Origin: Alphaproteobacteria bacterium
Lineage (GTDB): Bacteria; Pseudomonadota; Alphaproteobacteria; TMED109
Assembly: GCA_022824395.1 (NCBI GenBank)
Contig: JAJDZX010000037.1
Location: 114,985-178,984, forward strand
Direction: 5' to 3'
DNA: 64,000 bases
Shown here: piece after piece, positions 1-64,000 of the stretch
How positions within the stretch are numbered: position 1 is the first letter of the stretch
How the letters are laid out: each line of letters begins with the position of its first letter
Translations under genes and position numbers: made by a program
The notes under the pieces: model-generated
What the model was told of the DNA's origin: nothing
The model's input: the letters and a program-made list of their open reading frames with translations, nothing else
Databases searched by the model: none

Positions 1-687
1 CAGCACCGCCCCTTCGGCCAGCAGCCGTTCCGCGTCGTGAAGCGCCGCGCGCAGCTCGCCGAGTTCATCGTTGACGGCGATCCGGAGCGCCTGAAAGGTG
101 CGGGTGGCGGGGTCGATCGGATGGTGCCCGCCCGGAACCGCCGAGCGCACGACGTCCGCCAGTTCCAGCGTGCGCGTCAGGGGCCGGGCCGCCAAGATCG
201 CCCGCGCGATCCGGCGGGCGCGGCGTTCCTCGCCGAACGTGCGAAGGATGTCCGTGAGCGCCGCCTCGTCCGAAGCGTTGAGAACGTCGGCCGCCGTCTG
301 CCCGGAGCGCCCCATCCGCATATCGAGCGGCCCGTCCCGGCGGAACGAGAATCCCCGCTCCGGATCGTCGAGCTGCGGCGACGACACGCCGAGGTCGAAG
401 ATGATTCCGCCGTCAATCTGCCGCACATCGAGCCGTGCCAGGGCGCGAACCAGTCCGCCGAACCGCGCCTGCAGGAAACGGAACCGGTCCCCGTACCGCC
501 CGGCCAGCGACGTGGCGGCGCGACTTGCGTCCGGATCGCAGTCGATGCCGACCACGCGGCAATCCGCGGCGTCCAGCAGCGCCTGCGTGATGCCGCCACG
601 ACCGAACGTGGCATCCACGTAGAGCGCGTCATCCACCGGCTGCAGCTGGGTCACGATCTCGGTGAGGAGGACCGGCACGTGGGCCAT
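1..687 (-). CDS. rsmH: 16S rRNA (cytosine1402-N4)-methyltransferase RsmH (MraW), C-terminus cut by window edge
   Basis: Absent from the ORF track because there is no stop in the window. The reverse complement from cat at 685-687 reads MAHVPVLLTEIVTQLQPVDDALYVDATFGRGGITQALL..GIIFDLGVSSPQLDDPERGFSFRRDGPLDMRM..TRTFQALRIAVNDEL, which are typical RsmH motifs. It lies directly downstream of mraZ. Confidence 0.9.
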   Translation of the reverse strand, partial: MAHVPVLLTEIVTQLQPVDDALYVDATFGRGGITQALLDAADCRVVGIDCDPDASRAATSLAGRYGDRFRFLQARFGGLVRALARLDVRQIDGGIIFDLGVSSPQLDDPERGFSFRRDGPLDMRMGRSGQTAADVLNASDEAALTDILRTFGEERRARRIARAILAARPLTRTLELADVVRSAVPGGHHPIDPATRTFQALRIAVNDELGELRAALHDAERLLAEGAVL

Positions 688-741
688 GGTGTGACCGCCA
701 ATTGGGAGGGAGGAAAGGCGCGTGCCCACGTGCCGGCGTTT

Positions 742-1278
742 CTAGAGCCCGGACCCCGGCCGGCGATCGGCCGCCTCGGCTTCGGCCGTGGCCTCTGCCA
801 GGAAGTCGTCGACGTGGTCTGGATGGAGGATGTAGAACCGGTCGCCGGCGCCGAGGAGTTCGGCGGTCGGCGACTGCATGGTGAAACTGCGCGTCCTGGG
901 ATTTCCCTCGCCCTCGTCCTTGCCCTCCGCCAGGGCGGACGCGATGAGCGTGTCGGCAGGCAGCTGGACGCGGCCTTCCGGGTCGATCAACTGGGCGGAA
1001 TACGCGTGGAAGTGGTGAAGACCGAGCAGGCCGCGCCGGCGCTGGGACAGTTCCGTACGGTCAGCCTGCTCGGAGTTGCGCCGGCGCAGGTCTGACTGCG
1101 TCACGCACTCGATCGCGTGGACCTGGTAGCTGGTGGCCAGCTTCGCGACGTACAGATGGGGTGACTCTTCCGAGCGGAACTCGGAGCGCCAGCGCGCCGG
1201 AATGCTGATCCGGCCCTTCTTGTCGATCCGGTGCGTAAACGTGCCGGCGAAGAAGGCGCGGTTTCCCACCTCCTGCAT
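742..1278 (-). CDS. mraZ: Division/cell wall cluster transcriptional regulator MraZ
   Basis: ORF 742..1293. The translation FFAGTFTHRIDKKGRISIPARWR plus a second ..IDPEGRVQLPADTL half gives the duplicated MraZ/SpoVT-AbrB fold signature. The ATG at 1278 is preferred over the GTG at 1293 because GGAGGG lies 7 nt upstream. Confidence 0.9.
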   Translation of the reverse strand: MQEVGNRAFFAGTFTHRIDKKGRISIPARWRSEFRSEESPHLYVAKLATSYQVHAIECVTQSDLRRRNSEQADRTELSQRRRGLLGLHHFHAYSAQLIDPEGRVQLPADTLIASALAEGKDEGEGNPRTRSFTMQSPTAELLGAGDRFYILHPDHVDDFLAEATAEAEAADRRPGSGL

Positions 1279-1338
1279 CGCTCGACCCTCCACACGACGT
1301 CACAGTTGCGCAGTTCAACCCAAATGGGTGAACATGGG

Positions 1339-1367
1339 ATACTACGCCAAACCATGGGTCAGGTCAA
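1339..1367 (-). promoter_or_regulatory. Candidate sigma70 promoter of mraZ (Pmra), overlapped by three phased CCCAT pentamers (1324-1358)
   Basis: The minus strand reads TTGACC (1367-1362), a 17-nt spacer, then TAGTAT (1344-1339). ATGGG on the plus strand occurs at 1324-1328, 1334-1338 and 1354-1358, giving 10- and 20-bp phasing. Confidence 0.5.
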
Positions 1368-1467
1368 CGATAACCGCCTGTTCTGTAAGTGCTTATATGA
1401 TCCTGTTCTGTTCTCCTTTGCATTCCGGGGGGCGCGGAATCACCGGTCGGTCCCGCCGGAGGTGACG

Positions 1468-1837
1468 CGTGCCAGACGGCCTGTAAGCCGGGTTCTGTCG
1501 AGGATGGCCATTCATCTCGGGCGCGCGTTGCCGCGCGTCTCGTGCGACCGGCCCGGACGGAGGCGGAAACACCTTCAGCCTGTCGCCAGGCCTCGCCGTC
1601 CCTATTCGGTCTTGCTCCCGGTGGGGTTTACCGTGCCGTCTCCGTTGCCGGAAACGCGGTGCGCACTTACCGCACCGTTTCACCCTTACCGGCCCGCAAG
1701 CGAGCCGGCGGTCTGTTTTCTGCGGCACTGTCCCTGGAGTCACCTCCGCCGGGTGTTACCCGGCACCGTGTTTCCGTGGAGCCCGGACTTTCCTCCCCCG
1801 GGAAGCCCCGGGAGCAGCCATCCGGCCGTCTGGCAAT
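1468..1837 (-). ncRNA. rnpB: RNase P RNA, bacterial class A
   Basis: The reverse complement contains GGAGGAAAGTCCGGGCTCCA, GGTAAGGGTGAAACGGTGCGGTAAGTGCGCACC, GGTAAACCCCACC and ACAGAACCCGGCTTA. P1 is closed by CCAGACGGCC (5') pairing with GGCCGTCTGG (3'). The ends are approximate to within a few nt. Confidence 0.93.
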
Positions 1838-1933
1838 GGGATTCAATGGGATCAGCCGGCCCGGGTCAAGGCCACCCTTCCCGGCGGATGCCGGCGATCG
1901 CACCGAATGCGCCCGACGACCCGACCCGGCTCG

Positions 1934-2731
1934 CTACTGCGAAATCTGCGCAACCGCCTGAATGAGTGCCCGGGTTTCGGAATCGGCATAGCCGTCCACC
2001 GTGCCGGGCCGGAAGCGCCGCTGGAAGGCAGCCACCACCGCCTCGGTCTGGGTGCCGAAAATACCGTTGGTCTCGATGCCATACCCGATGGTCCGCAGGT
2101 TTTCCTGCAGTTCGAGCACGCTTTCGCGCAGGCTGATGGAATCCAGGCCGAACTCGGAACGGCTCTCCTCTTCCCCGATGAAATCCTCGGCGTCGTCCAT
2201 CACGCCGAGACCGCCGTCCGGGTACTCCACGACCTCGTCGGGCCAGATGCTGAAACCGGCGCGCGCCAGCCGTTCCCATGGAAACAGTTCGCCCGGATCC
2301 TGCTTGCGTTCCGGCGCAACGTCCGAATGGCCGATCAGGTCGCGGGGCCGCAAGCCGTGGGACTTGAAGGTGTCGGCCAGCAGATCCTCGAGGGCGTCGA
2401 TCTGGTCGCCGGGAAATGACCGGTAGCCATGGTCGTGGCCGGGGTTGACCAGCTCGATCCCGACGGAGACCGCGTTGACATCGTGCCAGTGGTGCCAGGA
2501 CCCGAGACCGGCGTGCCAGGCCCGCCGTTCCTCCGGCACCAGGCGGTAGGTCGTTCCATCCTCGTCGATCATCCAGTGCGCGCTGACGCCGCTCCCCAAC
2601 TGGGTAAGCTCGCGCAGGGCGGCGGCGGCGGTTTCCATACCCGTGAAATGGACCACCACGAGCTCGATGTCGGCGCCGGGCGGGCGGGCGTTGTGATTGG
2701 GGGACAGGGCCTCCCGGATCGGGCGCTTCAT
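1934..2731 (-). CDS. N-acetylmuramoyl-L-alanine amidase (Amidase_2/AmpD-AmiD type) with C-terminal peptidoglycan-binding domain
   Basis: 265 aa. Contains VVHFTG..AHWMIDEDGTTYRLVPEERRAWHAG..VSVGIELVN..IGHSDVAPERKQDPG. The C-terminal LQENLRTIGYGIETNGIFGTQTEAVVAAFQRRF resembles PG_binding_1. Confidence 0.88.
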   Translation of the reverse strand: MKRPIREALSPNHNARPPGADIELVVVHFTGMETAAAALRELTQLGSGVSAHWMIDEDGTTYRLVPEERRAWHAGLGSWHHWHDVNAVSVGIELVNPGHDHGYRSFPGDQIDALEDLLADTFKSHGLRPRDLIGHSDVAPERKQDPGELFPWERLARAGFSIWPDEVVEYPDGGLGVMDDAEDFIGEEESRSEFGLDSISLRESVLELQENLRTIGYGIETNGIFGTQTEAVVAAFQRRFRPGTVDGYADSETRALIQAVAQISQ

Positions 2732-3498
2732 TTGCGCCCGCGGCCTTTCGTGATCGCCTCGTACGCGGCGTTGATGGCCGCGAGCCGTTCGGTCGCATGC
2801 TCGATCAGTTCGTCCGGCAGCCCCTTGGACACCAGGTGGTCGGGGTGAAACTTGCGCACCAGGCTGCGGTGGGCCGAGCGGATCTCGTCGTCGGATGCCC
2901 CCGGGGCCACCCCCAGCACGTCGTAATGCGAGCTGCCGTCGCCCTCCGCGCCGTCACCGGCTGCCTGGTGCCGGGACCGGATCGACCCCACTTCCGCGTC
3001 GCTGAACCCGAAGAGGCGGCCGATTTCCCGGATGATGCGGTCCTCGTTGGGATGAAACACGCCGTCCGCCGCCGCGATCGCATAGAGGCAGTCCAGGATC
3101 TGTGCGCACCGCTCGTCCCGCGGACCGAGGATCGCCGCCAGCTGCTGGGCGTACGTCTCGAACCCCTCGGACGAGCGCCTGGCCTCGTTGTAGATCGCCG
3201 CGACCCGCGCCTCGTCGTGCCGCGGAAAGTGATAGACGCGCCGGAAGGCCTGGATCTCGTCGGGCGTCACGCGCCCGTCGGCCTTGGCGACCTTCGCCGA
3301 CAGCCCGATCAGCCCGACCGAGAAGGCGACCTGGGCCTCCGCACGGTCTCCCGCTACGCCCGGACCGGCCAGAGTCCGCCGCTCGCTGTCGCGGAAGCGG
3401 TCCAGCAGGTGCCCGCCGCCCGCGCCGATGAGGGCGCCGATCGGCCCGCCGATGGCGAATCCCAGGGTGCCGCCGAGCAACGTGCCGAGAAATGCCAT
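2728..3498 (-). CDS. djlA: DjlA-like membrane co-chaperone (TerB-like domain plus C-terminal J domain)
   Basis: 256 aa. It has a Gly-rich N-terminal TM, a TerB-like [15 protein letters not shown] segment, and a C-terminal J domain [23 protein letters not shown] with HPD. There is a 4-nt overlap with the downstream amidase. Confidence 0.85.
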
Positions 3499-3812
3499 CG
3501 CCTCAGCCCGCCGGAGCCTGGCGGCGGCGGAGCCCCCGGGCGCTGGACGGGCAGCTCCGAGCCCGCACGGACCGCATTCGCAGCGCTCGTATCGACATGC
3601 CGTTGAGTCCTCCCGGAGGTCTTGCGCGGGCTGTCCCGCTCGGCGGGCCGACGGGGTCCGCGCGGGTTGCCGCGATCATGGTCGCGGGCCGCAGGCGCCG
3701 CCGCCCGATCATAGGGTCCCCGGGCCGGGTCCGGCCACGGAGGCCATCCGCGCTTTCCGATATCTTGCACAGTCATTCGCGGGGCGCGCCCGCGCCTGGC
3801 GGATCGCGGACC

Positions 3813-6800
3813 ATGGATGGTTCCCACGGCTGGCAGTTCTGGATTGACCGGGGCGGTACCTTCACCGACGTGGTGGCGCGCGCCCCGGACGGCACGCTGA
3901 CGGCGCGCAAGCTGCTTTCGAACAGCCCCGGGCACTATCGGGACGCCGCCGTGGCCGGCATCCGCGCCGTGCTCGGGCTCGCGACTTCGGAACCGATCCC
4001 CGCCAGCGCCGTCGCCTCTGTCCGCATGGGCACGACCGTGGCGACGAACGCACTCCTCGAACGCAAGGGAGAGCCCGTCCTGCTGTGTGTCACGCGGGGC
4101 TTCGGCGACGCCCTGCAGATCGGCACCCAGGCGCGACCCGACATCTTCGCCCGGCGCATCGAGCGGCCAGCGCTCCCCTACGCTGAGGTGATCGAAATCG
4201 ACGAACGCGTCAGCGCGGGCGGCGAGGTGCTGACGCCGCTCGATGCGGCCGCGTCCGAACGCGCGCTCCGGAATGCGGCCGCGGGTGGCTTGCAGTCGGT
4301 CGCCATCGTCCTGATGCACGGCTATCGCTACACCGATCATGAACGTGCGCTGGCCGACATCGCCCGCCGGGCCGGTTTTGTGCAGGTGTCGGTGTCCCAC
4401 GAAACCGTCCCGCTCCTGAAGCTTGTGAGCCGGGGCGGCACGACGGTGGCCGACGCCTATCTCTCGCCGGTCCTCAATCGCTACATCCGGGACCTCCAGC
4501 GCGAGCTCGAGGGGATTCCGCTGTCCTTCATGCAGTCCAACGGCGGGCTGGCCTCGGCGGCCCGCTTCCGGGGGAAGGACGCCGTCCTGTCGGGCCCGGC
4601 GGGCGGCGTGGTCGGGGCGGCGCGAACCGCCCAGGCCGCGGGCTTCACGCGGATCATCGGCTTCGACATGGGGGGCACGTCCACCGACGTCAGCTACTAC
4701 GGAGGCACCTTCGAACGGGTCGAGGAGGCGGAGGTCGCCGGCCTGCACCTCGCCACACCGTCGTTGCGGATCCAGACGGTCGCCGCCGGCGGCGGCTCGA
4801 TCCTCCATTTCGACGGTGAGCGCTTCACGGTGGGACCGGACAGCGCCGGCGCCGTGCCCGGTCCGGCCTGCTACCGCAATGGCGGACCGCTCACCATCAC
4901 GGACGCGAACCTGCTGCTCGGGCGCGTCCGGGCCGCCCACTTCCCGCACGTGTTCGGGCCCGATGCCGACCAGCCGCTCGACGCAGCGGTCACCCGCCGG
5001 GCCTTCGAGGCACTCGCCGCGAGGGCCGGCACGACCGCCGAGGACGTGGCCGAGGGTTTTCTCGACGTCGCCGTGGCAAACATGTCGGCCGCCATCAAGA
5101 AGATTTCCGTCCAGCGCGGGTACGATGTCACCGCGTGCGCACTGGCGGGCTTCGGCGCCGCGGCCGGCCAGCTCGCCTGTCGCGTGGCGGAAGACCTCGA
5201 CATGGACGCGGTCCTCCTGCATCCGCTCGCTGGCGTGCTGTCGGCCTACGGCATGGGCCTGGCGAACCTCTCGGCCATCCACCAGCAACCGGTCGGTCGC
5301 GAGCTCGATCCGGACGATCCGGGCCCGGCGGCCGCCGAGTTGGACGCCACCGAGCGCGCCGCGGCGGCGGCGATATCCGTGGACGATCCGGCCGCAAAGG
5401 TCGGGTTCACCAGGCGCCTCCGGGTCCGGTACGACGGAACCAACACGGCGCTTCTCGTCCCGGCCGGCCCGGGCGCCGCCGTACGGCGTGACTTCGAAAC
5501 GCAGCATCGGCGCCTCTTCGGCTTCCTGCATGAGGGGCGAGCCCTCCACATCGAGGCGGCCGAGGTCGAGGCCGCCACCGGCACCAGCCCCCTGCCGGTC
5601 TCCCGTCCGCCGGCCGGCCGGGCGCCGCCGGAGCCGGTGGAGCAGGTGGCCCTGCACGACCGCGGCGTCCGTCTGCAGGTCCCGCTGTACCGCCGGGCCG
5701 ATGTCGGGGCGGGCGTGACGCTGTCCGGCCCCGCGATCCTCGTCGAACCGACGGCCACCACCGTGATCGACCCCGGCTGGCGGGCCCGGATGCTGGACGA
5801 CGGACAACTTCTGCTCGAACGCGGGACCGGGCGGCAGCGCCGCCGGGCCGGACAGACCGAGGCCGACCCGGTGCTGCTCGAGGTGTTCAACGGACTGTTC
5901 ATGTCCGCCGCGGAGCAGATGGGATCGGTCCTGCGCAATACCGCGCACTCCGTCAACATCAAGGAGCGTCTCGACTTCTCGTGCGCGGTCTTCGACCGAG
6001 CGGGCGCTTTGGTCGCCAACGCACCCCATATCCCCGTGCATCTCGGATCCATGGGCGAGGCCGTGCTGGCGGTCCGCGAGGCCCGCGGCGGCGCGCTGCG
6101 GCCCGGGGACGCATTTCTGCACAACGCGCCCTACCGCGGCGGCACGCACCTGCCGGACTTGACGGTGGTCACGCCCGTCTTCGACCGATCCGGCGATCGC
6201 ATCCTGTTCTTCGTGGCCAGCCGGGCGCATCACGCCGACATCGGCGGCATCACCCCCGGCTCGATGCCGGCCACCAGTACGACCGTCCATGAAGAGGGCA
6301 TCCTGTTCGATGCGCTCCCGATTCTTTCCCAGGGCCGCCTTCTCGAGGACGAACTCCGCAGACACCTGGCGTCCGGACGCTGGCCCGCGCGCAACCCCAA
6401 CCAGAACCTGGCCGACGTGTCTGCCCAGCTCGCGGCAGGCGAACGCGGGATCCAGGAACTGCACGCGATGATCGAGGAGTTCGGCCTGGAAACGGTGCAT
6501 GCCTACATGGGGCACGTCCAGCGGCACGCCGAGGAACAGGTCCGGCGCCTGCTGTCCCGGCTGCAGCCAGGTTCGGCCGAGGTCGAGCTCGATGACGGCG
6601 CCGTCATTCGGGTCGAGATCACCGTGAACCGCGCCCAGCGATCGGCGGTCGTCGACTTTTCCGGCACATCGCAGCAACTCGCCAACAACTTCAATGCCCC
6701 GAGCGCGGTCGCCCGATCAGCCGTGCTGTACGTGCTGCGGGTCCTGATCGAGCGTCGGATTCCGCTCAACCACGGATGCCTGATCCCCGTCGAGATCCGC

Positions 6801-7391
6801 ATCCCGGAACGGTCGCTGCTCGCCCCGTGCCATCCGGCCGCCGTCGCCGCCGGCAACGTCGAAACCAGCCAGGCGATCGTCGATGTGCTGTTTGCCGCAC
6901 TGGGCGTGCAGGCGCACAGCTACGGCACGGTCAGCAACCTCACGTTTGGCACGGACGCTTTCGGATACTATGAGACCATCTGCGGAGGCGGGGGCGCGGG
7001 TCCTGACCATGCCGGTGCGGATGCCGTTCATTGCCACATGACCAATACCCGCCTGACCGATCCCGAAGTGCTCGAGAACCGCTTCCCGGTGCAGCTGGAT
7101 TCGTTCGCAGTGCGGCGCGGCAGCGGCGGGAACGGGCGCCACCGGGGCGGTGACGGCACCGTCCGTCGCCTGCGCTTTCTGGTCCCGATGACGGCTGGCA
7201 TCCTGTCCAACCGCCGGCGCGTGCCACCGCGTGGGCTCGCGGGCGGGGGAGACGGGGCACTCGGTGCCAATTCGCTGGAACGGCACGACGGCACGGTCGA
7301 GCGCCTGCCGGGGAGCGCCTCGCGGCAGGTCATGCCCGGAGACGTCCTGGTGATCGAGACGCCGGGCGGCGGGGGCTTCGGTCGTGCCTGA
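3813..7391 (+). CDS. Fused hydantoinase A/B family protein (5-oxoprolinase-like, about 1192 aa)
   Basis: ORF 3492..7391. The start is set at [22 protein letters not shown], the canonical HyuA N-terminus. The HyuB-type half (..[27 protein letters not shown]..) lies in the same frame. The upstream 107 codons are Arg/Pro-rich and overlap djlA. Confidence 0.9.
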
Positions 7392-8142
7392 GGGGCGCCG
7401 GCCGCGACATGCCGGCATCGTGGCCGGGATCCTGAGCGGAGTCGCTCTCGGGACCGTGACGCCGGCACCGGCGCTGGCCGAGTCGGACCCGTTCGAGTCC
7501 CTCAACCGCGCGGTATTCGAGGTCAACCGTGAACTTGACCGCTTCGTGCTCCGGCCGACCACGGTCACCTATCGATTCGTAGTCCCGGACCCGGTACGAC
7601 AGGGAATCGGTCAGTTCCTGAACAACCTGCTGGAACCCGTCTACGCGCTCAATGCGGCCCTGCAGGGGGACGCCGCCGGTCTCGAGGTCGCCGTCTCGCG
7701 CTTCCTGCTCAACACTTTCGTCGGTCTCGGCGGCTTCATCGACGTCGCCGCGCAGGCGGGGGTCTACCGCGATCCCCGGGGCTTCGGCCAGACCCTCGAC
7801 CAGTGGGGGTCCGGGCCGGGTCCGTATCTCGTCCTGCCCGTGCTGGGACCGTCGACGGCGCGGGAACTCGCGGGCCTCGGGATGGATGCCCTGTCGACAC
7901 CGCACTACTACCTGGTGCGGCGGTCGGGCATCGACCTCACATTCCAGGCGGCCGAAACCGGATTGCGGGCCGTGACGTTCCGTGACCGGCATTTCGAGCA
8001 GGTGGACGCCGGGCTCGCGAGTTCGCTTGACGCCTACGCCTCGACCCGGAGCGTCTACTGGCAGCTGCTGCGCGGGCGCGACGCCCCGCCGGACGATCTG
8101 TTCGACGACACCGAACTGGATTTCGACGCGTTCGAGGAATAG
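7384..8142 (+). CDS. mlaA: MlaA/VacJ family outer-membrane lipoprotein
   Basis: 252 aa. Contains [53 protein letters not shown]-like..[12 protein letters not shown], typical of the VacJ family. The exact start is uncertain (GTG 7384). Confidence 0.85.
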
Positions 8143-8652
8143 CAGCGGCCGAGGGCGCCACCACCGCGTCCACCCGACGGCGTCCAATTCACCCCCGGGT
8201 CGCCCCCGCGGAAGCCGCAGGGCCGACCCCGTCGGCGCCCGGGCACGACCGCGTCCGGCACGATTGCGCAGTGACGTCGGCGACAGCCTCCGGCACGCGC
8301 AGGCCGGGAACCCGACGTGTCGCAGGTCGGCTCCGACGACATCGGACGGCGTTGGGCGTCACGACCACCTCGCCGACAACAACGAACCCGTGCGGATCCC
8401 CTTCGAATGGCACGACCTCGCGCAGCGTTGGCGGCTCTTCGGCAACCTCGGGCACGCCGTGCCGGGAGTCCTGGGTGATCGTCACCCCCGAGATCAGCGG
8501 GAGGATTTCCGGCGCGTCCACGACGGGTCGGCGCAAGGCATCCCGGCGACCCTCGAGGTCACCACGGGCCGACTGCGCGGACCGGTCGGGCCCCGTCAAC
8601 CGGGGAGGGCGGTTCCCCTCGCCGGCGCCGCGATGCCACGCTGGTTCCCGCG

Positions 8653-9447
8653 TCAGTGCCCCTGGAAGCGGGGGGCCCGTTTTTCCATGAACGCCCGCCG
8701 GCCCTCCACGTAGTCGGCACTGGCGAAGCACTCCGCGACGAGACGTTCGCATAGCGCCTGGTCGCGGGCATCGGCGTCCTTCAGGACCTCCGTCACGATC
8801 CGCTTCGACGCACGCACGGTGAGCGGTGCGTTGGCCGCGATCATGCTGGCGTAGTCCGCGACCGTCGTTGCCAGCTCCCCTGGCGCCACTACCCGGTTCA
8901 CGAGCCCATTCGCGGCTGCCTCGGCGGCGCCAAACCGTCTTGCCGTGAACATGATGTCCTTGGCGACGGCAGGGCCGACGATGCTGACGAGAACTTGCAA
9001 ACTGGTGTAGTCGTAACCGAGGCCAAGCCGTGCTGCCGGAATGCCGAAGCGGGCGTCGTCGGCGGCAATGCGGAGGTCGCAAGCCAGGGCAATTCCCAGT
9101 CCCCCGCCGATGCAATAGCCACCAATTTCGGCGATCGTGGGTTTGGGGCACTGACGGAGCGCACCGTGGGCATCGGCGGTAGCGCGGTTGTACGCATCCG
9201 CCGTATCGCCTTCCCGCTTCCGCTCGAATTCCGAAATGTCGGCACCGGCGGAAAACGCCCTGTCCCCCGCCCCCGTCACGACGACCACACGGACGCCTTC
9301 GTCGGCCGAGAAGGCCTGCATCGCCGCGGTGATTCCGCACCACATGTCGTGGTCGATCACGTTGTGTTTCTCCGGCCGATTCAGGATGAGCCGAGCAATC
9401 CCGGCCGACGTGTCCGCGATCAGGGAGTCTGGCAGTGCAATAGGCAT
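8653..9447 (-). CDS. Enoyl-CoA hydratase/isomerase (crotonase) family protein
   Basis: ORF 8653..9501. Contains LILNRPEKHNV..VVVVTGAGDRAFSAGADISEF..GYCIGGGLGIALACDLRIA. The start is placed at MPIALPD (9447). Confidence 0.88.
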   Translation of the reverse strand: MPIALPDSLIADTSAGIARLILNRPEKHNVIDHDMWCGITAAMQAFSADEGVRVVVVTGAGDRAFSAGADISEFERKREGDTADAYNRATADAHGALRQCPKPTIAEIGGYCIGGGLGIALACDLRIAADDARFGIPAARLGLGYDYTSLQVLVSIVGPAVAKDIMFTARRFGAAEAAANGLVNRVVAPGELATTVADYASMIAANAPLTVRASKRIVTEVLKDADARDQALCERLVAECFASADYVEGRRAFMEKRAPRFQGH

Positions 9448-9539
9448 CGATCTGGTTCCTGCAGAAGATGGTCGGCAGCGGCGAAACCCGGCGCGGCGCA
9501 ACGGCCGGCCGAATGCCGGCGCCGCAGACGGACCGGTGC

Positions 9540-10727
9540 TCAGATGATTCCCTGGTCCCGAAGTTCGGACAGTTCATCCTGCCCGACCCCGAGCCGGCCG
9601 AACACCTCGGCGTTGTGCTGACCCCGTTCCGGCGCCGGCGCGAAGGGCGGATCGGGCGCGCGACTGAGCCGGATCGGCTGGTTGACCAAGGCGAGGTCGC
9701 CGAGACGCGGGTGCGCCACCTTGCGGGCCATGCCGAGATGCTCGACCTGCGGATCCGCGAACGCCTGATCAATCCTGTTGATGGGCCCGCATGGCACGCC
9801 GGCCCCGTTGAGGACCTCGATCCAGTGGGCGCTGCTCTCGTTGACCAGGCAAGACTCGAGTTCCCGATGCAGTTCACCTCGGTTGACCGACCGCCCCTCG
9901 GCAGACGCGAACCGCGAATCTTCGAGCAGGTGGTCGGCGTCGAGCACTCGGCACAGGCGGCGCCAGATGGCTTCACCCGACGCCGCGACGTTGATATGCC
10001 CATCCGCCGTTCGGAAGACGCCCGTCGGCATGCTGGTGGGGTGGTTGTTGCCCGCCTGCGGCGGTACTTCGCGATCCATGAGCCAGCGCACGGCCTGAAA
10101 GTCGAGCATCGCGATCTGGGCCTGCAGGAGCGACGTGCCGACCCACTGTCCTTCCCCGGTCTGTTCGCGTTCCAGCAGCGCGACCACGATCCCGAACGCG
10201 CAGAACACCCCGGCGCTCAGGTCGGCGACCGGAATGCCCGCCCGGACCGGTCCCTGTCCCGGAAGACCGGTAACCGACATCAGACCGCCCATGCCCTGCG
10301 CAATCTGATCGAAGCCCGGCCGGCCGGCATACGGGCCGTCCTCACCGAAACCGGAAATGCTCGCGTAGACCAGGCCTGGGTTGGCCTCGCGCAGTGCCGG
10401 GTAGTCGATGCCCAGGCGCCGCTTCACCTCCGGCCGGTAGTTCTCGACCAGGACATCTGCTCCGGCCACCAGCCTGTGGAACAAGCCGAGGCCCCGGGCA
10501 TCCTTCAGGTTCAGGGTGACAGCCCGCTTGTTGCGCTGCAGGTTCTGAAAGTCCGAGCCGTCCCGCTTGCCGCTCAGACCCGCCGATGTGTCGGCATGCT
10601 CCGGCGGTTCGATCTTGATCACGTCGGCGCCCCAGTCCGCCAGCTGGCGAACCGCGGTAGGCCCCGCTCGCACTCGCGTCAGGTCAAGCACTGTGAATCG
10701 GGACAATGGACCTTGTCGTAACGGCAT
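9540..10727 (-). CDS. CaiB/BaiF family III CoA-transferase
   Basis: 395 aa. Contains FTVLDLTRVRAGPTAVRQLADWGADVIKIEPP..GRPGFDQIAQGMGGLMSVTG, a family III CoA-transferase signature. Confidence 0.88.
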   Translation of the reverse strand: MPLRQGPLSRFTVLDLTRVRAGPTAVRQLADWGADVIKIEPPEHADTSAGLSGKRDGSDFQNLQRNKRAVTLNLKDARGLGLFHRLVAGADVLVENYRPEVKRRLGIDYPALREANPGLVYASISGFGEDGPYAGRPGFDQIAQGMGGLMSVTGLPGQGPVRAGIPVADLSAGVFCAFGIVVALLEREQTGEGQWVGTSLLQAQIAMLDFQAVRWLMDREVPPQAGNNHPTSMPTGVFRTADGHINVAASGEAIWRRLCRVLDADHLLEDSRFASAEGRSVNRGELHRELESCLVNESSAHWIEVLNGAGVPCGPINRIDQAFADPQVEHLGMARKVAHPRLGDLALVNQPIRLSRAPDPPFAPAPERGQHNAEVFGRLGVGQDELSELRDQGII

Positions 10728-11105
10728 GGAGGGCTCTGCTTCTGCCTGTGGCGCATCCGGTGCGCGCCCATTCTGCCCGATTTGGGCGTTCGCGCGCCAA
10801 CCCGCCAGCGCGGATCACCGAAACCGTCGAGGATGGCACCGCGAGAGGCCGTGCGCCCGGGCGAAGACCGTCAAGAAATGCGCCGCCGCCGCCGAAGCGA
10901 CGTTAGCGGGCGCGGCTCTCAGAAACCGTCACATTCCGCCGCAGACGCGGCGGCGACATTTGAAACTGCGCGGCGGCAGCGATACATTTCCGGCGTCAAT
11001 CGGCACGATCGACGCCGCCGAACAGTTGGGGCAGACCGGCCCGGCAACTCACTTCGCTGCGCGCACACACCTCGCGGGGGCGCCGATGCGGATGGCGCGA
11101 TCATC

Positions 11106-11726
11106 ATGACGAGTTCGGCCAAGCTGCGCCGTGGTCTCATCGTTCTCGGCAGCGCCGCGTTCGTCCTTGGCTGGTCCGGGGTTGGTGCCGCGGACGACCA
11201 CCCGGCAGTGCTCTCGCTCTCGAGCCTCGTGGCGGACGTCACCGCGCTGACCAAGGTCCCTGACGAACGCCAGGCGGACCGTACGGCGACCGTGCGCCGT
11301 ATCCTCCACGATTACTTCAATCTGCCCCTGATCGGACGGGCCGTTCTCGGTCGCCACTGGCGCTCGATCACCGATGCCCAGAAGGACGCCTACGAGCTCG
11401 CGTTCAGGGAGCACACGGTGCAATTGGTGGACGGCCAGCTGGAACGGATCTTGGGCGGCTCCCTCACGATTCTTCGGACCGTTCCCAGGAACGACCGTGA
11501 GACATTCGTGTACACGCGCTTCCTTCGCGACGGTGACGGGCCGCTGGAAGTGCGGTGGCGATTCCGAAACCGGAAGGAAGATGGCGCCCCCCGCATCGTC
11601 GACGTGACGGTCGAGGGCGTGAGCCTGTTCGCGACCAAGCGGCAGGAATTTGCCGCCATCGTGGAAGCGGAAGGGATCGACGGACTGGTCGCAGCGCTGC
11701 GGGCCATGAACGAGGCATCGTTCTGA
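11106..11726 (+). CDS. mlaC: MlaC/Ttg2D family periplasmic phospholipid-binding protein
   Basis: ORF 10782..11726. The start is set at MTSSAKLRRGLIVLGSAAF, a signal peptide. Contains ILHDYFNLPLIGRAVLGRHW..PRIVDVTVEGVSLFATKRQEFAAIV, typical of the toluene-tolerance Ttg2D family. Confidence 0.8.
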   Translation: MTSSAKLRRGLIVLGSAAFVLGWSGVGAADDHPAVLSLSSLVADVTALTKVPDERQADRTATVRRILHDYFNLPLIGRAVLGRHWRSITDAQKDAYELAFREHTVQLVDGQLERILGGSLTILRTVPRNDRETFVYTRFLRDGDGPLEVRWRFRNRKEDGAPRIVDVTVEGVSLFATKRQEFAAIVEAEGIDGLVAALRAMNEASF

Positions 11727-11806
11727 ATCCGCCGGCGCCTCGCGCCCACGCTGCCGGAAGCGGACCCGAGCGTGGGCGTTTCGCCAAGCTGGGGTTCGCG
11801 CTGGGC

Positions 11807-13261
11807 GTGCTGGCGGTCCTGCTGACGCTGGTTCTCGAGCCACCCGAAGGCCTTGGGGTGCCGGCGTGGCGGCTGGTGGGCGTCGCCTTGCTGATGGCCT
11901 GCTGGTGGATCACGGAGGCGATCCCGATCCCGGCCACGGCGCTGGTGCCATTGGCCTTGTTTCCCCTGCTCGACATCGCGTCCATCCGGGATGCCGGCGA
12001 ACCGTACGGTCACCGCGTCGTATTCCTGCTGATGGGCGGGTTCATGATTGCGCTGGCCATGCAGCGTTGGGGCCTGCACCGCCGGATCGCGCTGAACGTG
12101 GTGTCGCGGGTCGGGGGCGGGCCGCGGCGCATCGTGGCCGGCTTCATGCTGCCGGCTGCCTTTCTCAGCATGTGGATCAGCAATACGGCCGCCGCCACGA
12201 TGATGGTGCCGATCGGGCTCTCCGTGCTCGCCATGTTCCAGCAGGACCCGGACATGAGCGACCGGGGAAAGACGGCCTTCGGCTGTGCGCTCATGCTCGG
12301 GATTGCCTTCGCGGCCAACGTGGGCGGCATGTCGACGCTGATCGGCACCCCTCCGAACGCGGTGCTCGCAGGGGTGCTGCAGGAAACGTTCGGGTACCAG
12401 ATCGGCTTCGTGGAGTGGCTGGCGATCGGGTTGCCGATGACGGTCGTGTTCCTGCCGCTGATCTGGGTCGTCCTGACGCGGGTCTGCTTCCCGGTGCCCG
12501 GTGGCAGCGCCGCCCACCACCACGCGCGCCTCGCGGCCGACACCCGCGCCCTGGGCCCGCTTTCGCGAGCCGAGATCACGGTCCTCCTGACACTGCTGGT
12601 CACGGCCTTGCTCTGGCTCACCCGCCGCACGCTGAACGAACTCGCTCCGACGCTCGCGATCAATGACACCAGCATTGCTGTGTGCGGCGCCCTCGCACTA
12701 TTCCTCCTCCCGGTCGGCCGCGACGCGGAAGGCCGTCGGGAGTTCGCGTTGGATTGGGCGACCGCAATGCGGCTGCCGTGGGGAGTCCTGCTCCTGCTGG
12801 GAGGCGGCTTTTCCCTCGCGGCGGCCATCAAGGCCACCGGCCTCGCGGCCTGGATCGGCGACAGCACTGCCGTGGTCGCGGTCCTGCCGCTGCTCGGGCT
12901 CCTGTTCCTCGTCACGCTGCTGATCGTGCTGCTTACCGAGATCAATTCGAACACGGCGACGACGGCAACCTTCATCCCAGTCCTGGCGGCAGTCGCCGTC
13001 AGCATCGGCGAGAATCCGCTGCTACTTTGCATTCCAGCGACGTTCGCGGCGTCGGCGGCCTTCATGCTGCCCATCGCCACGGCACCCAACGCCGTCGTCT
13101 TCGCTTCCGGTCACGTGCCCAGTTCCGCGATGCTGCGGGCCGGGCTCTTTCTCAATCCACTCGCCACCCTCGTCATCGTCACGCTCGCCTGGTTCCTGCT
13201 GGGGCCGGCACTTGGCGTTGTTCCCGGCGAGCTTCCCGACTGGGCCGTCAATCCCGACTGA
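11807..13261 (+). CDS. DASS/SLC13 family anion (sulfate/di-tricarboxylate):sodium symporter
   Basis: ORF 11555..13261. Contains ..LLMACWWITEAIPIPATALVPLALFPLL.. and MWISNTAAATMMVPI..SNTATTATFIPV. The start is uncertain: the GTG at 11555 overlaps mlaC by 170 nt, the next in-frame ATG/GTG/TTG is the GTG at 11807, and a non-canonical start near 11720-11790 is possible. Confidence 0.8.
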   Translation: MLAVLLTLVLEPPEGLGVPAWRLVGVALLMACWWITEAIPIPATALVPLALFPLLDIASIRDAGEPYGHRVVFLLMGGFMIALAMQRWGLHRRIALNVVSRVGGGPRRIVAGFMLPAAFLSMWISNTAAATMMVPIGLSVLAMFQQDPDMSDRGKTAFGCALMLGIAFAANVGGMSTLIGTPPNAVLAGVLQETFGYQIGFVEWLAIGLPMTVVFLPLIWVVLTRVCFPVPGGSAAHHHARLAADTRALGPLSRAEITVLLTLLVTALLWLTRRTLNELAPTLAINDTSIAVCGALALFLLPVGRDAEGRREFALDWATAMRLPWGVLLLLGGGFSLAAAIKATGLAAWIGDSTAVVAVLPLLGLLFLVTLLIVLLTEINSNTATTATFIPVLAAVAVSIGENPLLLCIPATFAASAAFMLPIATAPNAVVFASGHVPSSAMLRAGLFLNPLATLVIVTLAWFLLGPALGVVPGELPDWAVNPD

Positions 13262-13337
13262 CCCGGCGGCTCCGGCCGAAGTCTATGTTTCCGGACGACC
13301 AAGGGTGCCCTCGCGCGGAAGGAGTCGAGTTGATCGC

Positions 13338-14489
13338 ATGCGCATAGCCGTCCTGAAAGAGTTGCGAGCGGGCGAGAACCGCGTCGCCGCCACGCCCGAC
13401 TCGGTGAAACGCTTCTGCGCCAAGGGCGCCACGGTGGCCGTCGAGGCGGAAGCCGGCCTGTCGTCGGGGCTTGCTGACCAGGCCTACGAAGCCGCTGGCG
13501 CCACCCTCTGCCAATCTGCCGAAAGGGCGCTGGAGGGTGCGGACGTCGTTCTCAAGGTCCGCTGCCCGATGATCGAGGCGGAAGGTGCGGACGAGGTCGC
13601 GCGGCTACCGGCCGGGTCCCTGCTGGTGGGGTTCCTCAATCCGCATGGCAATCCCGACAACGTGCGTGCTCTCGCCGCCCAGAACGTCACGGCATTCGCG
13701 GTCGAATTCCTCCCCCGTATCAGCCGAGCACAGTCGATGGACGCCCTGTCGTCACAGTCCAACCTGGCGGGCTACAAGGCCGTGGTGGACGCCGCCGCGA
13801 TGTTGCCGAAGGCCATGCCGATGATGATGACCGCGGCCGGTACGGTGGCGCCGGCGAAGGTGCTCGTGCTGGGCGCCGGCGTCGCGGGCCTGCAGGCCAT
13901 TGCGACGGCCAAGCGCCTGGGAGCGGTCGTGTCCGCCTTCGACGTCCGCCCGGCGGTGCGCGAGCAGGTCGAGAGCCTCGGGGGGCGGTTCATCGAAGTG
14001 GAAACCGCGGGCGAGGAAGCAGAAACCGAAGGCGGCTACGCCCGGGAGATGGGCGAGGACTATCGCCGCCGTCAGCAGGAGCTCATCCACGACGCGGCCC
14101 GCTCCAGCGACGTCGTGATCACCACGGCGCTTATCCCCGGCCGTCCGGCGCCGGTGCTGGTTCCGGAAGCCACCGTCGACGCCATGCGACCCGGTTCCGT
14201 GATTGTCGATCTCGCGGTGGAAGCAGGCGGGAACTGCCCGTTGTCCCGGGCCGGGGAAACGATCGTGCGAAATGCCGTCCAGGTGGTGGGGCCCCGCAAC
14301 CTTCCCGGTACCCTGAGCCACGACACCAGCGCGCTGTACGCGCGGAACCTGTACGCGTTCATGGAGCCCTTGATCGCGGACGACGGCGGGCTGAGCATCC
14401 CGTGGGACGACCCGATCGTCGCCGCCAGCGTCGTGACGCGGGAGGGCGCCGTCGTGCACGAAGCGCTGGAGGACCATGCGAATGGCTGA
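13338..14489 (+). CDS. pntAA: NAD(P) transhydrogenase subunit alpha part 1 (dI)
   Basis: ORF 13212..14489. The start is set at [23 protein letters not shown]. Contains the Rossmann motif [22 protein letters not shown]. Confidence 0.92.
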
Positions 14490-14808
14490 CCCAACCATCA
14501 TCAACATCACGGTCTTCGTCCTGGCCGTGTTCGTGGGTTACTACGTGGTGTGGTCCGTGACCCCGGCGCTGCACACCCCCCTGATGTCGGTGACCAATGC
14601 GATTTCCGGGATCATCGTGGTGGGGGCTCTCATCGCGCTGGGAATCGCGCCCCACGAGCAGGACGGAGCCACCGGTCCGCTCTCGACCGCCCAGTGGCTG
14701 GGTGTCGCCGCCACGGGGCTTGCGGCCGTCAATATCTTTGGCGGATTCATCGTCACGCAGCGCATGCTCGGCATGTTCAGGCGCAGGGAACCGCGGGGTC
14801 GGTCATGA
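14476..14808 (+). CDS. pntAB: NAD(P) transhydrogenase subunit alpha part 2 (membrane dII-a)
   Basis: 110 aa and hydrophobic. Contains [39 protein letters not shown]. It sits between pntAA and pntB, as in Rhodospirillum-type split enzymes. Confidence 0.9.
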
Positions 14809-16193
14809 CCGCCAACCTCGCCGCCCTGCTCTATCTGGGCGCGGCTGTCTGTTTCATCCTCGCGCTGAAGGGTCTCTCGTCACCGGACAGCGCGCGTCGC
14901 GGGAACCTGTTCGGCATGGCCGGCATGGCCATCGCCGTCATCACCACGCTCCTGCAACCCGGCATGAACCAGCTGGGCTGGACGGTGGTTGCCGGGGGCT
15001 GCGGGGCTGTGGTCGGGACCGTGATCGCGCTCCGGATCGAGATGAAGGCGATGCCGCAGCTGGTCGCGGCATTTCACAGCCTCGTCGGGGTCGCTGCCGT
15101 GCTGGTCGCTTGGGCGGCCCTGTTCGCACCCGATGCGTACGGGATCGGCACTGCAGGCTCCATCCACCTTGCCAGCCGGGTGGAAATGGCGCTGGGGGTC
15201 GTCATCGGTGCCATCACGTTCACGGGTTCCGTGGTGGCGTTCCTCAAGCTGCAGGGGCTGGTCGGCGGCTCACCCACCGTGTTCCCGCTGCAGCACCCGC
15301 TCAACCTCCTCATCGGAGTCGTGATCATCGCCCTGATCGCGCTGTTCGTCCGGGACGAGAACGTGATCTGGTTCGGCGCCATGACGGGCCTCGCGCTGGC
15401 CATCGGAATCCTGCTGATCATTCCCATCGGCGGTGCGGACATGCCCGTCGTGGTCTCCATGCTCAACTCCTACTCGGGCTGGGCCGCGGCGGGCATCGGC
15501 TTCACGCTGCAGAACACCGCACTGATCATCGTGGGCGCGCTGGTCGGCAGCTCCGGCGCCATCCTGTCCTACATCATGTGCCGGGCCATGAACCGGCCGT
15601 TCCTGTCCGTCATTCTTGGCGGGTTCGGCCAGGAGGGCGAGGCAGCCGCGGCCGACCAGGGCGACCGCTCGGCGAAGGGAGGCAACGCGGACGACGCCGC
15701 GTTCATCATGGGCAACGCCTCGGGCGTGATTATCGTGCCGGGGTACGGCATGGCCGTGGCGCAGGCGCAGCACGCGCTGCGGGAGATGGCGGACCTCCTG
15801 AAGGACAGGGGCGTGAGCGTCCGTTACGCCATCCACCCGGTTGCCGGCCGGATGCCGGGACACATGAACGTTTTGCTGGCCGAGGCCACCGTCCCCTACG
15901 AGGACGTGTTCGAACTTGAGGAGATCAACAGTGATTTCTCGGCGAGCGACGTCGCCTTCGTGATCGGCGCCAACGACATCACCAATCCCGCCGCCAGGAC
16001 CGATCCGAGCAGCCCGATTGCCGGCATGCCGATCCTTGACGTCGAGCAATCGAAGACGGTGCTGTTCGTGAAGCGCAGCCTGGCGCCCGGCTACGCGGGC
16101 ATCGATAACGCCGTCTTCTACGCGGACAACACGCTGATGCTCTTCGGGGACGCGAAGAAAATGGTCGAGGACATCGTCCGGGCGCTCCGCTAG
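14805..16193 (+). CDS. pntB: NAD(P) transhydrogenase subunit beta
   Basis: ORF 14550..16193. The start is set at [25 protein letters not shown], with an ATGA overlap onto the pntAB stop. The C-terminal dIII contains [33 protein letters not shown]. Confidence 0.92.
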
Positions 16194-16202
16194 GTCAGAC
16201 GG

Positions 16203-16994
16203 CTACCAGGAGTTCCGCAGGTCGCGCAGCGCGAGGAACACGGCCTCTTCGTCGAGGCCCTCTGACGTTGCCGTCTCCCCGTCGAGCAGCCGGGCCATCA
16301 CTTCCGGCCGGTCGAGGCGCAGGAACACGTTGACCTCCCGCTCGAGGCCCAGCGTGGTGGGAACGGCCTGATGCGGATCACGACCCCGGACTTCCTCGAG
16401 CAGGGATTGCGCCCGCACGTTGCCGGGCTCGCGGTCGAGCGTGAAGCCGAGATTGTGCTCCAGGTAATCGTGGCCCGGATACAGGGCCACGTCATCCGAA
16501 AGCTTCGCGATGATCGTGCGGAACGTCTGGTACAGCTCCTTGGGATGCCCGCCGTTGTGACAGTTGCCGGCACCGGCGTTGAATAACGTATCGCCGGAAA
16601 ACAGCGACGGCCGGTCCCCGTGCGCAAGCAGGCAAACGTGGCTCATCGTGTGTCCGGGCGTATCCAGCGCCTCCAGCTCGACGCTGCGCCCGACCCGTAT
16701 CGAATCCCCTGCCTTGAGCGCCACATCGATGCCCTCGATGGATGCCCCGGCACCCTCGTGGGCATAGAGTGAAGCTCCGGTGGCCTCGCGCATGCGCGCG
16801 TTGCCGCCGGTGTGGTCCAGATGCTCGTGCGTGTTCACGATCTTGGTGATCGTCCACCCGCGACGTTTGGCCTCGGCCAGGCAAAGGTCCGCCGCCAACG
16901 GGTCCACTGCCAGCGCCTCGCCGGTTTCCTGGCAGGCGATCAGGTAGTTGAAATTACGGTAGTCATTGTCGGTGTAGATTTGAGCGACCTGCAT
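16203..16994 (-). CDS. MBL-fold metallo-hydrolase, hydroxyacylglutathione hydrolase (GloB)-like
   Basis: ORF 16203..17426. The start is set at MQVAQIYTDNDYRNFNYLI (cat at 16992-16994). Contains THEHLDHTGG, DTPGHT, GDTLF and YPGHDY metal-ligand motifs. Confidence 0.82.
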   Translation of the reverse strand: MQVAQIYTDNDYRNFNYLIACQETGEALAVDPLAADLCLAEAKRRGWTITKIVNTHEHLDHTGGNARMREATGASLYAHEGAGASIEGIDVALKAGDSIRVGRSVELEALDTPGHTMSHVCLLAHGDRPSLFSGDTLFNAGAGNCHNGGHPKELYQTFRTIIAKLSDDVALYPGHDYLEHNLGFTLDREPGNVRAQSLLEEVRGRDPHQAVPTTLGLEREVNVFLRLDRPEVMARLLDGETATSEGLDEEAVFLALRDLRNSW

Positions 16995-17153
16995 ATCAGC
17001 TCCGAACGACAGACGCGGGTACCAACCCAAATTATATGGCACTCCGCCGCACACGCTCGGCGAACGGCACGCACCGCTGGACGCCAGTTCTTGCAGTTGC
17101 CGCCCCGGACTTTGGCCGGTACGTTCCCCCTCCGGTCCACGCGGAAGCAGGTA

Positions 17154-17720
17154 ATGCGCATCAAGGGAAATGAAGCCGGCCCCGGCATGGTGATCGAGCA
17201 CCAGGGAAGTATCTGGCGCGTGGTACGGAAGCAGGCAGTGCGAACGGGCAAGGGCGGCGCCTACGCCCAGCTGGAACTCCGCAACCTTGAGAACGGCAGC
17301 AAGCTGAACGAGCGGTTTCGGGCAGCGGAGAATCTCGAGCGCCTGTACATCGAGGGGCGGTCGTTCCAGTACCTCTTCGGCGACGGGAACACGGTCACGC
17401 TGATGGACACGACGACCTACGACCAAACCGAGTTTGCCGCCGCCATGGTCGGTGACGCCCTCCCGTTCCTGCAGGACGGCATGGCGGTCACCGTCGAGTA
17501 CGCGGGGGAGAAACCGGTTGCGATCCGGCTTCCGGAAACCGCCGTCGCGGTCGTTACGGAGACCGAAGCCGTCGTCAAGGGCCAGACCGCCTCGAGTTCA
17601 TTCAAGCCGGCCCTGCTCGACAACGGCGTCCGGACGATGGTGCCGCCGCACGTGGAAACAGGCACCCGCATCGTGGTCAACACGCTGGACGGGTCGTACG
17701 TAGAACGAGCGAAATCCTAG
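17154..17720 (+). CDS. efp: Elongation factor P
   Basis: ORF 16812..17720. The start is set at MRIKGNEAGPGMVIEHQGSIWRVV. The loop is RTGKGGAYAQLELRNL, and the C-terminus reads KPALLDNGVRTMVPPHVETGTRIVVNTLDGSYVERA. Confidence 0.93.
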   Translation: MRIKGNEAGPGMVIEHQGSIWRVVRKQAVRTGKGGAYAQLELRNLENGSKLNERFRAAENLERLYIEGRSFQYLFGDGNTVTLMDTTTYDQTEFAAAMVGDALPFLQDGMAVTVEYAGEKPVAIRLPETAVAVVTETEAVVKGQTASSSFKPALLDNGVRTMVPPHVETGTRIVVNTLDGSYVERAKS

Positions 17721-17738
17721 GGCACTGGGCGGCCGGCC

Positions 17739-18539
17739 GTGCCCTATCCCACCGCGCTCATCAACGTGATGTCCGGGGCCGCCGAAAAAGCGGCGCGCCC
17801 GCTCCGCCGCGATTTCGGAGAAATCGAGAACCTTCAGGTCTCGCTCAAGGGGCCTGACAATTTCGTGACGTCCGCGGACCTGCGGACACAGGAAATCCTG
17901 CACCGCGAGCTCGCCCGCGCCCGGCCGGGCTACGGGTTTCTGATGGAGGAAGGTCTGGAAGAGGCCGGGGACGGCGAGCACCGGTGGATCGTCGATCCCG
18001 TCGACGGAACCCTGAACTTCCTGCGAGGGATCCCTCATTTCGCCATTTCGATCGCCCTCGAGCGCGCTGGCGCGATCGTCGGAGCGTTCGTCCTGGACCC
18101 CATCAAGCACGAAGCGTACTGGGCCGAGAAAGGACGCGGTGCCTACGTCAACGACCGTCGACTTCGCATCACGCCGCGCACGACCCTCGAGGGAGCCGTC
18201 GTCGCACTTGGTCTACCCCACCGGAGCCGCGGAGCCCACGACCTGCACCTCTCGCGTCAGCGCCGGATCATGCGCAAAGTGGCCGGCCTTCGCCGCTTCG
18301 GCGCCGCTGCACTCGATCTGTGCTACGTGGCTTCCGGACGGGTCGACGGCTATTGGGAGACCGGGCTCAACCCGTGGGACATCGCAGGCGGTATGCTGTG
18401 CGTGACCGAGGCAGGCGGTTCCGTCGTCGGGCTCCGGAAGAACACCTGTCCCCTGATCACGGGCGAAGTGATTGCCGGCACTCCCGACGTTGCGATAGCC
18501 CTGCAAGACTGCCTGATGGAGGCTGACCCACACGCTTGA
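17739..18539 (+). CDS. suhB: Inositol monophosphatase family protein (SuhB-like)
   Basis: 266 aa with a GTG start. Contains FVTSADLRTQEIL..EEG..WIVDPVDGTLNFLRGIPHFAISIAL..WDIAGG. Confidence 0.9.
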   Translation: MPYPTALINVMSGAAEKAARPLRRDFGEIENLQVSLKGPDNFVTSADLRTQEILHRELARARPGYGFLMEEGLEEAGDGEHRWIVDPVDGTLNFLRGIPHFAISIALERAGAIVGAFVLDPIKHEAYWAEKGRGAYVNDRRLRITPRTTLEGAVVALGLPHRSRGAHDLHLSRQRRIMRKVAGLRRFGAAALDLCYVASGRVDGYWETGLNPWDIAGGMLCVTEAGGSVVGLRKNTCPLITGEVIAGTPDVAIALQDCLMEADPHA

Positions 18540-18884
18540 CGATGACACCTGTCACGCCAGGGCCCGGGACCAGCCCACCTGCGGTAGAGCACTACGCGCG
18601 TGAGCCAGCCGCCGGGGCACGAAACAGCGACCACGACCGACGTGGCCCGGAGCCGGTTAACTGCCGTCAGGGGCCCCATTGCCCCCCGTCGCCCGACCCG
18701 GGGCAGCTTGTCTTCCTCGGCTTGATGTTTCCATGTTTTTCTGCCATTTCGTCTGTATCTGGTCGCGTCGGACATGATGGGCCGAACATGACCATGCCTG
18801 CCATCTGCAAGCGAGACTGCAGTCCGCCGGACGTGTCCTGGTCCACTTGCGGGTCGACGGCTGGCGGGTGGGCCGCGGCCCAGC

Positions 18885-20114
18885 TTGCGGGAATCAGCAG
18901 TGCATAGTCCTCATCGATTCCTGCTTCGCATGATTGCGTTCGTAGTGGTGTCGGGCGGACTCTCGTCGCTGCTGCTGTCGACGCTCAAAGAAGCCTTCAA
19001 CGCCAATCCGGCGCTGAACGGGCTCATCGCCGGCGTGCTGCTGATCGGGATCGCGTACTCGTTTCGTCAGGTGCTGGCGCTGGTTCCGGAAATCCGCTGG
19101 CTCGAACGCTACGCCTCCGGCATGAGTGTGAACGTCGGCAACTCGCGGCCGCCCAACTTGCTCGCCCCGATCGCCCGCACGTTCACCGACCAGACCAAGG
19201 CCTCTCGCCCGCTGATCTCCGCGCTCTCCATGCGCTCCCTGCTCGACGGCGTGAATTTCCGCCTCGACGAGACCCGCGACATTTCCCGCTACATGATCGG
19301 ACTCCTGATCTTCCTCGGGTTGCTGGGGACCTTCTGGGGGCTGCTCCAGACGGTAAGTTCGTTCGGCGCAGTCATCGGCAATCTCACGATCAGTGAGGGC
19401 GGTGACGTCGCATCGGTATTCGGATCGTTGAAAGCCGGCCTGACCGAGCCGCTCGCCGGAATGGGCACCGCCTTCAGTTCCTCGCTGTTCGGACTCGCGG
19501 GCTCCCTCGTGCTGGGCTTCCTGGACCTGCAGGTGTCTCAGGCGCAGAATCGTTTCTACCTCGACCTCGAAGAGTGGCTGGCCCGTCGGGCCCACGTCTC
19601 CGCGGGGGGGAGCGGCGAAATCGAGTCGGGACACACACCGGTTCCGGTGTACGTGCAGGCCCTGCTCGAGCAAACCGCCGAGAGCATCGATGAGCTTCAA
19701 AAAACTCTCGTCCGGGGCGAGAACGAGCGCCGCAATGTCAGCGAGTCGATGTCTGCCATCGCGACGCAGCTCTCCGCCATCGGCGATCAGCTGCGCAACG
19801 AGCAGTCCTCCGTCATCCGGCAAATCGAACGCATCGCCGACACCGGAAGCAGTCTTGACGAAAACTCCCTGGCGCATCTGCGCAGCGTCGATTCCAGCCT
19901 GAAGCGCCTGGTCGAAGAGAACGCCGCCGGGCAGGAGGCGTTCTTGCAGGGCGTGCGAAGCGAAATCAAACTGCTTGCCCGCACCCTGAGTGCCTCGGTG
20001 CCGGCAACCGAAACCGCGCGGGCAGCACCTAAGGCGACGCGACGTACCTCGACGACCGCCGCCAAATCCGAGGCGAAGCCGCGCGGGGCCCACCAGACCC
20101 GGTCCAAGCGCTGA
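18885..20114 (+). CDS. MotA/TolQ/ExbB proton-channel family protein with long C-terminal helical tail
   Basis: 409 aa. The channel core reads MIGLLIFLGLLGTFWGLLQTV and LAGMGTAFSSSLFGLAGSLVLGFL. About 190 aa of helical, charged sequence follow, ending in a basic tail KATRRTS..RSKR. Start alternatives are TTG 18885, GTG 18900 and ATG 18930. Confidence 0.8.
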   Translation: MRESAVHSPHRFLLRMIAFVVVSGGLSSLLLSTLKEAFNANPALNGLIAGVLLIGIAYSFRQVLALVPEIRWLERYASGMSVNVGNSRPPNLLAPIARTFTDQTKASRPLISALSMRSLLDGVNFRLDETRDISRYMIGLLIFLGLLGTFWGLLQTVSSFGAVIGNLTISEGGDVASVFGSLKAGLTEPLAGMGTAFSSSLFGLAGSLVLGFLDLQVSQAQNRFYLDLEEWLARRAHVSAGGSGEIESGHTPVPVYVQALLEQTAESIDELQKTLVRGENERRNVSESMSAIATQLSAIGDQLRNEQSSVIRQIERIADTGSSLDENSLAHLRSVDSSLKRLVEENAAGQEAFLQGVRSEIKLLARTLSASVPATETARAAPKATRRTSTTAAKSEAKPRGAHQTRSKR

Positions 20115-20123
20115 GCAAACGGC

Positions 20124-22775
20124 GTGCCCACGCGACGCCAATCGCCCAACATCTGGCCGGGCTTCGTCGATGGCATCTCGACGCTGTTGCTCGTCCTGGT
20201 CTTTCTCCTCGCGATCTTCGTGCTGTCGGAGTTCGTGCTGGGATTGCTCCTGAAGGGCCGGGACGAGGAGCTCCAGTCCCTGACCTCCCAGATGAATGCG
20301 CTGACCCGGCAGCTCGCCGAAGAGGAAACGCAGAACGCAGCGCTGACCCAGAACGTCCACGAACTGACCCAATCTCTCAGTGAATCAAAGACTCAGGTCA
20401 GTAACCTCCGAGCGGCGAACACGCGCCTGAACGATGACGTGCAGCTTCTCACCGAGAGCCTGCACGCGGCCGAAGCTCTTGGCGCGGATCTGGAGGCGAG
20501 AAACGAGCAACTGACTCTCAGGGTGCGTGAGCTTACGCAGTCGCTCGAAGCGGCCGAGACTCTCGCCGCGAATCGGCGGGTCCAGAACGATTCCCTTGCG
20601 GCGGACGTCCAGCGTCTCACGCAACTGCTCCAAGAAACCGAGACGCTCGCTACCGACCTGCAGGACCAGAACGAATCCCTTTCCGCGGACATCGAACAGC
20701 TCGCGCAGGCACTGGAGACGGCCCGCACCCGCGGCATCGAGTTGCAGGAGCAGAACGAAACGCTGGGCGCCGAAATCCAACAACTCTCGCAGGCCCTCGT
20801 CACGGCCCGACAACGCGGCGACGACCTCGAAACCCGGAACGAAGCCCTCGATGCCAACGTCCTGCAGCTCACCCAGGATCTGGCTGCCGCCCAGAGCCGC
20901 GGCGACGACCTCCAGACGCGAAACGAAACCCTCGACGCCGACGTCCGGCAGCTCGCCGACGAACTGGCGGCAGCCCGCACCCGCGGCGACGACCTGCAGG
21001 CCCAGAACGACACTCTGGAAGCCGACGTCCAGCAGCTGGCGCAGGCACTGATGTCTGCTGAGGCTCGTGGCCATGATCTTCAAGCCCAGAACGAGGCCCT
21101 GGTGGTTGACGCCCGGCAACTCTCGCAGGCCCTCGCCACGGCGGAGGCCCGTGGCGACACCCTTCAAGACGAGAACGAGACTCTCAACACCGACCTTCGG
21201 CAGTTGAGCGCAGCGCTAGAGGCGACCCGGAACCGCGGCAACGAACTGCAGGCACGAAACGAATCGCTGGGCGACGATGTCGAGCGCCTCGGGCTGGCGC
21301 TGGCGGCAGCGGAATCCCGAGGCGACGACCTGCAGAATGAGAACGAGTCCCTTCGCGCCAGCATTCGGCAGCTCACGCAGGCGCTGGCGGCGGCGGAAAC
21401 CCGCGGCGACGACCTGCAGACCGCGAACGAAACCCTCAACACCGACGTCCGGCAGTTGACGCAGGCACTGACAGCCGCGGAGACCCGCGGCGACGACCTG
21501 CAGACTGCGAACGAATCTCTTGACGCCGATATCCGGCGGCTGACGCAGGCACTGGCCGAGACGCGCGGTCGAGGCGACGAACTCGAGGCCCAGAACGATT
21601 CGCTCGCGACCGAGCTTCAAGAGTTGGCGCAGGCCCTCGCGACAGCGGAGGCCCGCAGCACCGAGTTGGAGGCGAGAAACGACTCGCTGAGCGCGGATTT
21701 CCAGAAGCTCACGCTTTCTCTGGAGGCCGCCGAGGCGCTGGGACTGAACCTTCAGTCGGAGAACGAGCAACTGACGACGGACCTCGAGCGGCTTTCTCGC
21801 GATCTGCAGGAAGCCGGGACGCTGGAAACCGGCCTCCAGGCCCGCAACCGGGACCTGTCTTCGGAAGTCGGGACGCTGCGTCGGTCGCTAGAAACGGCGC
21901 AGTTGCAAGAAATCGAACTGCGGGAGGAGATCGAGCGATTGCGCGGCAGTGCGCGGGACCTCCGTGCCGACGTCAGCCGGCTGCGGTCTTCGGAGCAGAA
22001 TCTAGCTGACCAGACCCGGGATCTCGCACTTGACAAGGACCAGCTCGAACAAAGGCTGGCCGAACTTGCCGCGGTGGCGGCGGCGGCCCGGACGGACCTC
22101 CTGCAATCGGAAGCGGATCTCGAGCAGGAACGGGCCCTGTCGGAGGCGGCAAGGGAGCAGGCGATCACGCTGAACCGCCAGCTCGCCGACGTCCGTGCCC
22201 GGCTCGACGAACTGGGACGGCTCCTCGATGCAGCCGAAGCCGACCGCGAGGCCAAGGAGATCCAGATTGTCGAGCTCGGCAAGCGGCTCAACGCTGCGCT
22301 CGCCACCCGGGTCAGCGAACTGGCACGCTATCGCTCGGAGTTCTTCGGACGCCTCCGGGAAATCCTCGGGAACCGCGCGGACGTCCGGATCGTGGGCGAT
22401 CGTTTCATCTTCCAGTCCGAAGTGCTGTTCGCGAGCGGTTCGGCGGAAATCGGTCCGAGCGGCCGCGACGAAATCACCGGAGTCTCTGCCGCCCTGAAGG
22501 CCCTGGCGGAGGATATCCCGGATGACTTGCCCTGGATCCTCCAAATCGAGGGCCATACCGATACCGACCCGATCGCCACCGAGCAGTTTCCTTCCAACTG
22601 GGAGCTGTCGGTAGCGCGGGCCACCGCGGTCGCCCGCATCCTCCTCGACAACGGCCTGCCCCCTGAGCGGCTCTCGATTGCCGGCTTCGGCGAGTTCCAG
22701 CCGATCGATCCTGGTACCAACCCCGCGGCACTTCGTCGTAACCGGCGGATCGAGCTCAAGCTTACGCGCCCGTAG
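20124..22775 (+). CDS. MotB/OmpA-family protein with Asp-containing N-terminal TM, about 650-aa repeat-built helical region and C-terminal peptidoglycan-binding domain
   Basis: 883 aa. The N-terminus NIWPGFVDGISTLLLVLVFLL resembles the MotB/TolR TM, with Asp16 (gat at 20169-20171). The C-terminus IEGHTDTDPI..NWELSVARATAVARIL..RRNRRIELKL is OmpA_C-like. It starts 9 nt after the MotA-like gene. Confidence 0.85.
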   Translation: MPTRRQSPNIWPGFVDGISTLLLVLVFLLAIFVLSEFVLGLLLKGRDEELQSLTSQMNALTRQLAEEETQNAALTQNVHELTQSLSESKTQVSNLRAANTRLNDDVQLLTESLHAAEALGADLEARNEQLTLRVRELTQSLEAAETLAANRRVQNDSLAADVQRLTQLLQETETLATDLQDQNESLSADIEQLAQALETARTRGIELQEQNETLGAEIQQLSQALVTARQRGDDLETRNEALDANVLQLTQDLAAAQSRGDDLQTRNETLDADVRQLADELAAARTRGDDLQAQNDTLEADVQQLAQALMSAEARGHDLQAQNEALVVDARQLSQALATAEARGDTLQDENETLNTDLRQLSAALEATRNRGNELQARNESLGDDVERLGLALAAAESRGDDLQNENESLRASIRQLTQALAAAETRGDDLQTANETLNTDVRQLTQALTAAETRGDDLQTANESLDADIRRLTQALAETRGRGDELEAQNDSLATELQELAQALATAEARSTELEARNDSLSADFQKLTLSLEAAEALGLNLQSENEQLTTDLERLSRDLQEAGTLETGLQARNRDLSSEVGTLRRSLETAQLQEIELREEIERLRGSARDLRADVSRLRSSEQNLADQTRDLALDKDQLEQRLAELAAVAAAARTDLLQSEADLEQERALSEAAREQAITLNRQLADVRARLDELGRLLDAAEADREAKEIQIVELGKRLNAALATRVSELARYRSEFFGRLREILGNRADVRIVGDRFIFQSEVLFASGSAEIGPSGRDEITGVSAALKALAEDIPDDLPWILQIEGHTDTDPIATEQFPSNWELSVARATAVARILLDNGLPPERLSIAGFGEFQPIDPGTNPAALRRNRRIELKLTRP
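20403..21914 (+). repeat. In-frame tandem array of about 18-20 copies of an 84-bp (28-codon) unit inside the MotB-like gene
   Basis: The consensus unit is roughly DLQxxNExLxxDVRQLTQALAAAExRGD. Neighbouring units around 21300-21560 are near-identical at the DNA level (..gcggaaacccgcggcgacgacctgcagaccgcgaacgaaaccctc.. against ..gcggagacccgcggcgacgacctgcagactgcgaacgaatctctt..). Degenerate copies extend to about 20320 and about 22000. Confidence 0.9.
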
Positions 22776-22961
22776 TCCCGGCGGCAGCCGAAGGTCGCGG
22801 CAGACATCTGATAGCATGGCCCCGGTGGCAACTCAGCGGTTGGCTTCGCCGCTGCGGCACGTTCCGTCCAGGGTTCCGATCACAGGAGCGTTTCCTGCGA
22901 ACCTGGCCTCGCCTGATTGCCGCCAGCCCCCCGCTTCGGTGAACTCCCGCGCAAGAATGCC

Positions 22962-24494
22962 ATGCAAGACGTCCTACGAACTCTCCGGCGAAAACGGCGC
23001 GATGCCCATCTGGGTGGCGGCACCGCGCGCATCGAGAAGCAACACGCCAAGGGAAAGCTGACCGCACGGGAACGTCTTTCCGCGCTGCTGGACCCTGGAT
23101 CCTTCGAGGAGTTTGACATGTTTGTCGAGCACCGGAGCGGTGATTTCGGCATGCAGCGGCAAACGATTCCGGGCGATGGCGTCGTGACCGGGTGGGGCGA
23201 GATCGGCGGGCGCCCGGTGTTCGTGTTCAGCCAGGATTTCACGGTGTTCGGCGGCTCGCTGTCGGAGGCCCATGCGGAAAAGATCTGCAAGGTGATGGAC
23301 CAGGCCATGAAGGTCGGTGCGCCCGTGATCGGCCTGAATGACTCCGGCGGGGCGCGCATCCAGGAAGGTGTCGCGTCACTTGGCGGCTACGCCGAGGTGT
23401 TTCAGCGAAACGTGCTGGCCTCGGGCGTGGTCCCGCAGATCTCCGTGATCATGGGTCCCTGCGCAGGTGGCGCCGTTTATTCGCCGGCCATGACCGACTT
23501 CATCTGCATGGTGCGCGACACCAGCTACATGTTCGTTACCGGCCCGGACGTCGTGAAGACCGTGATTCAGGAGGAGGTGTCGCACGAAGAGCTCGGTGGC
23601 GCCCGGACCCATACCGCCAAGTCCGGGGTCGCCGATCTCGCGTTTGACAACGACCTGGAAACCCTTTCACAGGTCCGGCGCCTGTTCCAGTTCCTGCCGC
23701 TTTCGAATCGTGATGGCGTGCCGGTCCGCGAGACGGCCGATCCCGCCGACCGCGACGAGCCGTCCCTCGATTCGCTGGTTCCGGTGCAACCCAACAAGCC
23801 GTACGACATGCGGGAGGTACTGGAAAAGGTCCTCGACGAGGGCGACTTTTTCGAAATCCAGCCTGACTTTGCCGGCAACATCCTGATTGGCTTCGGCCGC
23901 GTTGCGGGGAGAACCGTGGGCGTGGTGGCCAATCAGCCGATGGAGCTCGCGGGCTGTCTCGACATCGACTCCAGCCGGAAGGCTGCCCGCTTCGTGCGTT
24001 TCTGCGACTGCTTCGACATTCCGATCGTCACGTTCGTGGATGTCCCCGGCTTCCTGCCGGGAACCGACCAGGAGTACGGCGGTCTGATCAAGCACGGCGC
24101 CAAACTCCTGTTCGCCTATGCAGAGACCACTTCCCCCAAGATCACCGTGATTACCCGAAAGGCATACGGCGGTGCCTACGACGTCATGGCGTCGAAACAC
24201 CTCCGAGGCGATATCAACCTGGCCTGGCCGACTGCGGAGATCGCTGTCATGGGGCCGAAAGGTGCCGTCGAGATCATCTTCCGGGCGGACATGGGTGATC
24301 CCGACAAAATCCAGCAGCGCACGGACGAATATCGCCGCAAATTCGCAAATCCCTTTGTCGCAGCCAGTCGAGGGTACATTGACGACATCATCCTTCCGCG
24401 CGAAACGCGAACCCGAATCGCCCGCTCTCTGAAGATGCTCCGAGACAAGCGCCTTACGAACCCGCCGAAGAAGCACGGAAACATCCCGCTGTGA
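22962..24494 (+). CDS. pccB: Propionyl-CoA carboxylase beta chain (carboxyltransferase)
   Basis: ORF 22917..24494. The start is set at [36 protein letters not shown]. Contains [11 protein letters not shown] and [34 protein letters not shown]. Confidence 0.92.
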
Positions 24495-26497
24495 AGCCCC
24501 GCCGGCGGATCCGGCCGTTCCGGAAAGTCCTGATCGCGAATCGCGGCGAGATCGCGTGTCGGATCATCCGCACGTGCCAGCGGATGCGCATCAAGACCGT
24601 TGCCGTCTTTTCCGAGGCCGACCAGAACGCGCTGCACGTGGAAACCGCGGACGAGGCGATCGGGATCGGCCCCGCCCCCGCTAGCCAGAGCTATCTACGG
24701 TTCGATTCCATCCTGGCCGCTGCGCGCAAGACAAAGGCTGATGCCATCCACCCCGGGTACGGCTTCCTTTCGGAAAACGCGGCATTCGCCCGCGCCGTCG
24801 AAGAAGCCGGCATCGCCTTCGTCGGGCCTCCTGCCGACGCCATCGACATCATGGGCGACAAGCTGGCCGCCAAGAAACTGGCGACCGGTGCAGGCGTCAA
24901 CGTCGTTCCCGGCAACGCCGAGCCGGCGGCGTCCGGCGCCGAAGCGGCTGCCATGGCCGGCTCCATCGGTTATCCCGTGATGCTGAAGGCTGCTGCAGGG
25001 GGCGGCGGCAAGGGCATGCGCATAGCCGGCAACGATGCCGAAGTCCGCGAACTGTTCCCGCTGGCGTCGGGCGAGGCGCAATCCAGTTTCGGCGACGCGC
25101 GGGTGTTCGTCGAGCGCTACTTCCCCAATCCCCGCCATATCGAAATTCAGATCCTCGCCGATGCGCACGGGCAGTGCATTTCACTTGGTGAGCGCGAGTG
25201 CTCCATCCAGCGCCGGCACCAGAAGGTCTTTGAAGAAGCTCCGGCGCCTCGGTTCGACGCCGAACTCCGGGAGCGCATGGAGGTGCAGGCCGTCGCGCTG
25301 GCCCGGGCAGTCGGATACCGCTCGGCAGGTACCGTCGAGTTCATCGTCGATCCGGAGGGAGGGTTCCATTTCCTCGAGATGAACACCCGTCTGCAGGTTG
25401 AACATCCGGTGACGGAACTGGTGACCGGCGTCGACCTCGTGGAGGAGATGCTCAGGATTGCCGCCGGCGAGCCGCTCCGCTTTGGCCAGCAGGATGTGCG
25501 GCCTGCCACCGGCTGGGCCATTGAAGCAAGGGTTTATGCGGAGGACGCGGAACGGGGTTTCGTACCCTCCATCGGGCGCATCCGCCGGCTGGTCGTGCCG
25601 TCCCCAGCCGGGCAGCAGGAACTCCGGATTGACACCGGGGTCGTGGAAGGTTCCGAAATCACCTCGCACTACGACCCGATGATTGCCAAGGTGGTGGCGT
25701 ACGGCAGTGATCGCCGGCATGCCGTGCGTTCGATGCAGACCGCCCTGGACGGGTTCTATATCCGCGGGCCCCGAACCAATGTCGCATTCTTGGCCAACGT
25801 GGCCCGAACCGACAGGTTCGAGGCTGGTGAGCTTGACACCGGCTTTCTCGATTCCGAATACCCCGACGGCTATCGGCCGAACCCTCCCGAGGGAGAAATC
25901 AGGGACGTGATCACCGCCGCGGCCACATTCGCGTACCTGACCGAGGAGGCCAGGATCATGCCGACGGCGCACGCGCGGCAAGTCGTCGTCGTGCTGGGGG
26001 ATGAAGATCTCCCCTGCAGGGTCTCGGCAGCCGAGGGCGGGTACGATGTGGAGGTCGGCAGCCGCCAGCTGGCCGTGAGAAGCGCCTGGCTACCGGGGCA
26101 GCCCGTGTTTCACGGCCGGGTGAACGCAAAACCGGTGGTCATCCAGGTCGACCCCGCGGTGGAGGGATGGACGTTTACGCATGCCGGCGTGACGGCCCAT
26201 GCCCTGGTCCGCACGCCGGAAACGGCTGCGCTCGCGGTGCACATGCCGAAGAAGGTCCCGCCGGATGGTTCGAACCAGCTGTGCAGCCCCATGCCGGGAC
26301 TGGTGCTCTCGATTGCGGTCGCCACGGGTGACGTGGTGCGGGCGGGGCAGGTGGTAGCCGTGGTGGAGGCCATGAAGGCCGAAAACCAGCTTCGAGCCGA
26401 ACGCGACGGTGTCATCCGACGGGTCGGCGTAAGCGAAGGTGACAACATCGCTGCCGACGACGTGATCGTGGAGTTCGCCGAAGCGGAACCCGAGTAG
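24491..26497 (+). CDS. pccA: Propionyl-CoA carboxylase alpha chain (biotin carboxylase plus BCCP)
   Basis: 668 aa. Contains [48 protein letters not shown], and the C-terminal biotinyl motif [11 protein letters not shown]. The GTG start overlaps the pccB stop. Confidence 0.92.
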
Positions 26498-26827
26498 CGG
26501 CCGGTCCTCGGCGGAAGGGTCGCGGACACCACCAGCGCAGACTGCCACCCGTCCCCGGGCTTGGCCCTGAGCGAACACTGCCGACTCCCGCACCCCCTGG
26601 GCGACAGCCGCCTGCACGGCGGCGGCAAAACGTCGGTGACGGGCGACCGGCGGGAAGCAGTCACGGGCTAGGTCCCGCTGGCGGTACGGCTCGCCGTCCC
26701 GGCCGGCGGCTCGGTGCCGGGCAGAGGTTTTGGACACGCGCCGTCGGGAGACCTCGAGAAGGGAGCCGCGCGCAGTCCTGTTCCCGGTCCGGCAGGCCCG
26801 GCTGGACCGGGGGGGATCCGGGTTGGC

Positions 26828-27640
26828 CTACGCCGGCGGGTGCGGCGGCGTGTCGCTCCCGAGTGTGAGGAGGCAGTCGTCGTTCAGAGGCCTGATCCCA
26901 CTCCAATCACGCGTACACAGGTGCTCGGCACGCTCGAACTTGGTGGGCGGATTGTCGACGGCGCTGACGTTGAGATAGAAGATGCGCCGCGGCCAGGGAG
27001 TGATGTTGCCCGCCGAGCCGTGGACGATGTTGGCGTGGCTGATCAGAACCGACCCGGGAGGGCCGACGAACGGCTCGATACCGCCCGTGGCGACAATCTG
27101 CGTGAGATCCTCCTCGCTGATCTGGAACACCGTGTAGCTGGGCGATTCGTGGTTGTCCTCGGCCGTGGCGATCAACCCTCGGTGGTGGGAGCCCGGCACC
27201 AGCATGAGCGGCCCGTTGATGGAACTGGCCTCGTCCAGCAGGATCGCGACCATGAAGGCGCGTGGCTCCCGGAGTCCGTCGCGGTCCGACCAGGTGGCGT
27301 AGTCCTGGTGCCACGTCCAGGGCCCGCCACGGAATGCGGCCTTCGTGTTGAGGCGCGACTGGTGGATGTAGACCGGCCCACTCATCAGGGCCTGAACCGG
27401 CTCCAGCCAGCGCGGATGGCGCGAAAGGCGGCTGAACGCCTCGTTGTGCCGGTGGGCACCGTAGACCATCCGCACGGAATCCGATTCCAACTCGTACACG
27501 ACCTCCGGGCCCGTCCGAGACGCGACTGCCCCGATCTCCGCTCGCACGGCTGCGATTTCGTCCTCCGAGAAGAGGCCCTTCAGCGTGATGAAGCCGCGGT
27601 CTTCGAAATCCCTCCGCATAGTGTCGGTAAGTGCGGTCAT
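26828..27640 (-). CDS. PhyH-superfamily Fe(II)/2-oxoglutarate dioxygenase, ectoine hydroxylase (EctD)-like
   Basis: 270 aa. Contains WTWHQDYATWSDRDGLREPRAFMVAILLDE..INGPLMLVPGSHH..LISHANIVHGSAGN. It has the HxD..H facial triad and an NGPLMLxPGSH string like EctD, recalled from memory. Confidence 0.75.
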   Translation of the reverse strand: MTALTDTMRRDFEDRGFITLKGLFSEDEIAAVRAEIGAVASRTGPEVVYELESDSVRMVYGAHRHNEAFSRLSRHPRWLEPVQALMSGPVYIHQSRLNTKAAFRGGPWTWHQDYATWSDRDGLREPRAFMVAILLDEASSINGPLMLVPGSHHRGLIATAEDNHESPSYTVFQISEEDLTQIVATGGIEPFVGPPGSVLISHANIVHGSAGNITPWPRRIFYLNVSAVDNPPTKFERAEHLCTRDWSGIRPLNDDCLLTLGSDTPPHPPA

Positions 27641-28012
27641 CGCTTCGTCCTCGGTGAGCCCCGTCGCGTCGGTGGGTCAGCAGCCGCGCCGCTGCCCTAG
27701 TTCTACCATGCGCGCTTCCGCCGGCGTTCAGCGACTTGCCACGGCTACAACACGGCCCCCATCCCGGGTCCCGGCCGGTCGCTCTCACAGGCCCGTCGGC
27801 CACGCCGGTTTCACCCCCCGGTGTGATGGGGCGGGGCCGGTGTTGGGGTGAGCGCGCGCGAGGGTGCCGGGGTGCCCAAGTCGTTGTCGCCACCCTAGTT
27901 TTCTTTTATCGTCCTGAAAGCCGGGACGAGTCCCTCGATGCGGCGGCTGCATTCTTCCGCCCGCCCGTCCACTATCTCGGTGATCGCCTCATACGATACG
28001 CAGGATTCAGCA

Positions 28013-28564
28013 ATGCATCGGCCTACCCAAATCCTTGTGGCCCTCGGCGTGGCGCTGGCGCTTGCCGCCTGCGGCAGCCCGTCCGAGCAAGAACCGACCG
28101 CCAGCCCGGCGGAAGTCGTTGATGGAACGAATCTCACCGACATTACCGAGCAGGACATCGATATCGAAACCGAAGAGATGGCCGGCGTCACCCAGTTGAC
28201 TCCTGAAGAGCAGGCTGAGGTCGATCTGATCGAGGCTGGCGATCGGGTCTACTTCGACTATGACAAGAGCGCCATTGGCGTCGAGGGAGAAGCAACGCTT
28301 CGTGCGCAGAGCGAGCTCCTGCTTGGCGCCCCGGCGCTGACGGTCACGATCGAGGGGCATTGCGACGAACGCGGTACCCGGGAATACAACATCGCGCTCG
28401 GCGAACGTCGCGCCGAGGCCGTCAAGACCTATCTCGTGTCGCTCGGGGTAGCGACCGACCGGATCTCGACGCTCTCCTATGGGAAGGAGCGCCCTGAAGT
28501 CGCCGGCCACAACGAAGACGCTTGGCGCCAGAACCGGGTCGCGATCACCGTCATCAATCCGTGA
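28013..28564 (+). CDS. pal: Peptidoglycan-associated lipoprotein Pal
   Basis: ORF 27938..28564. The start is set at MHRPTQILVALGVALALAAC, a lipobox. Contains VYFDYDKSAI..IEGHCDERGTREYNIALGERRAEAV..NRVAITV. Confidence 0.92.
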   Translation: MHRPTQILVALGVALALAACGSPSEQEPTASPAEVVDGTNLTDITEQDIDIETEEMAGVTQLTPEEQAEVDLIEAGDRVYFDYDKSAIGVEGEATLRAQSELLLGAPALTVTIEGHCDERGTREYNIALGERRAEAVKTYLVSLGVATDRISTLSYGKERPEVAGHNEDAWRQNRVAITVINP

Positions 28565-29364
28565 TCCGGCGTGCTGCAGCAGTCGTGACGGCGGGCCTCT
28601 GGGCCGCAGTACTCGCCGGTCCCGCCGTTTCCCAGGAGGCGGACGATGCGCGGCTCGAAGCACTGGAGACCAGGCTCGAGGCCCTGTCGCGCCAGGCCGA
28701 AGCGATTGCGAGCCAAGCGCGGCGCCTGCAGGAACTTGAAGATTCCCTGCGTGCCGTAACCGGGGCGATGCAGGAGAACCGTCATCTCCTTGATCAGATT
28801 CGCGGACAACTTCGACAGCTGGAAGAGGCGCGGGCGGAACCAAACGCAGCGCCGCCCCAGCAGGCGCCCGTGCAGGCCGCCGGCGCCGGCGAGGAGCCGG
28901 GAACCGGGGACACGGCGCCGGCGGAAGGACAGCCGGTACCAGTCGCGGAAGCGCCGCCAGTCCCAGTCACGCAGTTTGACGATGAGGAAGCCAGCTACCG
29001 GCGGGCGTACGAGTTGCTCGGCTTAGCGGACTATGCCGCGGCGGAGGTCGCTTTCCGTGAGTTCATCCGCAACTACCCCAACAGCACCCTGACGGACAAC
29101 GCGTACTACTGGCTTGGCGAAAGCCACTACGTGCGTGAACAGTACGAGCAAGCGGCAGCCGAGTTCGCCCGCGGGTTCCGAAGCGCCCCCGACAAGCAAA
29201 AGGCTCCCGACATTCTGCTCAAGCTGGGGCTCTCGCTGATGGCGCTGGGCAAGAACGACGACGCGTGTCAAGCCTTTCAACGCCTCGAGTCGGACTTCCC
29301 CGACGCTTCGAAGCGCACGCGTGACCGGGCTGTCCTCGGCCGTGAGCGCGCTGGCTGTAACTGA
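28561..29364 (+). CDS. cpoB: Tol-Pal system protein CpoB/YbgF (coiled coil plus TPR)
   Basis: ORF 28522..29364. The GTG at 28561 overlaps the pal stop (GTGA). It has a signal peptide, a coiled coil LEALETRLEALSRQ, and the C-terminal YRRAYELLGLADYAAAEVAFREFIRNYPNSTLTDNAYYWLGESHY. Confidence 0.88.
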   Translation: MIRRAAAVVTAGLWAAVLAGPAVSQEADDARLEALETRLEALSRQAEAIASQARRLQELEDSLRAVTGAMQENRHLLDQIRGQLRQLEEARAEPNAAPPQQAPVQAAGAGEEPGTGDTAPAEGQPVPVAEAPPVPVTQFDDEEASYRRAYELLGLADYAAAEVAFREFIRNYPNSTLTDNAYYWLGESHYVREQYEQAAAEFARGFRSAPDKQKAPDILLKLGLSLMALGKNDDACQAFQRLESDFPDASKRTRDRAVLGRERAGCN

Positions 29365-30706
29365 CCCCCGGACAGCGCGGCAAGCGATTGCGCCGGGGGA
29401 ATTCGAGCGCCTGGCGGCGGCGGCCGGGCTCTCCCCCGGCCGCTGTAGTTCTCTGGCGATCGCCGTCTCGGGCGGAGCCGACAGCATGGCACTGGCCCAC
29501 CTGGTGGCAGCGTGGGCGGGAAATCGGCGAGGGGCCATCACCGCACTGACCGTTGACCACGGCCTCCGCCGGGAATCCGCCGCCGAGGCCGGCACGGTCG
29601 CGACGCGGGCCAGAGGAATCGGCTTGCGGCATCAGACCCTGGTCTGGCATCACGGGGCCGTGACACGGCGCATTCAGGAAACGGCGCGCGCGGCCCGCTA
29701 CGAACTGATGGGCGCGTGGTGCCAGCGCGCCGGCGTCAGCGAGCTCCTGCTCGCGCATCATCTCGAAGACCAGGCCGAGACCTTCCTCATGCGCCTCGCC
29801 GCGGGCAGCGGTGTCCAGGGTCTGGGGTGCATGCGCGTGCGCACCCCGACGGAAACGGTCGAACTCGTGCGGCCGCTCCTCGGTGTCCCGAAGGCCCGCC
29901 TGCACGCGACCCTGGAACTTCGCGGAGGCACCTTCGTGGAGGATCCGTCCAACCGGGACATGCGCTACACCCGGAACCGCCTCCGCAACCTCATGGGCAA
30001 TTCCGCCCCGTTCCTGCCGGCAGCTGCCAGCCTAGCCCGCGCCGCCAAGAGTTTCCGCCGACTGGATGCTCTCGCCGAGCGCGCGACCGCCGGCCGTCTG
30101 CGCGACTCGGTGTTCGTCTCGCCGCTGGGGTTCATTGCCATCGGGCACGCTGCATTAATGGCCCTGCCCGACCCGCTGGCCCTGCGAACCGTGGCGGCGG
30201 TGGTGCAGGCGGTCACGGGCCGAGGCTATCCGCCCCGCACCCGGTCCCTTCGACGGATCCTGGATCGCATCAACAGCGACACCCTGGGCAGGTCCACGCT
30301 CGGGGGCGCCGTCCTCGCGCTGGACAGCGGCCGGCTCATCGCCACGCGGGAGCCGAGAGCCGTCTCCGGTCCGATCCGTCTGCAGTTCCCGAAGTCAGTG
30401 TGGGACAACCGCTTCCGGATCGCGACCGACATCCGGATCGGAAATCTGACGGTCGGTGCCCTTGGCCCGGACGACCTCCGCTGTCTCCCCGGGCCGTTAC
30501 CCGGTCCCGGCGCGTGCCGTGCCCATCTTGCTACACTGCCGGCCTTCCGTGATCTTGACGGATTGGCCGCCGTGCCCCACCTAAACTGGTGGCGGGACAA
30601 ACGTCTCCGCAACAGGATACAGGCCGTTTTCGACCCCCGATCCAGGCTGCTGGCCGCCGTGTCGTCGAGACCGGAGACCGGGTCCAGTCGGAACGCTGGC
30701 AATTGA
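29321..30706 (+). CDS. tilS: tRNA(Ile)-lysidine synthase
   Basis: 461 aa. The PP-loop reads [17 protein letters not shown], followed by [14 protein letters not shown]. The start is uncertain: the GTG at 29321 overlaps the cpoB 3' end. Confidence 0.85.
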
Positions 30707-30713
30707 GGACACC

Positions 30714-32630
<1,917 letters not shown>

Positions 32631-33856
32631 TGCACCTGGTCCGCGGCTGACGGAAGGCGCAACCCCCGTACTGCTCCGACCGCGGGATCTCTCGCACCTC
32701 GCCCGTCCCGCCGCGGGACGGCTGCCCTTGGCTGGCGGCCCCATGGGATTTGCCGCCGTCGACGAAGTCGTCCCCGGCCAGACGGCGCCGTCGCTGCGCC
32801 CGCTGCCCCTGTCCGCGCTAGACGGCGACCGGCATCGGGCACACCGCCACGCCCTCACGTCCGCGCGCGCTCCCTTTGCAGGTGTCGCGCTCGATCGCAC
32901 CCGCATCGTGGGCGTGGTCAACGTGACCCCGGACAGCTTCTCCGACGGTGGCCGGTACTTGACGCGAGAACGGGCGATCGCGCACGGACGCGACATGCTT
33001 GAGGCTGGCGCCGACATCCTCGATGTGGGCGGAGAATCTACCCGGCCGGGAGCTGCGCCGGTGCCGGTGGCGGACGAGATTCGGCGCGTGGTGCCCGTCA
33101 TCGAGGCGTTGCACCAACACGGCGCGGTGATTTCGGTCGACACGCGCAATCCCGAGACCATGCGGGCTGCCGCAGCCGCAGGCGCCGCCATCGTGAACGA
33201 CGTCACGGCCTTATCGCATTCACCCGAGAGCGCCCGAACCGTCGCACGCCTGGGGCTGGCCGTGGTGCTGATGCACATGCGCGGCACTCCGCCGACGATG
33301 CAGGTCCGGCCGCACTACAGGCACGCCCCGTGCGAGGTCTATGCGGACCTTTCCGGAGCGGTGCAGAGGGCCCGTGCAGCCGGTCTTTCGCCCGATCGGA
33401 TCGTCGTTGATCCAGGTCTCGGGTTCGGAAAGAACCAGGCCCATAACCTGGCGCTCCTGACCTGGCTGCCCATGTTCCACTGCCTGGGTCACGGTCTCAT
33501 GGTGGGGGCATCCCGCAAGTCCATCATCGGGCGCCTGGACTGCAATGCACCGGTCATGGACCGGCTCGGCGGTTCCCTGGCGATCGCGCTCCATGCCGCC
33601 GGCCAGGGCGCAAACCTGGTTCGCGTTCACGATGTCGCGGAAACCCGGCAAGCGCTGCGCGTGTGGGAGGCTCTCGGCCGATCGATGGCCGATGGGGCAC
33701 CGGATCTCGACGACCACCCTGGCCAGGTCTAGCGAACACCCCCGCCAGCCGGGTATCCGGCCACCGGAGGAACCGCGCTGCCCCAGGCACCGGCTACAAC
33801 CGGTGGCACATCGGGGCGATCGACTGTCTGCGGGCCAACCGGTCCCACCGCTCCTG

Positions 33857-35074
33857 TCACCCGGTGGTGCCGCGAGCGTCCGTTCTCCGTACCCGGCAGT
33901 CCGGGTCGTCGAGGAACTCGGGCCGGAGGTTCAGCCCGAGACCGGGCCCTTCCAGCGGCCGCAGCAATCCGTTCTCGAGCGGCGGCAGGTCGGTCACGAC
34001 CTCCTGAAACCAGCCATAGTAGAAGGCGCGGACCACTTCCTGCACCAGGGCATTGGTCGCGTTGATCACGTGGTGGACCGAAGCTGCGAAGATGACCGGC
34101 CCGGTGCAGTCGTGGGGCGCGACCGGGCGATGCCAGGCCTCGGCCATCGCGGCGATCTTGCGGGCCTCGGAAAGTCCGCCGACCCAGCCGATGTCGTACA
34201 TCACGTAGTCGCATGCGCCGAGTTCCAGGAGCTCGCGAAACTGGCCCCGGCTGCCGAGGGTCTCGCTGGCCGTGGTGGGAACCCGCGTGGAATCGCGAAA
34301 GTCCTTCAGACTCCGCAGACTGTCCATGCGGATCGGGTCCTCGAACCAGAACGGATTGCAGGGCTCCAGTGCCGCGGCGATCCGTTTGGCCTGCGGAAGG
34401 TCCCACATGGCGTGAAGTTCGACCATGACGTCCATGCTGTCGCCCACGGCGTCACGAATCTTCCGGAACGGCTCCACTGCGCGGTCCAAGTCTGCCGGCG
34501 AGATGTAATGGCCGCCGGAGGCTTCCGCCGCGTAGTCGAACGGCCAGATCTTCATCCCCGTGATGCCCATGGCCTGCAGGCTCTTGGCCAGTGCACCGGC
34601 ATCGGTCAGGAACGCCTGAAGGTCTTCGTACGGTCCCTCCGGCTGATCGCCGGGCAGGTTGAAGCTGTCCGTGGACTGCTTGGAGTGGGTCCGGACGTAC
34701 TGGTACCCAGCGCAGGTGTTGTAGACGCGGATGGCGTCGCGGCTTCGTCCGCCCAGGAGCTGGTAGACAGGCTGCCCGGTCACCTTTCCCCAGATGTCCC
34801 ACAGCGCCACATCCAATGCCGAATTGCCCCGGACCTCCGCTCCGGAGCCGGAGTGTCCGATGTAGGAGACCAGCCGTTTGCTGTGACGGTCGATCTGGAG
34901 CGGATCCTCCCCCAGCAGGAGCTTGGACGCATACGCGTGGATATGACCCTCGGAGGAACCCGTCCCGTAAAAGGTCTCGCCCAAGCCGGTGATTCCCTCG
35001 TCGGTGTGCACATGCACCCACAGGAGGTTGGGAAAACGGGCATGCGAGACGGTCTCGATCGCAGTAATTTTCAT
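33857..35074 (-). CDS. Enolase-superfamily enzyme (mandelate racemase/muconate lactonizing family, sugar-acid dehydratase-like)
   Basis: ORF 33857..35083. Contains MKITAIETV..LWVHVHTDEGITGLGETFYG..MKIWPFD..ELHAMWD..WFEDP. The start is the ATG at 35074 or the GTG at 35083. Confidence 0.85.
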   Translation of the reverse strand: MKITAIETVSHARFPNLLWVHVHTDEGITGLGETFYGTGSSEGHIHAYASKLLLGEDPLQIDRHSKRLVSYIGHSGSGAEVRGNSALDVALWDIWGKVTGQPVYQLLGGRSRDAIRVYNTCAGYQYVRTHSKQSTDSFNLPGDQPEGPYEDLQAFLTDAGALAKSLQAMGITGMKIWPFDYAAEASGGHYISPADLDRAVEPFRKIRDAVGDSMDVMVELHAMWDLPQAKRIAAALEPCNPFWFEDPIRMDSLRSLKDFRDSTRVPTTASETLGSRGQFRELLELGACDYVMYDIGWVGGLSEARKIAAMAEAWHRPVAPHDCTGPVIFAASVHHVINATNALVQEVVRAFYYGWFQEVVTDLPPLENGLLRPLEGPGLGLNLRPEFLDDPDCRVRRTDARGTTG

Positions 35075-35155
35075 TCCTGACACCCCCCGGGCTCCCGTTT
35101 ACGGGTCACGGCCCCATCTGTAGAAAGGCGCCACAGTAGCGTTTCGGGAAGGGCT

Positions 35156-36520
35156 ATGGGACGCATCTTCGGAACCGATGGCATTCGTGGCCGTGCCAAC
35201 GAGCCGCCGCTGACACCGGACTTCGTCCAGCGCATCGGTATCGCTGCCGGTGCGGAGTTCACGCGTGGCGACCATCGCCACCACGTGGTCATCGGGAAGG
35301 ACACCCGGCTGTCGGGCTACATGATGGAAACGGCCCTGACCAGCGGCTTCCTGTCCATCGGTATGAACGTGTTCCTCGTCGGCCCCATCCCGACGGCCGC
35401 GATTCCCATGCTGGTCCGCTCCATGCGGTGTGACCTGGGCGTCATGATCTCGGGCTCGCACAATGCGTGGCAGGACAACGGCATCAAGCTGTTTGGCCAG
35501 GACGGCCGCAAGCTTTCCGAAGACGTCGAGCGTTCACTTGAGGAGCGCCTGCAGGAGATGCCGGCGCCGAGCTCTCTGGCGGTGGCGGCGCACATCGGCC
35601 GGGCCAAGCGGATTGACGATGCCGTTGGCCGGTACAACGAATGGGTCAAGGCCACCGTGCCATCCAACCTCAGACTGGACGGTCTCAAGGTCGTGGTGGA
35701 CTGCGCCAACGGTGCGGCCTGGCGCGTCACGCCGCAGGTACTCTGGGAACTCGGTGCCGAAGTTGTGGCCATGGGCGTGGCGCCCGACGGCACGAACATC
35801 AACCGTGACTGTGGATCGACAGCCCCGGGGGCCATGGCCGCCCAGGTCCGGGAAACCGGAGCAGACCTCGGAATCGCGCTGGACGGCGATGCCGACCGCT
35901 GCGTCCTTGCCGACGAACAGGGTCGGATCGTGGACGGCGACCGGCTGATCGGGCTGATTGCACGCGAGTGGCTGGAGAGCGGGAAACTCGCCGGCGGTGC
36001 GGTGGTGGGGACGCCTTTCTCCAACCTCGGGTTCGAACGTTTCCTGGGTACGCTTCACCTGGACCTTCTTCGTGCGCCGGTCGGGGACCGCCATGTATCG
36101 CAATGGATGCGCTCGCACGGATGCAACGTCGGCGGCGAACCTTCCGGGCATATCATCCTGGGCAACCACAGTGAGACGGGAGACGGGCTCGCCTCGGCAC
36201 TGCAGGCGCTTGCCGTCATGGCCCGCACGGGTTCCCCCCTATCCGGTCTGTTGCCCCGATACGAAGCCGTTCCGCAGCACCTGTCCGGCGTCCGTCTGCC
36301 GAACGGCCGGAACGAGGACCCGCTCGTCATCCCATCCGTTCGGGCGGCGGTCACGGAAGCGGAACGGCGCCTTCAGGGGAAGGGCCGTCTCGTCGTGCGG
36401 ACGTCGGGTACCGAACCGTTGCTGCGCGTCCTGGTCGAGACCTCGGATGAGCCGGCCGCCCGAGACATCATCGATCTGATTTCCACTGCAGTTGCCACGG
36501 CCGGCCGGACCGCCGCTTGA
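35156..36520 (+). CDS. glmM: Phosphoglucosamine mutase
   Basis: 454 aa. Contains MGRIFGTDGIRGRAN, the active-site loop GVMISGSHNAWQDNGIKLF, and DGDADR. Confidence 0.95.
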   Translation: MGRIFGTDGIRGRANEPPLTPDFVQRIGIAAGAEFTRGDHRHHVVIGKDTRLSGYMMETALTSGFLSIGMNVFLVGPIPTAAIPMLVRSMRCDLGVMISGSHNAWQDNGIKLFGQDGRKLSEDVERSLEERLQEMPAPSSLAVAAHIGRAKRIDDAVGRYNEWVKATVPSNLRLDGLKVVVDCANGAAWRVTPQVLWELGAEVVAMGVAPDGTNINRDCGSTAPGAMAAQVRETGADLGIALDGDADRCVLADEQGRIVDGDRLIGLIAREWLESGKLAGGAVVGTPFSNLGFERFLGTLHLDLLRAPVGDRHVSQWMRSHGCNVGGEPSGHIILGNHSETGDGLASALQALAVMARTGSPLSGLLPRYEAVPQHLSGVRLPNGRNEDPLVIPSVRAAVTEAERRLQGKGRLVVRTSGTEPLLRVLVETSDEPAARDIIDLISTAVATAGRTAA

Positions 36521-37335
36521 CGCAACGCCCCCAGACCCGGCGAAGTGGCAGCCGGCTCGGCCGGCTGCTGGTTGTAGCCGGGTCTGATTCAGGTGGCGGC
36601 GCCGGGCTTCAGGCCGACCTGAAGACCGCTACGTCGATGGGCGTCTATGCGATGTCGGCGGTCACGGCGGTAACCGCGCAGGATACGCACCGGATCCACC
36701 GAACCCTGCACGTTCCCCCGGATCTCGTAGCACTGCAGATGCGGACGGCGCTCGAGGATCTCGGAGCGGATGCGATCAAGACCGGCATGCTCTGCACGAG
36801 GGCAACGATCGAGGCCGTGCTTGAAACCGTCGCCGGTTGTGCCGCCGGGACGCCGCTCATCGTCGATCCCGTGCTGACCGCGAGTTCGGGTGAAACGTTG
36901 CTCGAGCCGGACGCGGACGCAACGCTCCGCGAACGGCTGGTACGCCGGGCCTACCTGGTCACACCCAATGCCCCGGAAGCGGCGCGACTGACCGGACGCC
37001 CGGTCACCAATCAAAACGAAATGCTGGCGGCCGGCCGGCGCATGCTCGCGATGGGCGCGCACGCGGCGCTAATCACCGGCGGGCACATCGGCGGCGCGGT
37101 GGTCACCGACCTGCTGATCACCGAAGCGGAGGTCCGAGAGTTCGCAGCCGACCGACTGGACACCCCGCACACGCATGGGACCGGCTGCACGTTGGCGAGC
37201 GCCATCGCAGCGGGGATCGCCAAAGGACAGACACTGATTGACGCGACGGCAGAAGGGCACGCCTACGTGCAACGCGCGATTCGGACTGCACCTGGACTGG
37301 GCGGCGGGCGGGGCCCGCTAAATCATCTGGCTTGA
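36517..37335 (+). CDS. thiD: Hydroxymethylpyrimidine/phosphomethylpyrimidine kinase
   Basis: 272 aa. Contains LLVVAGSDSGGGAGLQADLKT..VTAQDT..KTGML..GTGCTLASAIAAGIA. The TTG start at 36517 overlaps the glmM stop and is uncertain. Confidence 0.9.
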   Translation: MTQRPQTRRSGSRLGRLLVVAGSDSGGGAGLQADLKTATSMGVYAMSAVTAVTAQDTHRIHRTLHVPPDLVALQMRTALEDLGADAIKTGMLCTRATIEAVLETVAGCAAGTPLIVDPVLTASSGETLLEPDADATLRERLVRRAYLVTPNAPEAARLTGRPVTNQNEMLAAGRRMLAMGAHAALITGGHIGGAVVTDLLITEAEVREFAADRLDTPHTHGTGCTLASAIAAGIAKGQTLIDATAEGHAYVQRAIRTAPGLGGGRGPLNHLA

Positions 37336-37342
37336 TGGACTG

Positions 37343-37678
37343 CTACGACAGCGACGCCAGCCCGTCGCTTCGGGCCTCGTGAATCTGGAAGATGGCGTTA
37401 AAGCCGCTTACTTCAAACACTTCCTTCAGGTAGTCCCGCATGGAGCACAACTCAATTCGTCCGGACCTGGCCTTGACTTCCTTAGCCACCATCAACAAAA
37501 CCCGGAGCCCCGCACTCGAAATGAAGTCGACTTCTGAGAAATCGACGAGGATGACCAATTCGCCACCGCGCACCTTGTCGAGAAAAGCCGTCTCAACGTC
37601 CCTGGCATTGGTTCCATCGATGCGGCCTTCAGGCTCGAAAATGAGCACGTCTCCCTCTTTGGTACTCTTCATTTCCAC
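37343..37678 (-). CDS. STAS-domain protein (anti-sigma-factor antagonist, SpoIIAA-like)
   Basis: 111 aa. Contains GDVLIFEPEGRIDGTNARDVETAF..LVILVDFSEVDFISSAGLRVLLMVAKE, with the conserved DFISSAGL phospho-Ser context. GC is noticeably lower than the flanks, by eye. Confidence 0.85.
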   Translation of the reverse strand: MEMKSTKEGDVLIFEPEGRIDGTNARDVETAFLDKVRGGELVILVDFSEVDFISSAGLRVLLMVAKEVKARSGRIELCSMRDYLKEVFEVSGFNAIFQIHEARSDGLASLS

Positions 37679-37802
37679 GGCGACTACTCCTTCTGGAGGC
37701 GTTCCGGCCCGACCGTGCCGGACGACGCCACATCACGGTGTTGAGTACCACGCCAGCCAATTTGCGTCAATGTTCGATAGCGCAATCAGGCACCTTCCGG
37801 AA

Positions 37803-37824
37803 TGACTCTAGGTTGACTCTAGGT
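37803..37824. repeat. Perfect tandem duplication of an 11-mer, TGACTCTAGGT x2
   Basis: Read directly: tgactctaggt at 37803-37813 and again at 37814-37824. It lies about 125 nt upstream of the STAS gene start in a 357-bp intergenic region. Confidence 0.9.
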
Positions 37825-38035
37825 CGGTGAGCAAACCGCGAGGAGGCACCGTGTGACGGGTAACGGCACCCCTCCAGCACCCGCGAACGGGTGCTCGCCG
37901 CGGCGGCGCTGACGGCGCGGGTTCATTAGGCCGCCGTTTCAGGCCCGACCCGGTCTTGCCACCTCCGGAGGTTCGTGACGTGCGGGAATGACAGGGGGCG
38001 CGGCAACGCCGCGCCCCCAGTCCTCGAAACAACCC

Positions 38036-39616
38036 CTAGATCGAGTTGGTCCGCATGGCCTCGGCCATGAGTTCCGCCTGCCGGATCGCCAACGCGACAA
38101 TCGTCAGCGTCGGGTTCTCCGCAGCGCCAGTCGTGAACTGGCTGCCGTCGGAAATGAACAGGTTCGGGATGTCATGCGTCGCCCCGGTGGAACCACACAC
38201 GCCGTCTTCCGGATTTGCGCTCATGCGGCACGTGCCGAGGTTGTGCGTGCCCGGGAACGGCGGGAGCTCGTAGGTCTTGCTGGCCCCAGCCGCCTCGTAG
38301 ACGGCACTTCCCATCCGGTACGCGTGGTTCCGCATGGCCAGGTCGTTCGGGTGCTCGTCGAAGTGCACCACCGGAACCGGGAGACCGTACTGGTCCTTCT
38401 CCGTGTCGTGGAGCGTGACCCGGTTGTCCGCCTGCGGCATGTCTTCACCGACCAGCCACATCCCGGCCATGTTCCGGTAGTTCTCGATCACCTCGCGGGT
38501 GTAGTCGCGTCCCCATGTCCCCGGGGTATCGACCGCCATCCCACCGACGTTGCCGGCGATGGCAGCGACGCCGAAGCCGGGCAAGGTTTCCATCAGGTAA
38601 CCGCCGGCGAACCCGCGGCTGGTGTCGTTCCGGACTTCGTCCATCACGATCCCGGCCATCTGGGTACCGCGGTCGAAGTGCACCGCGCCGGGCATCACCG
38701 CGTAGACGGTGCCGGTCAGGTGCCGCATGTAGTTGCGCCCGACCTGTCCTGACGAGTTCGCCAGGCCGTCCGGGAACATCCCGCTGGCGGAGTTCAGCAG
38801 GAGGCGCGGCGTCTCCACCGAGTTGCCTGCCACGGCAACAACCCGCGCCTTTTGCATCTGCAGGTTGCCATCCGCATCCATGTACTCGACGCCGGTCGCC
38901 TTGCCGGAATCGTCGTGCAGGACGCGAACCACCATCGAGTCAGGACGGAGTTCGAAGTGCCCGGTCGCTTCCGCCTTCGGAATCTCCGAATACAGCACCG
39001 ACCACTTGGCGCCGATCGCACACCCGGCCATGCAGAAGCCCAGCTGGACACAGCCAGGACGTCCGTCGCGCGGCTCCGGGTTGATCGACATGTTGCCCGT
39101 GTGCACGGTCTGGTAGCCCAGCTTCTTCGCGCCGTACTCCATGACCTTGTAGTTGTTGTTCCCCGGCAGCCGCGGAATCCCGTGCGTGCCGGTGGTCCCC
39201 AGCTTGTCCTCCGCCCGGGAGTAGTACGGGTCCATCTCGGCCGCTTCGATGGGCCAGTCCAGCAAGGTCGCACCCGGAACGTCGCCGTACACCGTGCGGA
39301 CCTTCCACTCGTGCTCCTGGAAGCGCAGGCTGGCGCCCGCCCAGTGCACCGTCGTGCCGCCGACGGTCTTGCAGACCCAAAGCGGGTACCCGGGATTGAG
39401 CACTCCCGAACCGATCCGCTTGTCGTTCCAACTGAGCTTGGCGCCCATCTCACCCCAGTCGTTCACGATGTCGCCAAGATCCAACCGCGGCCCAGCCTCC
39501 AGGCAGACCACGTCGATGCCCTTTTCCGAAAGTTCGTGTCCCAGCGTGCCGCCGCCGGCTCCGGAACCAATGATGACGACGACGCTATCGTCGTTCAGGT
39601 CGTATGTACGAGCCAT
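38036..39616 (-). CDS. GMC-family FAD-dependent oxidoreductase (large subunit)
   Basis: ORF 38036..39784. The start is set at MARTYDLNDDSVVVIIGSGAGGGTLGHELSEKG (cat at 39614-39616, with an AGGGGGA RBS). It has the GMC N- and C-terminal pattern, and the C-terminus reads NPTLTIVALA. No signal peptide is present. Confidence 0.88.
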   Translation of the reverse strand: MARTYDLNDDSVVVIIGSGAGGGTLGHELSEKGIDVVCLEAGPRLDLGDIVNDWGEMGAKLSWNDKRIGSGVLNPGYPLWVCKTVGGTTVHWAGASLRFQEHEWKVRTVYGDVPGATLLDWPIEAAEMDPYYSRAEDKLGTTGTHGIPRLPGNNNYKVMEYGAKKLGYQTVHTGNMSINPEPRDGRPGCVQLGFCMAGCAIGAKWSVLYSEIPKAEATGHFELRPDSMVVRVLHDDSGKATGVEYMDADGNLQMQKARVVAVAGNSVETPRLLLNSASGMFPDGLANSSGQVGRNYMRHLTGTVYAVMPGAVHFDRGTQMAGIVMDEVRNDTSRGFAGGYLMETLPGFGVAAIAGNVGGMAVDTPGTWGRDYTREVIENYRNMAGMWLVGEDMPQADNRVTLHDTEKDQYGLPVPVVHFDEHPNDLAMRNHAYRMGSAVYEAAGASKTYELPPFPGTHNLGTCRMSANPEDGVCGSTGATHDIPNLFISDGSQFTTGAAENPTLTIVALAIRQAELMAEAMRTNSI

Positions 39617-39635
39617 TGTTAATCCCCCTCTGCAG

Positions 39636-40199
39636 TCAGGAAGACTGCGGCAGCCAGTCGATGTCGTCGAAACCGCGGTCCAGGTATCCGCCGTGTTCAA
39701 CCGCGGATCCCTCGAAGCCCAGCGCTGCTGCAACTTCGGGATTGCCGTAGAGGCCGCCAAGGGTTGCGCCGCGCACCGCTTCAAAGAACGCGCCGTTGTC
39801 TGCCTCAGTGCGCTTCATCGCGCGCAGTTGCAGCCCCCGGCTCTGCTCGTGGAAGGCCACGCCGTGGGAGGCGTCGCCAGACACCACGACGCCCAATCCG
39901 CGTACTCCGTCGGTGAGCAACGTCTGCAGGTCCGCATCCTCGGCGGCGCTGGCGTCGAGGCCGGCAACCACCTTCACGTACGGTCCGTCGTCCAGAAAAT
40001 CGTGGGGATAGAGCTGCCGCGCCATCGCGATGAGGCCGCGGATCGTGGTTTCGTCGAGGGCCTTCGGCTCAAAGGCCCAGGATGCGTCTTCGGCGACCGC
40101 GATGCCACCAGCACCGAGGGTACCCGTAATCGCGACCCCGGCCGCCGTGGTACCCGTACCTTGCAGGAACGTCCGCCTGCTCAGGTAACTGAAGTCCAT
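39636..40199 (-). CDS. Gluconate 2-dehydrogenase subunit 3-family small subunit with Tat signal
   Basis: 187 aa. The twin-arginine signal reads MDFSYLSRRTFLQGTGTTAAGVAI. The stop lies 19 nt upstream of the GMC start, and there is a GGAGGAG RBS. Confidence 0.78.
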   Translation of the reverse strand: MDFSYLSRRTFLQGTGTTAAGVAITGTLGAGGIAVAEDASWAFEPKALDETTIRGLIAMARQLYPHDFLDDGPYVKVVAGLDASAAEDADLQTLLTDGVRGLGVVVSGDASHGVAFHEQSRGLQLRAMKRTEADNGAFFEAVRGATLGGLYGNPEVAAALGFEGSAVEHGGYLDRGFDDIDWLPQSS

Positions 40200-40332
40200 G
40201 TGTCTCCTCCGTAGCCGGCTCCGGACGCCCCGATGCCGCTCAGGTGCCGCGTCGGGAGGAGCCGGACCGAAACATCATACCAGCCATGTGCGGAACGCAC
40301 GTGTCATCGTTCCGGCCGGCCGGAAGGCCTGC

Positions 40333-41775
40333 TCACGCCACGTGCGAGAGAATCGTGCGCTGGTCGGGAAACGGCACGATTTTCCCGGGATTCAGGATGT
40401 TCTCGGGATCCAGGGCTTGCTTGAGCGCCTGCATCACGCGGACTCCGTCACCGCGTTCGATCTCCAGGTACTCCATCTTGCCGTAGCCGATGCCGTGTTC
40501 ACCCGTGCAGGTGCCGCCCATCACAAGTGCACGGCGGATCAGACGGTCGTGAAGGGCCGACGCTTCGACAATCTCCTCACTGCTGTCAGGGTCCACCATG
40601 AAGGCGACATGGAAATTGCCGTCCCCCACGTGGCCGGCAATCGGTGCGGGGATGGACGTGCTTGCCGCGATGTCCGCGTTCGTCTCCGCCACGCATTCGG
40701 CCAACCGAGAAATCGGCACGCACACATCTGTGGTCAACGACTTGCGGCCGGGCCACCGCGCCATTAGCGCATACAGCAGGTCGTGCCGCGCGCGCCACAG
40801 CCGGTTGCGCTCCTCCTGGTTGGCGCTCCAGGCAAAATCCCGGCCACCGAATTCGCGCGCCAATTCCGACACGGTCTTCGCCTGCTCGGCTGTGGAGGCA
40901 GGCGTGCCGTGGAACTCGAGAAACAACGCGGGTGTTTCCGCGTAGTCCGTCTTGGCCCAACGGTTGACGCATTCCATCGACAAGGCGTCCACCAGTTCCA
41001 CACGGGCGACCGGCACGCCCGCGTGGGCAGTGGCGATCACTGTCTGCACGGCCGCATCCACCGACGGGAACGAGCAGACGGCGGCAGCGATGGATTCGGG
41101 AAGACCGAACAGGCGGAGCGTCACCTCCGTGGCAATGCCGAGCGTTCCTTCCGACCCGACAAACAAACGCGTGAGGTCGTAGCCGGCCGCGGACTTGCGG
41201 CTCCGCGTGCCTGTCTGGATGACGCGGCCATCGGCGAGGACGACCTTCAGGTCGAGCACGAGCTCACGCATGGTGCCGTAGCGAACCGCATTGGTGCCGG
41301 ACGCCCGGGTCGCCGTCATCCCGCCGAGACTGGCGTCTGCCCCCGGGTCTACGGGGAAGAACAGGCCCGTGTCGCGCAAGTGCTCGTTCAGGCGCCGCCG
41401 GGTGACGCCGGCCTCGACCGTGCAGTCGAGATCCTCCGGATTGACGGAAACCACCCGGTCCATCCGGCCCAGGTCAATGCACACCCCGCCTTCAAGGGCC
41501 GCAACGTGTCCCTCGAGCGAGGTACCGGTCCCAAATGGGATGACGGGGATGCGGTCCCGTGCGCACAGGGCCACGGTGCGGGCCACTTCCTCGGTGGTCT
41601 CGCAGAACACGACCACGTCCGGGCTATGCCCCGCGTGATAGGACTCATCGCGGCCATGCTGGTCCAGGATCGCCGGCGCCGTCGAGACGCGCTCGCCGAG
41701 AAATTCCCTGAGTTCCCCGACCACCCGTGCGCGCGACGGGAGCCGTCGCCGGGAAACCGCTGCGCGAGTTGGCAT
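40333..41775 (-). CDS. FAD-linked oxidase (GlcD/D-lactate dehydrogenase family)
   Basis: ORF 40333..41934. The start is set at MPTRAAVSRRRL (41775). Contains FAD_binding_4 VIPFGTGTSLEGH..GVCIDL and the C-terminal GEHGIGYGKMEYL. Confidence 0.88.
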   Translation of the reverse strand: MPTRAAVSRRRLPSRARVVGELREFLGERVSTAPAILDQHGRDESYHAGHSPDVVVFCETTEEVARTVALCARDRIPVIPFGTGTSLEGHVAALEGGVCIDLGRMDRVVSVNPEDLDCTVEAGVTRRRLNEHLRDTGLFFPVDPGADASLGGMTATRASGTNAVRYGTMRELVLDLKVVLADGRVIQTGTRSRKSAAGYDLTRLFVGSEGTLGIATEVTLRLFGLPESIAAAVCSFPSVDAAVQTVIATAHAGVPVARVELVDALSMECVNRWAKTDYAETPALFLEFHGTPASTAEQAKTVSELAREFGGRDFAWSANQEERNRLWRARHDLLYALMARWPGRKSLTTDVCVPISRLAECVAETNADIAASTSIPAPIAGHVGDGNFHVAFMVDPDSSEEIVEASALHDRLIRRALVMGGTCTGEHGIGYGKMEYLEIERGDGVRVMQALKQALDPENILNPGKIVPFPDQRTILSHVA

Positions 41776-41955
41776 CGATCGCTTCCTCACATGGCTGTCG
41801 CTGCCCAATCCTACCCTAGTTGGTCGGATCGGGCCGTGGGGTGCGGTACTCGCCGGCCGCCGGCGCTCCATCTGCTGCCCCGTGTGCCCGATTTTGGAAT
41901 TCTCGGACCAAATGCGCAGAATGGGGCTCGTCATGGCAGCTGCCGGGAGATCGCC

Positions 41956-42642
41956 ATGCCTATGGACCCGCCCATGGTGCTAGGTCCTGAGCAACCGTGG
42001 AAACGGTTGCTCGCCATGATCGCGTTCGGAGCGGTCGGCTATGTCCTGCTTCCCCTGCTGCTGCTGCTCGCCGTGACGCAGTTCGGGTTCCATCTCTGGG
42101 GTAGCCAACGCAATCCACGAGTCGCGCAACTCGCCGACGCGATCAAGGCGCTGCTCGGGTCGATTCTCGATTTCCTGCTCTATCGGACGGACCTTCTTCC
42201 GTACCCGTTCAGTTCACTTCCGGCCGAATCGGTGTGGCCGGGGAACCCGTCAGGTGCGCCGCCTGCCGACCATCTTCACGACGTTCCACCAGCTCTGGAG
42301 AACTGGCGCGAGTGTCTCCTTCATCTCGGGCGATGTGGCGCCGGAGACCCCACCGACATCACTATCGCCCACGCGATCCGGACCGACGATGCGGAGATCC
42401 TGGTCGGCGTGGGCATTCGGCTGTGGTCTCTGGAAGGCGAAGCCCACGTGGCGTTCGCCGCCCGCAATCCCGCACTTGGCATGCTGTTCACCGGCACTCG
42501 CTGGCAAGGTCGAGCATGGCTCTCCGCCCTCAAAGAGGCGCCGGGTACCGTGAGTCGGCGGATCAGGATCCAACCGGACGCGAACCCGCGACACGCGCTT
42601 CTTCTTCCCCTTCGACTGGTCCTGGACGCGTTCGACGCCTAA
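41956..42642 (+). CDS. Hypothetical membrane protein, N-terminal DUF4389-like region plus unknown C-terminal domain
   Basis: This is the tail of track ORF 40783..42642; the upstream part is antisense shadow of the FAD oxidase. The start is the ATG at 41956, MPMDPPMVLGPEQPWKRLLAMIAFGAVGYVLLPLLLLLAVTQFGFHLWG..LLPYPF. The family assignment is from memory only. Confidence 0.55.
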   Translation: MPMDPPMVLGPEQPWKRLLAMIAFGAVGYVLLPLLLLLAVTQFGFHLWGSQRNPRVAQLADAIKALLGSILDFLLYRTDLLPYPFSSLPAESVWPGNPSGAPPADHLHDVPPALENWRECLLHLGRCGAGDPTDITIAHAIRTDDAEILVGVGIRLWSLEGEAHVAFAARNPALGMLFTGTRWQGRAWLSALKEAPGTVSRRIRIQPDANPRHALLLPLRLVLDAFDA

Positions 42643-42783
42643 GGAAGAAGTCCAGCGAAAAAGGCAACCCAAGGAGCATTCAAAGAACATATTGCGGACG
42701 GTCGGTCACGGAATTAGGCTCAAGCTGTTGCCGGCCAAGACCCGGACTGACGGGCTGGCTGCGCAATTCCTTGGGAGGACAAT

Positions 42784-44568
42784 ATGCAAATTCTAACCCG
42801 CGTGGCTACGGCCGTTTCGGCCGCGGCCTCTGTAGCGTTGGCGTCTGCGCTGTTTGTGTCGTCGGCTAGCGCGATGGATCACGGAAACGAGATCGTCAAC
42901 TGCGCTGATGAAAACTGGTGCGCCTATCACCGCACCGTCGACAAGGCTTGGCGCTATTCGCCCCTCGACGAGATTAACAAGGAAACCGTTGGCGACCTCG
43001 GTGTCGCGTGGCTGTTCCAACCGGGCGGAGCCGATGTCGGCGCCGGCGGCCTGCAAAGCACTCCGCTTGTTTTGGACGGGGCAATGTACGTTGCGTACAA
43101 CCCTTCGTCCGTGATGAAGCTGGACGCGGAAACCGGTGCGCGGCTCTGGGCGTACGTGCCCGAGATGAACGAGGCCGTTGTGGCCCGTTCGTTCTTCTCG
43201 CACACACGCGGCCTCGCTGTGGGTGGCGGACGCGTCTACATGGGGCTCGCTGACGGGCGGATCGTCGCGCTGAACCAGGAAGACGGCTCCGTCATGTGGG
43301 ACCAGGCGATTGTCGATTCGGCGAAGATCACGGCGGGCTTCAGCGGTGCCGCTACCTACGTCAGGGATGACCTGATGATCATCGGCCAGAACGGCGGCGA
43401 ATACCCCGTGGAGGGCCGGATCTTTGGGATCAACCCGCAGGACGGGTCAGTCGTTTGGACGTTCTACACGACCGGACGCGGCGACGAAGCAGCTCTCGCC
43501 ACATGGGGAGGCGACTCGTGGCTGTACGGCGGCGGCGGCTCTTGGCAGCCCGGTACCGTCGACTTCGACAATAGTCAGATCATCATCGGCACCGGTAACC
43601 CGAACCCGGATTATGACTACTGTGGCGCCGATTGTCGCAACCCGAACGCGGACGCGCACAGGCCTGGCGACAACCTCTACACGTCGTCGACCGTGGCGCT
43701 TGACCTGGATACCGGCAAGCTGAACTGGTACTTCCAGGAAGCCCCGAGTGACCCGTACGACTACGACGCCTCGCCGGGCGAGTACGTGATCTTCGAGGCG
43801 GACGGCCGTCGGATGGTGTTGCACCCGGGCAAGAGCGGGTTCAACCACGTGCACGACGCTGCGAGCGGCCAGCCGTTGGCAGTCTACTCCGCGATGAACC
43901 ATCAGAACTGGACGTCGGGATTCAACCTTGAAACGGGTGAATTCGAGAACATGCTGTGGCCCGTGGCCGGCGAGAAGACCCTGGTCTGTCCCGCCATTGA
44001 CGGCGGTCACAGCTGGAACGCCGGTGCGTTTGACCCCGGAACTGGTGCGCACATCCGGGTTGTCCAGGAATGGTGCATGTGGCTGACCATCGCCCACAAG
44101 GACGGCTCTGGTCCGATTTCCGCCGGTGAGGCCACGCGGATCACCGAGCCCTACGCGCAGGTCTACATGGCAGCGGAATGGATTCAGGCTGATCCCGAAG
44201 CCGACAAGGCGCATGGTCGCTTGGTGGCCCGGATGCCGCTCTCGGGCGAGATCCTGTGGGAACGCCGCTACGACATCATTCCGCACTCGGCCCTCATGAC
44301 GACGGCAGGCGGGTTGGTGTTCAACGCAGCCTATGACGGCAACCTGGAAGCGATTGATTCGGCCTCCGGTGACGTTCTGTGGACGTTCAACCTTGGATCG
44401 GGCACGAACGGCGGGATCATCTCGTACGGTGTCGGCGGCAAGCAGTACGTCGCGGTAGCGACGGGCCACGGCTCCTACGTGGGACTTGGCATGCTTGCGG
44501 GTGCCTTTGCCGGAGAGACGGCCGACTACCGGCGTAGCGCTCTCCTGGTCGCCTTCACCCTCAACTAG
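42784..44568 (+). CDS. PQQ-dependent dehydrogenase-like 8-bladed beta-propeller (methanol/ethanol family, divergent)
   Basis: 594 aa with signal peptide ..ALFVSSASA. Contains WRYSPLDEINKETV..STPLVLDGAMYV..GGEYPVEGRIFG..GGGGSWQPG..GTGNPNP..RPGDNLYTSSTVALDLDTGKLNWYFQ..DPYDYD..LWTFNLGSG. There is a GGGAGGA RBS. GC is lower than the flanks, by eye. Confidence 0.8.
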   Translation: MQILTRVATAVSAAASVALASALFVSSASAMDHGNEIVNCADENWCAYHRTVDKAWRYSPLDEINKETVGDLGVAWLFQPGGADVGAGGLQSTPLVLDGAMYVAYNPSSVMKLDAETGARLWAYVPEMNEAVVARSFFSHTRGLAVGGGRVYMGLADGRIVALNQEDGSVMWDQAIVDSAKITAGFSGAATYVRDDLMIIGQNGGEYPVEGRIFGINPQDGSVVWTFYTTGRGDEAALATWGGDSWLYGGGGSWQPGTVDFDNSQIIIGTGNPNPDYDYCGADCRNPNADAHRPGDNLYTSSTVALDLDTGKLNWYFQEAPSDPYDYDASPGEYVIFEADGRRMVLHPGKSGFNHVHDAASGQPLAVYSAMNHQNWTSGFNLETGEFENMLWPVAGEKTLVCPAIDGGHSWNAGAFDPGTGAHIRVVQEWCMWLTIAHKDGSGPISAGEATRITEPYAQVYMAAEWIQADPEADKAHGRLVARMPLSGEILWERRYDIIPHSALMTTAGGLVFNAAYDGNLEAIDSASGDVLWTFNLGSGTNGGIISYGVGGKQYVAVATGHGSYVGLGMLAGAFAGETADYRRSALLVAFTLN

Positions 44569-44674
44569 GGCGATCTAATCTCAAGCGGGTGGCGGGCTCC
44601 CAGCCCGCCACCCGTCCTTGTTGTTCCGTCTTGCTCGCGATCCGTTGCGCTCCATCTGCCTGGCTGCACCGCCC

Positions 44675-45079
44675 ATGAAGTTCTCGCTTGTCCTCTCTCT
44701 TGCCCTCGTGACCGGGGCGCTCGTCGGCCTCGTCCCCCCGGGATGGGCCGCCAACGACGAGGTTCCCGATCCCGTGGAGATTGAATCCGGCAACCCTCTT
44801 TCGGGAGATCCCGAAGCCATTGACGCGGGAGCACATCTGTACGGGCGCTGGTGCGTACAGTGCCACGGCTTCAAGGCGGACGGCGTATCGCCCCGCTGGG
44901 GGAAATGGGCCTTTGACCTGCGGAAATGGTTCTGGGGATACGAGAAATTCATCGAGGTGGTGGCGGTCGGGAAACTCCCGAAGATGCCGCCGTTCGGGGA
45001 ATATCTCGATTTCGACCAGATCAGCCAGATCGGTGCCTTTCTCGAGACGCTGGCATTTGAGGAGGCGAACTGGAAATGA
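44675..45079 (+). CDS. Periplasmic mono-haem c-type cytochrome
   Basis: ORF 44618..45079. The start is set at MKFSLVLSLALVTGALVG, a signal peptide. It has a single CVQCH haem-binding motif and a distal ..KMPPFG.. Met. Confidence 0.8.
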   Translation: MKFSLVLSLALVTGALVGLVPPGWAANDEVPDPVEIESGNPLSGDPEAIDAGAHLYGRWCVQCHGFKADGVSPRWGKWAFDLRKWFWGYEKFIEVVAVGKLPKMPPFGEYLDFDQISQIGAFLETLAFEEANWK

Positions 45080-45474
45080 CCGCACTACGTTTGTTGGGAT
45101 GCGTCCTCCTGCTGCTCATCGCATCGCAGGCGTCCGCCAGGAACACTTTTGAAAACAACTTCACTTTCTCCAAACCGACCTGGATCTGCAAAACGCCAGA
45201 AGCCTTTCGAAGCCTGGAGGCCCGACTGGCGGAAACGGACACGCCGGGCGATCTGCCCTGTGCATACATCACGTTTGACGATATTGAGGACATTCTGGCG
45301 CCGTGGATCGTGATCGTCAGCGAGGAGAACGAACTCGTTGAAGTGCACTTCCTGGTCGAGCGCTATCGGCGGCTTCGGCCTCCAGATGTGCCTCGCCGCG
45401 GCGGCCACGTCACGCGCCTCGAATACATTGGCTGGACCAAGCGCGAGTCGCTGGAGAACATGACCACGTTCTGA
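45076..45474 (+). CDS. Hypothetical small secreted protein
   Basis: 132 aa with signal peptide MTALRLLGCVLLLLIASQASA and an ATGA overlap with the cytochrome c stop. I recognise no motif. GC is lower than the flanks. Confidence 0.6.
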   Translation: MTALRLLGCVLLLLIASQASARNTFENNFTFSKPTWICKTPEAFRSLEARLAETDTPGDLPCAYITFDDIEDILAPWIVIVSEENELVEVHFLVERYRRLRPPDVPRRGGHVTRLEYIGWTKRESLENMTTF

Positions 45475-45475
45475 T

Positions 45476-46321
45476 CTACCAGATCGGAACGTCGCTCCCC
45501 TCCCGCATCCGGGCTTCCCGACCGGAGGCCCGCTGGGACTGTTTGCCGGGCTGCCCCTGTACCATCTCGATCAGTTCCTCCGCTTCCTGGGCAGTCATTT
45601 CGCGGGCGGTCGCGCTCGTAAGGTCGATTTTTTGCGCCTCGTCGGCACCGGTCGCCTGACCTGCCTTCCGGCCACCTTCCCCTGGATCGCCTCCCTGCCG
45701 GGCCCTTGACGGGCCCTCATTCGCCTGCGGCTGCGCGGCCGTGACGTCGCCAGGATCCCACCCTTCCGGCGTTTCGACACCCTGATCGGTGCGGGCCTCC
45801 CCCTCGTCCATGCCTTCGCTGCCGGCGGTCACCAGCAGCCGCCGGGCGAGTTCGTCCTGCAGGCGCAGCGCCAGTTCCAGGTTGTAGGCGGCGTCTTCGA
45901 GGTTGGGGTCAATCGTCAGCGCGTCCCGGTACTGCTCAATGGCCTCCTGCAGGTACGGATCCCCGTTGACGAAGCTCATCACAGCGTTCACCGTCTGCCG
46001 ATATCGCACCGAGCCGAGGTTGTAGTGCACCAGGGCCCGCAGCTCCGCCGGAGCGGTTTCGAGGGCCAGGGTGAAGTATTGGTCTGCTGCCGCGTTGTCA
46101 TGCGCCGCGAATGCGGCCACGCCACGTCCGAACAGGGTTTCGGGAGTCTCCCCCCCGGCCCGTTCGGCCGCCTCGAACCGTTCCAGTGCCGCGCCGAAGT
46201 CGCCTTCTGCATACGCCTGGATGCCCAGATCCATCTCCTGGCGCGCCAGATCCGACTCCCCGCAACCGGTCAGTGCTAGCAGGCCCACGAAGGCGCTCCA
46301 GCGGAGCGAGCAACGTATCAT
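45476..46321 (-). CDS. TPR-repeat lipoprotein (BatC-like) with acidic/Gly-rich C-terminal half
   Basis: 281 aa. It has a lipobox LLALTGC and TPR-like stretches (GIQAYAEGDFGAALERFE.., AIEQYRDALTIDPNLEDAAYNLELAL). It is the last gene of the MoxR operon and overlaps the upstream gene by 4 nt. Confidence 0.75.
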   Translation of the reverse strand: MIRCSLRWSAFVGLLALTGCGESDLARQEMDLGIQAYAEGDFGAALERFEAAERAGGETPETLFGRGVAAFAAHDNAAADQYFTLALETAPAELRALVHYNLGSVRYRQTVNAVMSFVNGDPYLQEAIEQYRDALTIDPNLEDAAYNLELALRLQDELARRLLVTAGSEGMDEGEARTDQGVETPEGWDPGDVTAAQPQANEGPSRARQGGDPGEGGRKAGQATGADEAQKIDLTSATAREMTAQEAEELIEMVQGQPGKQSQRASGREARMREGSDVPIW

Positions 46322-47313
46322 CGCGCACGTCCCCAGATGGCCCCACCCACCAGCAGGATCAACGCCGGCAGGGCCAGCCAGTGATACAGCGGTCGGCGCC
46401 TTTCCTCCCTGCCTTCGGCCGGAAAGGCCCGCGTGGAGGCGCTGTTGATGGCCGCGAACACATCGCCGACGCAGTCGGCCTGGTGAAGAGCGCAGAACAC
46501 CCCGCCGCTGAAGGCGGCAAGATCGCGCATGCTCGCGTGGTCAGCCCGGCTCTGAACGGGTTCGTCCTGGTACAGCAGTGGGGCGTCGGCTCCGTCAGCG
46601 CTCGGAATGCGGACCGGCGCCGGAAGGTGCGGGATGCCCACTGCCAGTACGTGCACGGTCACTCCCGTGCCACGCAGCTTCCGGCCGGCGGTCCGGAGCG
46701 CCGTGCCGTGATCCTCCCCGTCCGAGACCAGGACCACGTCCGTGAAGGCCTCGCTGCCGGTCTCAACGCTGCCCAGCGCCGCCGCCAAGCCGGTATCGAC
46801 CCGGGTCCCTCGACGCGCAATGTCATGCGGACCCACAGCGTCGAAGCGGATCCGGAACGTCTCGTAGTCGAGTGCCGGCGGTAGCAGCTGGCTCGCTCTG
46901 CCGGCGAAGGCCAGCAGCGAGAGGCGGTGGCCCCCGTGGGCAGCGAGCAGGTCTACCAGCCGTTCGACGGCGGCTCGCCCTGCATCCGACCGCGAAACAC
47001 CGTCGTGATCGCGGGCGTACATGCTGAGCGACACGTCCAGCACCACCAGGACGTCTCGACCCTCGCGCGACGCGACTCCCTCCTCGAATCCACCGAGCGG
47101 CCGGGCGAGGGCGAGGCCCAGCAGCGCGACGGCGACGGCGACCGACCACATAGCCCGTCGCCGAGCCACGACCAGGGCCGACAGATGACCCGACCCCGGA
47201 TGGAAGGCGGCGACTGCCCGCGCCCGCGCCCGCGCCGCATGGGCGTGCAGCAACAGGATGGTTGCAGCCGCAAGCGGTGCGATGCCAAGCAGGGAGATGT
47301 ACTCGAACTCCAT
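46318..47313 (-). CDS. VWA-domain membrane protein (BatB-like)
   Basis: 331 aa. It has two N-terminal TMs, the MIDAS motif VVLDVSLSM, a C-terminal TM, and VLVSDGEDHG. Confidence 0.82.
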   Translation of the reverse strand: MEFEYISLLGIAPLAAATILLLHAHAARARARAVAAFHPGSGHLSALVVARRRAMWSVAVAVALLGLALARPLGGFEEGVASREGRDVLVVLDVSLSMYARDHDGVSRSDAGRAAVERLVDLLAAHGGHRLSLLAFAGRASQLLPPALDYETFRIRFDAVGPHDIARRGTRVDTGLAAALGSVETGSEAFTDVVLVSDGEDHGTALRTAGRKLRGTGVTVHVLAVGIPHLPAPVRIPSADGADAPLLYQDEPVQSRADHASMRDLAAFSGGVFCALHQADCVGDVFAAINSASTRAFPAEGREERRRPLYHWLALPALILLVGGAIWGRAR

Positions 47314-47322
47314 GGTGCGTCC

Positions 47323-48354
47323 CTACGGGGCAACGCGCAGTGCGGTGGCGTCCAGGCCCGCACGCAGCAACACCAGAATCATGGCCAATGCCAGGAACCA
47401 GGGATAGAAATCGACTCGCCGCTGATAATGGCGAGCCACGTTCCGGCCCTTTTCCAGCTGGTCTATCTCTTCGTAGACCGCCAGGAGACCCTCTGCATCC
47501 GTCGCGCGGTAGTAGCGGCCGCCGGTGGCCTCGGCCACCCTGGTGAGAGTGAATTCGTCGATGAAGACCTGCACCATGCGGGTCTCGGAACTTCCCGGAC
47601 GGACCGGCATGGCGACCCGGCCCTGGCTTCCCGCACCGATCGCATAGATGCGCACGCCAAGCGCCCGCGCCGCTTCCGCCGCCACCATCGGCTCGACGGT
47701 CCCGGCATTGTGGCTTCCGTCGGTCAGCAGAATGACAACCGAGCTCGCGTGTTCGCCGCCGGCCAGCGAATCGAGACCGGACAGGATCGCGTCACCGATC
47801 GCCGTACCGTCCTCTTCGGGCAGATGCACGGGCCGCAGCGACGCACTCAGTTGCAGCAACGACTCGTGATCGAGCGTGAGCGGCGTCAGCGTGTCCGCGT
47901 AGCGACCGAACGTCACGAGGGAGACCAGGTCGGATCCGCGGCCGGGCAGGCGGTCTCCCTCGCCGGCGATGAAGTCTCGAAACGTCTCCTTGACCACCTC
48001 CAGCCGGTTTCGGTCCGCTTCACCCTCGCCGCCGAGATCCAGCGCCGACATGCTGCTGGACACGTCGACGACCATCGCAATCGCGATGCCCTCGGTGACC
48101 CGCTCCGTCACCTCGAAGCCAACCTGCGGTCGCGCCAGGGCCACGATCAACGCGACACACGCGAGCGAGGAAAGCGCGGGCAGCAACCGAGCGGCCCGGA
48201 CTCGCACCCCCACCGGAGCGCCGCGAAAGCTATCCAGCGATGCAACCCCGACGGCATCTCCGGCCTGGCGGCGGGCCGGTCTCGGCAGCGTGCGGAACGC
48301 CGCAAGCAACGGGAGGGCCAACAGCGTCAGCCACCAGGGCTCGGCGAAGCTCAT
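47323..48354 (-). CDS. VWA-domain membrane protein (BatA-like)
   Basis: ORF 47323..49275. The start is set at MSFAEPWWLTLLALPLL (cat at 48352-48354). Contains the MIDAS motif MVVDVSSSM, ILLTDGSHN, IYAIGAG and a C-terminal TM. Confidence 0.85.
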   Translation of the reverse strand: MSFAEPWWLTLLALPLLAAFRTLPRPARRQAGDAVGVASLDSFRGAPVGVRVRAARLLPALSSLACVALIVALARPQVGFEVTERVTEGIAIAMVVDVSSSMSALDLGGEGEADRNRLEVVKETFRDFIAGEGDRLPGRGSDLVSLVTFGRYADTLTPLTLDHESLLQLSASLRPVHLPEEDGTAIGDAILSGLDSLAGGEHASSVVILLTDGSHNAGTVEPMVAAEAARALGVRIYAIGAGSQGRVAMPVRPGSSETRMVQVFIDEFTLTRVAEATGGRYYRATDAEGLLAVYEEIDQLEKGRNVARHYQRRVDFYPWFLALAMILVLLRAGLDATALRVAP

Positions 48355-49430
48355 GCCGGCCGCTCCGGACTCGCCGACACGAATGCCTCGGCCGCACCAA
48401 GCGCCGTTTCCATGTCCTCTCGCGTCGCTACACGGCCGGCGAATTTCGCAAGGTCGCAAATCGTGAGCGTCTCTTCCGCACGTCGCGCCAGTGCCTCTGC
48501 CAACAATCCTGCCCCATGCGTCACCGCAGGCAGTTGCGAAACCGTCTCTTCCGTGGTGCGGCGCGGCGCCGGCAGTCCCAAGCGCTGGTCGATGTAGGTC
48601 CGCAGCACGGTGGCAAGTTCCAACGGCATCGCCGGAGCCGGACTTCCCTCCCCGGTCAAGCGGTCGCGCAGTCGGGTCAGGGCAGCACGGGCAATGTCCC
48701 CGGCCGGGACCGGCTGGCTTTCGGGCACAGGCTCCGGCGACGGGGCGGCGCGGCGGCGGCGCTGTACGAGGATGGCCGCCCCGGCCAGGGCGGCAAGCCC
48801 CACGGCTCCCGCCACCCAATACCAGACTGCAGGCCGCGTTGCCGGAGGCAACGGCACCGGTGGCAAGATGGACCGGGGGTCCATCGTGTTCGCATCGGGT
48901 GGGACGTGGTCGTATACCACCACGACGAGCGGCGGTGACGTCATCTCGAACCGATCGCCCTGCATCACGCGATTGAAGCCGAGGCGCCGAACCTCGTTGC
49001 ACTCTTCGAATGGGCTCCCGGCCCCGGGCACCGTTACAAACTCCCGGTCCGGACCCCGCTCGCAATCCCCGGGGCGCTGCATGCGTACCAGCTGCACGTA
49101 GGCGGTCATCCCCTCTATCTGGTAGCTTCCGGCCTCGGCCGGGGCCTGCAGCTGGTAGGTCGCGTGCGAACGGCGCCGTTCGGCCACGGGAACGGGTTTC
49201 GCCTGATACCCCTCGATGATCGTGAACGGCCCGATCGAATGAAAGTAGCGGGGGACATGCACCCCCATGTCCCATGGCATGTCCATGTAGATCGACAGCG
49301 TGAATTCCTGGCCGGGGCGTACTGCTTCCGGCTCGGCGGCCAGGCGTATCTCGATATCGTCTTCGATATCACCTGCAGCCGGTGCTGCCATACCGACGAG
49401 AACCGCGACCACGGCCCAGAAACGCGTCAT
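48351..49430 (-). CDS. Hypothetical secreted/membrane protein: N-terminal periplasmic domain, TM, then DUF4381-like C-terminal region
   Basis: 359 aa. It has a signal peptide MTRFWAVVAVLVGMAAPAAG, a central TM AVWYWVAGAVGLAALAGAAILV followed by RRRR, and a helical C-terminus (ARAALTRLRDRL..). It occupies the operon slot where DUF4381 usually sits, as recalled from memory. It overlaps both neighbours by 4 nt. Confidence 0.6.
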   Translation of the reverse strand: MTRFWAVVAVLVGMAAPAAGDIEDDIEIRLAAEPEAVRPGQEFTLSIYMDMPWDMGVHVPRYFHSIGPFTIIEGYQAKPVPVAERRRSHATYQLQAPAEAGSYQIEGMTAYVQLVRMQRPGDCERGPDREFVTVPGAGSPFEECNEVRRLGFNRVMQGDRFEMTSPPLVVVVYDHVPPDANTMDPRSILPPVPLPPATRPAVWYWVAGAVGLAALAGAAILVQRRRRAAPSPEPVPESQPVPAGDIARAALTRLRDRLTGEGSPAPAMPLELATVLRTYIDQRLGLPAPRRTTEETVSQLPAVTHGAGLLAEALARRAEETLTICDLAKFAGRVATREDMETALGAAEAFVSASPERPA

Positions 49431-50338
49431 GCGGAAGCCGTCGCCCGGCTGGCGTCCACTCCGGCCCGCTGCATGAAATATTGAACCAGTGCCTGCACGG
49501 GATCAGCACCACCCATGATTTCAAGCGGTTTGAGCCCAAGCGTTGTGAATACCCGCCAGCGTTCCTCGAGCCGGCGCAGCGCGGCAGCCTCGTAGTGGGC
49601 CCGGACACGCGGATGATCGAAGTCCACCAGCTGCGCTTCACCCGTTTCGAGGTCGCGGATAGCCACCAGGCCCGCCGCGGGCAGGGCGTCGTCCAGCGGA
49701 TCCCGGAAAACGACGGGAATGACGTCGTGACGCAGTGCAAGCGCGCGGAGCGGGCGCTCGAAATCAGGGGCTATGAAGTCAGACAGGACGAACAGGAGCG
49801 AGCGCCGTTTGGCCACGATCCCAAGACGGATCAGCGCCCCCCGGAGGTCGGTGCCGCGCCCTTCCGGGCGGGCGCGCCGCAAACGTTCCTCGAGGAACAC
49901 CGCGTGGCCCTTACCCTTCTGGGGACGAGTCCACGAGTCCACCCGGTCGCTGAACAAGAGCAGGCCGGCCCGGTCATTGTTCCCGATGGTCGCGTACATG
50001 ATCGACGCTGCAGCCGCTCTGGCCATCGCATCCTTGTTCAGTGCGCCGCTTCCACTGCGGAGCGATGCACTGAGGTCGACCGCCACGATCACGGTCAGCT
50101 CGCGCTCCTCGATGTACTGGCGCACGAAGGGCCGGCCGGTCCGCGCCGTGACCTTCCAGTCGATCGTCCGGACATCATCGCCCGGCGCGTATTCCCGGAG
50201 TTCCTCGAACTCCGATCCTCGGCCTTTGAAGACGCTCAGGAACTCGCCGGTAACCGCCCCATCGATGGGACGTTTGGGACGAATCCGGAGGCGTAGTGCC
50301 CCGTGGCCGGAGGCGGCGGGACGGCTGTCCGTATCCAT
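49427..50338 (-). CDS. DUF58-domain protein
   Basis: 303 aa. Contains SVFKGRGSEFEELREYAPGDDVRTIDWKVTARTGRPFVRQY..VAVDLSASL. Confidence 0.88.
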   Translation of the reverse strand: MDTDSRPAASGHGALRLRIRPKRPIDGAVTGEFLSVFKGRGSEFEELREYAPGDDVRTIDWKVTARTGRPFVRQYIEERELTVIVAVDLSASLRSGSGALNKDAMARAAAASIMYATIGNNDRAGLLLFSDRVDSWTRPQKGKGHAVFLEERLRRARPEGRGTDLRGALIRLGIVAKRRSLLFVLSDFIAPDFERPLRALALRHDVIPVVFRDPLDDALPAAGLVAIRDLETGEAQLVDFDHPRVRAHYEAAALRRLEERWRVFTTLGLKPLEIMGGADPVQALVQYFMQRAGVDASRATASA

Positions 50339-50342
50339 CCCG

Positions 50343-51329
50343 TTACGGAACAGGCTGGTGTTCGAGGATCCTCTTGATCAGGTCGTCGGTGGTGACGCCG
50401 TCAGCCTCGGCTTCATATGACGTGAGAATCCGATGTCGCAGCACATCGGGTGCAATCGCCTTGACGTCGTGCGGTGTAACGTAGTTACGCCCCTGCAGGT
50501 AAGCCCTGGCTCGTGACGCAATCGCGAGATAAATCGTGGCGCGGGGGCTCGCACCCAAGGTGACGTACGGGTCCAAGGCAGCGTCGACCTGGTCGATATG
50601 CCGGGTCGCCCGCACCAGATCAACCATGTATTCCTTGACGGATTCCTCGATTCGGACGCGATCGACCGCTGCGCGAGCCTGAACGATCTCGTCGATCGAG
50701 ACCACAGGGTCAGGCATGGATCCTTCGGCCGTGAACGCCACCATGTCCATGATGGCAATCTCCTGCTCGCGATCCGGGTATTCGGTCCGCAGCATGAAGA
50801 TGAACCGGTCCATCTGCGCCTCAGGCAACGGATAGGTGCCGTCCTGCTCGATCGGGTTCTGGGTCGCGAGCACCATGAAGGGCGCCGGGAGCGGCTCGCT
50901 CTGGTCGCCGATGGTGACCTGGCGCTCCTGCATCGCTTCCAGGAGCGCGCTCTGGACCTTCGCGGGCGCTCGGTTGATCTCATCCGCGAGCACGATGTTG
51001 GCGAAGATGGGGCCACGCCGGAAACGGAATTCCCCCTGCTTCGGTTCGTAGATCATAGTGCCCACGAGGTCGGCAGGCAGCAGGTCGGGCGTGAATTGAA
51101 TTCGGCGAAAGCTCGCTGAGATGGCGGCGGCCAGCGTGGTCACAGCTCGCGTCTTGGCAAGCCCGGGCGCCCCTTCAATCAAGACGTGGCCGTTCGAGAG
51201 CAGCGCGATCACAATCCGTTCCAGCATCTCGCGCTGCCCGACGATGGTGGTGGCCATCGTCGTCATCAGACGAGCCGCAAAGCCTTCCTCAGCCGGCGGC
51301 GGTACCGCGGCAACAGTCTGCTGCATCAA
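50343..51329 (-). CDS. MoxR-family AAA+ ATPase
   Basis: 328 aa. Contains HVLIEGAPGLAKTRAV, LADEINRAPAKVQSALLEAM, VLATQNPIEQDGTYPLPEAQMDRF. Confidence 0.93.
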   Translation of the reverse strand: MMQQTVAAVPPPAEEGFAARLMTTMATTIVGQREMLERIVIALLSNGHVLIEGAPGLAKTRAVTTLAAAISASFRRIQFTPDLLPADLVGTMIYEPKQGEFRFRRGPIFANIVLADEINRAPAKVQSALLEAMQERQVTIGDQSEPLPAPFMVLATQNPIEQDGTYPLPEAQMDRFIFMLRTEYPDREQEIAIMDMVAFTAEGSMPDPVVSIDEIVQARAAVDRVRIEESVKEYMVDLVRATRHIDQVDAALDPYVTLGASPRATIYLAIASRARAYLQGRNYVTPHDVKAIAPDVLRHRILTSYEAEADGVTTDDLIKRILEHQPVP

Positions 51330-51452
51330 CGGAGAGCCTTTGCGGAGAGCGGAGACGAGCGCCTAGATTAGCACACCCTACCCCACGCCCGACCGACCCG
51401 GGACATGCTCCAGCCCCTTCGCCCTATACTCCGGTCGCACACGGGAACCTGA

Positions 51453-51527
51453 GCCGGCGTAGCTCAACGGTAGAGCACCCGCCTTGTAAGCGGAAGGCTG
51501 CAGGTTCAAGTCCTGCCGCCGGCACCA
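51453..51527 (+). tRNA. tRNA-Thr (anticodon UGU)
   Basis: Hand-folded as GCCGGCG-TA-GCTC-AACGGTA-GAGC-A-CCCGC-CTTGTAA-GCGGA-AGGCT-GCAGG-TTCAAGT-CCTGC-CGCCGGC-A-CCA. It is 75 nt with an encoded CCA and one mismatch at the top of the anticodon stem. Confidence 0.88.
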
Positions 51528-51565
51528 GCGCGAGACTTTGGCAACCCGGGCAGGGAGCACAACAC

Positions 51566-52159
51566 ATGATCCACTTTAGGGCCGCAGGACTCCTGTCCGT
51601 CGCCCTCGTCGTGGCGGCAACCGTGCCGGCGAGCGCCGACTGGGCCGAAGTGCGGCGTGCCTTTGAAGATGGTGATGCCGTGGCACTCGTGGCCGCCCTG
51701 CAGCCGCTGGCGGAGACCGGTGACGCCGACGCGCAATACAACCTGGGGATCTTGTACGACACCGGCCAAGGCGTTCCGCAGGACTATCGCGAAGCGGCCA
51801 GGTGGTATGGCATGGCGGGCGATCAGGACCACGCCAGCGCTCTGTACAACCTCGGCCTGCTGCATTTCGAGGGCAAGGGCGTCGAGCGCGACGAGGTGAA
51901 GGCCATCGGGCTGTACCGCCGGGCGGCACGGCACGGCGATGCCGACGCGCTCAGCAGCATCGGATACATGTTCCTCCACGGAATCGGTGTCGAGGAGAAC
52001 CAACTCGAAGGGCTGGCGTTTTTCCTGCTTGCGGCCGAACGCGGAAGCAGCAGCGGCGCGCACAACCGGGACAACGTGCTGGGCAGGTTTGACACGAATG
52101 ATTTCGCGTTCGCACGCGCCCGGAGCCGTGACCTGGCCGTGGAGTATCCTGCGCCATGA
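51566..52159 (+). CDS. Sel1-repeat (SLR/TPR-like) secreted protein
   Basis: 197 aa with a signal peptide. It has repeated GDADAQYNLGILYDTGQGVPQDYREAARWY and ..ALYNLGLLHFEGKGVERDEVKAIGLYRRAA.. units. Confidence 0.85.
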   Translation: MIHFRAAGLLSVALVVAATVPASADWAEVRRAFEDGDAVALVAALQPLAETGDADAQYNLGILYDTGQGVPQDYREAARWYGMAGDQDHASALYNLGLLHFEGKGVERDEVKAIGLYRRAARHGDADALSSIGYMFLHGIGVEENQLEGLAFFLLAAERGSSSGAHNRDNVLGRFDTNDFAFARARSRDLAVEYPAP

Positions 52160-52509
52160 GGTTCGCGGACTGGCTGGCGGCGGTGTCGCTGACGCTGGCG
52201 GCGGGCGGCGCCACCGCTTCGCCTCAGGCCTGGCCGGAGTGCCGGGCCGCGGTCCAGGATCTCCTGGCGACCAATACCCTGGCCTTCTGGGCGTCCGCGG
52301 AGGGCGGTACGCTCCGGTACACCATGCGCATCGATGCCGAACGCTGGGACAACATGGGACCCGCGGGCCAAGACGGTCTCGAGGCCCTACTGTCCTGTTC
52401 GATCAGCGCCGGCGGCGAAGCCGTCCCGTACCTTCTTTCCGTACGGTCCGCGTACTCCAACCGCGAGCTCGCGCGGTACCACGACGGCGAGCGCCTACCA
52501 CTCGATTGA
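52156..52509 (+). CDS. Hypothetical secreted protein
   Basis: 117 aa with signal peptide ..LTLAAGGATA and an ATGA overlap with the Sel1 gene stop. I recognise no motif. Confidence 0.55.
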   Translation: MRFADWLAAVSLTLAAGGATASPQAWPECRAAVQDLLATNTLAFWASAEGGTLRYTMRIDAERWDNMGPAGQDGLEALLSCSISAGGEAVPYLLSVRSAYSNRELARYHDGERLPLD

Positions 52510-52534
52510 CCGTATCCCCCAAGGAGAACCATCC

Positions 52535-52765
52535 ATGTCCCAGACCTCCGATGACCGGCCCATGCTGGAGCGGCTCCGTGATCTGCACGAGAAGATGGAA
52601 CACGACGCCGAGATGGAAGCCGCCTACCTGAAAGACCGGGACGCCTTCCATCGTTCCCACGGATTCAATCCGGAGGAGGTCGAGGAGGCGCTGGAGGAAC
52701 TCGGCCGCCAACGGATCGCCGGCTACAAAGGCGTCCTGGAGGCCCACGGCAAGAAGCTCTCGTAA
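52535..52765 (+). CDS. Hypothetical small acidic protein (76 aa)
   Basis: This is the tail of ORF 52334..52765. The ATG at 52535 follows the strong RBS AAGGAGA (52521-52527). The translation is MSQTSDDRPMLERLRDLHEKMEHDAEMEAAYLKDRDAFHRSHGFNPEEVEEALEELG.. Confidence 0.6.
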   Translation: MSQTSDDRPMLERLRDLHEKMEHDAEMEAAYLKDRDAFHRSHGFNPEEVEEALEELGRQRIAGYKGVLEAHGKKLS

Positions 52766-52949
52766 TACGCGTGATGTCGAGGCTTCCGCCGGTCTGACCA
52801 GCGCCGTCCGCAACCGAACGCCAACACGGCGTGCCCCCGGCGAAAGCGACGACCCTGGACCGGGCCCGGTCGAGATGACCGGTCGTTGAGGGTCATGTCG
52901 ATCCTGCTCCCTGCCGGCGCTCACGCGGCGCCGGCAGCATGTCGGGGCA

Positions 52950-53262
52950 TGGTGCGGACGGAGGGACTCGAACCCTCACTCTCCATCGGAGAAACGGATT
53001 TTCGTACCACTTCGGCTTTCGCCGCCGCGCCGAAGGCACGTTCGTGGTCTGGACTATCCCTTCGCCATCGCCGCAGAGCCGGCCCCAGGCGCCGCCCGTC
53101 TAGTCTCTACACCTTCCTGCACGGATGCAGGCTTGGCTCGGGATCAGCAGCGGCGCAGCCGGTGAGCCTTCCCCGAATTTGAGCGGTTCTGCACTGCCGG
53201 TTTCCCAGCAGGCACTCAACGTCCCGCAAGTCCGTCGCGTCTGCCAATTCCGCCACGCCCGC
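52950..53262 (-). tRNA. Split tRNA-Leu (anticodon UAA): exon 1 at 53262-53228, group I intron at 53227-53003, exon 2 at 53002-52950
   Basis: Exon 1 reads GCGGGCGTGGCGGAATTGGCAGACGCGACGGACTT. Exon 2 reads AAAATCCGT-TTCTCCGATGGAGAGT-GAGGGTTCGAGTCCCTC-CGTCCGC-ACCA. Joined, they form an 88-nt class II tRNA with a 7-bp acceptor stem (one G-U), anticodon stem ACGGA/TCCGT, loop CTTAAAA, a long variable arm and an encoded CCA. Confidence 0.9.
53003..53227 (-). ncRNA. Group I intron (IC3-like, tRNA-Leu(UAA) type), 225 nt, no ORF
   Basis: It begins GCGGGACGTTGAGTGCC, where GAGU can pair with exon ACUU to give the splice-site U-G. It ends ..GTGGTACG with a terminal G. It contains GCTCAAATTCGGGGAA, GATCCCGAGCCAAGCC, GGAAGGTGTAGAGACTAGACGGG, AAGGGATAGTCCAGACC and a GCGAAAGC tetraloop hairpin. 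These match, from memory, the conserved core of the cyanobacterial/plastid tRNA-Leu intron. Confidence 0.85.
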
Positions 53263-53290
53263 AGGCCCCGCCGGGGATCATACCGATCCG

Positions 53291-54046
53291 CTACGGTTCC
53301 TCGCGAAATGGTGCTCCCTGCCGGGTCAGAAACTGGCGCACTGCGTCGGCGCACAGAGAGAGCCGCTCGGGATCAACGGCGCGCAGCACGAGGCTGGTTC
53401 CGATGTCCGGGGGGCGATAGAAGGGGTAGGAACCGATATCAACGTCGGTGAACTCGCTCGCCACGGCCGCCAGGGCCTCCGCGACCGCGCCCTCGGGCCG
53501 CCGCACCACGAAAGTGTGCGAACGGAGTGGCGGCCCGCGGACCAGCTGCGGTTCCAGGACCGCCAGCATGGCCTGCATGATTTCCGGGACACCGGCAAGG
53601 ACGAAGACGTTGCCGAGCCGGAAGCCGGGCGCGGATGACACCGGATTGTCGATGAGGGTCGCCCCCACCGGAATGTTCGCCATCCGGAGCCGGGCCTCGT
53701 TGAGTTCGATCTCCGTGCCCGCGTAGTGCGCACGGAGGCGACGGTGCGCCTCGGCGTTCCGCTCCACCTCGACACCCATGGCGGCCGCCACGCATTCCGT
53801 CGTGATGTCGTCGTGCGTGGGCCCGATGCCGCCGGTCGTGACGAGATAGTCCCAGGCCGCGGACAGTTCCCGAACTGCCGTGACGATCCGCTCCCGCACG
53901 TCCGGCACCACCCGCACCTCCATCAGCCGCACGCCGAGGTGCGACATCCGTTTCGCGACATGCGCGACGTTCTTGTCCTGCGTGCGGCCGGAGAGAATCT
54001 CGTTACCGATCACGAGCATTGCTGCAGTTGGGGCGTCTTGGGGCAT
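53291..54046 (-). CDS. CinA-like molybdopterin-binding (MoCF_biosynth) domain protein
   Basis: 251 aa. Contains AAMLVIGNEILSGRTQDKNVAHVAKRM..VTTGGIGPTHDDIT. Confidence 0.85.
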   Translation of the reverse strand: MPQDAPTAAMLVIGNEILSGRTQDKNVAHVAKRMSHLGVRLMEVRVVPDVRERIVTAVRELSAAWDYLVTTGGIGPTHDDITTECVAAAMGVEVERNAEAHRRLRAHYAGTEIELNEARLRMANIPVGATLIDNPVSSAPGFRLGNVFVLAGVPEIMQAMLAVLEPQLVRGPPLRSHTFVVRRPEGAVAEALAAVASEFTDVDIGSYPFYRPPDIGTSLVLRAVDPERLSLCADAVRQFLTRQGAPFREEP

Positions 54047-54154
54047 GGCTCGCTCCGGAGGATCGCCCGCATGCTAACCGGTTGCGATTCGACGTGCGCC
54101 GATCGTCTAGTCTCCGCCACAGCAGCCAACCGGCCCCTGAATGGAGCCCTGTCC

Positions 54155-54874
54155 GTGCAGTTTCCCGTCGATCTCGTGCGAGCCACCCTCGTGCGTCGCT
54201 ACCAGCGATTCCTGAGTGACCACGAGCTGGCGGACGGACGGCTTGTCACGGCCCACTGCGCCAATCCGGGCTCGATGCTCGGACTGACCGACGCCGGCAC
54301 TGAAACCTGGCTTGCGCCGAACAGCGACCCGAAGCGCAAGCTGCGCTACAGCTGGGAAGTGCTCCGGCTCGGATCGACCCTGGTCGGCGTCAATACCGGG
54401 CGCCCCAACGCGCTGGTCGAGGAGGCCATTCGCGCCAACCGGCTCGCACCGCTCGCCGGCTATGCATCGGTTCGGCGGGAAGTGCGCTACGGGACCCGTT
54501 CCCGCATCGACCTGCTGCTGGAAGATCGCCGCCGCCGAAGCTGCTATGTCGAGGTCAAGAACGTGCATATGTCGCGGGAGCCCGGAATCGCGGAATTTCC
54601 CGATTCCGTGACGGATCGCGGGCGCAAGCATCTCGTGGAGCTAGCCCGGCGGGTCTCGGCTGGCGACCGGGCCGTCATGCTCTATCTGGTGCAGCGGGAA
54701 GACTGCTCGGCCTTCCGCCTCGCGGGCGACATCGACCCCGCATATGCGGATGCATTCCGCGCCGCCCGAGACACCGGTGTCGAGATGCTAGCGTATAAGT
54801 GTCGGTTGACCGTCCAAGCCATTACGGTCGGGGATCCCCTCGTCATCACGGACCCGGTTGGAGGCGGTTCATGA
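54155..54874 (+). CDS. sfsA: Sugar fermentation stimulation protein A homologue (SfsA nuclease family)
   Basis: This is the tail of ORF 53726..54874. The GTG at 54155 gives VQFPVDLVRATLVRRYQRFLSDHELADGRLVTAHCANPGSM..YVEVKNV..FPDSVTDRGRKHL. The ATG at 54071 is an alternative start. Confidence 0.85.
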   Translation: MQFPVDLVRATLVRRYQRFLSDHELADGRLVTAHCANPGSMLGLTDAGTETWLAPNSDPKRKLRYSWEVLRLGSTLVGVNTGRPNALVEEAIRANRLAPLAGYASVRREVRYGTRSRIDLLLEDRRRRSCYVEVKNVHMSREPGIAEFPDSVTDRGRKHLVELARRVSAGDRAVMLYLVQREDCSAFRLAGDIDPAYADAFRAARDTGVEMLAYKCRLTVQAITVGDPLVITDPVGGGS

Positions 54875-55662
54875 ACCATCCGCGCGAACAGGTCCGCATC
54901 CACGATGCCGAGGCGTTTGCCGCCATGCGTCGGGCCGGCAGGCTCGCGGCAGAAGTCCTCGACTTCATCACGCCGAAGATCACGGCGGGGGTGACCACCG
55001 AGGAACTCGACCGGCTGTGCCACGACTTCATCGTGGACCACGGAGCCGTCCCGGCACCGCTGAACTACAAGGGGTTCCCCAAGTCGGTCTGCACCTCCAT
55101 CAACCACGTCGTGTGTCACGGCATCCCGGACGACACGCGTCTCAAGGACGGCGACATCCTCAACCTCGATGTCACCGTCATCCTTGACGGATGGCACGGC
55201 GACACCAGCCGCATGTTCTGGATCGGCAAGCCGTCCCTGCAGGCGCGCATCCTGACCGACACGACGTTCGAAGCCATGTGGGCGGGCATCCGGGCGGTGC
55301 GGCCCGGCGCCACCCTCGGCGACATCGGATACGCCATCCAGCAGTGCGCGGACGCCAAACGGTACTCGGTCGTCCGGATGTTCTGCGGCCACGGGATCGG
55401 TCGGGTCTTTCACGACGCTCCTTCCGTCCTTCACTACGGCACGCCGAATACCGGGCTGACGTTGCGCGAAGGCATGTTCTTCACCATCGAACCCATGATC
55501 AACGCCGGCAGCCCGGATGTACGGATTCTCGCCGATCAGTGGACGGCGGTAACGCGCGACCGCTCCCTGTCGGCGCAGTTCGAACACACACTCGGCGTGA
55601 CCAGGGACGGATACGAGGTGTTTACCCGCTCCCCCGCAGGACTGGAGCGCCCGGCCGCCTGA
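54871..55662 (+). CDS. map: Type I methionine aminopeptidase
   Basis: ORF 54799..55662. The start is set at MNHPREQVRIHD, with an ATGA overlap onto sfsA. Contains FPKSVCTSINHVVCHGIP..LNLDVTVILDGWHGD..GHGIG..FTIEP..QFEHT. Confidence 0.93.
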   Translation: MNHPREQVRIHDAEAFAAMRRAGRLAAEVLDFITPKITAGVTTEELDRLCHDFIVDHGAVPAPLNYKGFPKSVCTSINHVVCHGIPDDTRLKDGDILNLDVTVILDGWHGDTSRMFWIGKPSLQARILTDTTFEAMWAGIRAVRPGATLGDIGYAIQQCADAKRYSVVRMFCGHGIGRVFHDAPSVLHYGTPNTGLTLREGMFFTIEPMINAGSPDVRILADQWTAVTRDRSLSAQFEHTLGVTRDGYEVFTRSPAGLERPAA

Positions 55663-55839
55663 CCCCGCCCGGCGCCACGGTCCGCGCAGCGGTCTGGAAC
55701 CGCCGTGGCGACTGCTCCGGGCGCATCCTTGCGCCTTGATTTCGTCGCAAGTGCCGCTGGCTGGACTGTGTCGTCACCCCTCCCGACAAGGCCTGACGGG
55801 AACGGAAACCGGGAGGCGCGGAGTCGGAACTCGATACAG

Positions 55840-55873
55840 AAAAACGGCCCCGGTCCTTGTCGGACCGGGGCCG
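55840..55873 (-). terminator. Rho-independent terminator downstream of degP
   Basis: The 12-bp perfect stem is cggccccggtcc (55845-55856) paired with ggaccggggccg (55862-55873), with loop ttgtc. On the minus strand it is followed by TTTTT (55844-55840). A second imperfect 14-bp hairpin lies at 55918-55960, just after the degP stop. Confidence 0.75.
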
Positions 55874-55975
55874 CCACAGGTGGGCAACGGGAGGACAAGC
55901 CCACATGCAAGTCAGGAGCGGGCGGCGATCGTGACGGGCAAGAAATCGATCACCGCCCGCATGCGCCACGCGTGG

Positions 55976-57388
55976 TTACGCGTGACGCAAACGCAGGGCC
56001 ACGTAGCGGACGTCAGATCCGCGGGCCACCTCCAGAACGACAAACTGTTGTTCAGCACTCCACGCCGCCGCCAGCCGCTTGTTCGCGGCGGCGGCATCGG
56101 ACACCGGAACGCCGTCCACCATCAGGAATCGATCACCAGGGACGAGGTCCTTGGTGGCGGCAGGGCTCTTGGGAGCAACCCGTTCGATGACGGCGCCCTC
56201 CCCGCCGTCCTGCCCCAACCGGAAGCCCAGGTCCGGGCGCGTGCCGGCAGGGAGTGCGACAGGATCGGCACTGGACCGCTCGCCTAGCTGAACCGGGATG
56301 GTGTACTCGCGTTGGTCGCGCCAGACCGTCAGCGTGATCCCCTCGCCGGGCGGTGTCAGGGCTACCAGCCGGGCCAGGTCCCTCGGTCCCCGGACCCGCT
56401 TGTCGCCGACAGCCGTCACGACGGTGCCCGGCCGGATTCCGGCGGCCGCCGCCGGGCTTCCCTCCGACACGTCCGTGACCAGGGCGCCGCCCGGCTCGTC
56501 GAGCCCGAATGCTTCGGCGAGGTCCCGATCGATTGGCTGGATCTGGACACCGAGCCAGCCTCTTTCCACCTTCCCGTCGTCCATGAGGTCCGCGACGATC
56601 AGGCGAACGGTGTTCGACGGTACGGCGAAGCCGATCCCGACGCTGCCGCCGGTCGGCGAGTAAATTGCGGTGTTGACCCCGACCACCCGGCCTTCGAGGT
56701 CAAAGGTCGGCCCGCCGGAATTTCCCCGGTTGATGGGCGCATCGATTTGCAGGAAGTCTCCGTACTGCCCTGCGCCGATGTCGCGGCCGCGCGCCGACAC
56801 GATGCCGGTGGTCACCGTGCCGTGAAACCCGTACGGACTGCCGATGGCGAATACCCAGTCGCCCACGCGCGCGGCATCGGAGTCTGCGAATGTTGCGTAC
56901 GGCACCGGGCGGTCGACCTCCACCTTGAGCACCGCAATGTCGCTGAACCGGTCCTGCCCGATCACTTCCGCTTCGAGAACTTCGCCGTCGGCGGTGTGAA
57001 TCCGAATGGCGTGATTCTGGCCAACGTGATCCTGGCCAATCAGGTGGGCGTTCGTGACGACATGTCCCTCCGCGTCGATGAAGAAGCCTGAACCACCGTG
57101 CTTGCGGACCGGCCGTTCGGGAGCCGCAGGCGCGTGGGGAGGCCACGGCAGGAGTTCGCCGAATTCGCGCTTGAAGAAGGAATCGGGGCTCAATGGGCCA
57201 TGCCGCGGAAGCGAGCGGCTCCCGTCGTGGGTGGCGGGGAGCGCAGCTGGCTCCACCTCGATGGCCACCACGGCTGGCTGAACCATCTCCACAACCGGGG
57301 CCAAGCTGGGAACGGCGGCCACCGCCGGCGCCGCGACCCAGATGGTCACTGCCAATATCGCCAGCGAGCGAAGAACGTTTCTTGACAT
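55976..57388 (-). CDS. degP: DegP/HtrA (Do) family periplasmic serine endoprotease with two PDZ domains
   Basis: 470 aa with a signal peptide. Contains GSGFFIDAEGHVVTNAHL, ..DIAVLKV.., INRGNSGGPTFD, and two PDZ-like segments. Confidence 0.92.
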   Translation of the reverse strand: MSRNVLRSLAILAVTIWVAAPAVAAVPSLAPVVEMVQPAVVAIEVEPAALPATHDGSRSLPRHGPLSPDSFFKREFGELLPWPPHAPAAPERPVRKHGGSGFFIDAEGHVVTNAHLIGQDHVGQNHAIRIHTADGEVLEAEVIGQDRFSDIAVLKVEVDRPVPYATFADSDAARVGDWVFAIGSPYGFHGTVTTGIVSARGRDIGAGQYGDFLQIDAPINRGNSGGPTFDLEGRVVGVNTAIYSPTGGSVGIGFAVPSNTVRLIVADLMDDGKVERGWLGVQIQPIDRDLAEAFGLDEPGGALVTDVSEGSPAAAAGIRPGTVVTAVGDKRVRGPRDLARLVALTPPGEGITLTVWRDQREYTIPVQLGERSSADPVALPAGTRPDLGFRLGQDGGEGAVIERVAPKSPAATKDLVPGDRFLMVDGVPVSDAAAANKRLAAAWSAEQQFVVLEVARGSDVRYVALRLRHA

Positions 57389-57560
57389 GCAGGTCCCTTG
57401 CGAAAGAAACGGAGGCTCTGTCGGTCAGAGAGCCTCGGGATCCGAACTTAAGGACCCTGCATGTAGGCAGTATTGCCCCAACGTTGTCGCGACCTTTCCG
57501 AAATGTAAATTTTTGTTGAGGCTTCTGCTCGGCCCGGCGACGGTCGACGCTGCCCGCCGG

Positions 57561-58625
57561 CTATCCGGACGATGTAGCGCTCGCCGGCAGGAACGAGTCG
57601 ACAGCGATCCGATCCGGCACCGCGCCGAGCGCCAGCACGCGGGCCTGGCACGAATCGACGAAGCCGGGGGTTCCGGCAATCAAGACCGTATGATGTGCCA
57701 GCTGTCCATGTACACGATGCAGCATGTCCGGCACGCGACCGGCGATGAAGCGGCTGCCCGGCGGCGGAACCTCGCGGGTCAGCGTCACCTTCCAGGTAAA
57801 GTTGTCATACCGTCGGGCAATCCGGCTGAAAGCGTCCATCGCCAGGATCTCCTCCCGGTCGCGGACCGACAGCACCACCGTGACCGGGGCGCTGAATCCG
57901 CTGGACAGCGCTTCCTCGATGACTGCGAGCACCGGCGCAATGCCGGTCCCGCCGGCGAGGCCCAGGATCGGGCCGGGCACGTCAGCAGGCAGTCCGAACG
58001 TTCCGAACGGACCGGTCAGGGACATCACCATGCCCGGGCGCAGGGTCTCATGCAGCCACGCGCTTGCGGCTCCCGGCGCCTGACGGGCGACCAGAATCCG
58101 GAGCAAGCCGTCGACGGGCTCCCCGTCCGGCCCTGGCGGGTCGAACATCGAATACGTGCGCGGCGGCGCAATGCCCGGCACGGCGACCTCCACGTGCATG
58201 CCGGCCTTGAAGAGGAAGCGCGCCGTCTTCGGCAGCGCAAAGACCAGCTCCCGAACGCGCGGCGTGACCGGACGTGTCGCGACCGCCTCGCACAAGAATG
58301 TCTGCGGCCGCGCGGCGGCTGCCTTCGGCTGGCGGGGCAGCGGAGCATGGACCCGGACCACGACCTCCCCGGCCGCGGGCCGCGCCTGACAGAGCAGCCA
58401 GACTCCCTTCTCGCGTTCCTGATCGGTCAGGGCGAACTGGACGGAACTTTCCGCGTCAAGCGTGCCTGACAGCACCGTCGCCCGGCAGGTCCCGCAGATT
58501 CCTCCCCGGCAGTTGTGCGGCAGGCGGATGCCCGCGGCCAGAGCGGAATCGAGAACCGGCCGATCCGGCGCTGCAGGGAACGTGAGGTCGGTTCCGTCGA
58601 TCCGAACTCGCGCCTCAGCAGGCAT
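57561..58625 (-). CDS. [2Fe-2S] ferredoxin fused to FAD/NAD(P)H oxidoreductase (FNR-like)
   Basis: 354 aa. The N-terminus reads HNCRGGICGTCRATVLSG (plant-type 2Fe-2S). It also contains RTYSM (FAD) and GLAGGTGIAPV (NAD). Confidence 0.85.
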   Translation of the reverse strand: MPAEARVRIDGTDLTFPAAPDRPVLDSALAAGIRLPHNCRGGICGTCRATVLSGTLDAESSVQFALTDQEREKGVWLLCQARPAAGEVVVRVHAPLPRQPKAAAARPQTFLCEAVATRPVTPRVRELVFALPKTARFLFKAGMHVEVAVPGIAPPRTYSMFDPPGPDGEPVDGLLRILVARQAPGAASAWLHETLRPGMVMSLTGPFGTFGLPADVPGPILGLAGGTGIAPVLAVIEEALSSGFSAPVTVVLSVRDREEILAMDAFSRIARRYDNFTWKVTLTREVPPPGSRFIAGRVPDMLHRVHGQLAHHTVLIAGTPGFVDSCQARVLALGAVPDRIAVDSFLPASATSSG

Positions 58626-58628
58626 CCG

Positions 58629-59180
58629 TCACGATGCCCTCCACTTGATGGTGCATCCCATGCTCGGGTGCTGCTCCTGCGGGCCCCCGCGCCCTGCTGC
58701 GATGTCCTTCATGGCTTCGTAGAGGTCCCGCCTGCTCCCGTCACGCGCATCGGCGCGCGCATCGTCCAGCCGGCCGCGGTACTGGAGCCCGCCGCTCTGG
58801 TCAAAACCGAAGAAATCGGGAGTGCAGACGGCGCCGTAGGCCCGCGCGACGGCCTGGGTACGGTCAATCAGGTACGGAAACGGAAAGCGGTGTTCGGCGG
58901 CGAACGTGCGCATGTGAGGGAAATCGTCGGCCGGATACGCCTCGGTGTCGTTGGGCATGATCGCCGCGATGCCGACCCCGTGCTCGCTGAGGTCTTCGGC
59001 GTCCCGCGTGATCTTCCGCGCGGCCGCGACGACGTACGGACAATGGTTGCAGATGAACATCACCAGGGTCGCGCGCGGGCCGGCCACGTCCGCAAACGTC
59101 CAGCTTCGGTCATCGACACCGGGCAGATCGAACGCCGGCGCCTGCCAGCCGAAGTCGCAGATCGGGGTCTGTGCGGCCAT
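58629..59180 (-). CDS. Thioredoxin-fold (redoxin/AhpC-TSA-like) protein
   Basis: ORF 58629..59258. The start is set at MAAQTPICDF (cat at 59178-59180, with a CAGGAGGA RBS). Contains LVMFICNHCPYV (CxxC). Its stop lies 3 nt upstream of the reductase gene start. Confidence 0.8.
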   Translation of the reverse strand: MAAQTPICDFGWQAPAFDLPGVDDRSWTFADVAGPRATLVMFICNHCPYVVAAARKITRDAEDLSEHGVGIAAIMPNDTEAYPADDFPHMRTFAAEHRFPFPYLIDRTQAVARAYGAVCTPDFFGFDQSGGLQYRGRLDDARADARDGSRRDLYEAMKDIAAGRGGPQEQHPSMGCTIKWRAS

Positions 59181-59289
59181 CGGGTCCTCCTGCGCGGTAG
59201 CGCTTGCATTTGAGGGAATTCGGTAGACATTGGGCGGTTCGACGTGCGGTCCCCGCACTGCGAGAATACCCCGGTTCCGGAGCCAGCCA

Positions 59290-59955
59290 ATGCCGATAGG
59301 TGTGGACTACGAGGGCCGCCTGGTCGTTGTCACGGGCGCGGCCGGCAACCTCGGGCGCGTGGTCGTCGATGTGCTGCGGTCGCTGAACGCCGACGTCCAG
59401 ACGCCCAAGGATCCGGTCGACGGAGGCCCCGACCTTGCCCGCGAGTCGGCTGTCCACCTGTGGTACCGGCGGCATCCGACGATATGGGCGTCGATCAATC
59501 TGGCGGGCGGGTTTGCCATGGCGGATGTCGGCGATACCCCGGAGGATCTCCTTCAGCACATGTGGCGGACCAACGCGCGTTCCTGTTTCTTGTGCTGCCG
59601 AGAAGCCATCCGGATCTTCCGCGAGCGCGGGGGCGGAGGCAGGATCGTGAACGTGGCGGCGCGGGCGGCGCTCGAGCCCAAGAACGCGGCCGGAATGGTG
59701 GCGTATGCGCTGAGCAAGAGTGCCGTCGCCACGATGACGGAAGCGCTTGGTGAGGAGGTCGGCAGCGAGAACATCTTCATCAACGCGATCGCTCCCTCGA
59801 TCCTGGACACCGAGGAGAACCGGCGGGCGCAGCCCGATGCCGACTACTCGGCCTGGGTTTCCCTCGAAGCTGCGGCGCAGACGATCGCCTTCCTGGCGTC
59901 ACCGCAGAATCACGCGATCCGCAGCGCCGTCATTCCGCTCTACGCGACCGGCTGA
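59290..59955 (+). CDS. Short-chain dehydrogenase/reductase (SDR) family protein
   Basis: ORF 59230..59955. The start is set at MPIGVDYEGRLVVVTGAAGNLG. Contains ..YALSKSAV.. (YxxxK). Confidence 0.82.
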   Translation: MPIGVDYEGRLVVVTGAAGNLGRVVVDVLRSLNADVQTPKDPVDGGPDLARESAVHLWYRRHPTIWASINLAGGFAMADVGDTPEDLLQHMWRTNARSCFLCCREAIRIFRERGGGGRIVNVAARAALEPKNAAGMVAYALSKSAVATMTEALGEEVGSENIFINAIAPSILDTEENRRAQPDADYSAWVSLEAAAQTIAFLASPQNHAIRSAVIPLYATG

Positions 59956-60088
59956 TCCCCTCCCAAACCGGCGCGCAGGGAGCTGTGGGACACCTGAGCG
60001 GGCAGATGCCTTGCGCCTGCGGGCGACGGCACTATGTTCCATCGGGCAGTCCGCGACCCCGCCCTCTCTTCGAACCCATCTCAAAGTG

Positions 60089-60820
60089 ATGCCAGCACTG
60101 CTCGAAATTGACCGGCTGACCCGGAACTTCGGTCCGTTCACTGCCGTCGACGACATCTCCTTCACGGTCAAACAGGGCGAAGTCCTGGGGTTCCTGGGGC
60201 CCAACGGCGCCGGAAAGACCACCACCATGCGGATGGTGGCGGGCTATCTGCCGCCGAGCCAGGGCACGGTCCGCATCGGCGGCTTCGATGTCCAGGACCA
60301 TCCCCGCGAAATCAAGCGCCAGCTCGGATACCTCCCGGAAGGCGCCCCGCTGTACGGCGAGATGACGGTCGACGCGATCCTTCACTTCGCGGCGTCGGCG
60401 CGCGGGATGGAGTCCGGCATCCGCCGGCAGCGCACCGAATACGTGATCGAACGGCTGCGGCTCGAAAGCGTGCTGTACCAGCAGGTCGAGACCCTGTCGA
60501 AGGGCTTCAAGCGGCGCGTGGGCCTGGCGCTCGCGATCCTGCACGATCCCGGGGTACTGGTCCTGGATGAACCGACCGATGGACTGGATCCCAACCAGAA
60601 GCATGAGGTCCGCGAACTCATCAAGACCATGGCGGGTAGCAAGGCAATCGTGATTTCCACCCACATCCTCGAAGAGGTCGACGCGGTCTGCACGCGGGCG
60701 ATGATCATCGCCCACGGCCGCAAGCTGATCGACGGCACGCCGGCCAGCCTGCTGGCTGAGGCCGGCAACGCCGGCACGCTCGACGACGTGTTCCGGAAGC
60801 TGACCGGGAGGAGCGAATGA
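60089..60820 (+). CDS. ABC transporter ATP-binding protein (GldA-like)
   Basis: ORF 59747..60820. The start is set at MPALLEIDRLTRNFG. Contains Walker A GPNGAGKTT, signature LSKGFKRRV and Walker B LVLDEPT. Confidence 0.9.
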   Translation: MPALLEIDRLTRNFGPFTAVDDISFTVKQGEVLGFLGPNGAGKTTTMRMVAGYLPPSQGTVRIGGFDVQDHPREIKRQLGYLPEGAPLYGEMTVDAILHFAASARGMESGIRRQRTEYVIERLRLESVLYQQVETLSKGFKRRVGLALAILHDPGVLVLDEPTDGLDPNQKHEVRELIKTMAGSKAIVISTHILEEVDAVCTRAMIIAHGRKLIDGTPASLLAEAGNAGTLDDVFRKLTGRSE

Positions 60821-61554
60821 CGAACCCCGTCGTCGCCGTCCTCAGGCGCGAACTCGTCAGCTATTTCGTCACGCCGGTCGCCTATGTCTTCATCGCAATC
60901 TTTCTGCTGATGGCCTCGCTGCTGACGTTCCACATGGGGAATTTCTTCGATCGGGGCCAGGCCGACCTGTATGCGTTCTTCCAGTGGCACCCCTGGCTGT
61001 ACCTGTTTCTGGTTTCCGCCATTGCGATGCGCCTCTGGTCCGAGGAACGCAAGACCGGGACGCTGGAAATCCTGATGACGCTCCCGATTTCGGCCGGGCA
61101 GGCCGTCGTCGGGAAGTTCCTGGCCGCCTGGATCTTCACCGGCATTGCGCTCGGCCTGACCTTCCCGCTCTGGATCACGGTGGCCTACCTCGGCGACCCG
61201 GACCACGGCGTCATCATCGGCAGTTACGTCGGAAGCTTCCTGATGGCCGGCGGGTACCTGGCGATCGGCTCCTGCGTATCGGCGCTCACCCGCAACCAGG
61301 TCATCGCCTTCGTGGTGTCGGTGAGCGTCTGCTTCCTGTTCACGGTCAGCGGTCTTCCGATCGTCCTGAACTTCTTTTCCGCCTGGACGCCGCAGGCCCT
61401 GCTCGACGCCATCGCGTCGTTCAGCTTCCTGACGCACTTCAACGATCTCAGCCGCGGGGTCATCGATCTTCGGGATCTGGTGTTCTTCGGTTCCCTGATC
61501 GTCGGGGCGCTCCTGCTGAACACCGTCATCATCGACGCCAAACGCGGCAGCTGA
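60817..61554 (+). CDS. ABC-2 type permease (GldF-like)
   Basis: 245 aa with six predicted TMs. Contains RRELVSYFVTPVAYVFIAIF..WSEERKTGTLEILMTLPIS. There is an ATGA overlap with the ATPase gene. Confidence 0.85.
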   Translation: MTNPVVAVLRRELVSYFVTPVAYVFIAIFLLMASLLTFHMGNFFDRGQADLYAFFQWHPWLYLFLVSAIAMRLWSEERKTGTLEILMTLPISAGQAVVGKFLAAWIFTGIALGLTFPLWITVAYLGDPDHGVIIGSYVGSFLMAGGYLAIGSCVSALTRNQVIAFVVSVSVCFLFTVSGLPIVLNFFSAWTPQALLDAIASFSFLTHFNDLSRGVIDLRDLVFFGSLIVGALLLNTVIIDAKRGS

Positions 61555-61557
61555 CCG

Positions 61558-63462
61558 ATGCTCCAGAAACAACGCACGCTTGCCACCGGCGCCTGGCTGG
61601 GCCTCACGATCGCGGCCTTCATCGCCGTGAACGTGCTGTCCGGAGCCCTGCTCCGGAACGCGCGGATCGATCTGACCGCCGAGGGGCTCTACACGCTTTC
61701 GGACAGCACCCAGCACGTGCTGGACAACCTGGCCGAGCCCATCTCCCTGCGCCTCTTCTTCTCGGAGCAGTTGAGCCGCGATATCACGCCGATCCGCGAC
61801 TACGAGCGCCGGGTGCGCGAGCTGCTCGAGCAGTACGTCGCGTCGGCCGACGGCCTGATCGAACTCGAACGCATCGACCCGGTCCCGTTCTCGGACGAGG
61901 AAGACCTTGCCGTGGTCTACGACCTGCAGGGCGTTCCCATCAGCTCGGCCGGCGAACGCCTCTACTTCGGTCTGGTGGCCACCAACAGCACCGACGACAC
62001 GGAACGCATTCCCTTCTTCGAGCGCGAACGGGAAGCATTCCTCGAATACGACCTAACCCGGATCATCTACGACCTGGCCAACCCGCGGCGCGTGAAAGTG
62101 GGTCTGGTGACGTCGCTTCCGGTCGCCGGCGGGCTGCCGACGGAAGAGAGCCCCCCAACCGATTTCGTGCCGCCGTGGGCGATCCACGGGCAGCTGCTGC
62201 AGCTGTTCGACGTCGAGAACCTGGGGCCCGCGCCGACCGAGATTGGCGACGACATCGACATCCTCATGGTCGTGCACCCGAAGGAACCGAAGCCCGAGCT
62301 GCTCTACCTCATCGACCAGTTCGTCATGAGCGGGCGCGGCGCGATCTTCTTCGTCGACCCGTTCTCGGAAATCGAGTTCTCGTACATCGATCCGCAGCAG
62401 CGCCGCATCTACATCCCCTACTCCAACCTCTCGGACCTCTTCCAGCCATGGGGCTTCGAGCTCGCTCCCGGCGAGGTCGTCGCCGACCGCCTGGCGGCGC
62501 GAAAGGTGGGCATCGGGGGCGGACAGGTCGTCGACTACGTCCTCTGGCTGGCCCTGCTCGACCCGTCGTTCAGCAAGGACGACGTCATTACCGCCAACCT
62601 GGAACGCCTGTTCATGCATTCGTCCGGCTGGCTGCGACCCACCGAGGAGAATCCGGCGCCGGGTTTCACCTCCCTGGTGCGGGCCTCGCCCCAATCGATG
62701 TCGGTCGAGCGCTTTCGCATCCAGGTCCGGCCCGATCCGATGCAACTGCTGGCCGATTTCGTGGCCGACACCGAGGTGCGGGTGCTGGCGGCGCGGGTTA
62801 CCGGGGCGCTGCCCTCAGCCTTCCCGGAGGGCCCGCCGGGTGATGCCGACACCGGCGAAGATCCCGCCGCCGTACCGACGGGACACCGGGCCGCTGCCGA
62901 CACCGCGCACCTCATCGTCGTGGCGGACTCCGACTTCCTCGCCGACAACGTGTGGGTGGCGACGCGGGAGTTCTTCGGACGGACGAGCGCCGTGCCGACG
63001 GCCGACAACGGTTCGTTCGTGATCAATGCGCTGGAGTCGCTGGCCGGCGGCGGCGAGCTGATCGGGTTGCGGAGCCGCGGCTCCTCGATCCGGCCGTTCA
63101 CGGTCGTGCAGGACCTCGAGCGCGAGGCAGAGACCCGGTATCGCGAAACCGAACGCGCGCTGCAGGGACAGCTGCAGGATACCGAGAACAGGCTGCGGGA
63201 GCTGCAGGGCGCGGTGTCCCAGGACACGGAGCAGGGTGCGCCGATCCTGACGGCTGAACAGCGCGAAACGATCGCCGAATTCCGCGAACAGATTGTCACG
63301 ATCCGCAAGCGCCTGCGCGACGTTCAGTACGAACTCCGGAGCGACATCGACGCACTGTCCGCGCGCCTCCAAGCCCTCAACAGCTACGTCATGCCGGTGC
63401 TGGTCGTCATCGCCGCCCTGATCGTGCCGATCGTACGGCGGCGGCGGAGGCAGTCCCGATGA
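61558..63462 (+). CDS. GldG-family ABC transport auxiliary protein
   Basis: 634 aa. It has an N-terminal TM, ARIDLTAEGLYTLSDSTQHVL..PISLRLFFS, a C-terminal coiled coil and a terminal TM (..VMPVLVVIAALIVPIVRRRRRQ). Confidence 0.82.
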   Translation: MLQKQRTLATGAWLGLTIAAFIAVNVLSGALLRNARIDLTAEGLYTLSDSTQHVLDNLAEPISLRLFFSEQLSRDITPIRDYERRVRELLEQYVASADGLIELERIDPVPFSDEEDLAVVYDLQGVPISSAGERLYFGLVATNSTDDTERIPFFEREREAFLEYDLTRIIYDLANPRRVKVGLVTSLPVAGGLPTEESPPTDFVPPWAIHGQLLQLFDVENLGPAPTEIGDDIDILMVVHPKEPKPELLYLIDQFVMSGRGAIFFVDPFSEIEFSYIDPQQRRIYIPYSNLSDLFQPWGFELAPGEVVADRLAARKVGIGGGQVVDYVLWLALLDPSFSKDDVITANLERLFMHSSGWLRPTEENPAPGFTSLVRASPQSMSVERFRIQVRPDPMQLLADFVADTEVRVLAARVTGALPSAFPEGPPGDADTGEDPAAVPTGHRAAADTAHLIVVADSDFLADNVWVATREFFGRTSAVPTADNGSFVINALESLAGGGELIGLRSRGSSIRPFTVVQDLEREAETRYRETERALQGQLQDTENRLRELQGAVSQDTEQGAPILTAEQRETIAEFREQIVTIRKRLRDVQYELRSDIDALSARLQALNSYVMPVLVVIAALIVPIVRRRRRQSR

Positions 63463-64000
63463 GACGCCTAGTCGCCTTCGCCGTCGGCACCGTGGTGGTC
63501 GTCGTGGTGGCGGTCGCGGCCACCGTCTGGCGGGATTCGAGCCTGCAGCGCACCAGCGAACCCCAGCGCGTGTTCCCGTCCCTGATGGATGAGATCAATT
63601 CGGTGCAGGGTGTGCGCGTCGAGAGCGAACGCGGAACCTTCCGAATCGTCCGAGGCGAGGACGGCGACTGGACACTGCCGGAGCTCGCCGACTATCCGGT
63701 GGAAGCCGACCGGGTGAAGAAGCTGCTGGTGTCGATGTCCGTGCTCGAGACGCTGGAGTCGCGAACGTCGGACCCGGAACGGCACGGCGCGCTGGGCCTC
63801 AACGATCCCACCGCGGCCGAGGGCGGCGCCGTCGCAGTGTCCCTCGTTGACGCGGGTGACACCACCCTGGCTGCGCTCCTCGTCGGCCGCGACGCCAGCG
63901 GCAATCAACAGGCGCGCTACGTGCGCCGGGCCGGAGAGGATCAGACCTGGCTGGTCTGGCGGAATTTCGACCTGCCCGGCCAACCGATGGGCTGGCTGGA
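63459..64000 (+). CDS. DUF4340-like protein, C-terminus cut by window edge
   Basis: Not in the ORF track because there is no stop. The ATG at 63459 overlaps the GldG stop (ATGA). The translation is MRRLVAFAVGTVVVVVVAVAATVW..VFPSLMDEINSVQGVRVES..FRIVRGEDGDWTLPELADYPVEADRVKKLL.. The family name is from memory of the usual GldG neighbour. Confidence 0.65.
   Translation, partial: MRRLVAFAVGTVVVVVVAVAATVWRDSSLQRTSEPQRVFPSLMDEINSVQGVRVESERGTFRIVRGEDGDWTLPELADYPVEADRVKKLLVSMSVLETLESRTSDPERHGALGLNDPTAAEGGAVAVSLVDAGDTTLAALLVGRDASGNQQARYVRRAGEDQTWLVWRNFDLPGQPMGWL

Follow-up and report, generated by a model that had tools for sequence, protein, structure and literature searches.

Two co-oriented genes, here called A and B, lie on the plus strand of the window (the whole 64,000-nucleotide stretch of DNA that was analyzed), with suhB/efp upstream and pccB/pccA-like genes downstream, in line with the suhB and pccBA flanks given in the preliminary description. 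Both open reading frames were found in place, the peptides quoted from them (LGLLGTFWGLLQTV, LAGMGTAFSSSLFGLAGSLVLGFL and WPGFVD with its Asp16) were confirmed to be present, and reading the junction sequence placed the two genes 9 nt apart in the same frame. The features of the locus are as follows:

18717..18777, plus strand: conserved intergenic block (alignment), holding a promoter-like CTTGAT (18721-18726) and, 17 nt further on, CCATTT (18744-18749)
18888..18902, plus strand: Shine-Dalgarno-like GCGGGA, then the GTG start codon of gene A, invariant in 6/6 clade sequences
18900..20114, plus strand: gene A, 404 aa (ORF, homologues, PADLOC ZorA1 and Foldseek)
18930..19085, plus strand: TM1-TM2 hairpin of A, residues 11-62 of the 404-aa protein (hydrophobic helices in AF2)
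19086..19304, plus strand: basic, Arg/Lys-rich cytoplasmic TM2-TM3 loop of A, ~73 aa
19305..19544, plus strand: channel core of A, with TM3 (GLLGT144FWG), TM4 (GMGT190AFS193S194S195LFG) and an acidic periplasmic loop between them
19545..19994, plus strand: cytoplasmic tail of A, a Gly/Ser linker followed by two long helices (AF2)
19995..20111, plus strand: C-terminus of A, variable, basic and disordered (pLDDT <50; unconserved in alignment A1)
20124..22775, plus strand: gene B, 883 aa, PRK09039 family ('peptidoglycan-binding protein', NF006543)
20154..20252, plus strand: TM segment of B, W11-L43, with the membrane Asp16 (WPGFVD; motif alignment)
20256..22367, plus strand: continuous heptad-repeat helix of B, residues 45-748 (heptad frame and AF2)
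20328..21923, plus strand: array of 19 in-register 28-residue (84-nt) repeats in B, residues 69-600 (TRF and register table)
21924..22382, plus strand: distal rod of B, the family-conserved pre-OmpA helices (...LNRQLADVRARL...LGKRLNAALATRVSELARYRSEFFGRLREILG)
22383..22766, plus strand: OmpA/MotB-type peptidoglycan-binding domain of B, residues 754-881, with GHTD813 and R832

GTG 18900 (MHSPHRFLLRM..., 404 aa) is the most likely start codon of gene A, rather than TTG 18885, the start that gave the 409 aa of the preliminary description. The GTG is favored by the N-termini of homologues (MHSPHRFL begins P0009, P0011 and P0014) and by the stretch GCGGGA...GTGCAT, which does not vary among the aligned intergenic sequences. 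Further upstream, the 18717..18777 block is kept in the suhB-A intergenic alignment of the window, L001-L004 and, in part, L005. Judged by its letters, this block may be a promoter; a generic sigma-70 scan made no call on it, and a search for a CtrA box or other regulatory clue for the pair found none.

The two genes are real, rather than chance ORFs in GC-rich DNA, since there are thousands of homologues (>8,000 for gene A, whose family has 2,474 representative clusters, or ~2,500 at 50% identity) and the pair is kept in 77 of the 80 loci from related genomes that made up our synteny survey. A and B adjoin in these 77 loci, with a gap of 3–80 nt across the family, and efp-suhB lies upstream of A in 56–59 of the 80. 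Conserved neighbors are efp, suhB, thiE and an ABC transporter, and S. meliloti has the same order (suhB-A-B-ABC transporter). The pair is hence not the unique orphan that it had been supposed to be. Synteny kept from Rhodospirillales to Rhizobiales indicates vertical inheritance, and true plasmids and phages contained no matches to the A/B family. Neither the window nor the 80 related loci have flagellar, Ton, gliding or Zorya effector genes next to the pair, and in none of these loci, nor in S. meliloti, do the orthologues lie in a flagellar cluster. The earlier claim that no Tol genes are adjacent holds for the immediate flanks but not further out: a genuine pal-ybgF/cpoB-tilS-ftsH cluster begins at 27938, 5.2 kb downstream of the pair, a linkage confined to the window clade. 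Collectively, A and B are a MotAB/ZorAB-like membrane motor pair conserved across Alphaproteobacteria, and they represent a non-flagellar, chromosomally inherited stator-type family of housekeeping character.

The transmembrane core of A has the fold of a 5:2-motor A subunit. The top Foldseek matches were ZorA (8vvn_D, E 4.9e-4), ExbB and TolQ, each with a probability of 1.0, and ZorA1 and ZorA3 HMMs matched 30/30 members of the A family (best E 3.7e-16), which bears out the initial view of a stator-like pair. PADLOC ZorA1 matched A itself with E 7.6e-13. Pfam MotA_ExbB matched the channel core at E 4.7e-4, under its gathering score; a sequence-level match of A to solved 5:2 motors was sought and none was found. 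The AF2 monomer was of moderate confidence (pLDDT 63). Four TMs with the N-terminus inside were predicted, and a positive-inside pattern could be read off the sequence. In the TM1-TM2 hairpin, residues N26, L29, N30 and G40 are invariant (alignment A1, 394-aa numbering), as are an RLDE.R..SRY segment in the TM2-TM3 loop and, in 30/30 A sequences, the residues of GLLGTFWG and GMGTAFSSSLFG; the channel core is the very stretch that both Pfam MotA_ExbB and the ZorA HMMs match. The cytoplasmic helical tail that had been proposed was recovered as a conserved region with two long AF2 helices (240-304 and 311-355, 394-aa numbering), the conserved motifs VPVYVQALLEQTAES and RSEIKLLARTL, and invariant P239, Y241, A244-E247, E345, I346, L349 and T352. 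Its supposed likeness to the ZorA tail shrank to weak coiled-coil matches (E 0.002-0.03).

These matches raise the question of whether the pair is an anti-phage sensor, in which a ZorAB-type core detects envelope perturbation and signals via the A tail. In NCBIfam and PADLOC, no family other than ZorA matches A, PADLOC ZorB3 matches residues 716-878 of B (E 7.5e-22), and both systems combine a wall-binding B with an A that has a helical tail in the cytoplasm (PMC11890865). However, the ZorA scores (13–46 bits) lie far below the curated cutoffs (250–750 bits), the tail of A comprises ~115 helical residues versus several hundred in ZorA, and no ZorC, ZorD, ZorE, ZorF or ZorG-like gene adjoins the pair, whose conserved neighbors are those listed above. 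Given also the vertical inheritance and the lack of matches on true plasmids and phages, we consider a role in phage sensing highly unlikely.

Gene B scored 384.3 bits against NF006543 (cutoff 305). Its N-terminal TM segment with an Asp and its OmpA/MotB domain, both anticipated in the preliminary description, were substantiated. The motif WPG[FWY]VD occurs in each of the 77 B proteins found, save for a G->A change in one (WPAFVD, L068), and alignment A5, with Sinorhizobium and Komagataeibacter B proteins included, shows no variation at W11, P12, V15 and D16. The likening of this segment to TolR, and of the spacer to TolA, could not be backed up. The N-terminal module has no sequence match among solved B subunits. 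At the other end of the protein, Pfam OmpA (PF00691) matched residues 768-874 with E 4.5e-17. The OmpA-like domain (754-881) was modeled by AF2 with pLDDT 80-94 and has H811, T812, D813, R832 and N873-E877 as invariant residues; its best PDB profile matches were MotS (9ljk, E 4e-26), MotB (6ysf) and PomB.

Source annotations of the homologues read 'flagellar motor protein MotA' and 'chemotaxis protein MotB', names that imply a flagellar stator paralogue. The MotA-type 4-TM, N-in topology of A and the closeness of the B OmpA domain to MotS, MotB and PomB agree with such an origin, as does the increased colony spreading of Komagataeibacter hansenii upon overexpression (PMC6570709). Nevertheless, NCBIfam MotA models had no match to A at E <= 0.1, MotA was absent from the top 50 Foldseek matches of A, the TM2-TM3 loop of only ~73 aa is far shorter than the torque loop of flagellar MotA, and Pfam detected no MotB plug in B. 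Moreover, the pair is conserved in Komagataeibacter, which lacks flagellar genes (PMC6570709, PMC6315621), and sits outside flagellar clusters in all of the 80 loci and in S. meliloti. There is, in our judgment, hardly any chance that the database names are right.

Between its two terminal modules B has a spacer that had been described as a heptad-patterned helix. It is indeed a very long helix: AF2 predicted helix between residues 13 and 748, interrupted at only three places of low confidence, and from about residue 45 to ~700 the heptads keep to one frame without a break. However, it is not just generic heptads, since it contains the array of 19 28-residue repeats. The repeat consensus is xxNExLxxDVxQLTQALxxAExRGDDLQ, with N3, L6, L13 and L17 present in 19/19 units; N3, V/I10, L17 and G24 occupy heptad a positions, and L6, L13, A20 and L27 d positions. 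The B proteins of clade relatives differ from that of the window by +84, +28 and -112 residues, through indels of 84, 28, 168 and 28 residues, all exact multiples of 28. The distal rod, on the other hand, is aligned and conserved in every family member, short or long, and makes up the main stretch of the NF006543 match (residues 588-881 versus model positions 55-348). Across the family, B is 298–1254 aa long (median 443), the shortest rods having ~170 residues, and other lineages lengthened B independently by using other heptad-multiple periods. In this clade, repeat expansion has turned the periplasmic coiled-coil rod of the family into the giant spacer. As a coiled coil, and with a rise of ~0.148 nm per residue, the rod would be ~104 nm long. 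Its retention of heptad phase while whole units are gained or lost points to a rod that serves as a long leash or lies in-plane, and not to a strut of fixed length that crosses the periplasm.

With so prominent a rod, B might be a mainly structural scaffold of the periplasm, a wall-anchored coiled-coil cable that possibly bundles laterally and brings order to this compartment, for which A is a mere membrane anchor or chaperone and no ion-driven cycle exists. The rod dominates B and varies freely in length by lineage, the 28-residue unit has a fixed charge pattern, and fusion proteins formed polar foci in K. hansenii (PMC6570709). Fourier analysis of the charges in B, however, revealed no dominant 28-residue term, and the Asp of B and the Thr/Ser of A are strictly invariant in very divergent members, which is hard to explain without ion translocation. 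We therefore regard the scaffold as improbable.

The 'motA/motB' genes of the non-flagellated K. hansenii (PMC6570709, PMC6315621) belong to the A/B family. We checked this identity via a contig (L082) that bears the published motA primer. Besides suhB and a gene for a secreted OmpA-like protein, this contig encodes an A of 348 aa (47% identity; profile E 2.2e-91) and a B of 320 aa (480 bits against NF006543). A 4-TM topology has been reported for this A orthologue (PMC6570709). Overexpression resulted in elongated or chained cells, a threefold increase in colony spreading and polar or bipolar GFP foci, and disruption mutants were viable with denser cellulose (PMC6570709, PMC6315621, PMC7347698). 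These phenotypes stem mostly from overexpression and are indirect. The architecture is consequently not the undescribed one-off that it was first taken for: B belongs to a catalogued family, the pair is widespread, and the K. hansenii genes have been studied. The lineage-specific part is the rod, of a predicted ~100 nm, that arose by repeat expansion in the B of the window.

In K. hansenii and in 53 of the 80 loci, the gene that directly precedes A, and shares its strand, encodes a secreted protein with a Pro/Ala-rich linker and an OmpA domain. This protein would be the partner, in most genomes, if the pair were a Tol-Pal-like envelope tether or energizer whose ion flow modulates contacts between wall and outer membrane in growth and constriction. 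The chains and filaments of K. hansenii, which compare with the effect of tolQR overexpression in E. coli (PMC6570709), and the pal-ybgF genes 5 kb downstream in the window clade fit this idea. It is weakened by the distal domain of B, which is itself wall-binding and not of the TolA/TonB C-terminal type. In addition, a TolA/TonB-like partner gene was not found nearby, the accessory OmpA gene is missing from the window and its clade, the linkage to pal does not extend beyond that clade, and S. meliloti carries an essential canonical Tol-Pal system besides its A/B pair (PMC7327166). We view a Tol-Pal-like function as unlikely; it amounts to a special case of the role that our preferred explanation gives to the pair.

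That preferred explanation, which we hold to be fairly probable, sees the pair as an ion-driven A5B2 motor that is anchored to peptidoglycan and has a role at the envelope, in division or at the pole. By homology to MotAB, ZorAB, ExbBD and TolQR, an ion-driven A5B2 assembly is the most likely form of the pair. B would form a parallel dimer, probably through its coiled coil, and place its TM helices with Asp16 inside a ring of A subunits, where TM3 and TM4 of A would present invariant Thr/Ser residues (GLLGT, GTAFSSS) to them. The C-terminal OmpA-type domain of B would bind peptidoglycan, so that the passage of ions would make A rotate about a B that is fixed to the wall. Output may come from the helical tail of A in the cytoplasm, which is strongly conserved and would act on a partner. 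Such a motor would probably function in envelope, cell-division or pole organization, and not in swimming or phage defense. A point against the motor is that a 100-nm, torsionally soft rod would make a poor torque anchor and fits a classical stator role uneasily.

Among catalogued families, B falls within NCBIfam PRK09039 (NF006542-NF006546). Short members match NF006543 end to end (474 bits), whereas the match of the window B, above the cutoff of this model, skips the repeat array; with the long-form model NF006542 (627 positions) the window B stays below the cutoff (294 versus 388 bits). The PRK09039 name carries no mechanism and is silent on an A partner. MotA/MotB of K. hansenii share with the window pair the family, the local synteny, a 4-TM A and a single-TM B with an OmpA domain, but the rod of their B is short (the whole protein has 320 aa, versus 883 aa and 19 repeats in the window) and they have the upstream accessory gene that the window lacks. 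Published work on them (Jacek et al. 2018, 2019; PMC6315621, PMC6570709) is phenotypic (cell length, spreading, cellulose texture and foci), not mechanistic.

Zorya ZorAB, a 5:2 anti-phage motor (8vvn, 8qyd; PMC11890865), provides the nearest described relative of A, namely ZorA, by both HMM and fold. In both pairs, a wall-binding B carries an Asp within the membrane, and A has a polar ring of Thr/Ser residues and a C-terminal tail of cytoplasmic helices. Unlike Zorya, the window pair has no effector genes and lies in a housekeeping, syntenic and vertically inherited context; its A, with four predicted TMs and the N-terminus inside, has a tail several times shorter that follows a flexible Gly/Ser linker, and B proteins of the family have a coiled-coil rod of 170 to >1,000 residues that ZorB lacks. 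Flagellar stators (MotAB, PomAB and MotPS) likewise combine a 4-TM A, a single-TM B with an Asp, a MotB-type OmpA domain and adjoining genes. In contrast to them, the window pair shows no flagellar linkage, MotA HMM match, torque-generating loop or detectable plug, its A has a C-terminal tail, and in its B a long coiled coil replaces the short flexible linker. Lastly, ExbB and TolQ resemble A in core fold (Foldseek), and in TolQR-TolA-Pal and ExbBD-TonB, as in pairs of the window type, an inner-membrane motor is coupled to a periplasm-spanning element; division-like phenotypes upon overexpression are a further shared trait. B lacks a TolR/ExbD-type periplasmic domain. Whereas the long element of the Tol and Ton systems is a separate protein, TolA or TonB, that contacts outer-membrane partners, that of A/B is part of B and ends in a wall-binding domain.

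The two co-oriented open reading frames of the preliminary description, here called A (MotA/TolQ/ZorA-like) and B (MotB-like), are both present, and every motif quoted for them was recovered. The window is ~65% G+C and crowded with long spurious antisense ORFs, so the reality of A and B as genes rests on homology and not on ORF length. The ORF of A was upheld, but its proposed length of 409 aa, from TTG 18885, is probably too great. Homologues of A start with MxxPxRFLxRM (MHSPHRFL in the single proteins P0009, P0011 and P0014), and, when the suhB-A intergenic regions of the window and five relatives from its clade are aligned, a GCGGGA...GTGCAT block is invariant; both observations make GTG 18900 the most likely start. 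Many gene callers choose ATG 18930, which gives a 394-aa A.

18900-20114, plus strand: gene A, 404 aa from GTG
20124-22775, plus strand: gene B, 883 aa from GTG, 9 nt past the TGA of A and in the same frame
Upstream of A: pntAB, gloB, efp and suhB
Downstream of B: pccB-like and pccA-like genes

The suhB and pccBA flanks were as first described, and no flagellar gene neighbors the pair in the window, in 80 related loci or in S. meliloti. Between A and B (20112-20126), the TGA is followed by three codons (GCA AAC GGC) and then GTG; read-through of this single stop codon would join A and B in one chain, which is probably incidental. A block at 18717-18777 in the suhB-A intergenic region (CTTGAT, a 17-nt spacer, CCATTT) is kept in the clade though the surrounding spacer has diverged, and it may serve as the promoter of the A-B operon. 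The block was not called by a generic sigma-70 scan, and generic sigma-70 and terminator scans were uninformative for the A-B region. No CtrA box (TTAA-N7-TTAA) was found upstream in the window or, within 300 nt of the A start, in any of the 80 loci, and Rfam gave no match in 18300-23100. We also noted two genes unrelated to A-B: a 1299-aa ORF at 3492-7391 that has caprolactamase/hydantoinase-like alpha and beta parts in one chain, and a gene for an HpnM/MlaC-like phospholipid-binding protein at 10782-11726.

An AF2 monomer model of A, built from a 30-sequence alignment (mean pLDDT 63), was all-helical. Foldseek comparison of this model with the PDB placed ZorA first (8vvn_D, E 4.9e-4, probability 1.0), followed by many ExbB (5sv0) and TolQ (9quq) chains, also at probability 1.0; flagellar MotA was not among the best 50 matches listed. 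A is thus predicted by the model to have a MotA/ExbB/TolQ-type transmembrane core fold. By HMM, the ZorA models were the sole described families to match A: PADLOC ZorA1 did so over the core only (E 7.6e-13, 46 bits), and ZorA HMMs matched 30 of 30 family members, with a best E of 3.7e-16. Pfam MotA_ExbB scored 19-20 bits, just under its gathering score of 22.9, and the NCBIfam TolQ, ExbB and MotA models gave no match to A at E <= 0.1. An attempt to establish the motor identity of A by sequence against all PDB chains, with the single sequence and with a 30-sequence profile, returned only weak tail coiled-coil noise and was set aside.

Hydrophobic segments and the positive-inside rule indicate that A crosses the membrane four times and has its N-terminus inside, as was also reported for the K. 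hansenii orthologue (PMC6570709). The TM2-TM3 loop is basic and ~73 residues long. Invariant stretches fall in TM3 (GLLGT144FWG) and TM4 (GMGT190AFS193-195LFG), and T144, T190 and S193-S195 sit in helices that are matched by the MotA_ExbB and ZorA models. In solved motors, TM3/TM4 positions of this kind carry a polar ring round the B-subunit Asp (PMC11890865), to which we infer that these Thr/Ser residues of A correspond. Past TM4, A has a variable Gly/Ser linker and then two long helices, in which the motifs VPVYVQALLEQTAES and RSEIKLLARTL are strongly conserved; its basic C-terminal end is disordered. The helical tail claimed for A is supported, but its proposed likeness to the ZorA tail came down to a weak coiled-coil match (E 0.002-0.03). 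In S. meliloti, where the orthologues of the pair are LZK74_31000 and LZK74_30995, the tail of A differs from that of the window's A.

B was laid out as follows, from the N-terminus to the C-terminus.

Short basic N-terminus
Single N-terminal TM with Asp16, within WPGFVD, near its cytoplasmic end
Conserved juxtamembrane helix, ALSGRDxAL...LALER
Middle rod, residues 69-600: 19 in-register 28-residue units
Conserved distal rod, ...LLNxQLAxLRxQL...LGxRLNxALAxxVxELxxYRSEFFGRLRE
OmpA domain, residues 768-874 (Pfam OmpA, PF00691, E 4.5e-17)

The two ends of B proved to be what had been proposed, namely a TM with a membrane Asp and an OmpA/MotB-type domain. WPG[FWY]VD was present in all 77 B proteins found (one of them reads WPAFVD), and the Asp does not vary in an alignment that includes the Sinorhizobium and Komagataeibacter proteins. 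The OmpA domain has an invariant GHTD and R832, and its best PDB relatives are the wall-binding domains of MotS, MotB and PomB (E 4e-26 to 1e-17). For residues 1-68, Pfam reported neither a MotB_plug nor any other MotB, ZorB, TolR or ExbD match, and when the N-terminal module was compared with the PDB as a profile of 20 sequences, no MotB, ZorB, TolR or ExbD was matched; the TM may thus be of either the TolR or the MotB kind. The window's B is a member of the NCBIfam PRK09039 family, a 'peptidoglycan-binding protein' family: it scored 384.3 bits against NF006543 (PRK09039.1-2; cutoff 305), which also matched 20 of 20 short family members, with 474 bits over the full model length in one of them (L008). 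A literature search under 'PRK09039' yielded nothing relevant to B.

We favor, as the probable reading, that A and B would assemble into an ion-driven A5B2 stator-type complex. The OmpA domain of B would anchor this complex to the wall, the conserved cytoplasmic tail of A would be its output, and its role would lie in envelope, division or pole organization. A passive periplasmic scaffold appears improbable, as the invariant Asp of B and the Thr/Ser residues of A speak against it.

The long heptad spacer claimed for B held up: a single heptad frame runs from residue 45 to ~700. TRF detected an 84-nt period, and the units of the middle rod align without a single indel. N3, L6, L13 and L17 are found in 19 of 19 units, L27 in 18, V/I10 in 14 (a hydrophobic residue in 18), A20 in 15 and G24 in 13, such that the a positions are N, V/I, L and G and the d positions L, L, A and L. 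In the AF2 model, residues 13-748 are helical apart from three breaks of low confidence, and a confidently predicted OmpA-like domain (pLDDT 80-94) follows. Reading the breaks (150-158, 314-324 and 452-457) as hairpins was rejected, since their confidence is low and they resemble artefacts of a monomer folding back on itself. Parallel in-register two-stranded coiled coils (GCN4-type zippers) classically show a buried Asn that recurs at an a position. The recurrent a-position Asn in B suggests a parallel two-stranded coiled coil, a pattern that fits a B dimer leaving a 5:2 motor; at ~0.148 nm per residue, the rod would be ~104 nm long as a coiled coil. We make no claim of a myosin-like charge stagger, as a Fourier analysis of charge gave no dominant 28-residue term.

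Rod length varies widely in the family. B proteins range from 298 to 1254 aa (median 443), and in the shortest complete proteins, of 346-349 aa, the rod measures ~170 residues, or ~25 nm. The B proteins of the window's clade are 967, 883, 911 and 771 aa long and differ by indels of exactly 84, 28, 168 and 28 residues, with 52-93% identity in the repeats versus 72-100% in the flanking domains; the sister lineage L007 has a short B. The window's giant rod is thus a clade-specific repeat expansion of an existing rod. Other long forms have periods that are all multiples of seven (21/28/49 in L045, 35 in L044, 14 in L016), which points to independent expansions, and NCBIfam holds a separate long-form model, NF006542, of 627 positions. 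A rod that keeps heptad phase but varies freely in length argues against a fixed-length strut across the periplasm, and favors a leash or a rod that lies in the periplasmic plane. The nearest relatives of the B C-terminus in the databases (86-89% identity) are three metagenomic proteins (P0271, P0272 and P0273). We rejected these as short B variants: they lack the N-terminal part of the protein and start within the 28-residue repeats. Such truncation suggests that short-read assemblies or gene calls break at the repeat array, and repeat counts from MAGs should be taken with caution.

Relatives of A number more than 8,000 in a 90%-clustered collection, and an exhaustive search of 50%-identity representative clusters gave 2,474 at E <= 1e-3 and 497 at E <= 1e-30. 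The 80 loci come from Rhodospirillales-like MAGs, Nitrospirillum, Niveispirillum, Azospirillum, Defluviicoccus, Elioraea and Nisaea. A is followed by B in 77 of them, with a gap of 3-80 nt across related loci; two of the other three lie at contig ends. The third, L023 (PBKC01000031.1), is the sole locus in which tblastn found no B C-terminal domain downstream of position 9101 despite ample sequence, which could reflect divergence, rearrangement or masked sequence. The conserved neighbors of the pair are efp, suhB, an OmpA-like gene, an ABC transporter and thiE, with efp-suhB upstream in 56-59 of the 80 loci. By tblastn, A had no match in 50,697 phage records and only five in 72,556 plasmid records. 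These five, of 3.5-4.6 Mb and from Sinorhizobium and Shinella, are effectively chromosomes. Synteny and the absence from true plasmids and phages together argue that the A-B module is old, vertically inherited and housekeeping-like, and not a mobile island.

Some source labels call for comment. The 3.72-Mb record CP090106.1 (PLSDB) bears the name 'Sinorhizobium meliloti strain Ak57 plasmid pSymB'; it and the four other 3.5-4.6-Mb 'plasmid' records contain ribosomal protein genes and purEK, and look like chromosomes mislabelled as plasmids. Separately, a MAG contig labelled 'uncultured Mycobacteriaceae bacterium' (CAZTHL010000009.1) has a typical alphaproteobacterial efp-suhB-OmpA-A-B locus and was probably mis-binned or mis-classified.

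As for the resemblance to ZorA, a Zorya-like defence sensor is quite improbable: the synteny, the lack of effectors, the absence from mobile elements and the sub-threshold scores all speak against it. We also considered a housekeeping, vertically inherited cousin of Zorya, that is, a wall-anchored 5:2 motor that reports on, or reshapes, envelope geometry at poles and division sites via the conserved A tail. This is a speculative reading to which we give a low probability. Were it true, the hypervariable rod length would set the motor's reach, and the ~100-nm rods of the window's clade would run in the periplasmic plane as tethers or laterally associated cables. In these rods an a-position Asn recurs at intervals of 28 residues, and the Gly at another a position might serve as a hinge; the rods would form a cytoskeleton-like element of the periplasm that ion flow drives or puts under tension.

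A third gene, directly upstream of A and in the same orientation, is present in 53 of the 80 loci and in K. hansenii. It encodes a protein that carries a signal peptide as well as a Pro/Ala-rich linker and ends in an OmpA domain (PF00691, E 1.6e-11). Two examples are listed here together with the pal cluster of the window.

L041 (a related locus), 6828-7823: secreted OmpA-like gene
L082 (a metagenome contig with the K. hansenii motA primer), 3526-4377, minus strand: secreted OmpA-like gene
Window, 27938-36520: pal, ybgF/cpoB, tilS, ftsH, folP and glmM, 5.2 kb downstream of B

The secreted OmpA-like protein may be a functional partner of the motor. A Tol-Pal-like tether that works with this protein, which would be a sub-case of the envelope role in the A5B2 reading, is conceivable but rather unlikely. 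The gene is absent from the window (18540-18900) and its clade (L001-L005, L007), and rod length has no simple link to it: L045 (1254 aa) and L044 (636 aa) have the gene, whereas the window's clade does not. The pal gene itself (27938-28564) scored 132.6 bits against TIGR02802 (cutoff 125.35), and its linkage to A-B is confined to the window's clade. Many Alphaproteobacteria have tolQRAB directly before pal. No tolQ, tolR, tolA or tolB lies upstream of pal in the window, so the Tol genes appear to be split in the source genome; no TolQ/TolR/ExbB/ExbD-like motif was found elsewhere in the 64 kb.

The preliminary description cited no described function for this architecture. The B family is catalogued, and K. 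hansenii orthologues have been handled experimentally. Jacek et al. described a 'motA' (348 aa, 4 TM) and a 'motB' (321 aa, 1 TM and OmpA) in K. hansenii (PMC6570709, PMC6315621, PMC7347698), a species without flagellar genes (PMC6570709). Overexpression led to elongated or chained cells, loosened the cellulose and increased colony spreading approximately threefold; short cells carried polar GFP-fusion signals and long cells bipolar signals, and disruption mutants were viable with denser cellulose (PMC6570709, PMC6315621, PMC7347698). Peptides encoded by the published primers match the family (MTRPTTY, TLYQAF and TNHSAS in A; MARRSR and EFRLTDR in B). Among metagenome contigs, the motA primer was found in one, L082. 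On it lie suhB, the secreted OmpA-like gene, and A and B genes for proteins of 348 and 320 aa that contain exactly the primer-derived peptides. L082 A matched the family profile at E 2.2e-91 (47% identity), and K. hansenii B scored 480.5 bits against NF006543. The family therefore already has a small, purely phenotypic literature under flagellar names.

Relatives of A are annotated at source as 'flagellar motor protein MotA'; this name and 'chemotaxis protein MotB' are misnomers for the family. A flagellar stator paralogue is most improbable, given the presence of the pair in flagellum-less hosts and its lack of MotA features. In the literature on 5:2 motors and non-flagellar MotAB, we found only a FIT/GIT classification paper (PMC12505986), which does not single out the family, and a paper on S. 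meliloti Tol-Pal/Rgs does not mention the pair. Systems that pair a 5:2-type motor core with a B subunit that binds the wall are already known as a kind, but the A-B family is not known to have been recognized or analyzed as a distinct non-flagellar motor class.

Ion-driven 5:2 motors power flagella, Ton uptake, Tol-Pal constriction, gliding, type 9 secretion and Zorya defence, and every newly understood family has revealed a new mode of energy transmission across the envelope. The A-B pair would add a further family of this type; it is large, syntenic and clearly non-flagellar, and it occurs in tractable Alphaproteobacteria (Sinorhizobium, Azospirillum and Komagataeibacter). Its rods range from ~170 to more than 1,000 residues, and in the window's clade the lengths form a natural series with 28-residue steps, on which the importance of rod length for function could be tested. 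Knowing the function of A-B could explain the cell-shape and cellulose-texture effects already used in Komagataeibacter engineering.

Compared with known 5:2 motors (MotAB/PomAB, ExbBD, TolQR, ZorAB, GldLM and AglRQS), the pair shares the A-core fold and the acidic residue in the B TM. Like flagellar stators, it has a B OmpA-like domain of the MotS/MotB/PomB kind, but, unlike MotAB/PomAB (the 'FIT' class, PMC12505986), it has no flagellar linkage, occurs in the flagellum-less K. hansenii, and lacks both a MotA-type torque loop (~73 aa only) and a match to the MotA model. It differs from ZorAB in that NCBIfam ZorA models reach only 13-16 bits on A, against cutoffs of 250-750 bits, and in that housekeeping genes adjoin it in place of ZorC/D, ZorE, ZorF/G or a defence-island or mobile context. 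From Tol-Pal and Ton it is set apart by the periplasmic part of B, a coiled coil and OmpA domain with no TolR/ExbD-type domain; no TolA or TonB gene is adjacent to the pair in the 80 loci. No characterized member joins a MotB-type anchor on a coiled coil of freely varying length to a core of the ZorA/ExbB kind with a cytoplasmic tail.

Follow-up and report, generated by a model that had tools for sequence, protein, structure and literature searches.

A tRNA-Leu(UAA) gene split by a group I intron of the proteobacterial/acidobacterial lineage in an uncultured alphaproteobacterium

Introduction

On the minus strand of the window (the whole stretch of DNA analysed here, 64,000 nucleotides or 64 kb), positions 53262 to 52950 read as two halves of one tRNA, set apart by 225 nucleotides. 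Do these halves make up a working gene that is interrupted by an intron, or the remains of such a gene, and from which lineage does the intron come? An earlier note on this DNA had proposed a cyanobacterial/plastid-type group I intron in a proteobacterial-looking genome, a combination that it took to be rare. According to our analysis, the locus is very probably a functional tRNA-Leu(UAA) gene whose U34 and A35 are separated by an ORF-less group I intron of IC3 type, 225 nt long, which is inherited vertically within its clade and belongs to a lineage of Proteobacteria and Acidobacteriota.

Anatomy of the split gene

The gene is composed of the following parts:

53228 to 53262, minus strand: tRNA-Leu(UAA) exon 1 (35 nt, GCGGGCGTGGCGGAATTGGCAGACGCGACGGACTT), with the acceptor 5' strand, the D arm, the anticodon-stem 5' strand and C32-U33-U34
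53003 to 53227, minus strand: group I intron, IC3-type and ORF-less (225 nt; 5' end GCGGGACGTTGAGT, 3' end GTGGTACG)
52950 to 53002, minus strand: tRNA-Leu(UAA) exon 2 (53 nt, AAAATCCGT...CGTCCGCACCA), with A35-A36, the anticodon-stem 3' strand, a long variable arm, the T arm, the acceptor 3' strand, A73 and an encoded CCA

ARAGORN identifies the 88-nt RNA that results from joining the exons in silico as tRNA-Leu(taa); its acceptor stem has 7 bp, its variable arm is long, and it has a GGTTCGAGTCC T arm. At the exon-exon junction, ...GACGGACUU is followed by AAAAUCCGU..., so that the insertion point falls between U34 and A35 (CUU/AAAA), and the anticodon stem has 5 bp (ACGGA/UCCGU). Insertion at 34/35 (CUU/AAAA), a long variable arm, A73 and the anticodon UAA are the features of the Leu.3Ug class. 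Exon 1 has the same sequence in five metagenome contigs. On the minus strand, the exon and intron coordinates and the splice sites proposed in the earlier note are correct down to the single nucleotide. Its break between U34 and A35 is borne out by the sequence and the spliced-tRNA call, and its canonical 88-nt tRNA-Leu(UAA) by ARAGORN on the 88-mer.

The ORF list holds no ORF inside the 225-nt intron, which thus lacks the homing endonuclease of a mobile intron. Two ORFs that cover the gene, 52886..53182 on the plus strand and 53100..53354 on the minus strand, are in that list as previously remarked; they are spurious, and neither has a Pfam match.

Detection of the gene and its intron

Routine annotation misses this gene, as had been anticipated. 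Default ARAGORN on the 64-kb window overlooked it and made a sole call, a tRNA-Thr at 51453-51527, while Rfam at its gathering score matched neither intron nor tRNA at the locus and reported in the window just tRNA-Thr and RNase P RNA. With its intron option, ARAGORN proposed a tRNA-Arg(gcg) with a 215-nt intron and a wrong junction, which we discarded as a miscall. The tRNAscan-SE 2.0 paper states that the program is not designed for self-splicing group I introns (PMC8450103). With the gene overlooked by default tRNA finders and at the curated Rfam cut-off, tRNA-Leu(UAA) would appear to be absent from the genome.

In a permissive Rfam search, RF00028 (Intron_gpI) matched 53237-53029 on the minus strand, covering model positions 1-253 at 27.3 bits (E=4.9e-5). 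This lies below the gathering score of 50 bits. Nine clear homologues from other genomes obtained 26.8-46.4 bits with RF00028, all below 50, and a tenth that we tried gave no RF00028 match at E<=1. The RF00028 cut-off is too high for the tRNA-Leu intron class and misses the class as a whole. Because the nine homologues are equally sub-threshold, a score under the cut-off is no evidence against membership or for decay. In this respect, the lack of a significant RF00028 hit, which the earlier note had offered as a ground for refutation, is an unfair test, 27.3 bits being typical of the class. Williams 2020 (bioRxiv 10.1101/2020.01.27.920355) points out that none of the Rfam seeds is bacterial and uses own cut-offs of ~18-20 bits.

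We built an nhmmer profile from 59 homologues, leaving the window out; it matched the window once, at 53234-52996 on the minus strand (176 bits, E=1.8e-53). Chance resemblance was considered and is ruled out by this match and by our search pattern, of which 0.00 occurrences are expected in shuffles of the window.

Structure of the intron

A P1-P9 structure was drawn by hand and tested on an alignment of the window intron and 59 homologues (60 sequences). Intron nucleotides (nt) are numbered so that the window coordinate equals 53228 minus the intron nucleotide number. The elements of the drawing are:

53214 to 53231, minus strand: P1, the 5' splice-site helix, exon A-C-U-U (53231-53228) with intron G11-A12-G13-U14 (53217-53214)
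53191 to 53213, minus strand: P2 hairpin with a GAAA tetraloop (nt 15-37), 8 of 9 pairs compensatory, in agreement with the MFE fold
53181 to 53186, minus strand: P3 5' strand (nt 42-47 with nt 131-136), 99.7% of cells paired, 4 of 6 pairs compensatory
53111 to 53176, minus strand: P4-P5-P5a-P6-P6a domain (nt 52-117), containing CCCGAGCCAAGCC
53101 to 53107, minus strand: P7 5' strand with a bulged A (nt 121-127), part of the guanosine-binding helix
53092 to 53097, minus strand: P3 3' strand (nt 131-136), with covariation
53063 to 53091, minus strand: P8/P8a (nt 137-165), P8 being 137-140/162-165 and 99.6% paired
53051 to 53056, minus strand: P7 3' strand (nt 172-177, UAGUCC), with covariation
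53006 to 53048, minus strand: P9, P9a and GAAA-capped P9b (nt 180-222), in agreement with the MFE fold
53003, minus strand: terminal G (omega G), intron nt 225, directly before the 3' splice site

In the whole drawing 94.3% of cells are paired, versus 31-42% in controls slid by 1-3 columns. Compensatory (both-sided) changes occur in 47 of the 69 pairs, and none of 500 shuffles reaches any observed measure. P4 (52-57/85-90) is paired in 99.7% of cells and both P5 and P6 (91-93/115-117) in 100%, while all six pairs of P6a (97-112) are compensatory; P5a is not conserved in the alignment (54.9%). P7, formed by nt 121 and 123-127 with 172-177, is 100% paired, with three invariant and three compensatory pairs. 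The P3/P7 pseudoknot is thus paired in 99.7-100% of cells and has compensatory pairs in both of its helices. Towards the 3' end, P9 (180-184 with 218-222), P9a and P9b are paired in 96%, 91% and 99% of cells, with compensatory changes in all three. Helices P3-P8, the P3/P7 pseudoknot and the P4-P6 domain, all with covariation, make up a group I core. The MFE structure recovers most helices, although its z-score of -0.21 says little for an RNA of 67% GC.

Both ends of the intron are those of a group I intron, U-1 lying in a U.G pair of P1 and the 3'-terminal nucleotide being G. The splice-site pair U-1.G11 (U53228) is U.G in 56 of the 60 aligned sequences and C-G in the other 4, which are Leu(CAA) genes; U-1 and the G-C pairs of P7 vary little or not at all. 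The terminal G is present in 60/60 aligned and 109/109 extracted introns, figures that are fixed by construction, as the search pattern ends at GAAAA. Moreover, the intron is compact, sits in the anticodon loop and is devoid of a P5abc extension, with only short P5a, P6a, P8a, P9a and P9b, as expected of the IC3 subgroup. The features named in the earlier note are found in their places: the P1 of exon ACUU with intron GAGU and a U-G at the splice site, in which G11-A12-G13-U14 pair; the core strings CCCGAGCCAAGCC (nt 86-98), GGAAGGTGTAGAGACTAGACGGG (nt 111-133) and GGGATAGTCCAG (nt 168-179); and the GAAA-capped terminal hairpin (nt 204-215). Homology, helices and the ORF list all support the assignment to an ORF-less 225-nt group I intron of IC3 kind.

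In 111 columns, conservation among the other sequences reaches 90% or more; the window has the consensus base in 110 of these, and the sole deviant sits in P8. There, the window has CCUGGG...GAUGG, while the majority of homologues have CCUAAG...UAUGG, which we take to be the 11-nt GAAA-tetraloop receptor. The altered P8 might weaken one tertiary contact; more speculatively, the clade-specific form (CCUGGG/GAYGG) may be a functional variant of the GAAA-tetraloop receptor. This P8 is the one unusual feature of the window intron.

Lineage and distribution of the intron

Judged by its sequence, the intron belongs to the proteobacterial/acidobacterial lineage and not to the cyanobacterial/plastid one. 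Among the matches listed, the closest introns share 81-83% identity with it and come from Alphaproteobacteria: Caulobacteraceae (L077), Phenylobacterium (L024 and L007), Paracoccus (L073), Rhodovulum (L008) and Brevundimonas (L083). Identity to the 108 proteobacterial/acidobacterial genomic homologues listed has a mean of 0.74 and a maximum of 0.83. For comparison, a metagenome scan with the cyanobacterial core form GGTGCAGAGACT.GACGGGAGCTACCC provided at least 98 tRNA-Leu(UAA) introns of cyanobacterial type, the 98 listed having a median GC of 46%. Full-length identity to the 82 of these that are no longer than 300 nt is 50-68%, with a mean of 0.60. A neighbour-joining (NJ) analysis of 138 sequences over 209 well-aligned columns separates the cyanobacterial-type introns and the Synechococcus seed from all others with 98/100 bootstrap, in a comparison that uses p-distances and in which both intron sets were chosen by sequence patterns and differ in base composition. 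The window intron lies on the non-cyanobacterial side, together with tRNA-Arg, Thr, Lys, Ile2 and fMet seeds. Its identity to Williams' seeds ranges from 63 to 78%; seeds that sit in other tRNAs (Thr.3Ug 75%, Arg.3Ug 75%, Arg.5Ug 74%) are closer to it than that of Synechococcus tRNA-Leu (63%). Thus, with a maximum of 68% identity and the 98/100 NJ split, the intron falls outside the cyanobacterial/plastid lineage. The label "cyanobacterial/plastid-type" given to it earlier is right for insertion site and subgroup and wrong for sequence lineage, where identity is at most 68% versus 83%.

A self-splicing tRNA-Leu(UAA) intron was reportedly described in a gamma-proteobacterium by Vepritskiy et al. 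in J Bacteriol in 2002. Using a degenerate pattern of the P7-P9 region followed by GAAAA, we surveyed the GTDB species, each represented by one genome, and submitted the matched loci to exhaustive in-silico splicing and ARAGORN. The survey gave at least 120 matches, and in 108 of the 120 listed the locus is a split tRNA-Leu with its junction after nt 34, so that there are at least 108 such genes. Among these 108, 101 have the anticodon UAA with U-1 and 7 have CAA with C-1. When longer introns or different ends were allowed, re-examination of 8 of the other 12 loci gave tRNA-Leu(UAA) for L057, L081 and L092, whereas L010, L012 and L019 are cut by the edge of the sequence stretch. The 120 hosts listed, assigned to classes from record titles, comprise 54 Alpha-, 12 Beta- and 15 Gammaproteobacteria, 9 unclassified Proteobacteria, 18 Acidobacteriota and 12 others.

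These genomic numbers contradict the rarity in proteobacteria assumed in the earlier note: at least 101 split tRNA-Leu(UAA) genes occur in species-representative genomes, mostly of Proteobacteria, and Leu.3Ug was catalogued by Williams 2020. That catalogue (bioRxiv 10.1101/2020.01.27.920355) contains 5292 intron-split bacterial tRNA genes. It treats Leu.3Ug as a classical class, includes 72 Leu.3Cg genes, all from Proteobacteria, and states that the classical categories Leu.3Ug, Arg.5Ug, fMet.2Ug and Ile2.5Ug are marked as IC3 by a group I intron database. The window intron is a further example of a catalogued class that is widespread in Proteobacteria and Acidobacteriota.

Its nearest known counterparts are the non-cyanobacterial Leu.3Ug introns (Williams 2020, seed Ncf2.Leu.3Ug), which have the same tRNA, CUU/AAAA site, U-1 and terminal G. 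They have in common with it the helices and the core strings GUAGAGACUAGACGGGC, GAUAGUCCAGACCAC and GGCGGCGAAAGCCG, and full-length identity to the Ncf2 seed is 78%. The window intron differs from this group in species (Rhodospirillales-like) and in the P8 form CCUGGG...GAUGG for CCUAAG...UAUGG, and in nothing else. The tRNA-Leu(UAA) intron of cyanobacteria and plastids (Anabaena, Synechococcus; Sel1.Leu.3Ug) occupies the same site with the same IC3 architecture and U.G splice pair, and its P4-P6 string (CCYGAGCCAAGC) and P7 are similar. However, it has GCAGAGACU where the window intron has GUAGAGACU, its P9 is different (AAUUCUC... instead of CCAGACCAC...), and it is AT-rich, with a median GC of 46% versus 67%.

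Introns of other tRNAs are also related. The Azoarcus tRNA-Ile(CAU) intron (IC3; structural model in PMC13168695) has the identical 21-nt J6/7-P7-J7/3 string GAAGGUGUAGAGACUAGACGG, the same helix set and a GAAA loop on P2, but it is in another tRNA and at another loop site (Ile2.5Ug), has a simpler P9, is shorter and is 63% identical over the full length. The alphaproteobacterial tRNA-Arg(CCU) intron (Agrobacterium; BbgpI of Bartonella, PMC7717549) comes from the same host class and the IC3 family, with 74% identity for the Rur1.Arg.5Ug seed, although it resides in another tRNA at another loop position. Leu.3Cg introns of tRNA-Leu(CAA) in Beta- and Gammaproteobacteria (Williams 2020; at least 7 in our survey) are homologous and share the loop position (71% identity for the Bba346 seed). 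They are distinguished by C-1 in a C-G pair of P1 and the anticodon CAA, against U-1.G and UAA in the window.

Host and conservation in relatives

Two further elements flank the tRNA gene:

53291 to 54046, minus strand: cinA-like (MoCF_biosynth) gene (Pfam PF00994, PF24102), ending 28 nt upstream of the tRNA
52911 to 52937, minus strand: GC-rich hairpin with a 10-bp stem and a 7-nt loop and no T run, which begins 13 nt downstream of the encoded CCA

The closest named relative of the cinA-like protein is from a metagenome-assembled genome (MAG) labelled "Rhodospirillales bacterium" (88% identity), and the next named ones, at 54-63%, are from Indioceanicola, Azospirillum, Niveispirillum, Rhodospirillum centenum and Thalassospira. 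Synteny and the best protein matches indicate an uncultured Rhodospirillales-like alphaproteobacterium as host, in line with the proteobacterial host suggested previously. An identical cinA-like protein and an identical 313-nt tRNA gene are found on five independent metagenome contigs.

In four clade relatives, with cinA-like proteins 74-88% identical, gene order is conserved and the intron is at the same site. Their tRNA genes are 81-93% identical to that of the window in nucleotides, with substitutions that fall in loops or are compensated in stems, for example P2, P6a and P9, and all four have the CCUGGG form of P8. Over a larger distance, a cinA-like gene adjoins an intron-bearing tRNA-Leu in eight more alphaproteobacterial loci. 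Azospirillum thermophilum has an intron-less tRNA-Leu(UAA) ~790 nt downstream of the cinA-like gene, an Azospirillum MAG (L066) has the intron, and in three other Rhodospirillales no tRNA-Leu was found within 1.5 kb in the cinA-like neighbourhood. The distribution of the intron is patchy at order level and stable within the clade.

The GC content of the intron (0.667) is nearly that of the window (0.666), and among the matches listed intron GC follows host GC (r=0.79, 109 loci). The GC match fits long residence rather than recent import. Taken together with the retention of the intron in relatives, these sequences indicate a genuine and probably functional intron, kept vertically in the clade. 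A promoter/terminator consensus scan at the locus found no sigma-70-like promoter and no intrinsic terminator, and did not call the GC-rich hairpin. The tRNA and the cinA-like gene upstream of it may share a transcript, and the hairpin at 52911..52937 may, from its sequence, act as a terminator or processing signal.

Discussion

Anatomy, homology, structural covariation, conservation in relatives and distribution are all observed at this locus. From them we infer that the gene would be transcribed, that its intron would splice and that the product would serve as the working tRNA-Leu(UAA) of the cell. Because the core is intact, ordinary group I self-splicing is the most likely mechanism, and we model it on established group I chemistry and on the precedents of Anabaena, Azoarcus and Bartonella. 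The precursor would be transcribed, possibly together with the cinA-like gene, and the intron would fold into P1-P9. An exogenous guanosine bound in P7 would then attack after U-1, held in the U.G pair of P1. Next, the terminal G225 would take over the guanosine site and the freed 3'-OH of exon 1 would attack the 3' splice site, joining CUU to AAAA and giving a mature 88-nt tRNA with its CUUAAAA anticodon loop restored. Meanwhile, the 5-bp anticodon stem would keep the exons together. The Bartonella tRNA-Arg(CCU) intron splices both in vivo and in vitro, and its host tRNA gene was likewise unannotated (PMC7717549); the Azoarcus pre-tRNA-Ile intron self-splices in vitro (PMC13168695).

Could the locus be a decaying pseudogene instead, with an intron that no longer splices and another tRNA-Leu(UAA) serving the cell? 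The RF00028 score of just 27.3 bits and the altered receptor-like motif in P8 could be taken that way, and the 64 kb analysed are part of a genome in which a second intact tRNA-Leu(UAA) could lie elsewhere. However, sub-threshold Rfam scores are typical of the whole class, the P8 variant is common to the clade relatives, and their substitutions are compensated rather than random. As 110 of 111 conserved columns are kept, all core helices are intact and the tRNA exons are canonical, we regard decay as very improbable. A recent horizontal acquisition of the intron from a cyanobacterium or plastid, as the wording of the earlier note implied, seems to us slightly less probable still. It would account for the shared U34/A35 site in tRNA-Leu(UAA), the shared IC3 architecture and the core strings in common with the cyanobacterial intron (seed Sel1). 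Yet the window intron resembles 82 cyanobacterial-type introns (mean identity 0.60, maximum 0.68) less than the proteobacterial/acidobacterial ones listed (0.74 and 0.83), and the NJ analysis (98/100) puts it with the Arg, Thr, Lys, Ile2 and fMet seeds. The nearest introns among the matches listed are all alphaproteobacterial, intron GC matches host GC, and four clade relatives carry the intron at the syntenic site.

A functional gene with a clade-vertical intron is also compatible with splicing that needs a host protein cofactor to be efficient in vivo, the intron being real but not truly self-splicing under physiological conditions. Help from cofactors for group I introns in vivo is presumed in a passage of PMC7717549 that cites the review by Hausner et al. 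(PMC3984707). The altered P8 motif, which may abolish the L2-P8 tetraloop-receptor contact, would also speak for such a need. Nevertheless, self-splicing in vitro is the rule among those compact tRNA introns of the IC3 subgroup that have been tested to date (Bartonella, PMC7717549; Azoarcus, PMC13168695), and neither the remaining core nor the L9b GAAA loop departs from the canonical form. We therefore consider dependence on a cofactor unlikely, though clearly less so than decay or recent import.

The intron class, its mechanism and its patchy distribution have already been described, and the locus opens no new biological question. Its practical value lies in annotation, since false ORFs can be placed over such a gene: in the public assembly of one clade relative, an ORF is called over the intron-split tRNA gene. 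The survey should be useful to annotation pipelines, as it shows that Proteobacteria and Acidobacteriota commonly have split tRNA-Leu(UAA) genes and that the RF00028 cut-off misses these.

It is tempting to go further back in time. The U34/A35 intron of tRNA-Leu(UAA) could be ancient and largely vertical in Alpha-, Beta- and Gammaproteobacteria, Acidobacteriota and Cyanobacteria, with repeated losses, rather than a cyanobacterial invention. In that case, many lineages would have carried it vertically, the clade studied here among them. We put this forward tentatively, as an idea with a rather low probability. Among the matches listed, intron subtypes track host class; this, the relation between intron and host GC, and the syntenic retention in relatives fit such an ancient vertical descent and do not prove it. 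Yet the tRNA gene that an Azospirillum species has near the same neighbour lacks the intron.

Distribution and variation of the intron class

The entire intron class is missed by the curated cut-off of the Rfam group I intron model (RF00028), as judged from the ten homologues scored. The four clade relatives carrying the intron at the same site (L247-L250) and the genome-scan loci L077, L024, L073, L008 and L064 scored 26.8-46.4 bits, and none of them reached the gathering score of 50; a tenth homologue, scan locus L021, gave no RF00028 match at E<=1.

Intron presence is patchy across Rhodospirillales. Azospirillum thermophilum (CP029353.1) has a tRNA-Leu(UAA) gene without the intron (L254:3067-3152, plus strand), about 790 nt downstream of its cinA-like gene. 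By contrast, the intron is present in an Azospirillum MAG (L066). Outside Proteobacteria, a Chloroflexi MAG (L057) and a Bacilli MAG (L081) harbour candidate split tRNA-Leu(UAA) genes with far longer introns (~690 nt), which could be large enough for an ORF.

Among the matches listed, seven loci (L011, L026, L029, L050, L052, L116 and L049) are tRNA-Leu(CAA) genes split at the identical loop position. In these genes a C replaces U at position -1, giving a C-G pair in P1. Their hosts, among the same matches, are Beta- and Gammaproteobacteria, plus one MAG labelled 'uncultured cyanobacterium'. The seven loci agree with the Leu.3Cg class of split tRNA-Leu(CAA) genes (Williams 2020, bioRxiv 10.1101/2020.01.27.920355).

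P8 (window 53063-53091, minus strand) reads CCUGGG...GA(U/C)GG throughout the window's clade, including L247-L250, and differs from the tetraloop-receptor-like motif found in the majority of homologues (CCUAAG...UAUGG). Scan locus L093 has CCUGGG...UAUGG. Since the clade's change is conserved within the clade, it is probably tolerated or compensated.

Surroundings of the split gene and other RNA genes

The following features were located in the window:

1468-1833, minus strand: RNase P RNA, bacterial class A (Rfam, 306.9 bits, full-length)
51453-51527, plus strand: tRNA-Thr(UGU), found by ARAGORN and Rfam
52156-52765, plus strand: two small conserved genes, of 117 aa and 76 aa, together with a Sel1-repeat gene, downstream of tRNA-Leu (Pfam, synteny)
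52911-52937, minus strand: inverted repeat, GC-rich, with arms CTGCCGGCGC / GCGCCGGCAG around a 7-nt loop (sequence)

The tRNA-Thr(UGU) gene is the sole tRNA reported by standard tools in the 64-kb window. In the public assembly of clade relative L250, a 62-aa gene is annotated at 2489-2677 (minus strand), across the intron (about 2403-2636); it is an actual case of a spurious ORF covering an unannotated split tRNA.

The inverted repeat begins 13 nt past the CCA end of tRNA-Leu. It has no T run, and the terminator scan made no call there. The tRNA and the convergent gene ending at 52765 may share this repeat as a terminator or as a hairpin for processing. A Pfam search of the 117-aa and 76-aa genes found no domains; the order of these two genes and the Sel1-repeat gene is unchanged in the four clade relatives (L247-L250).
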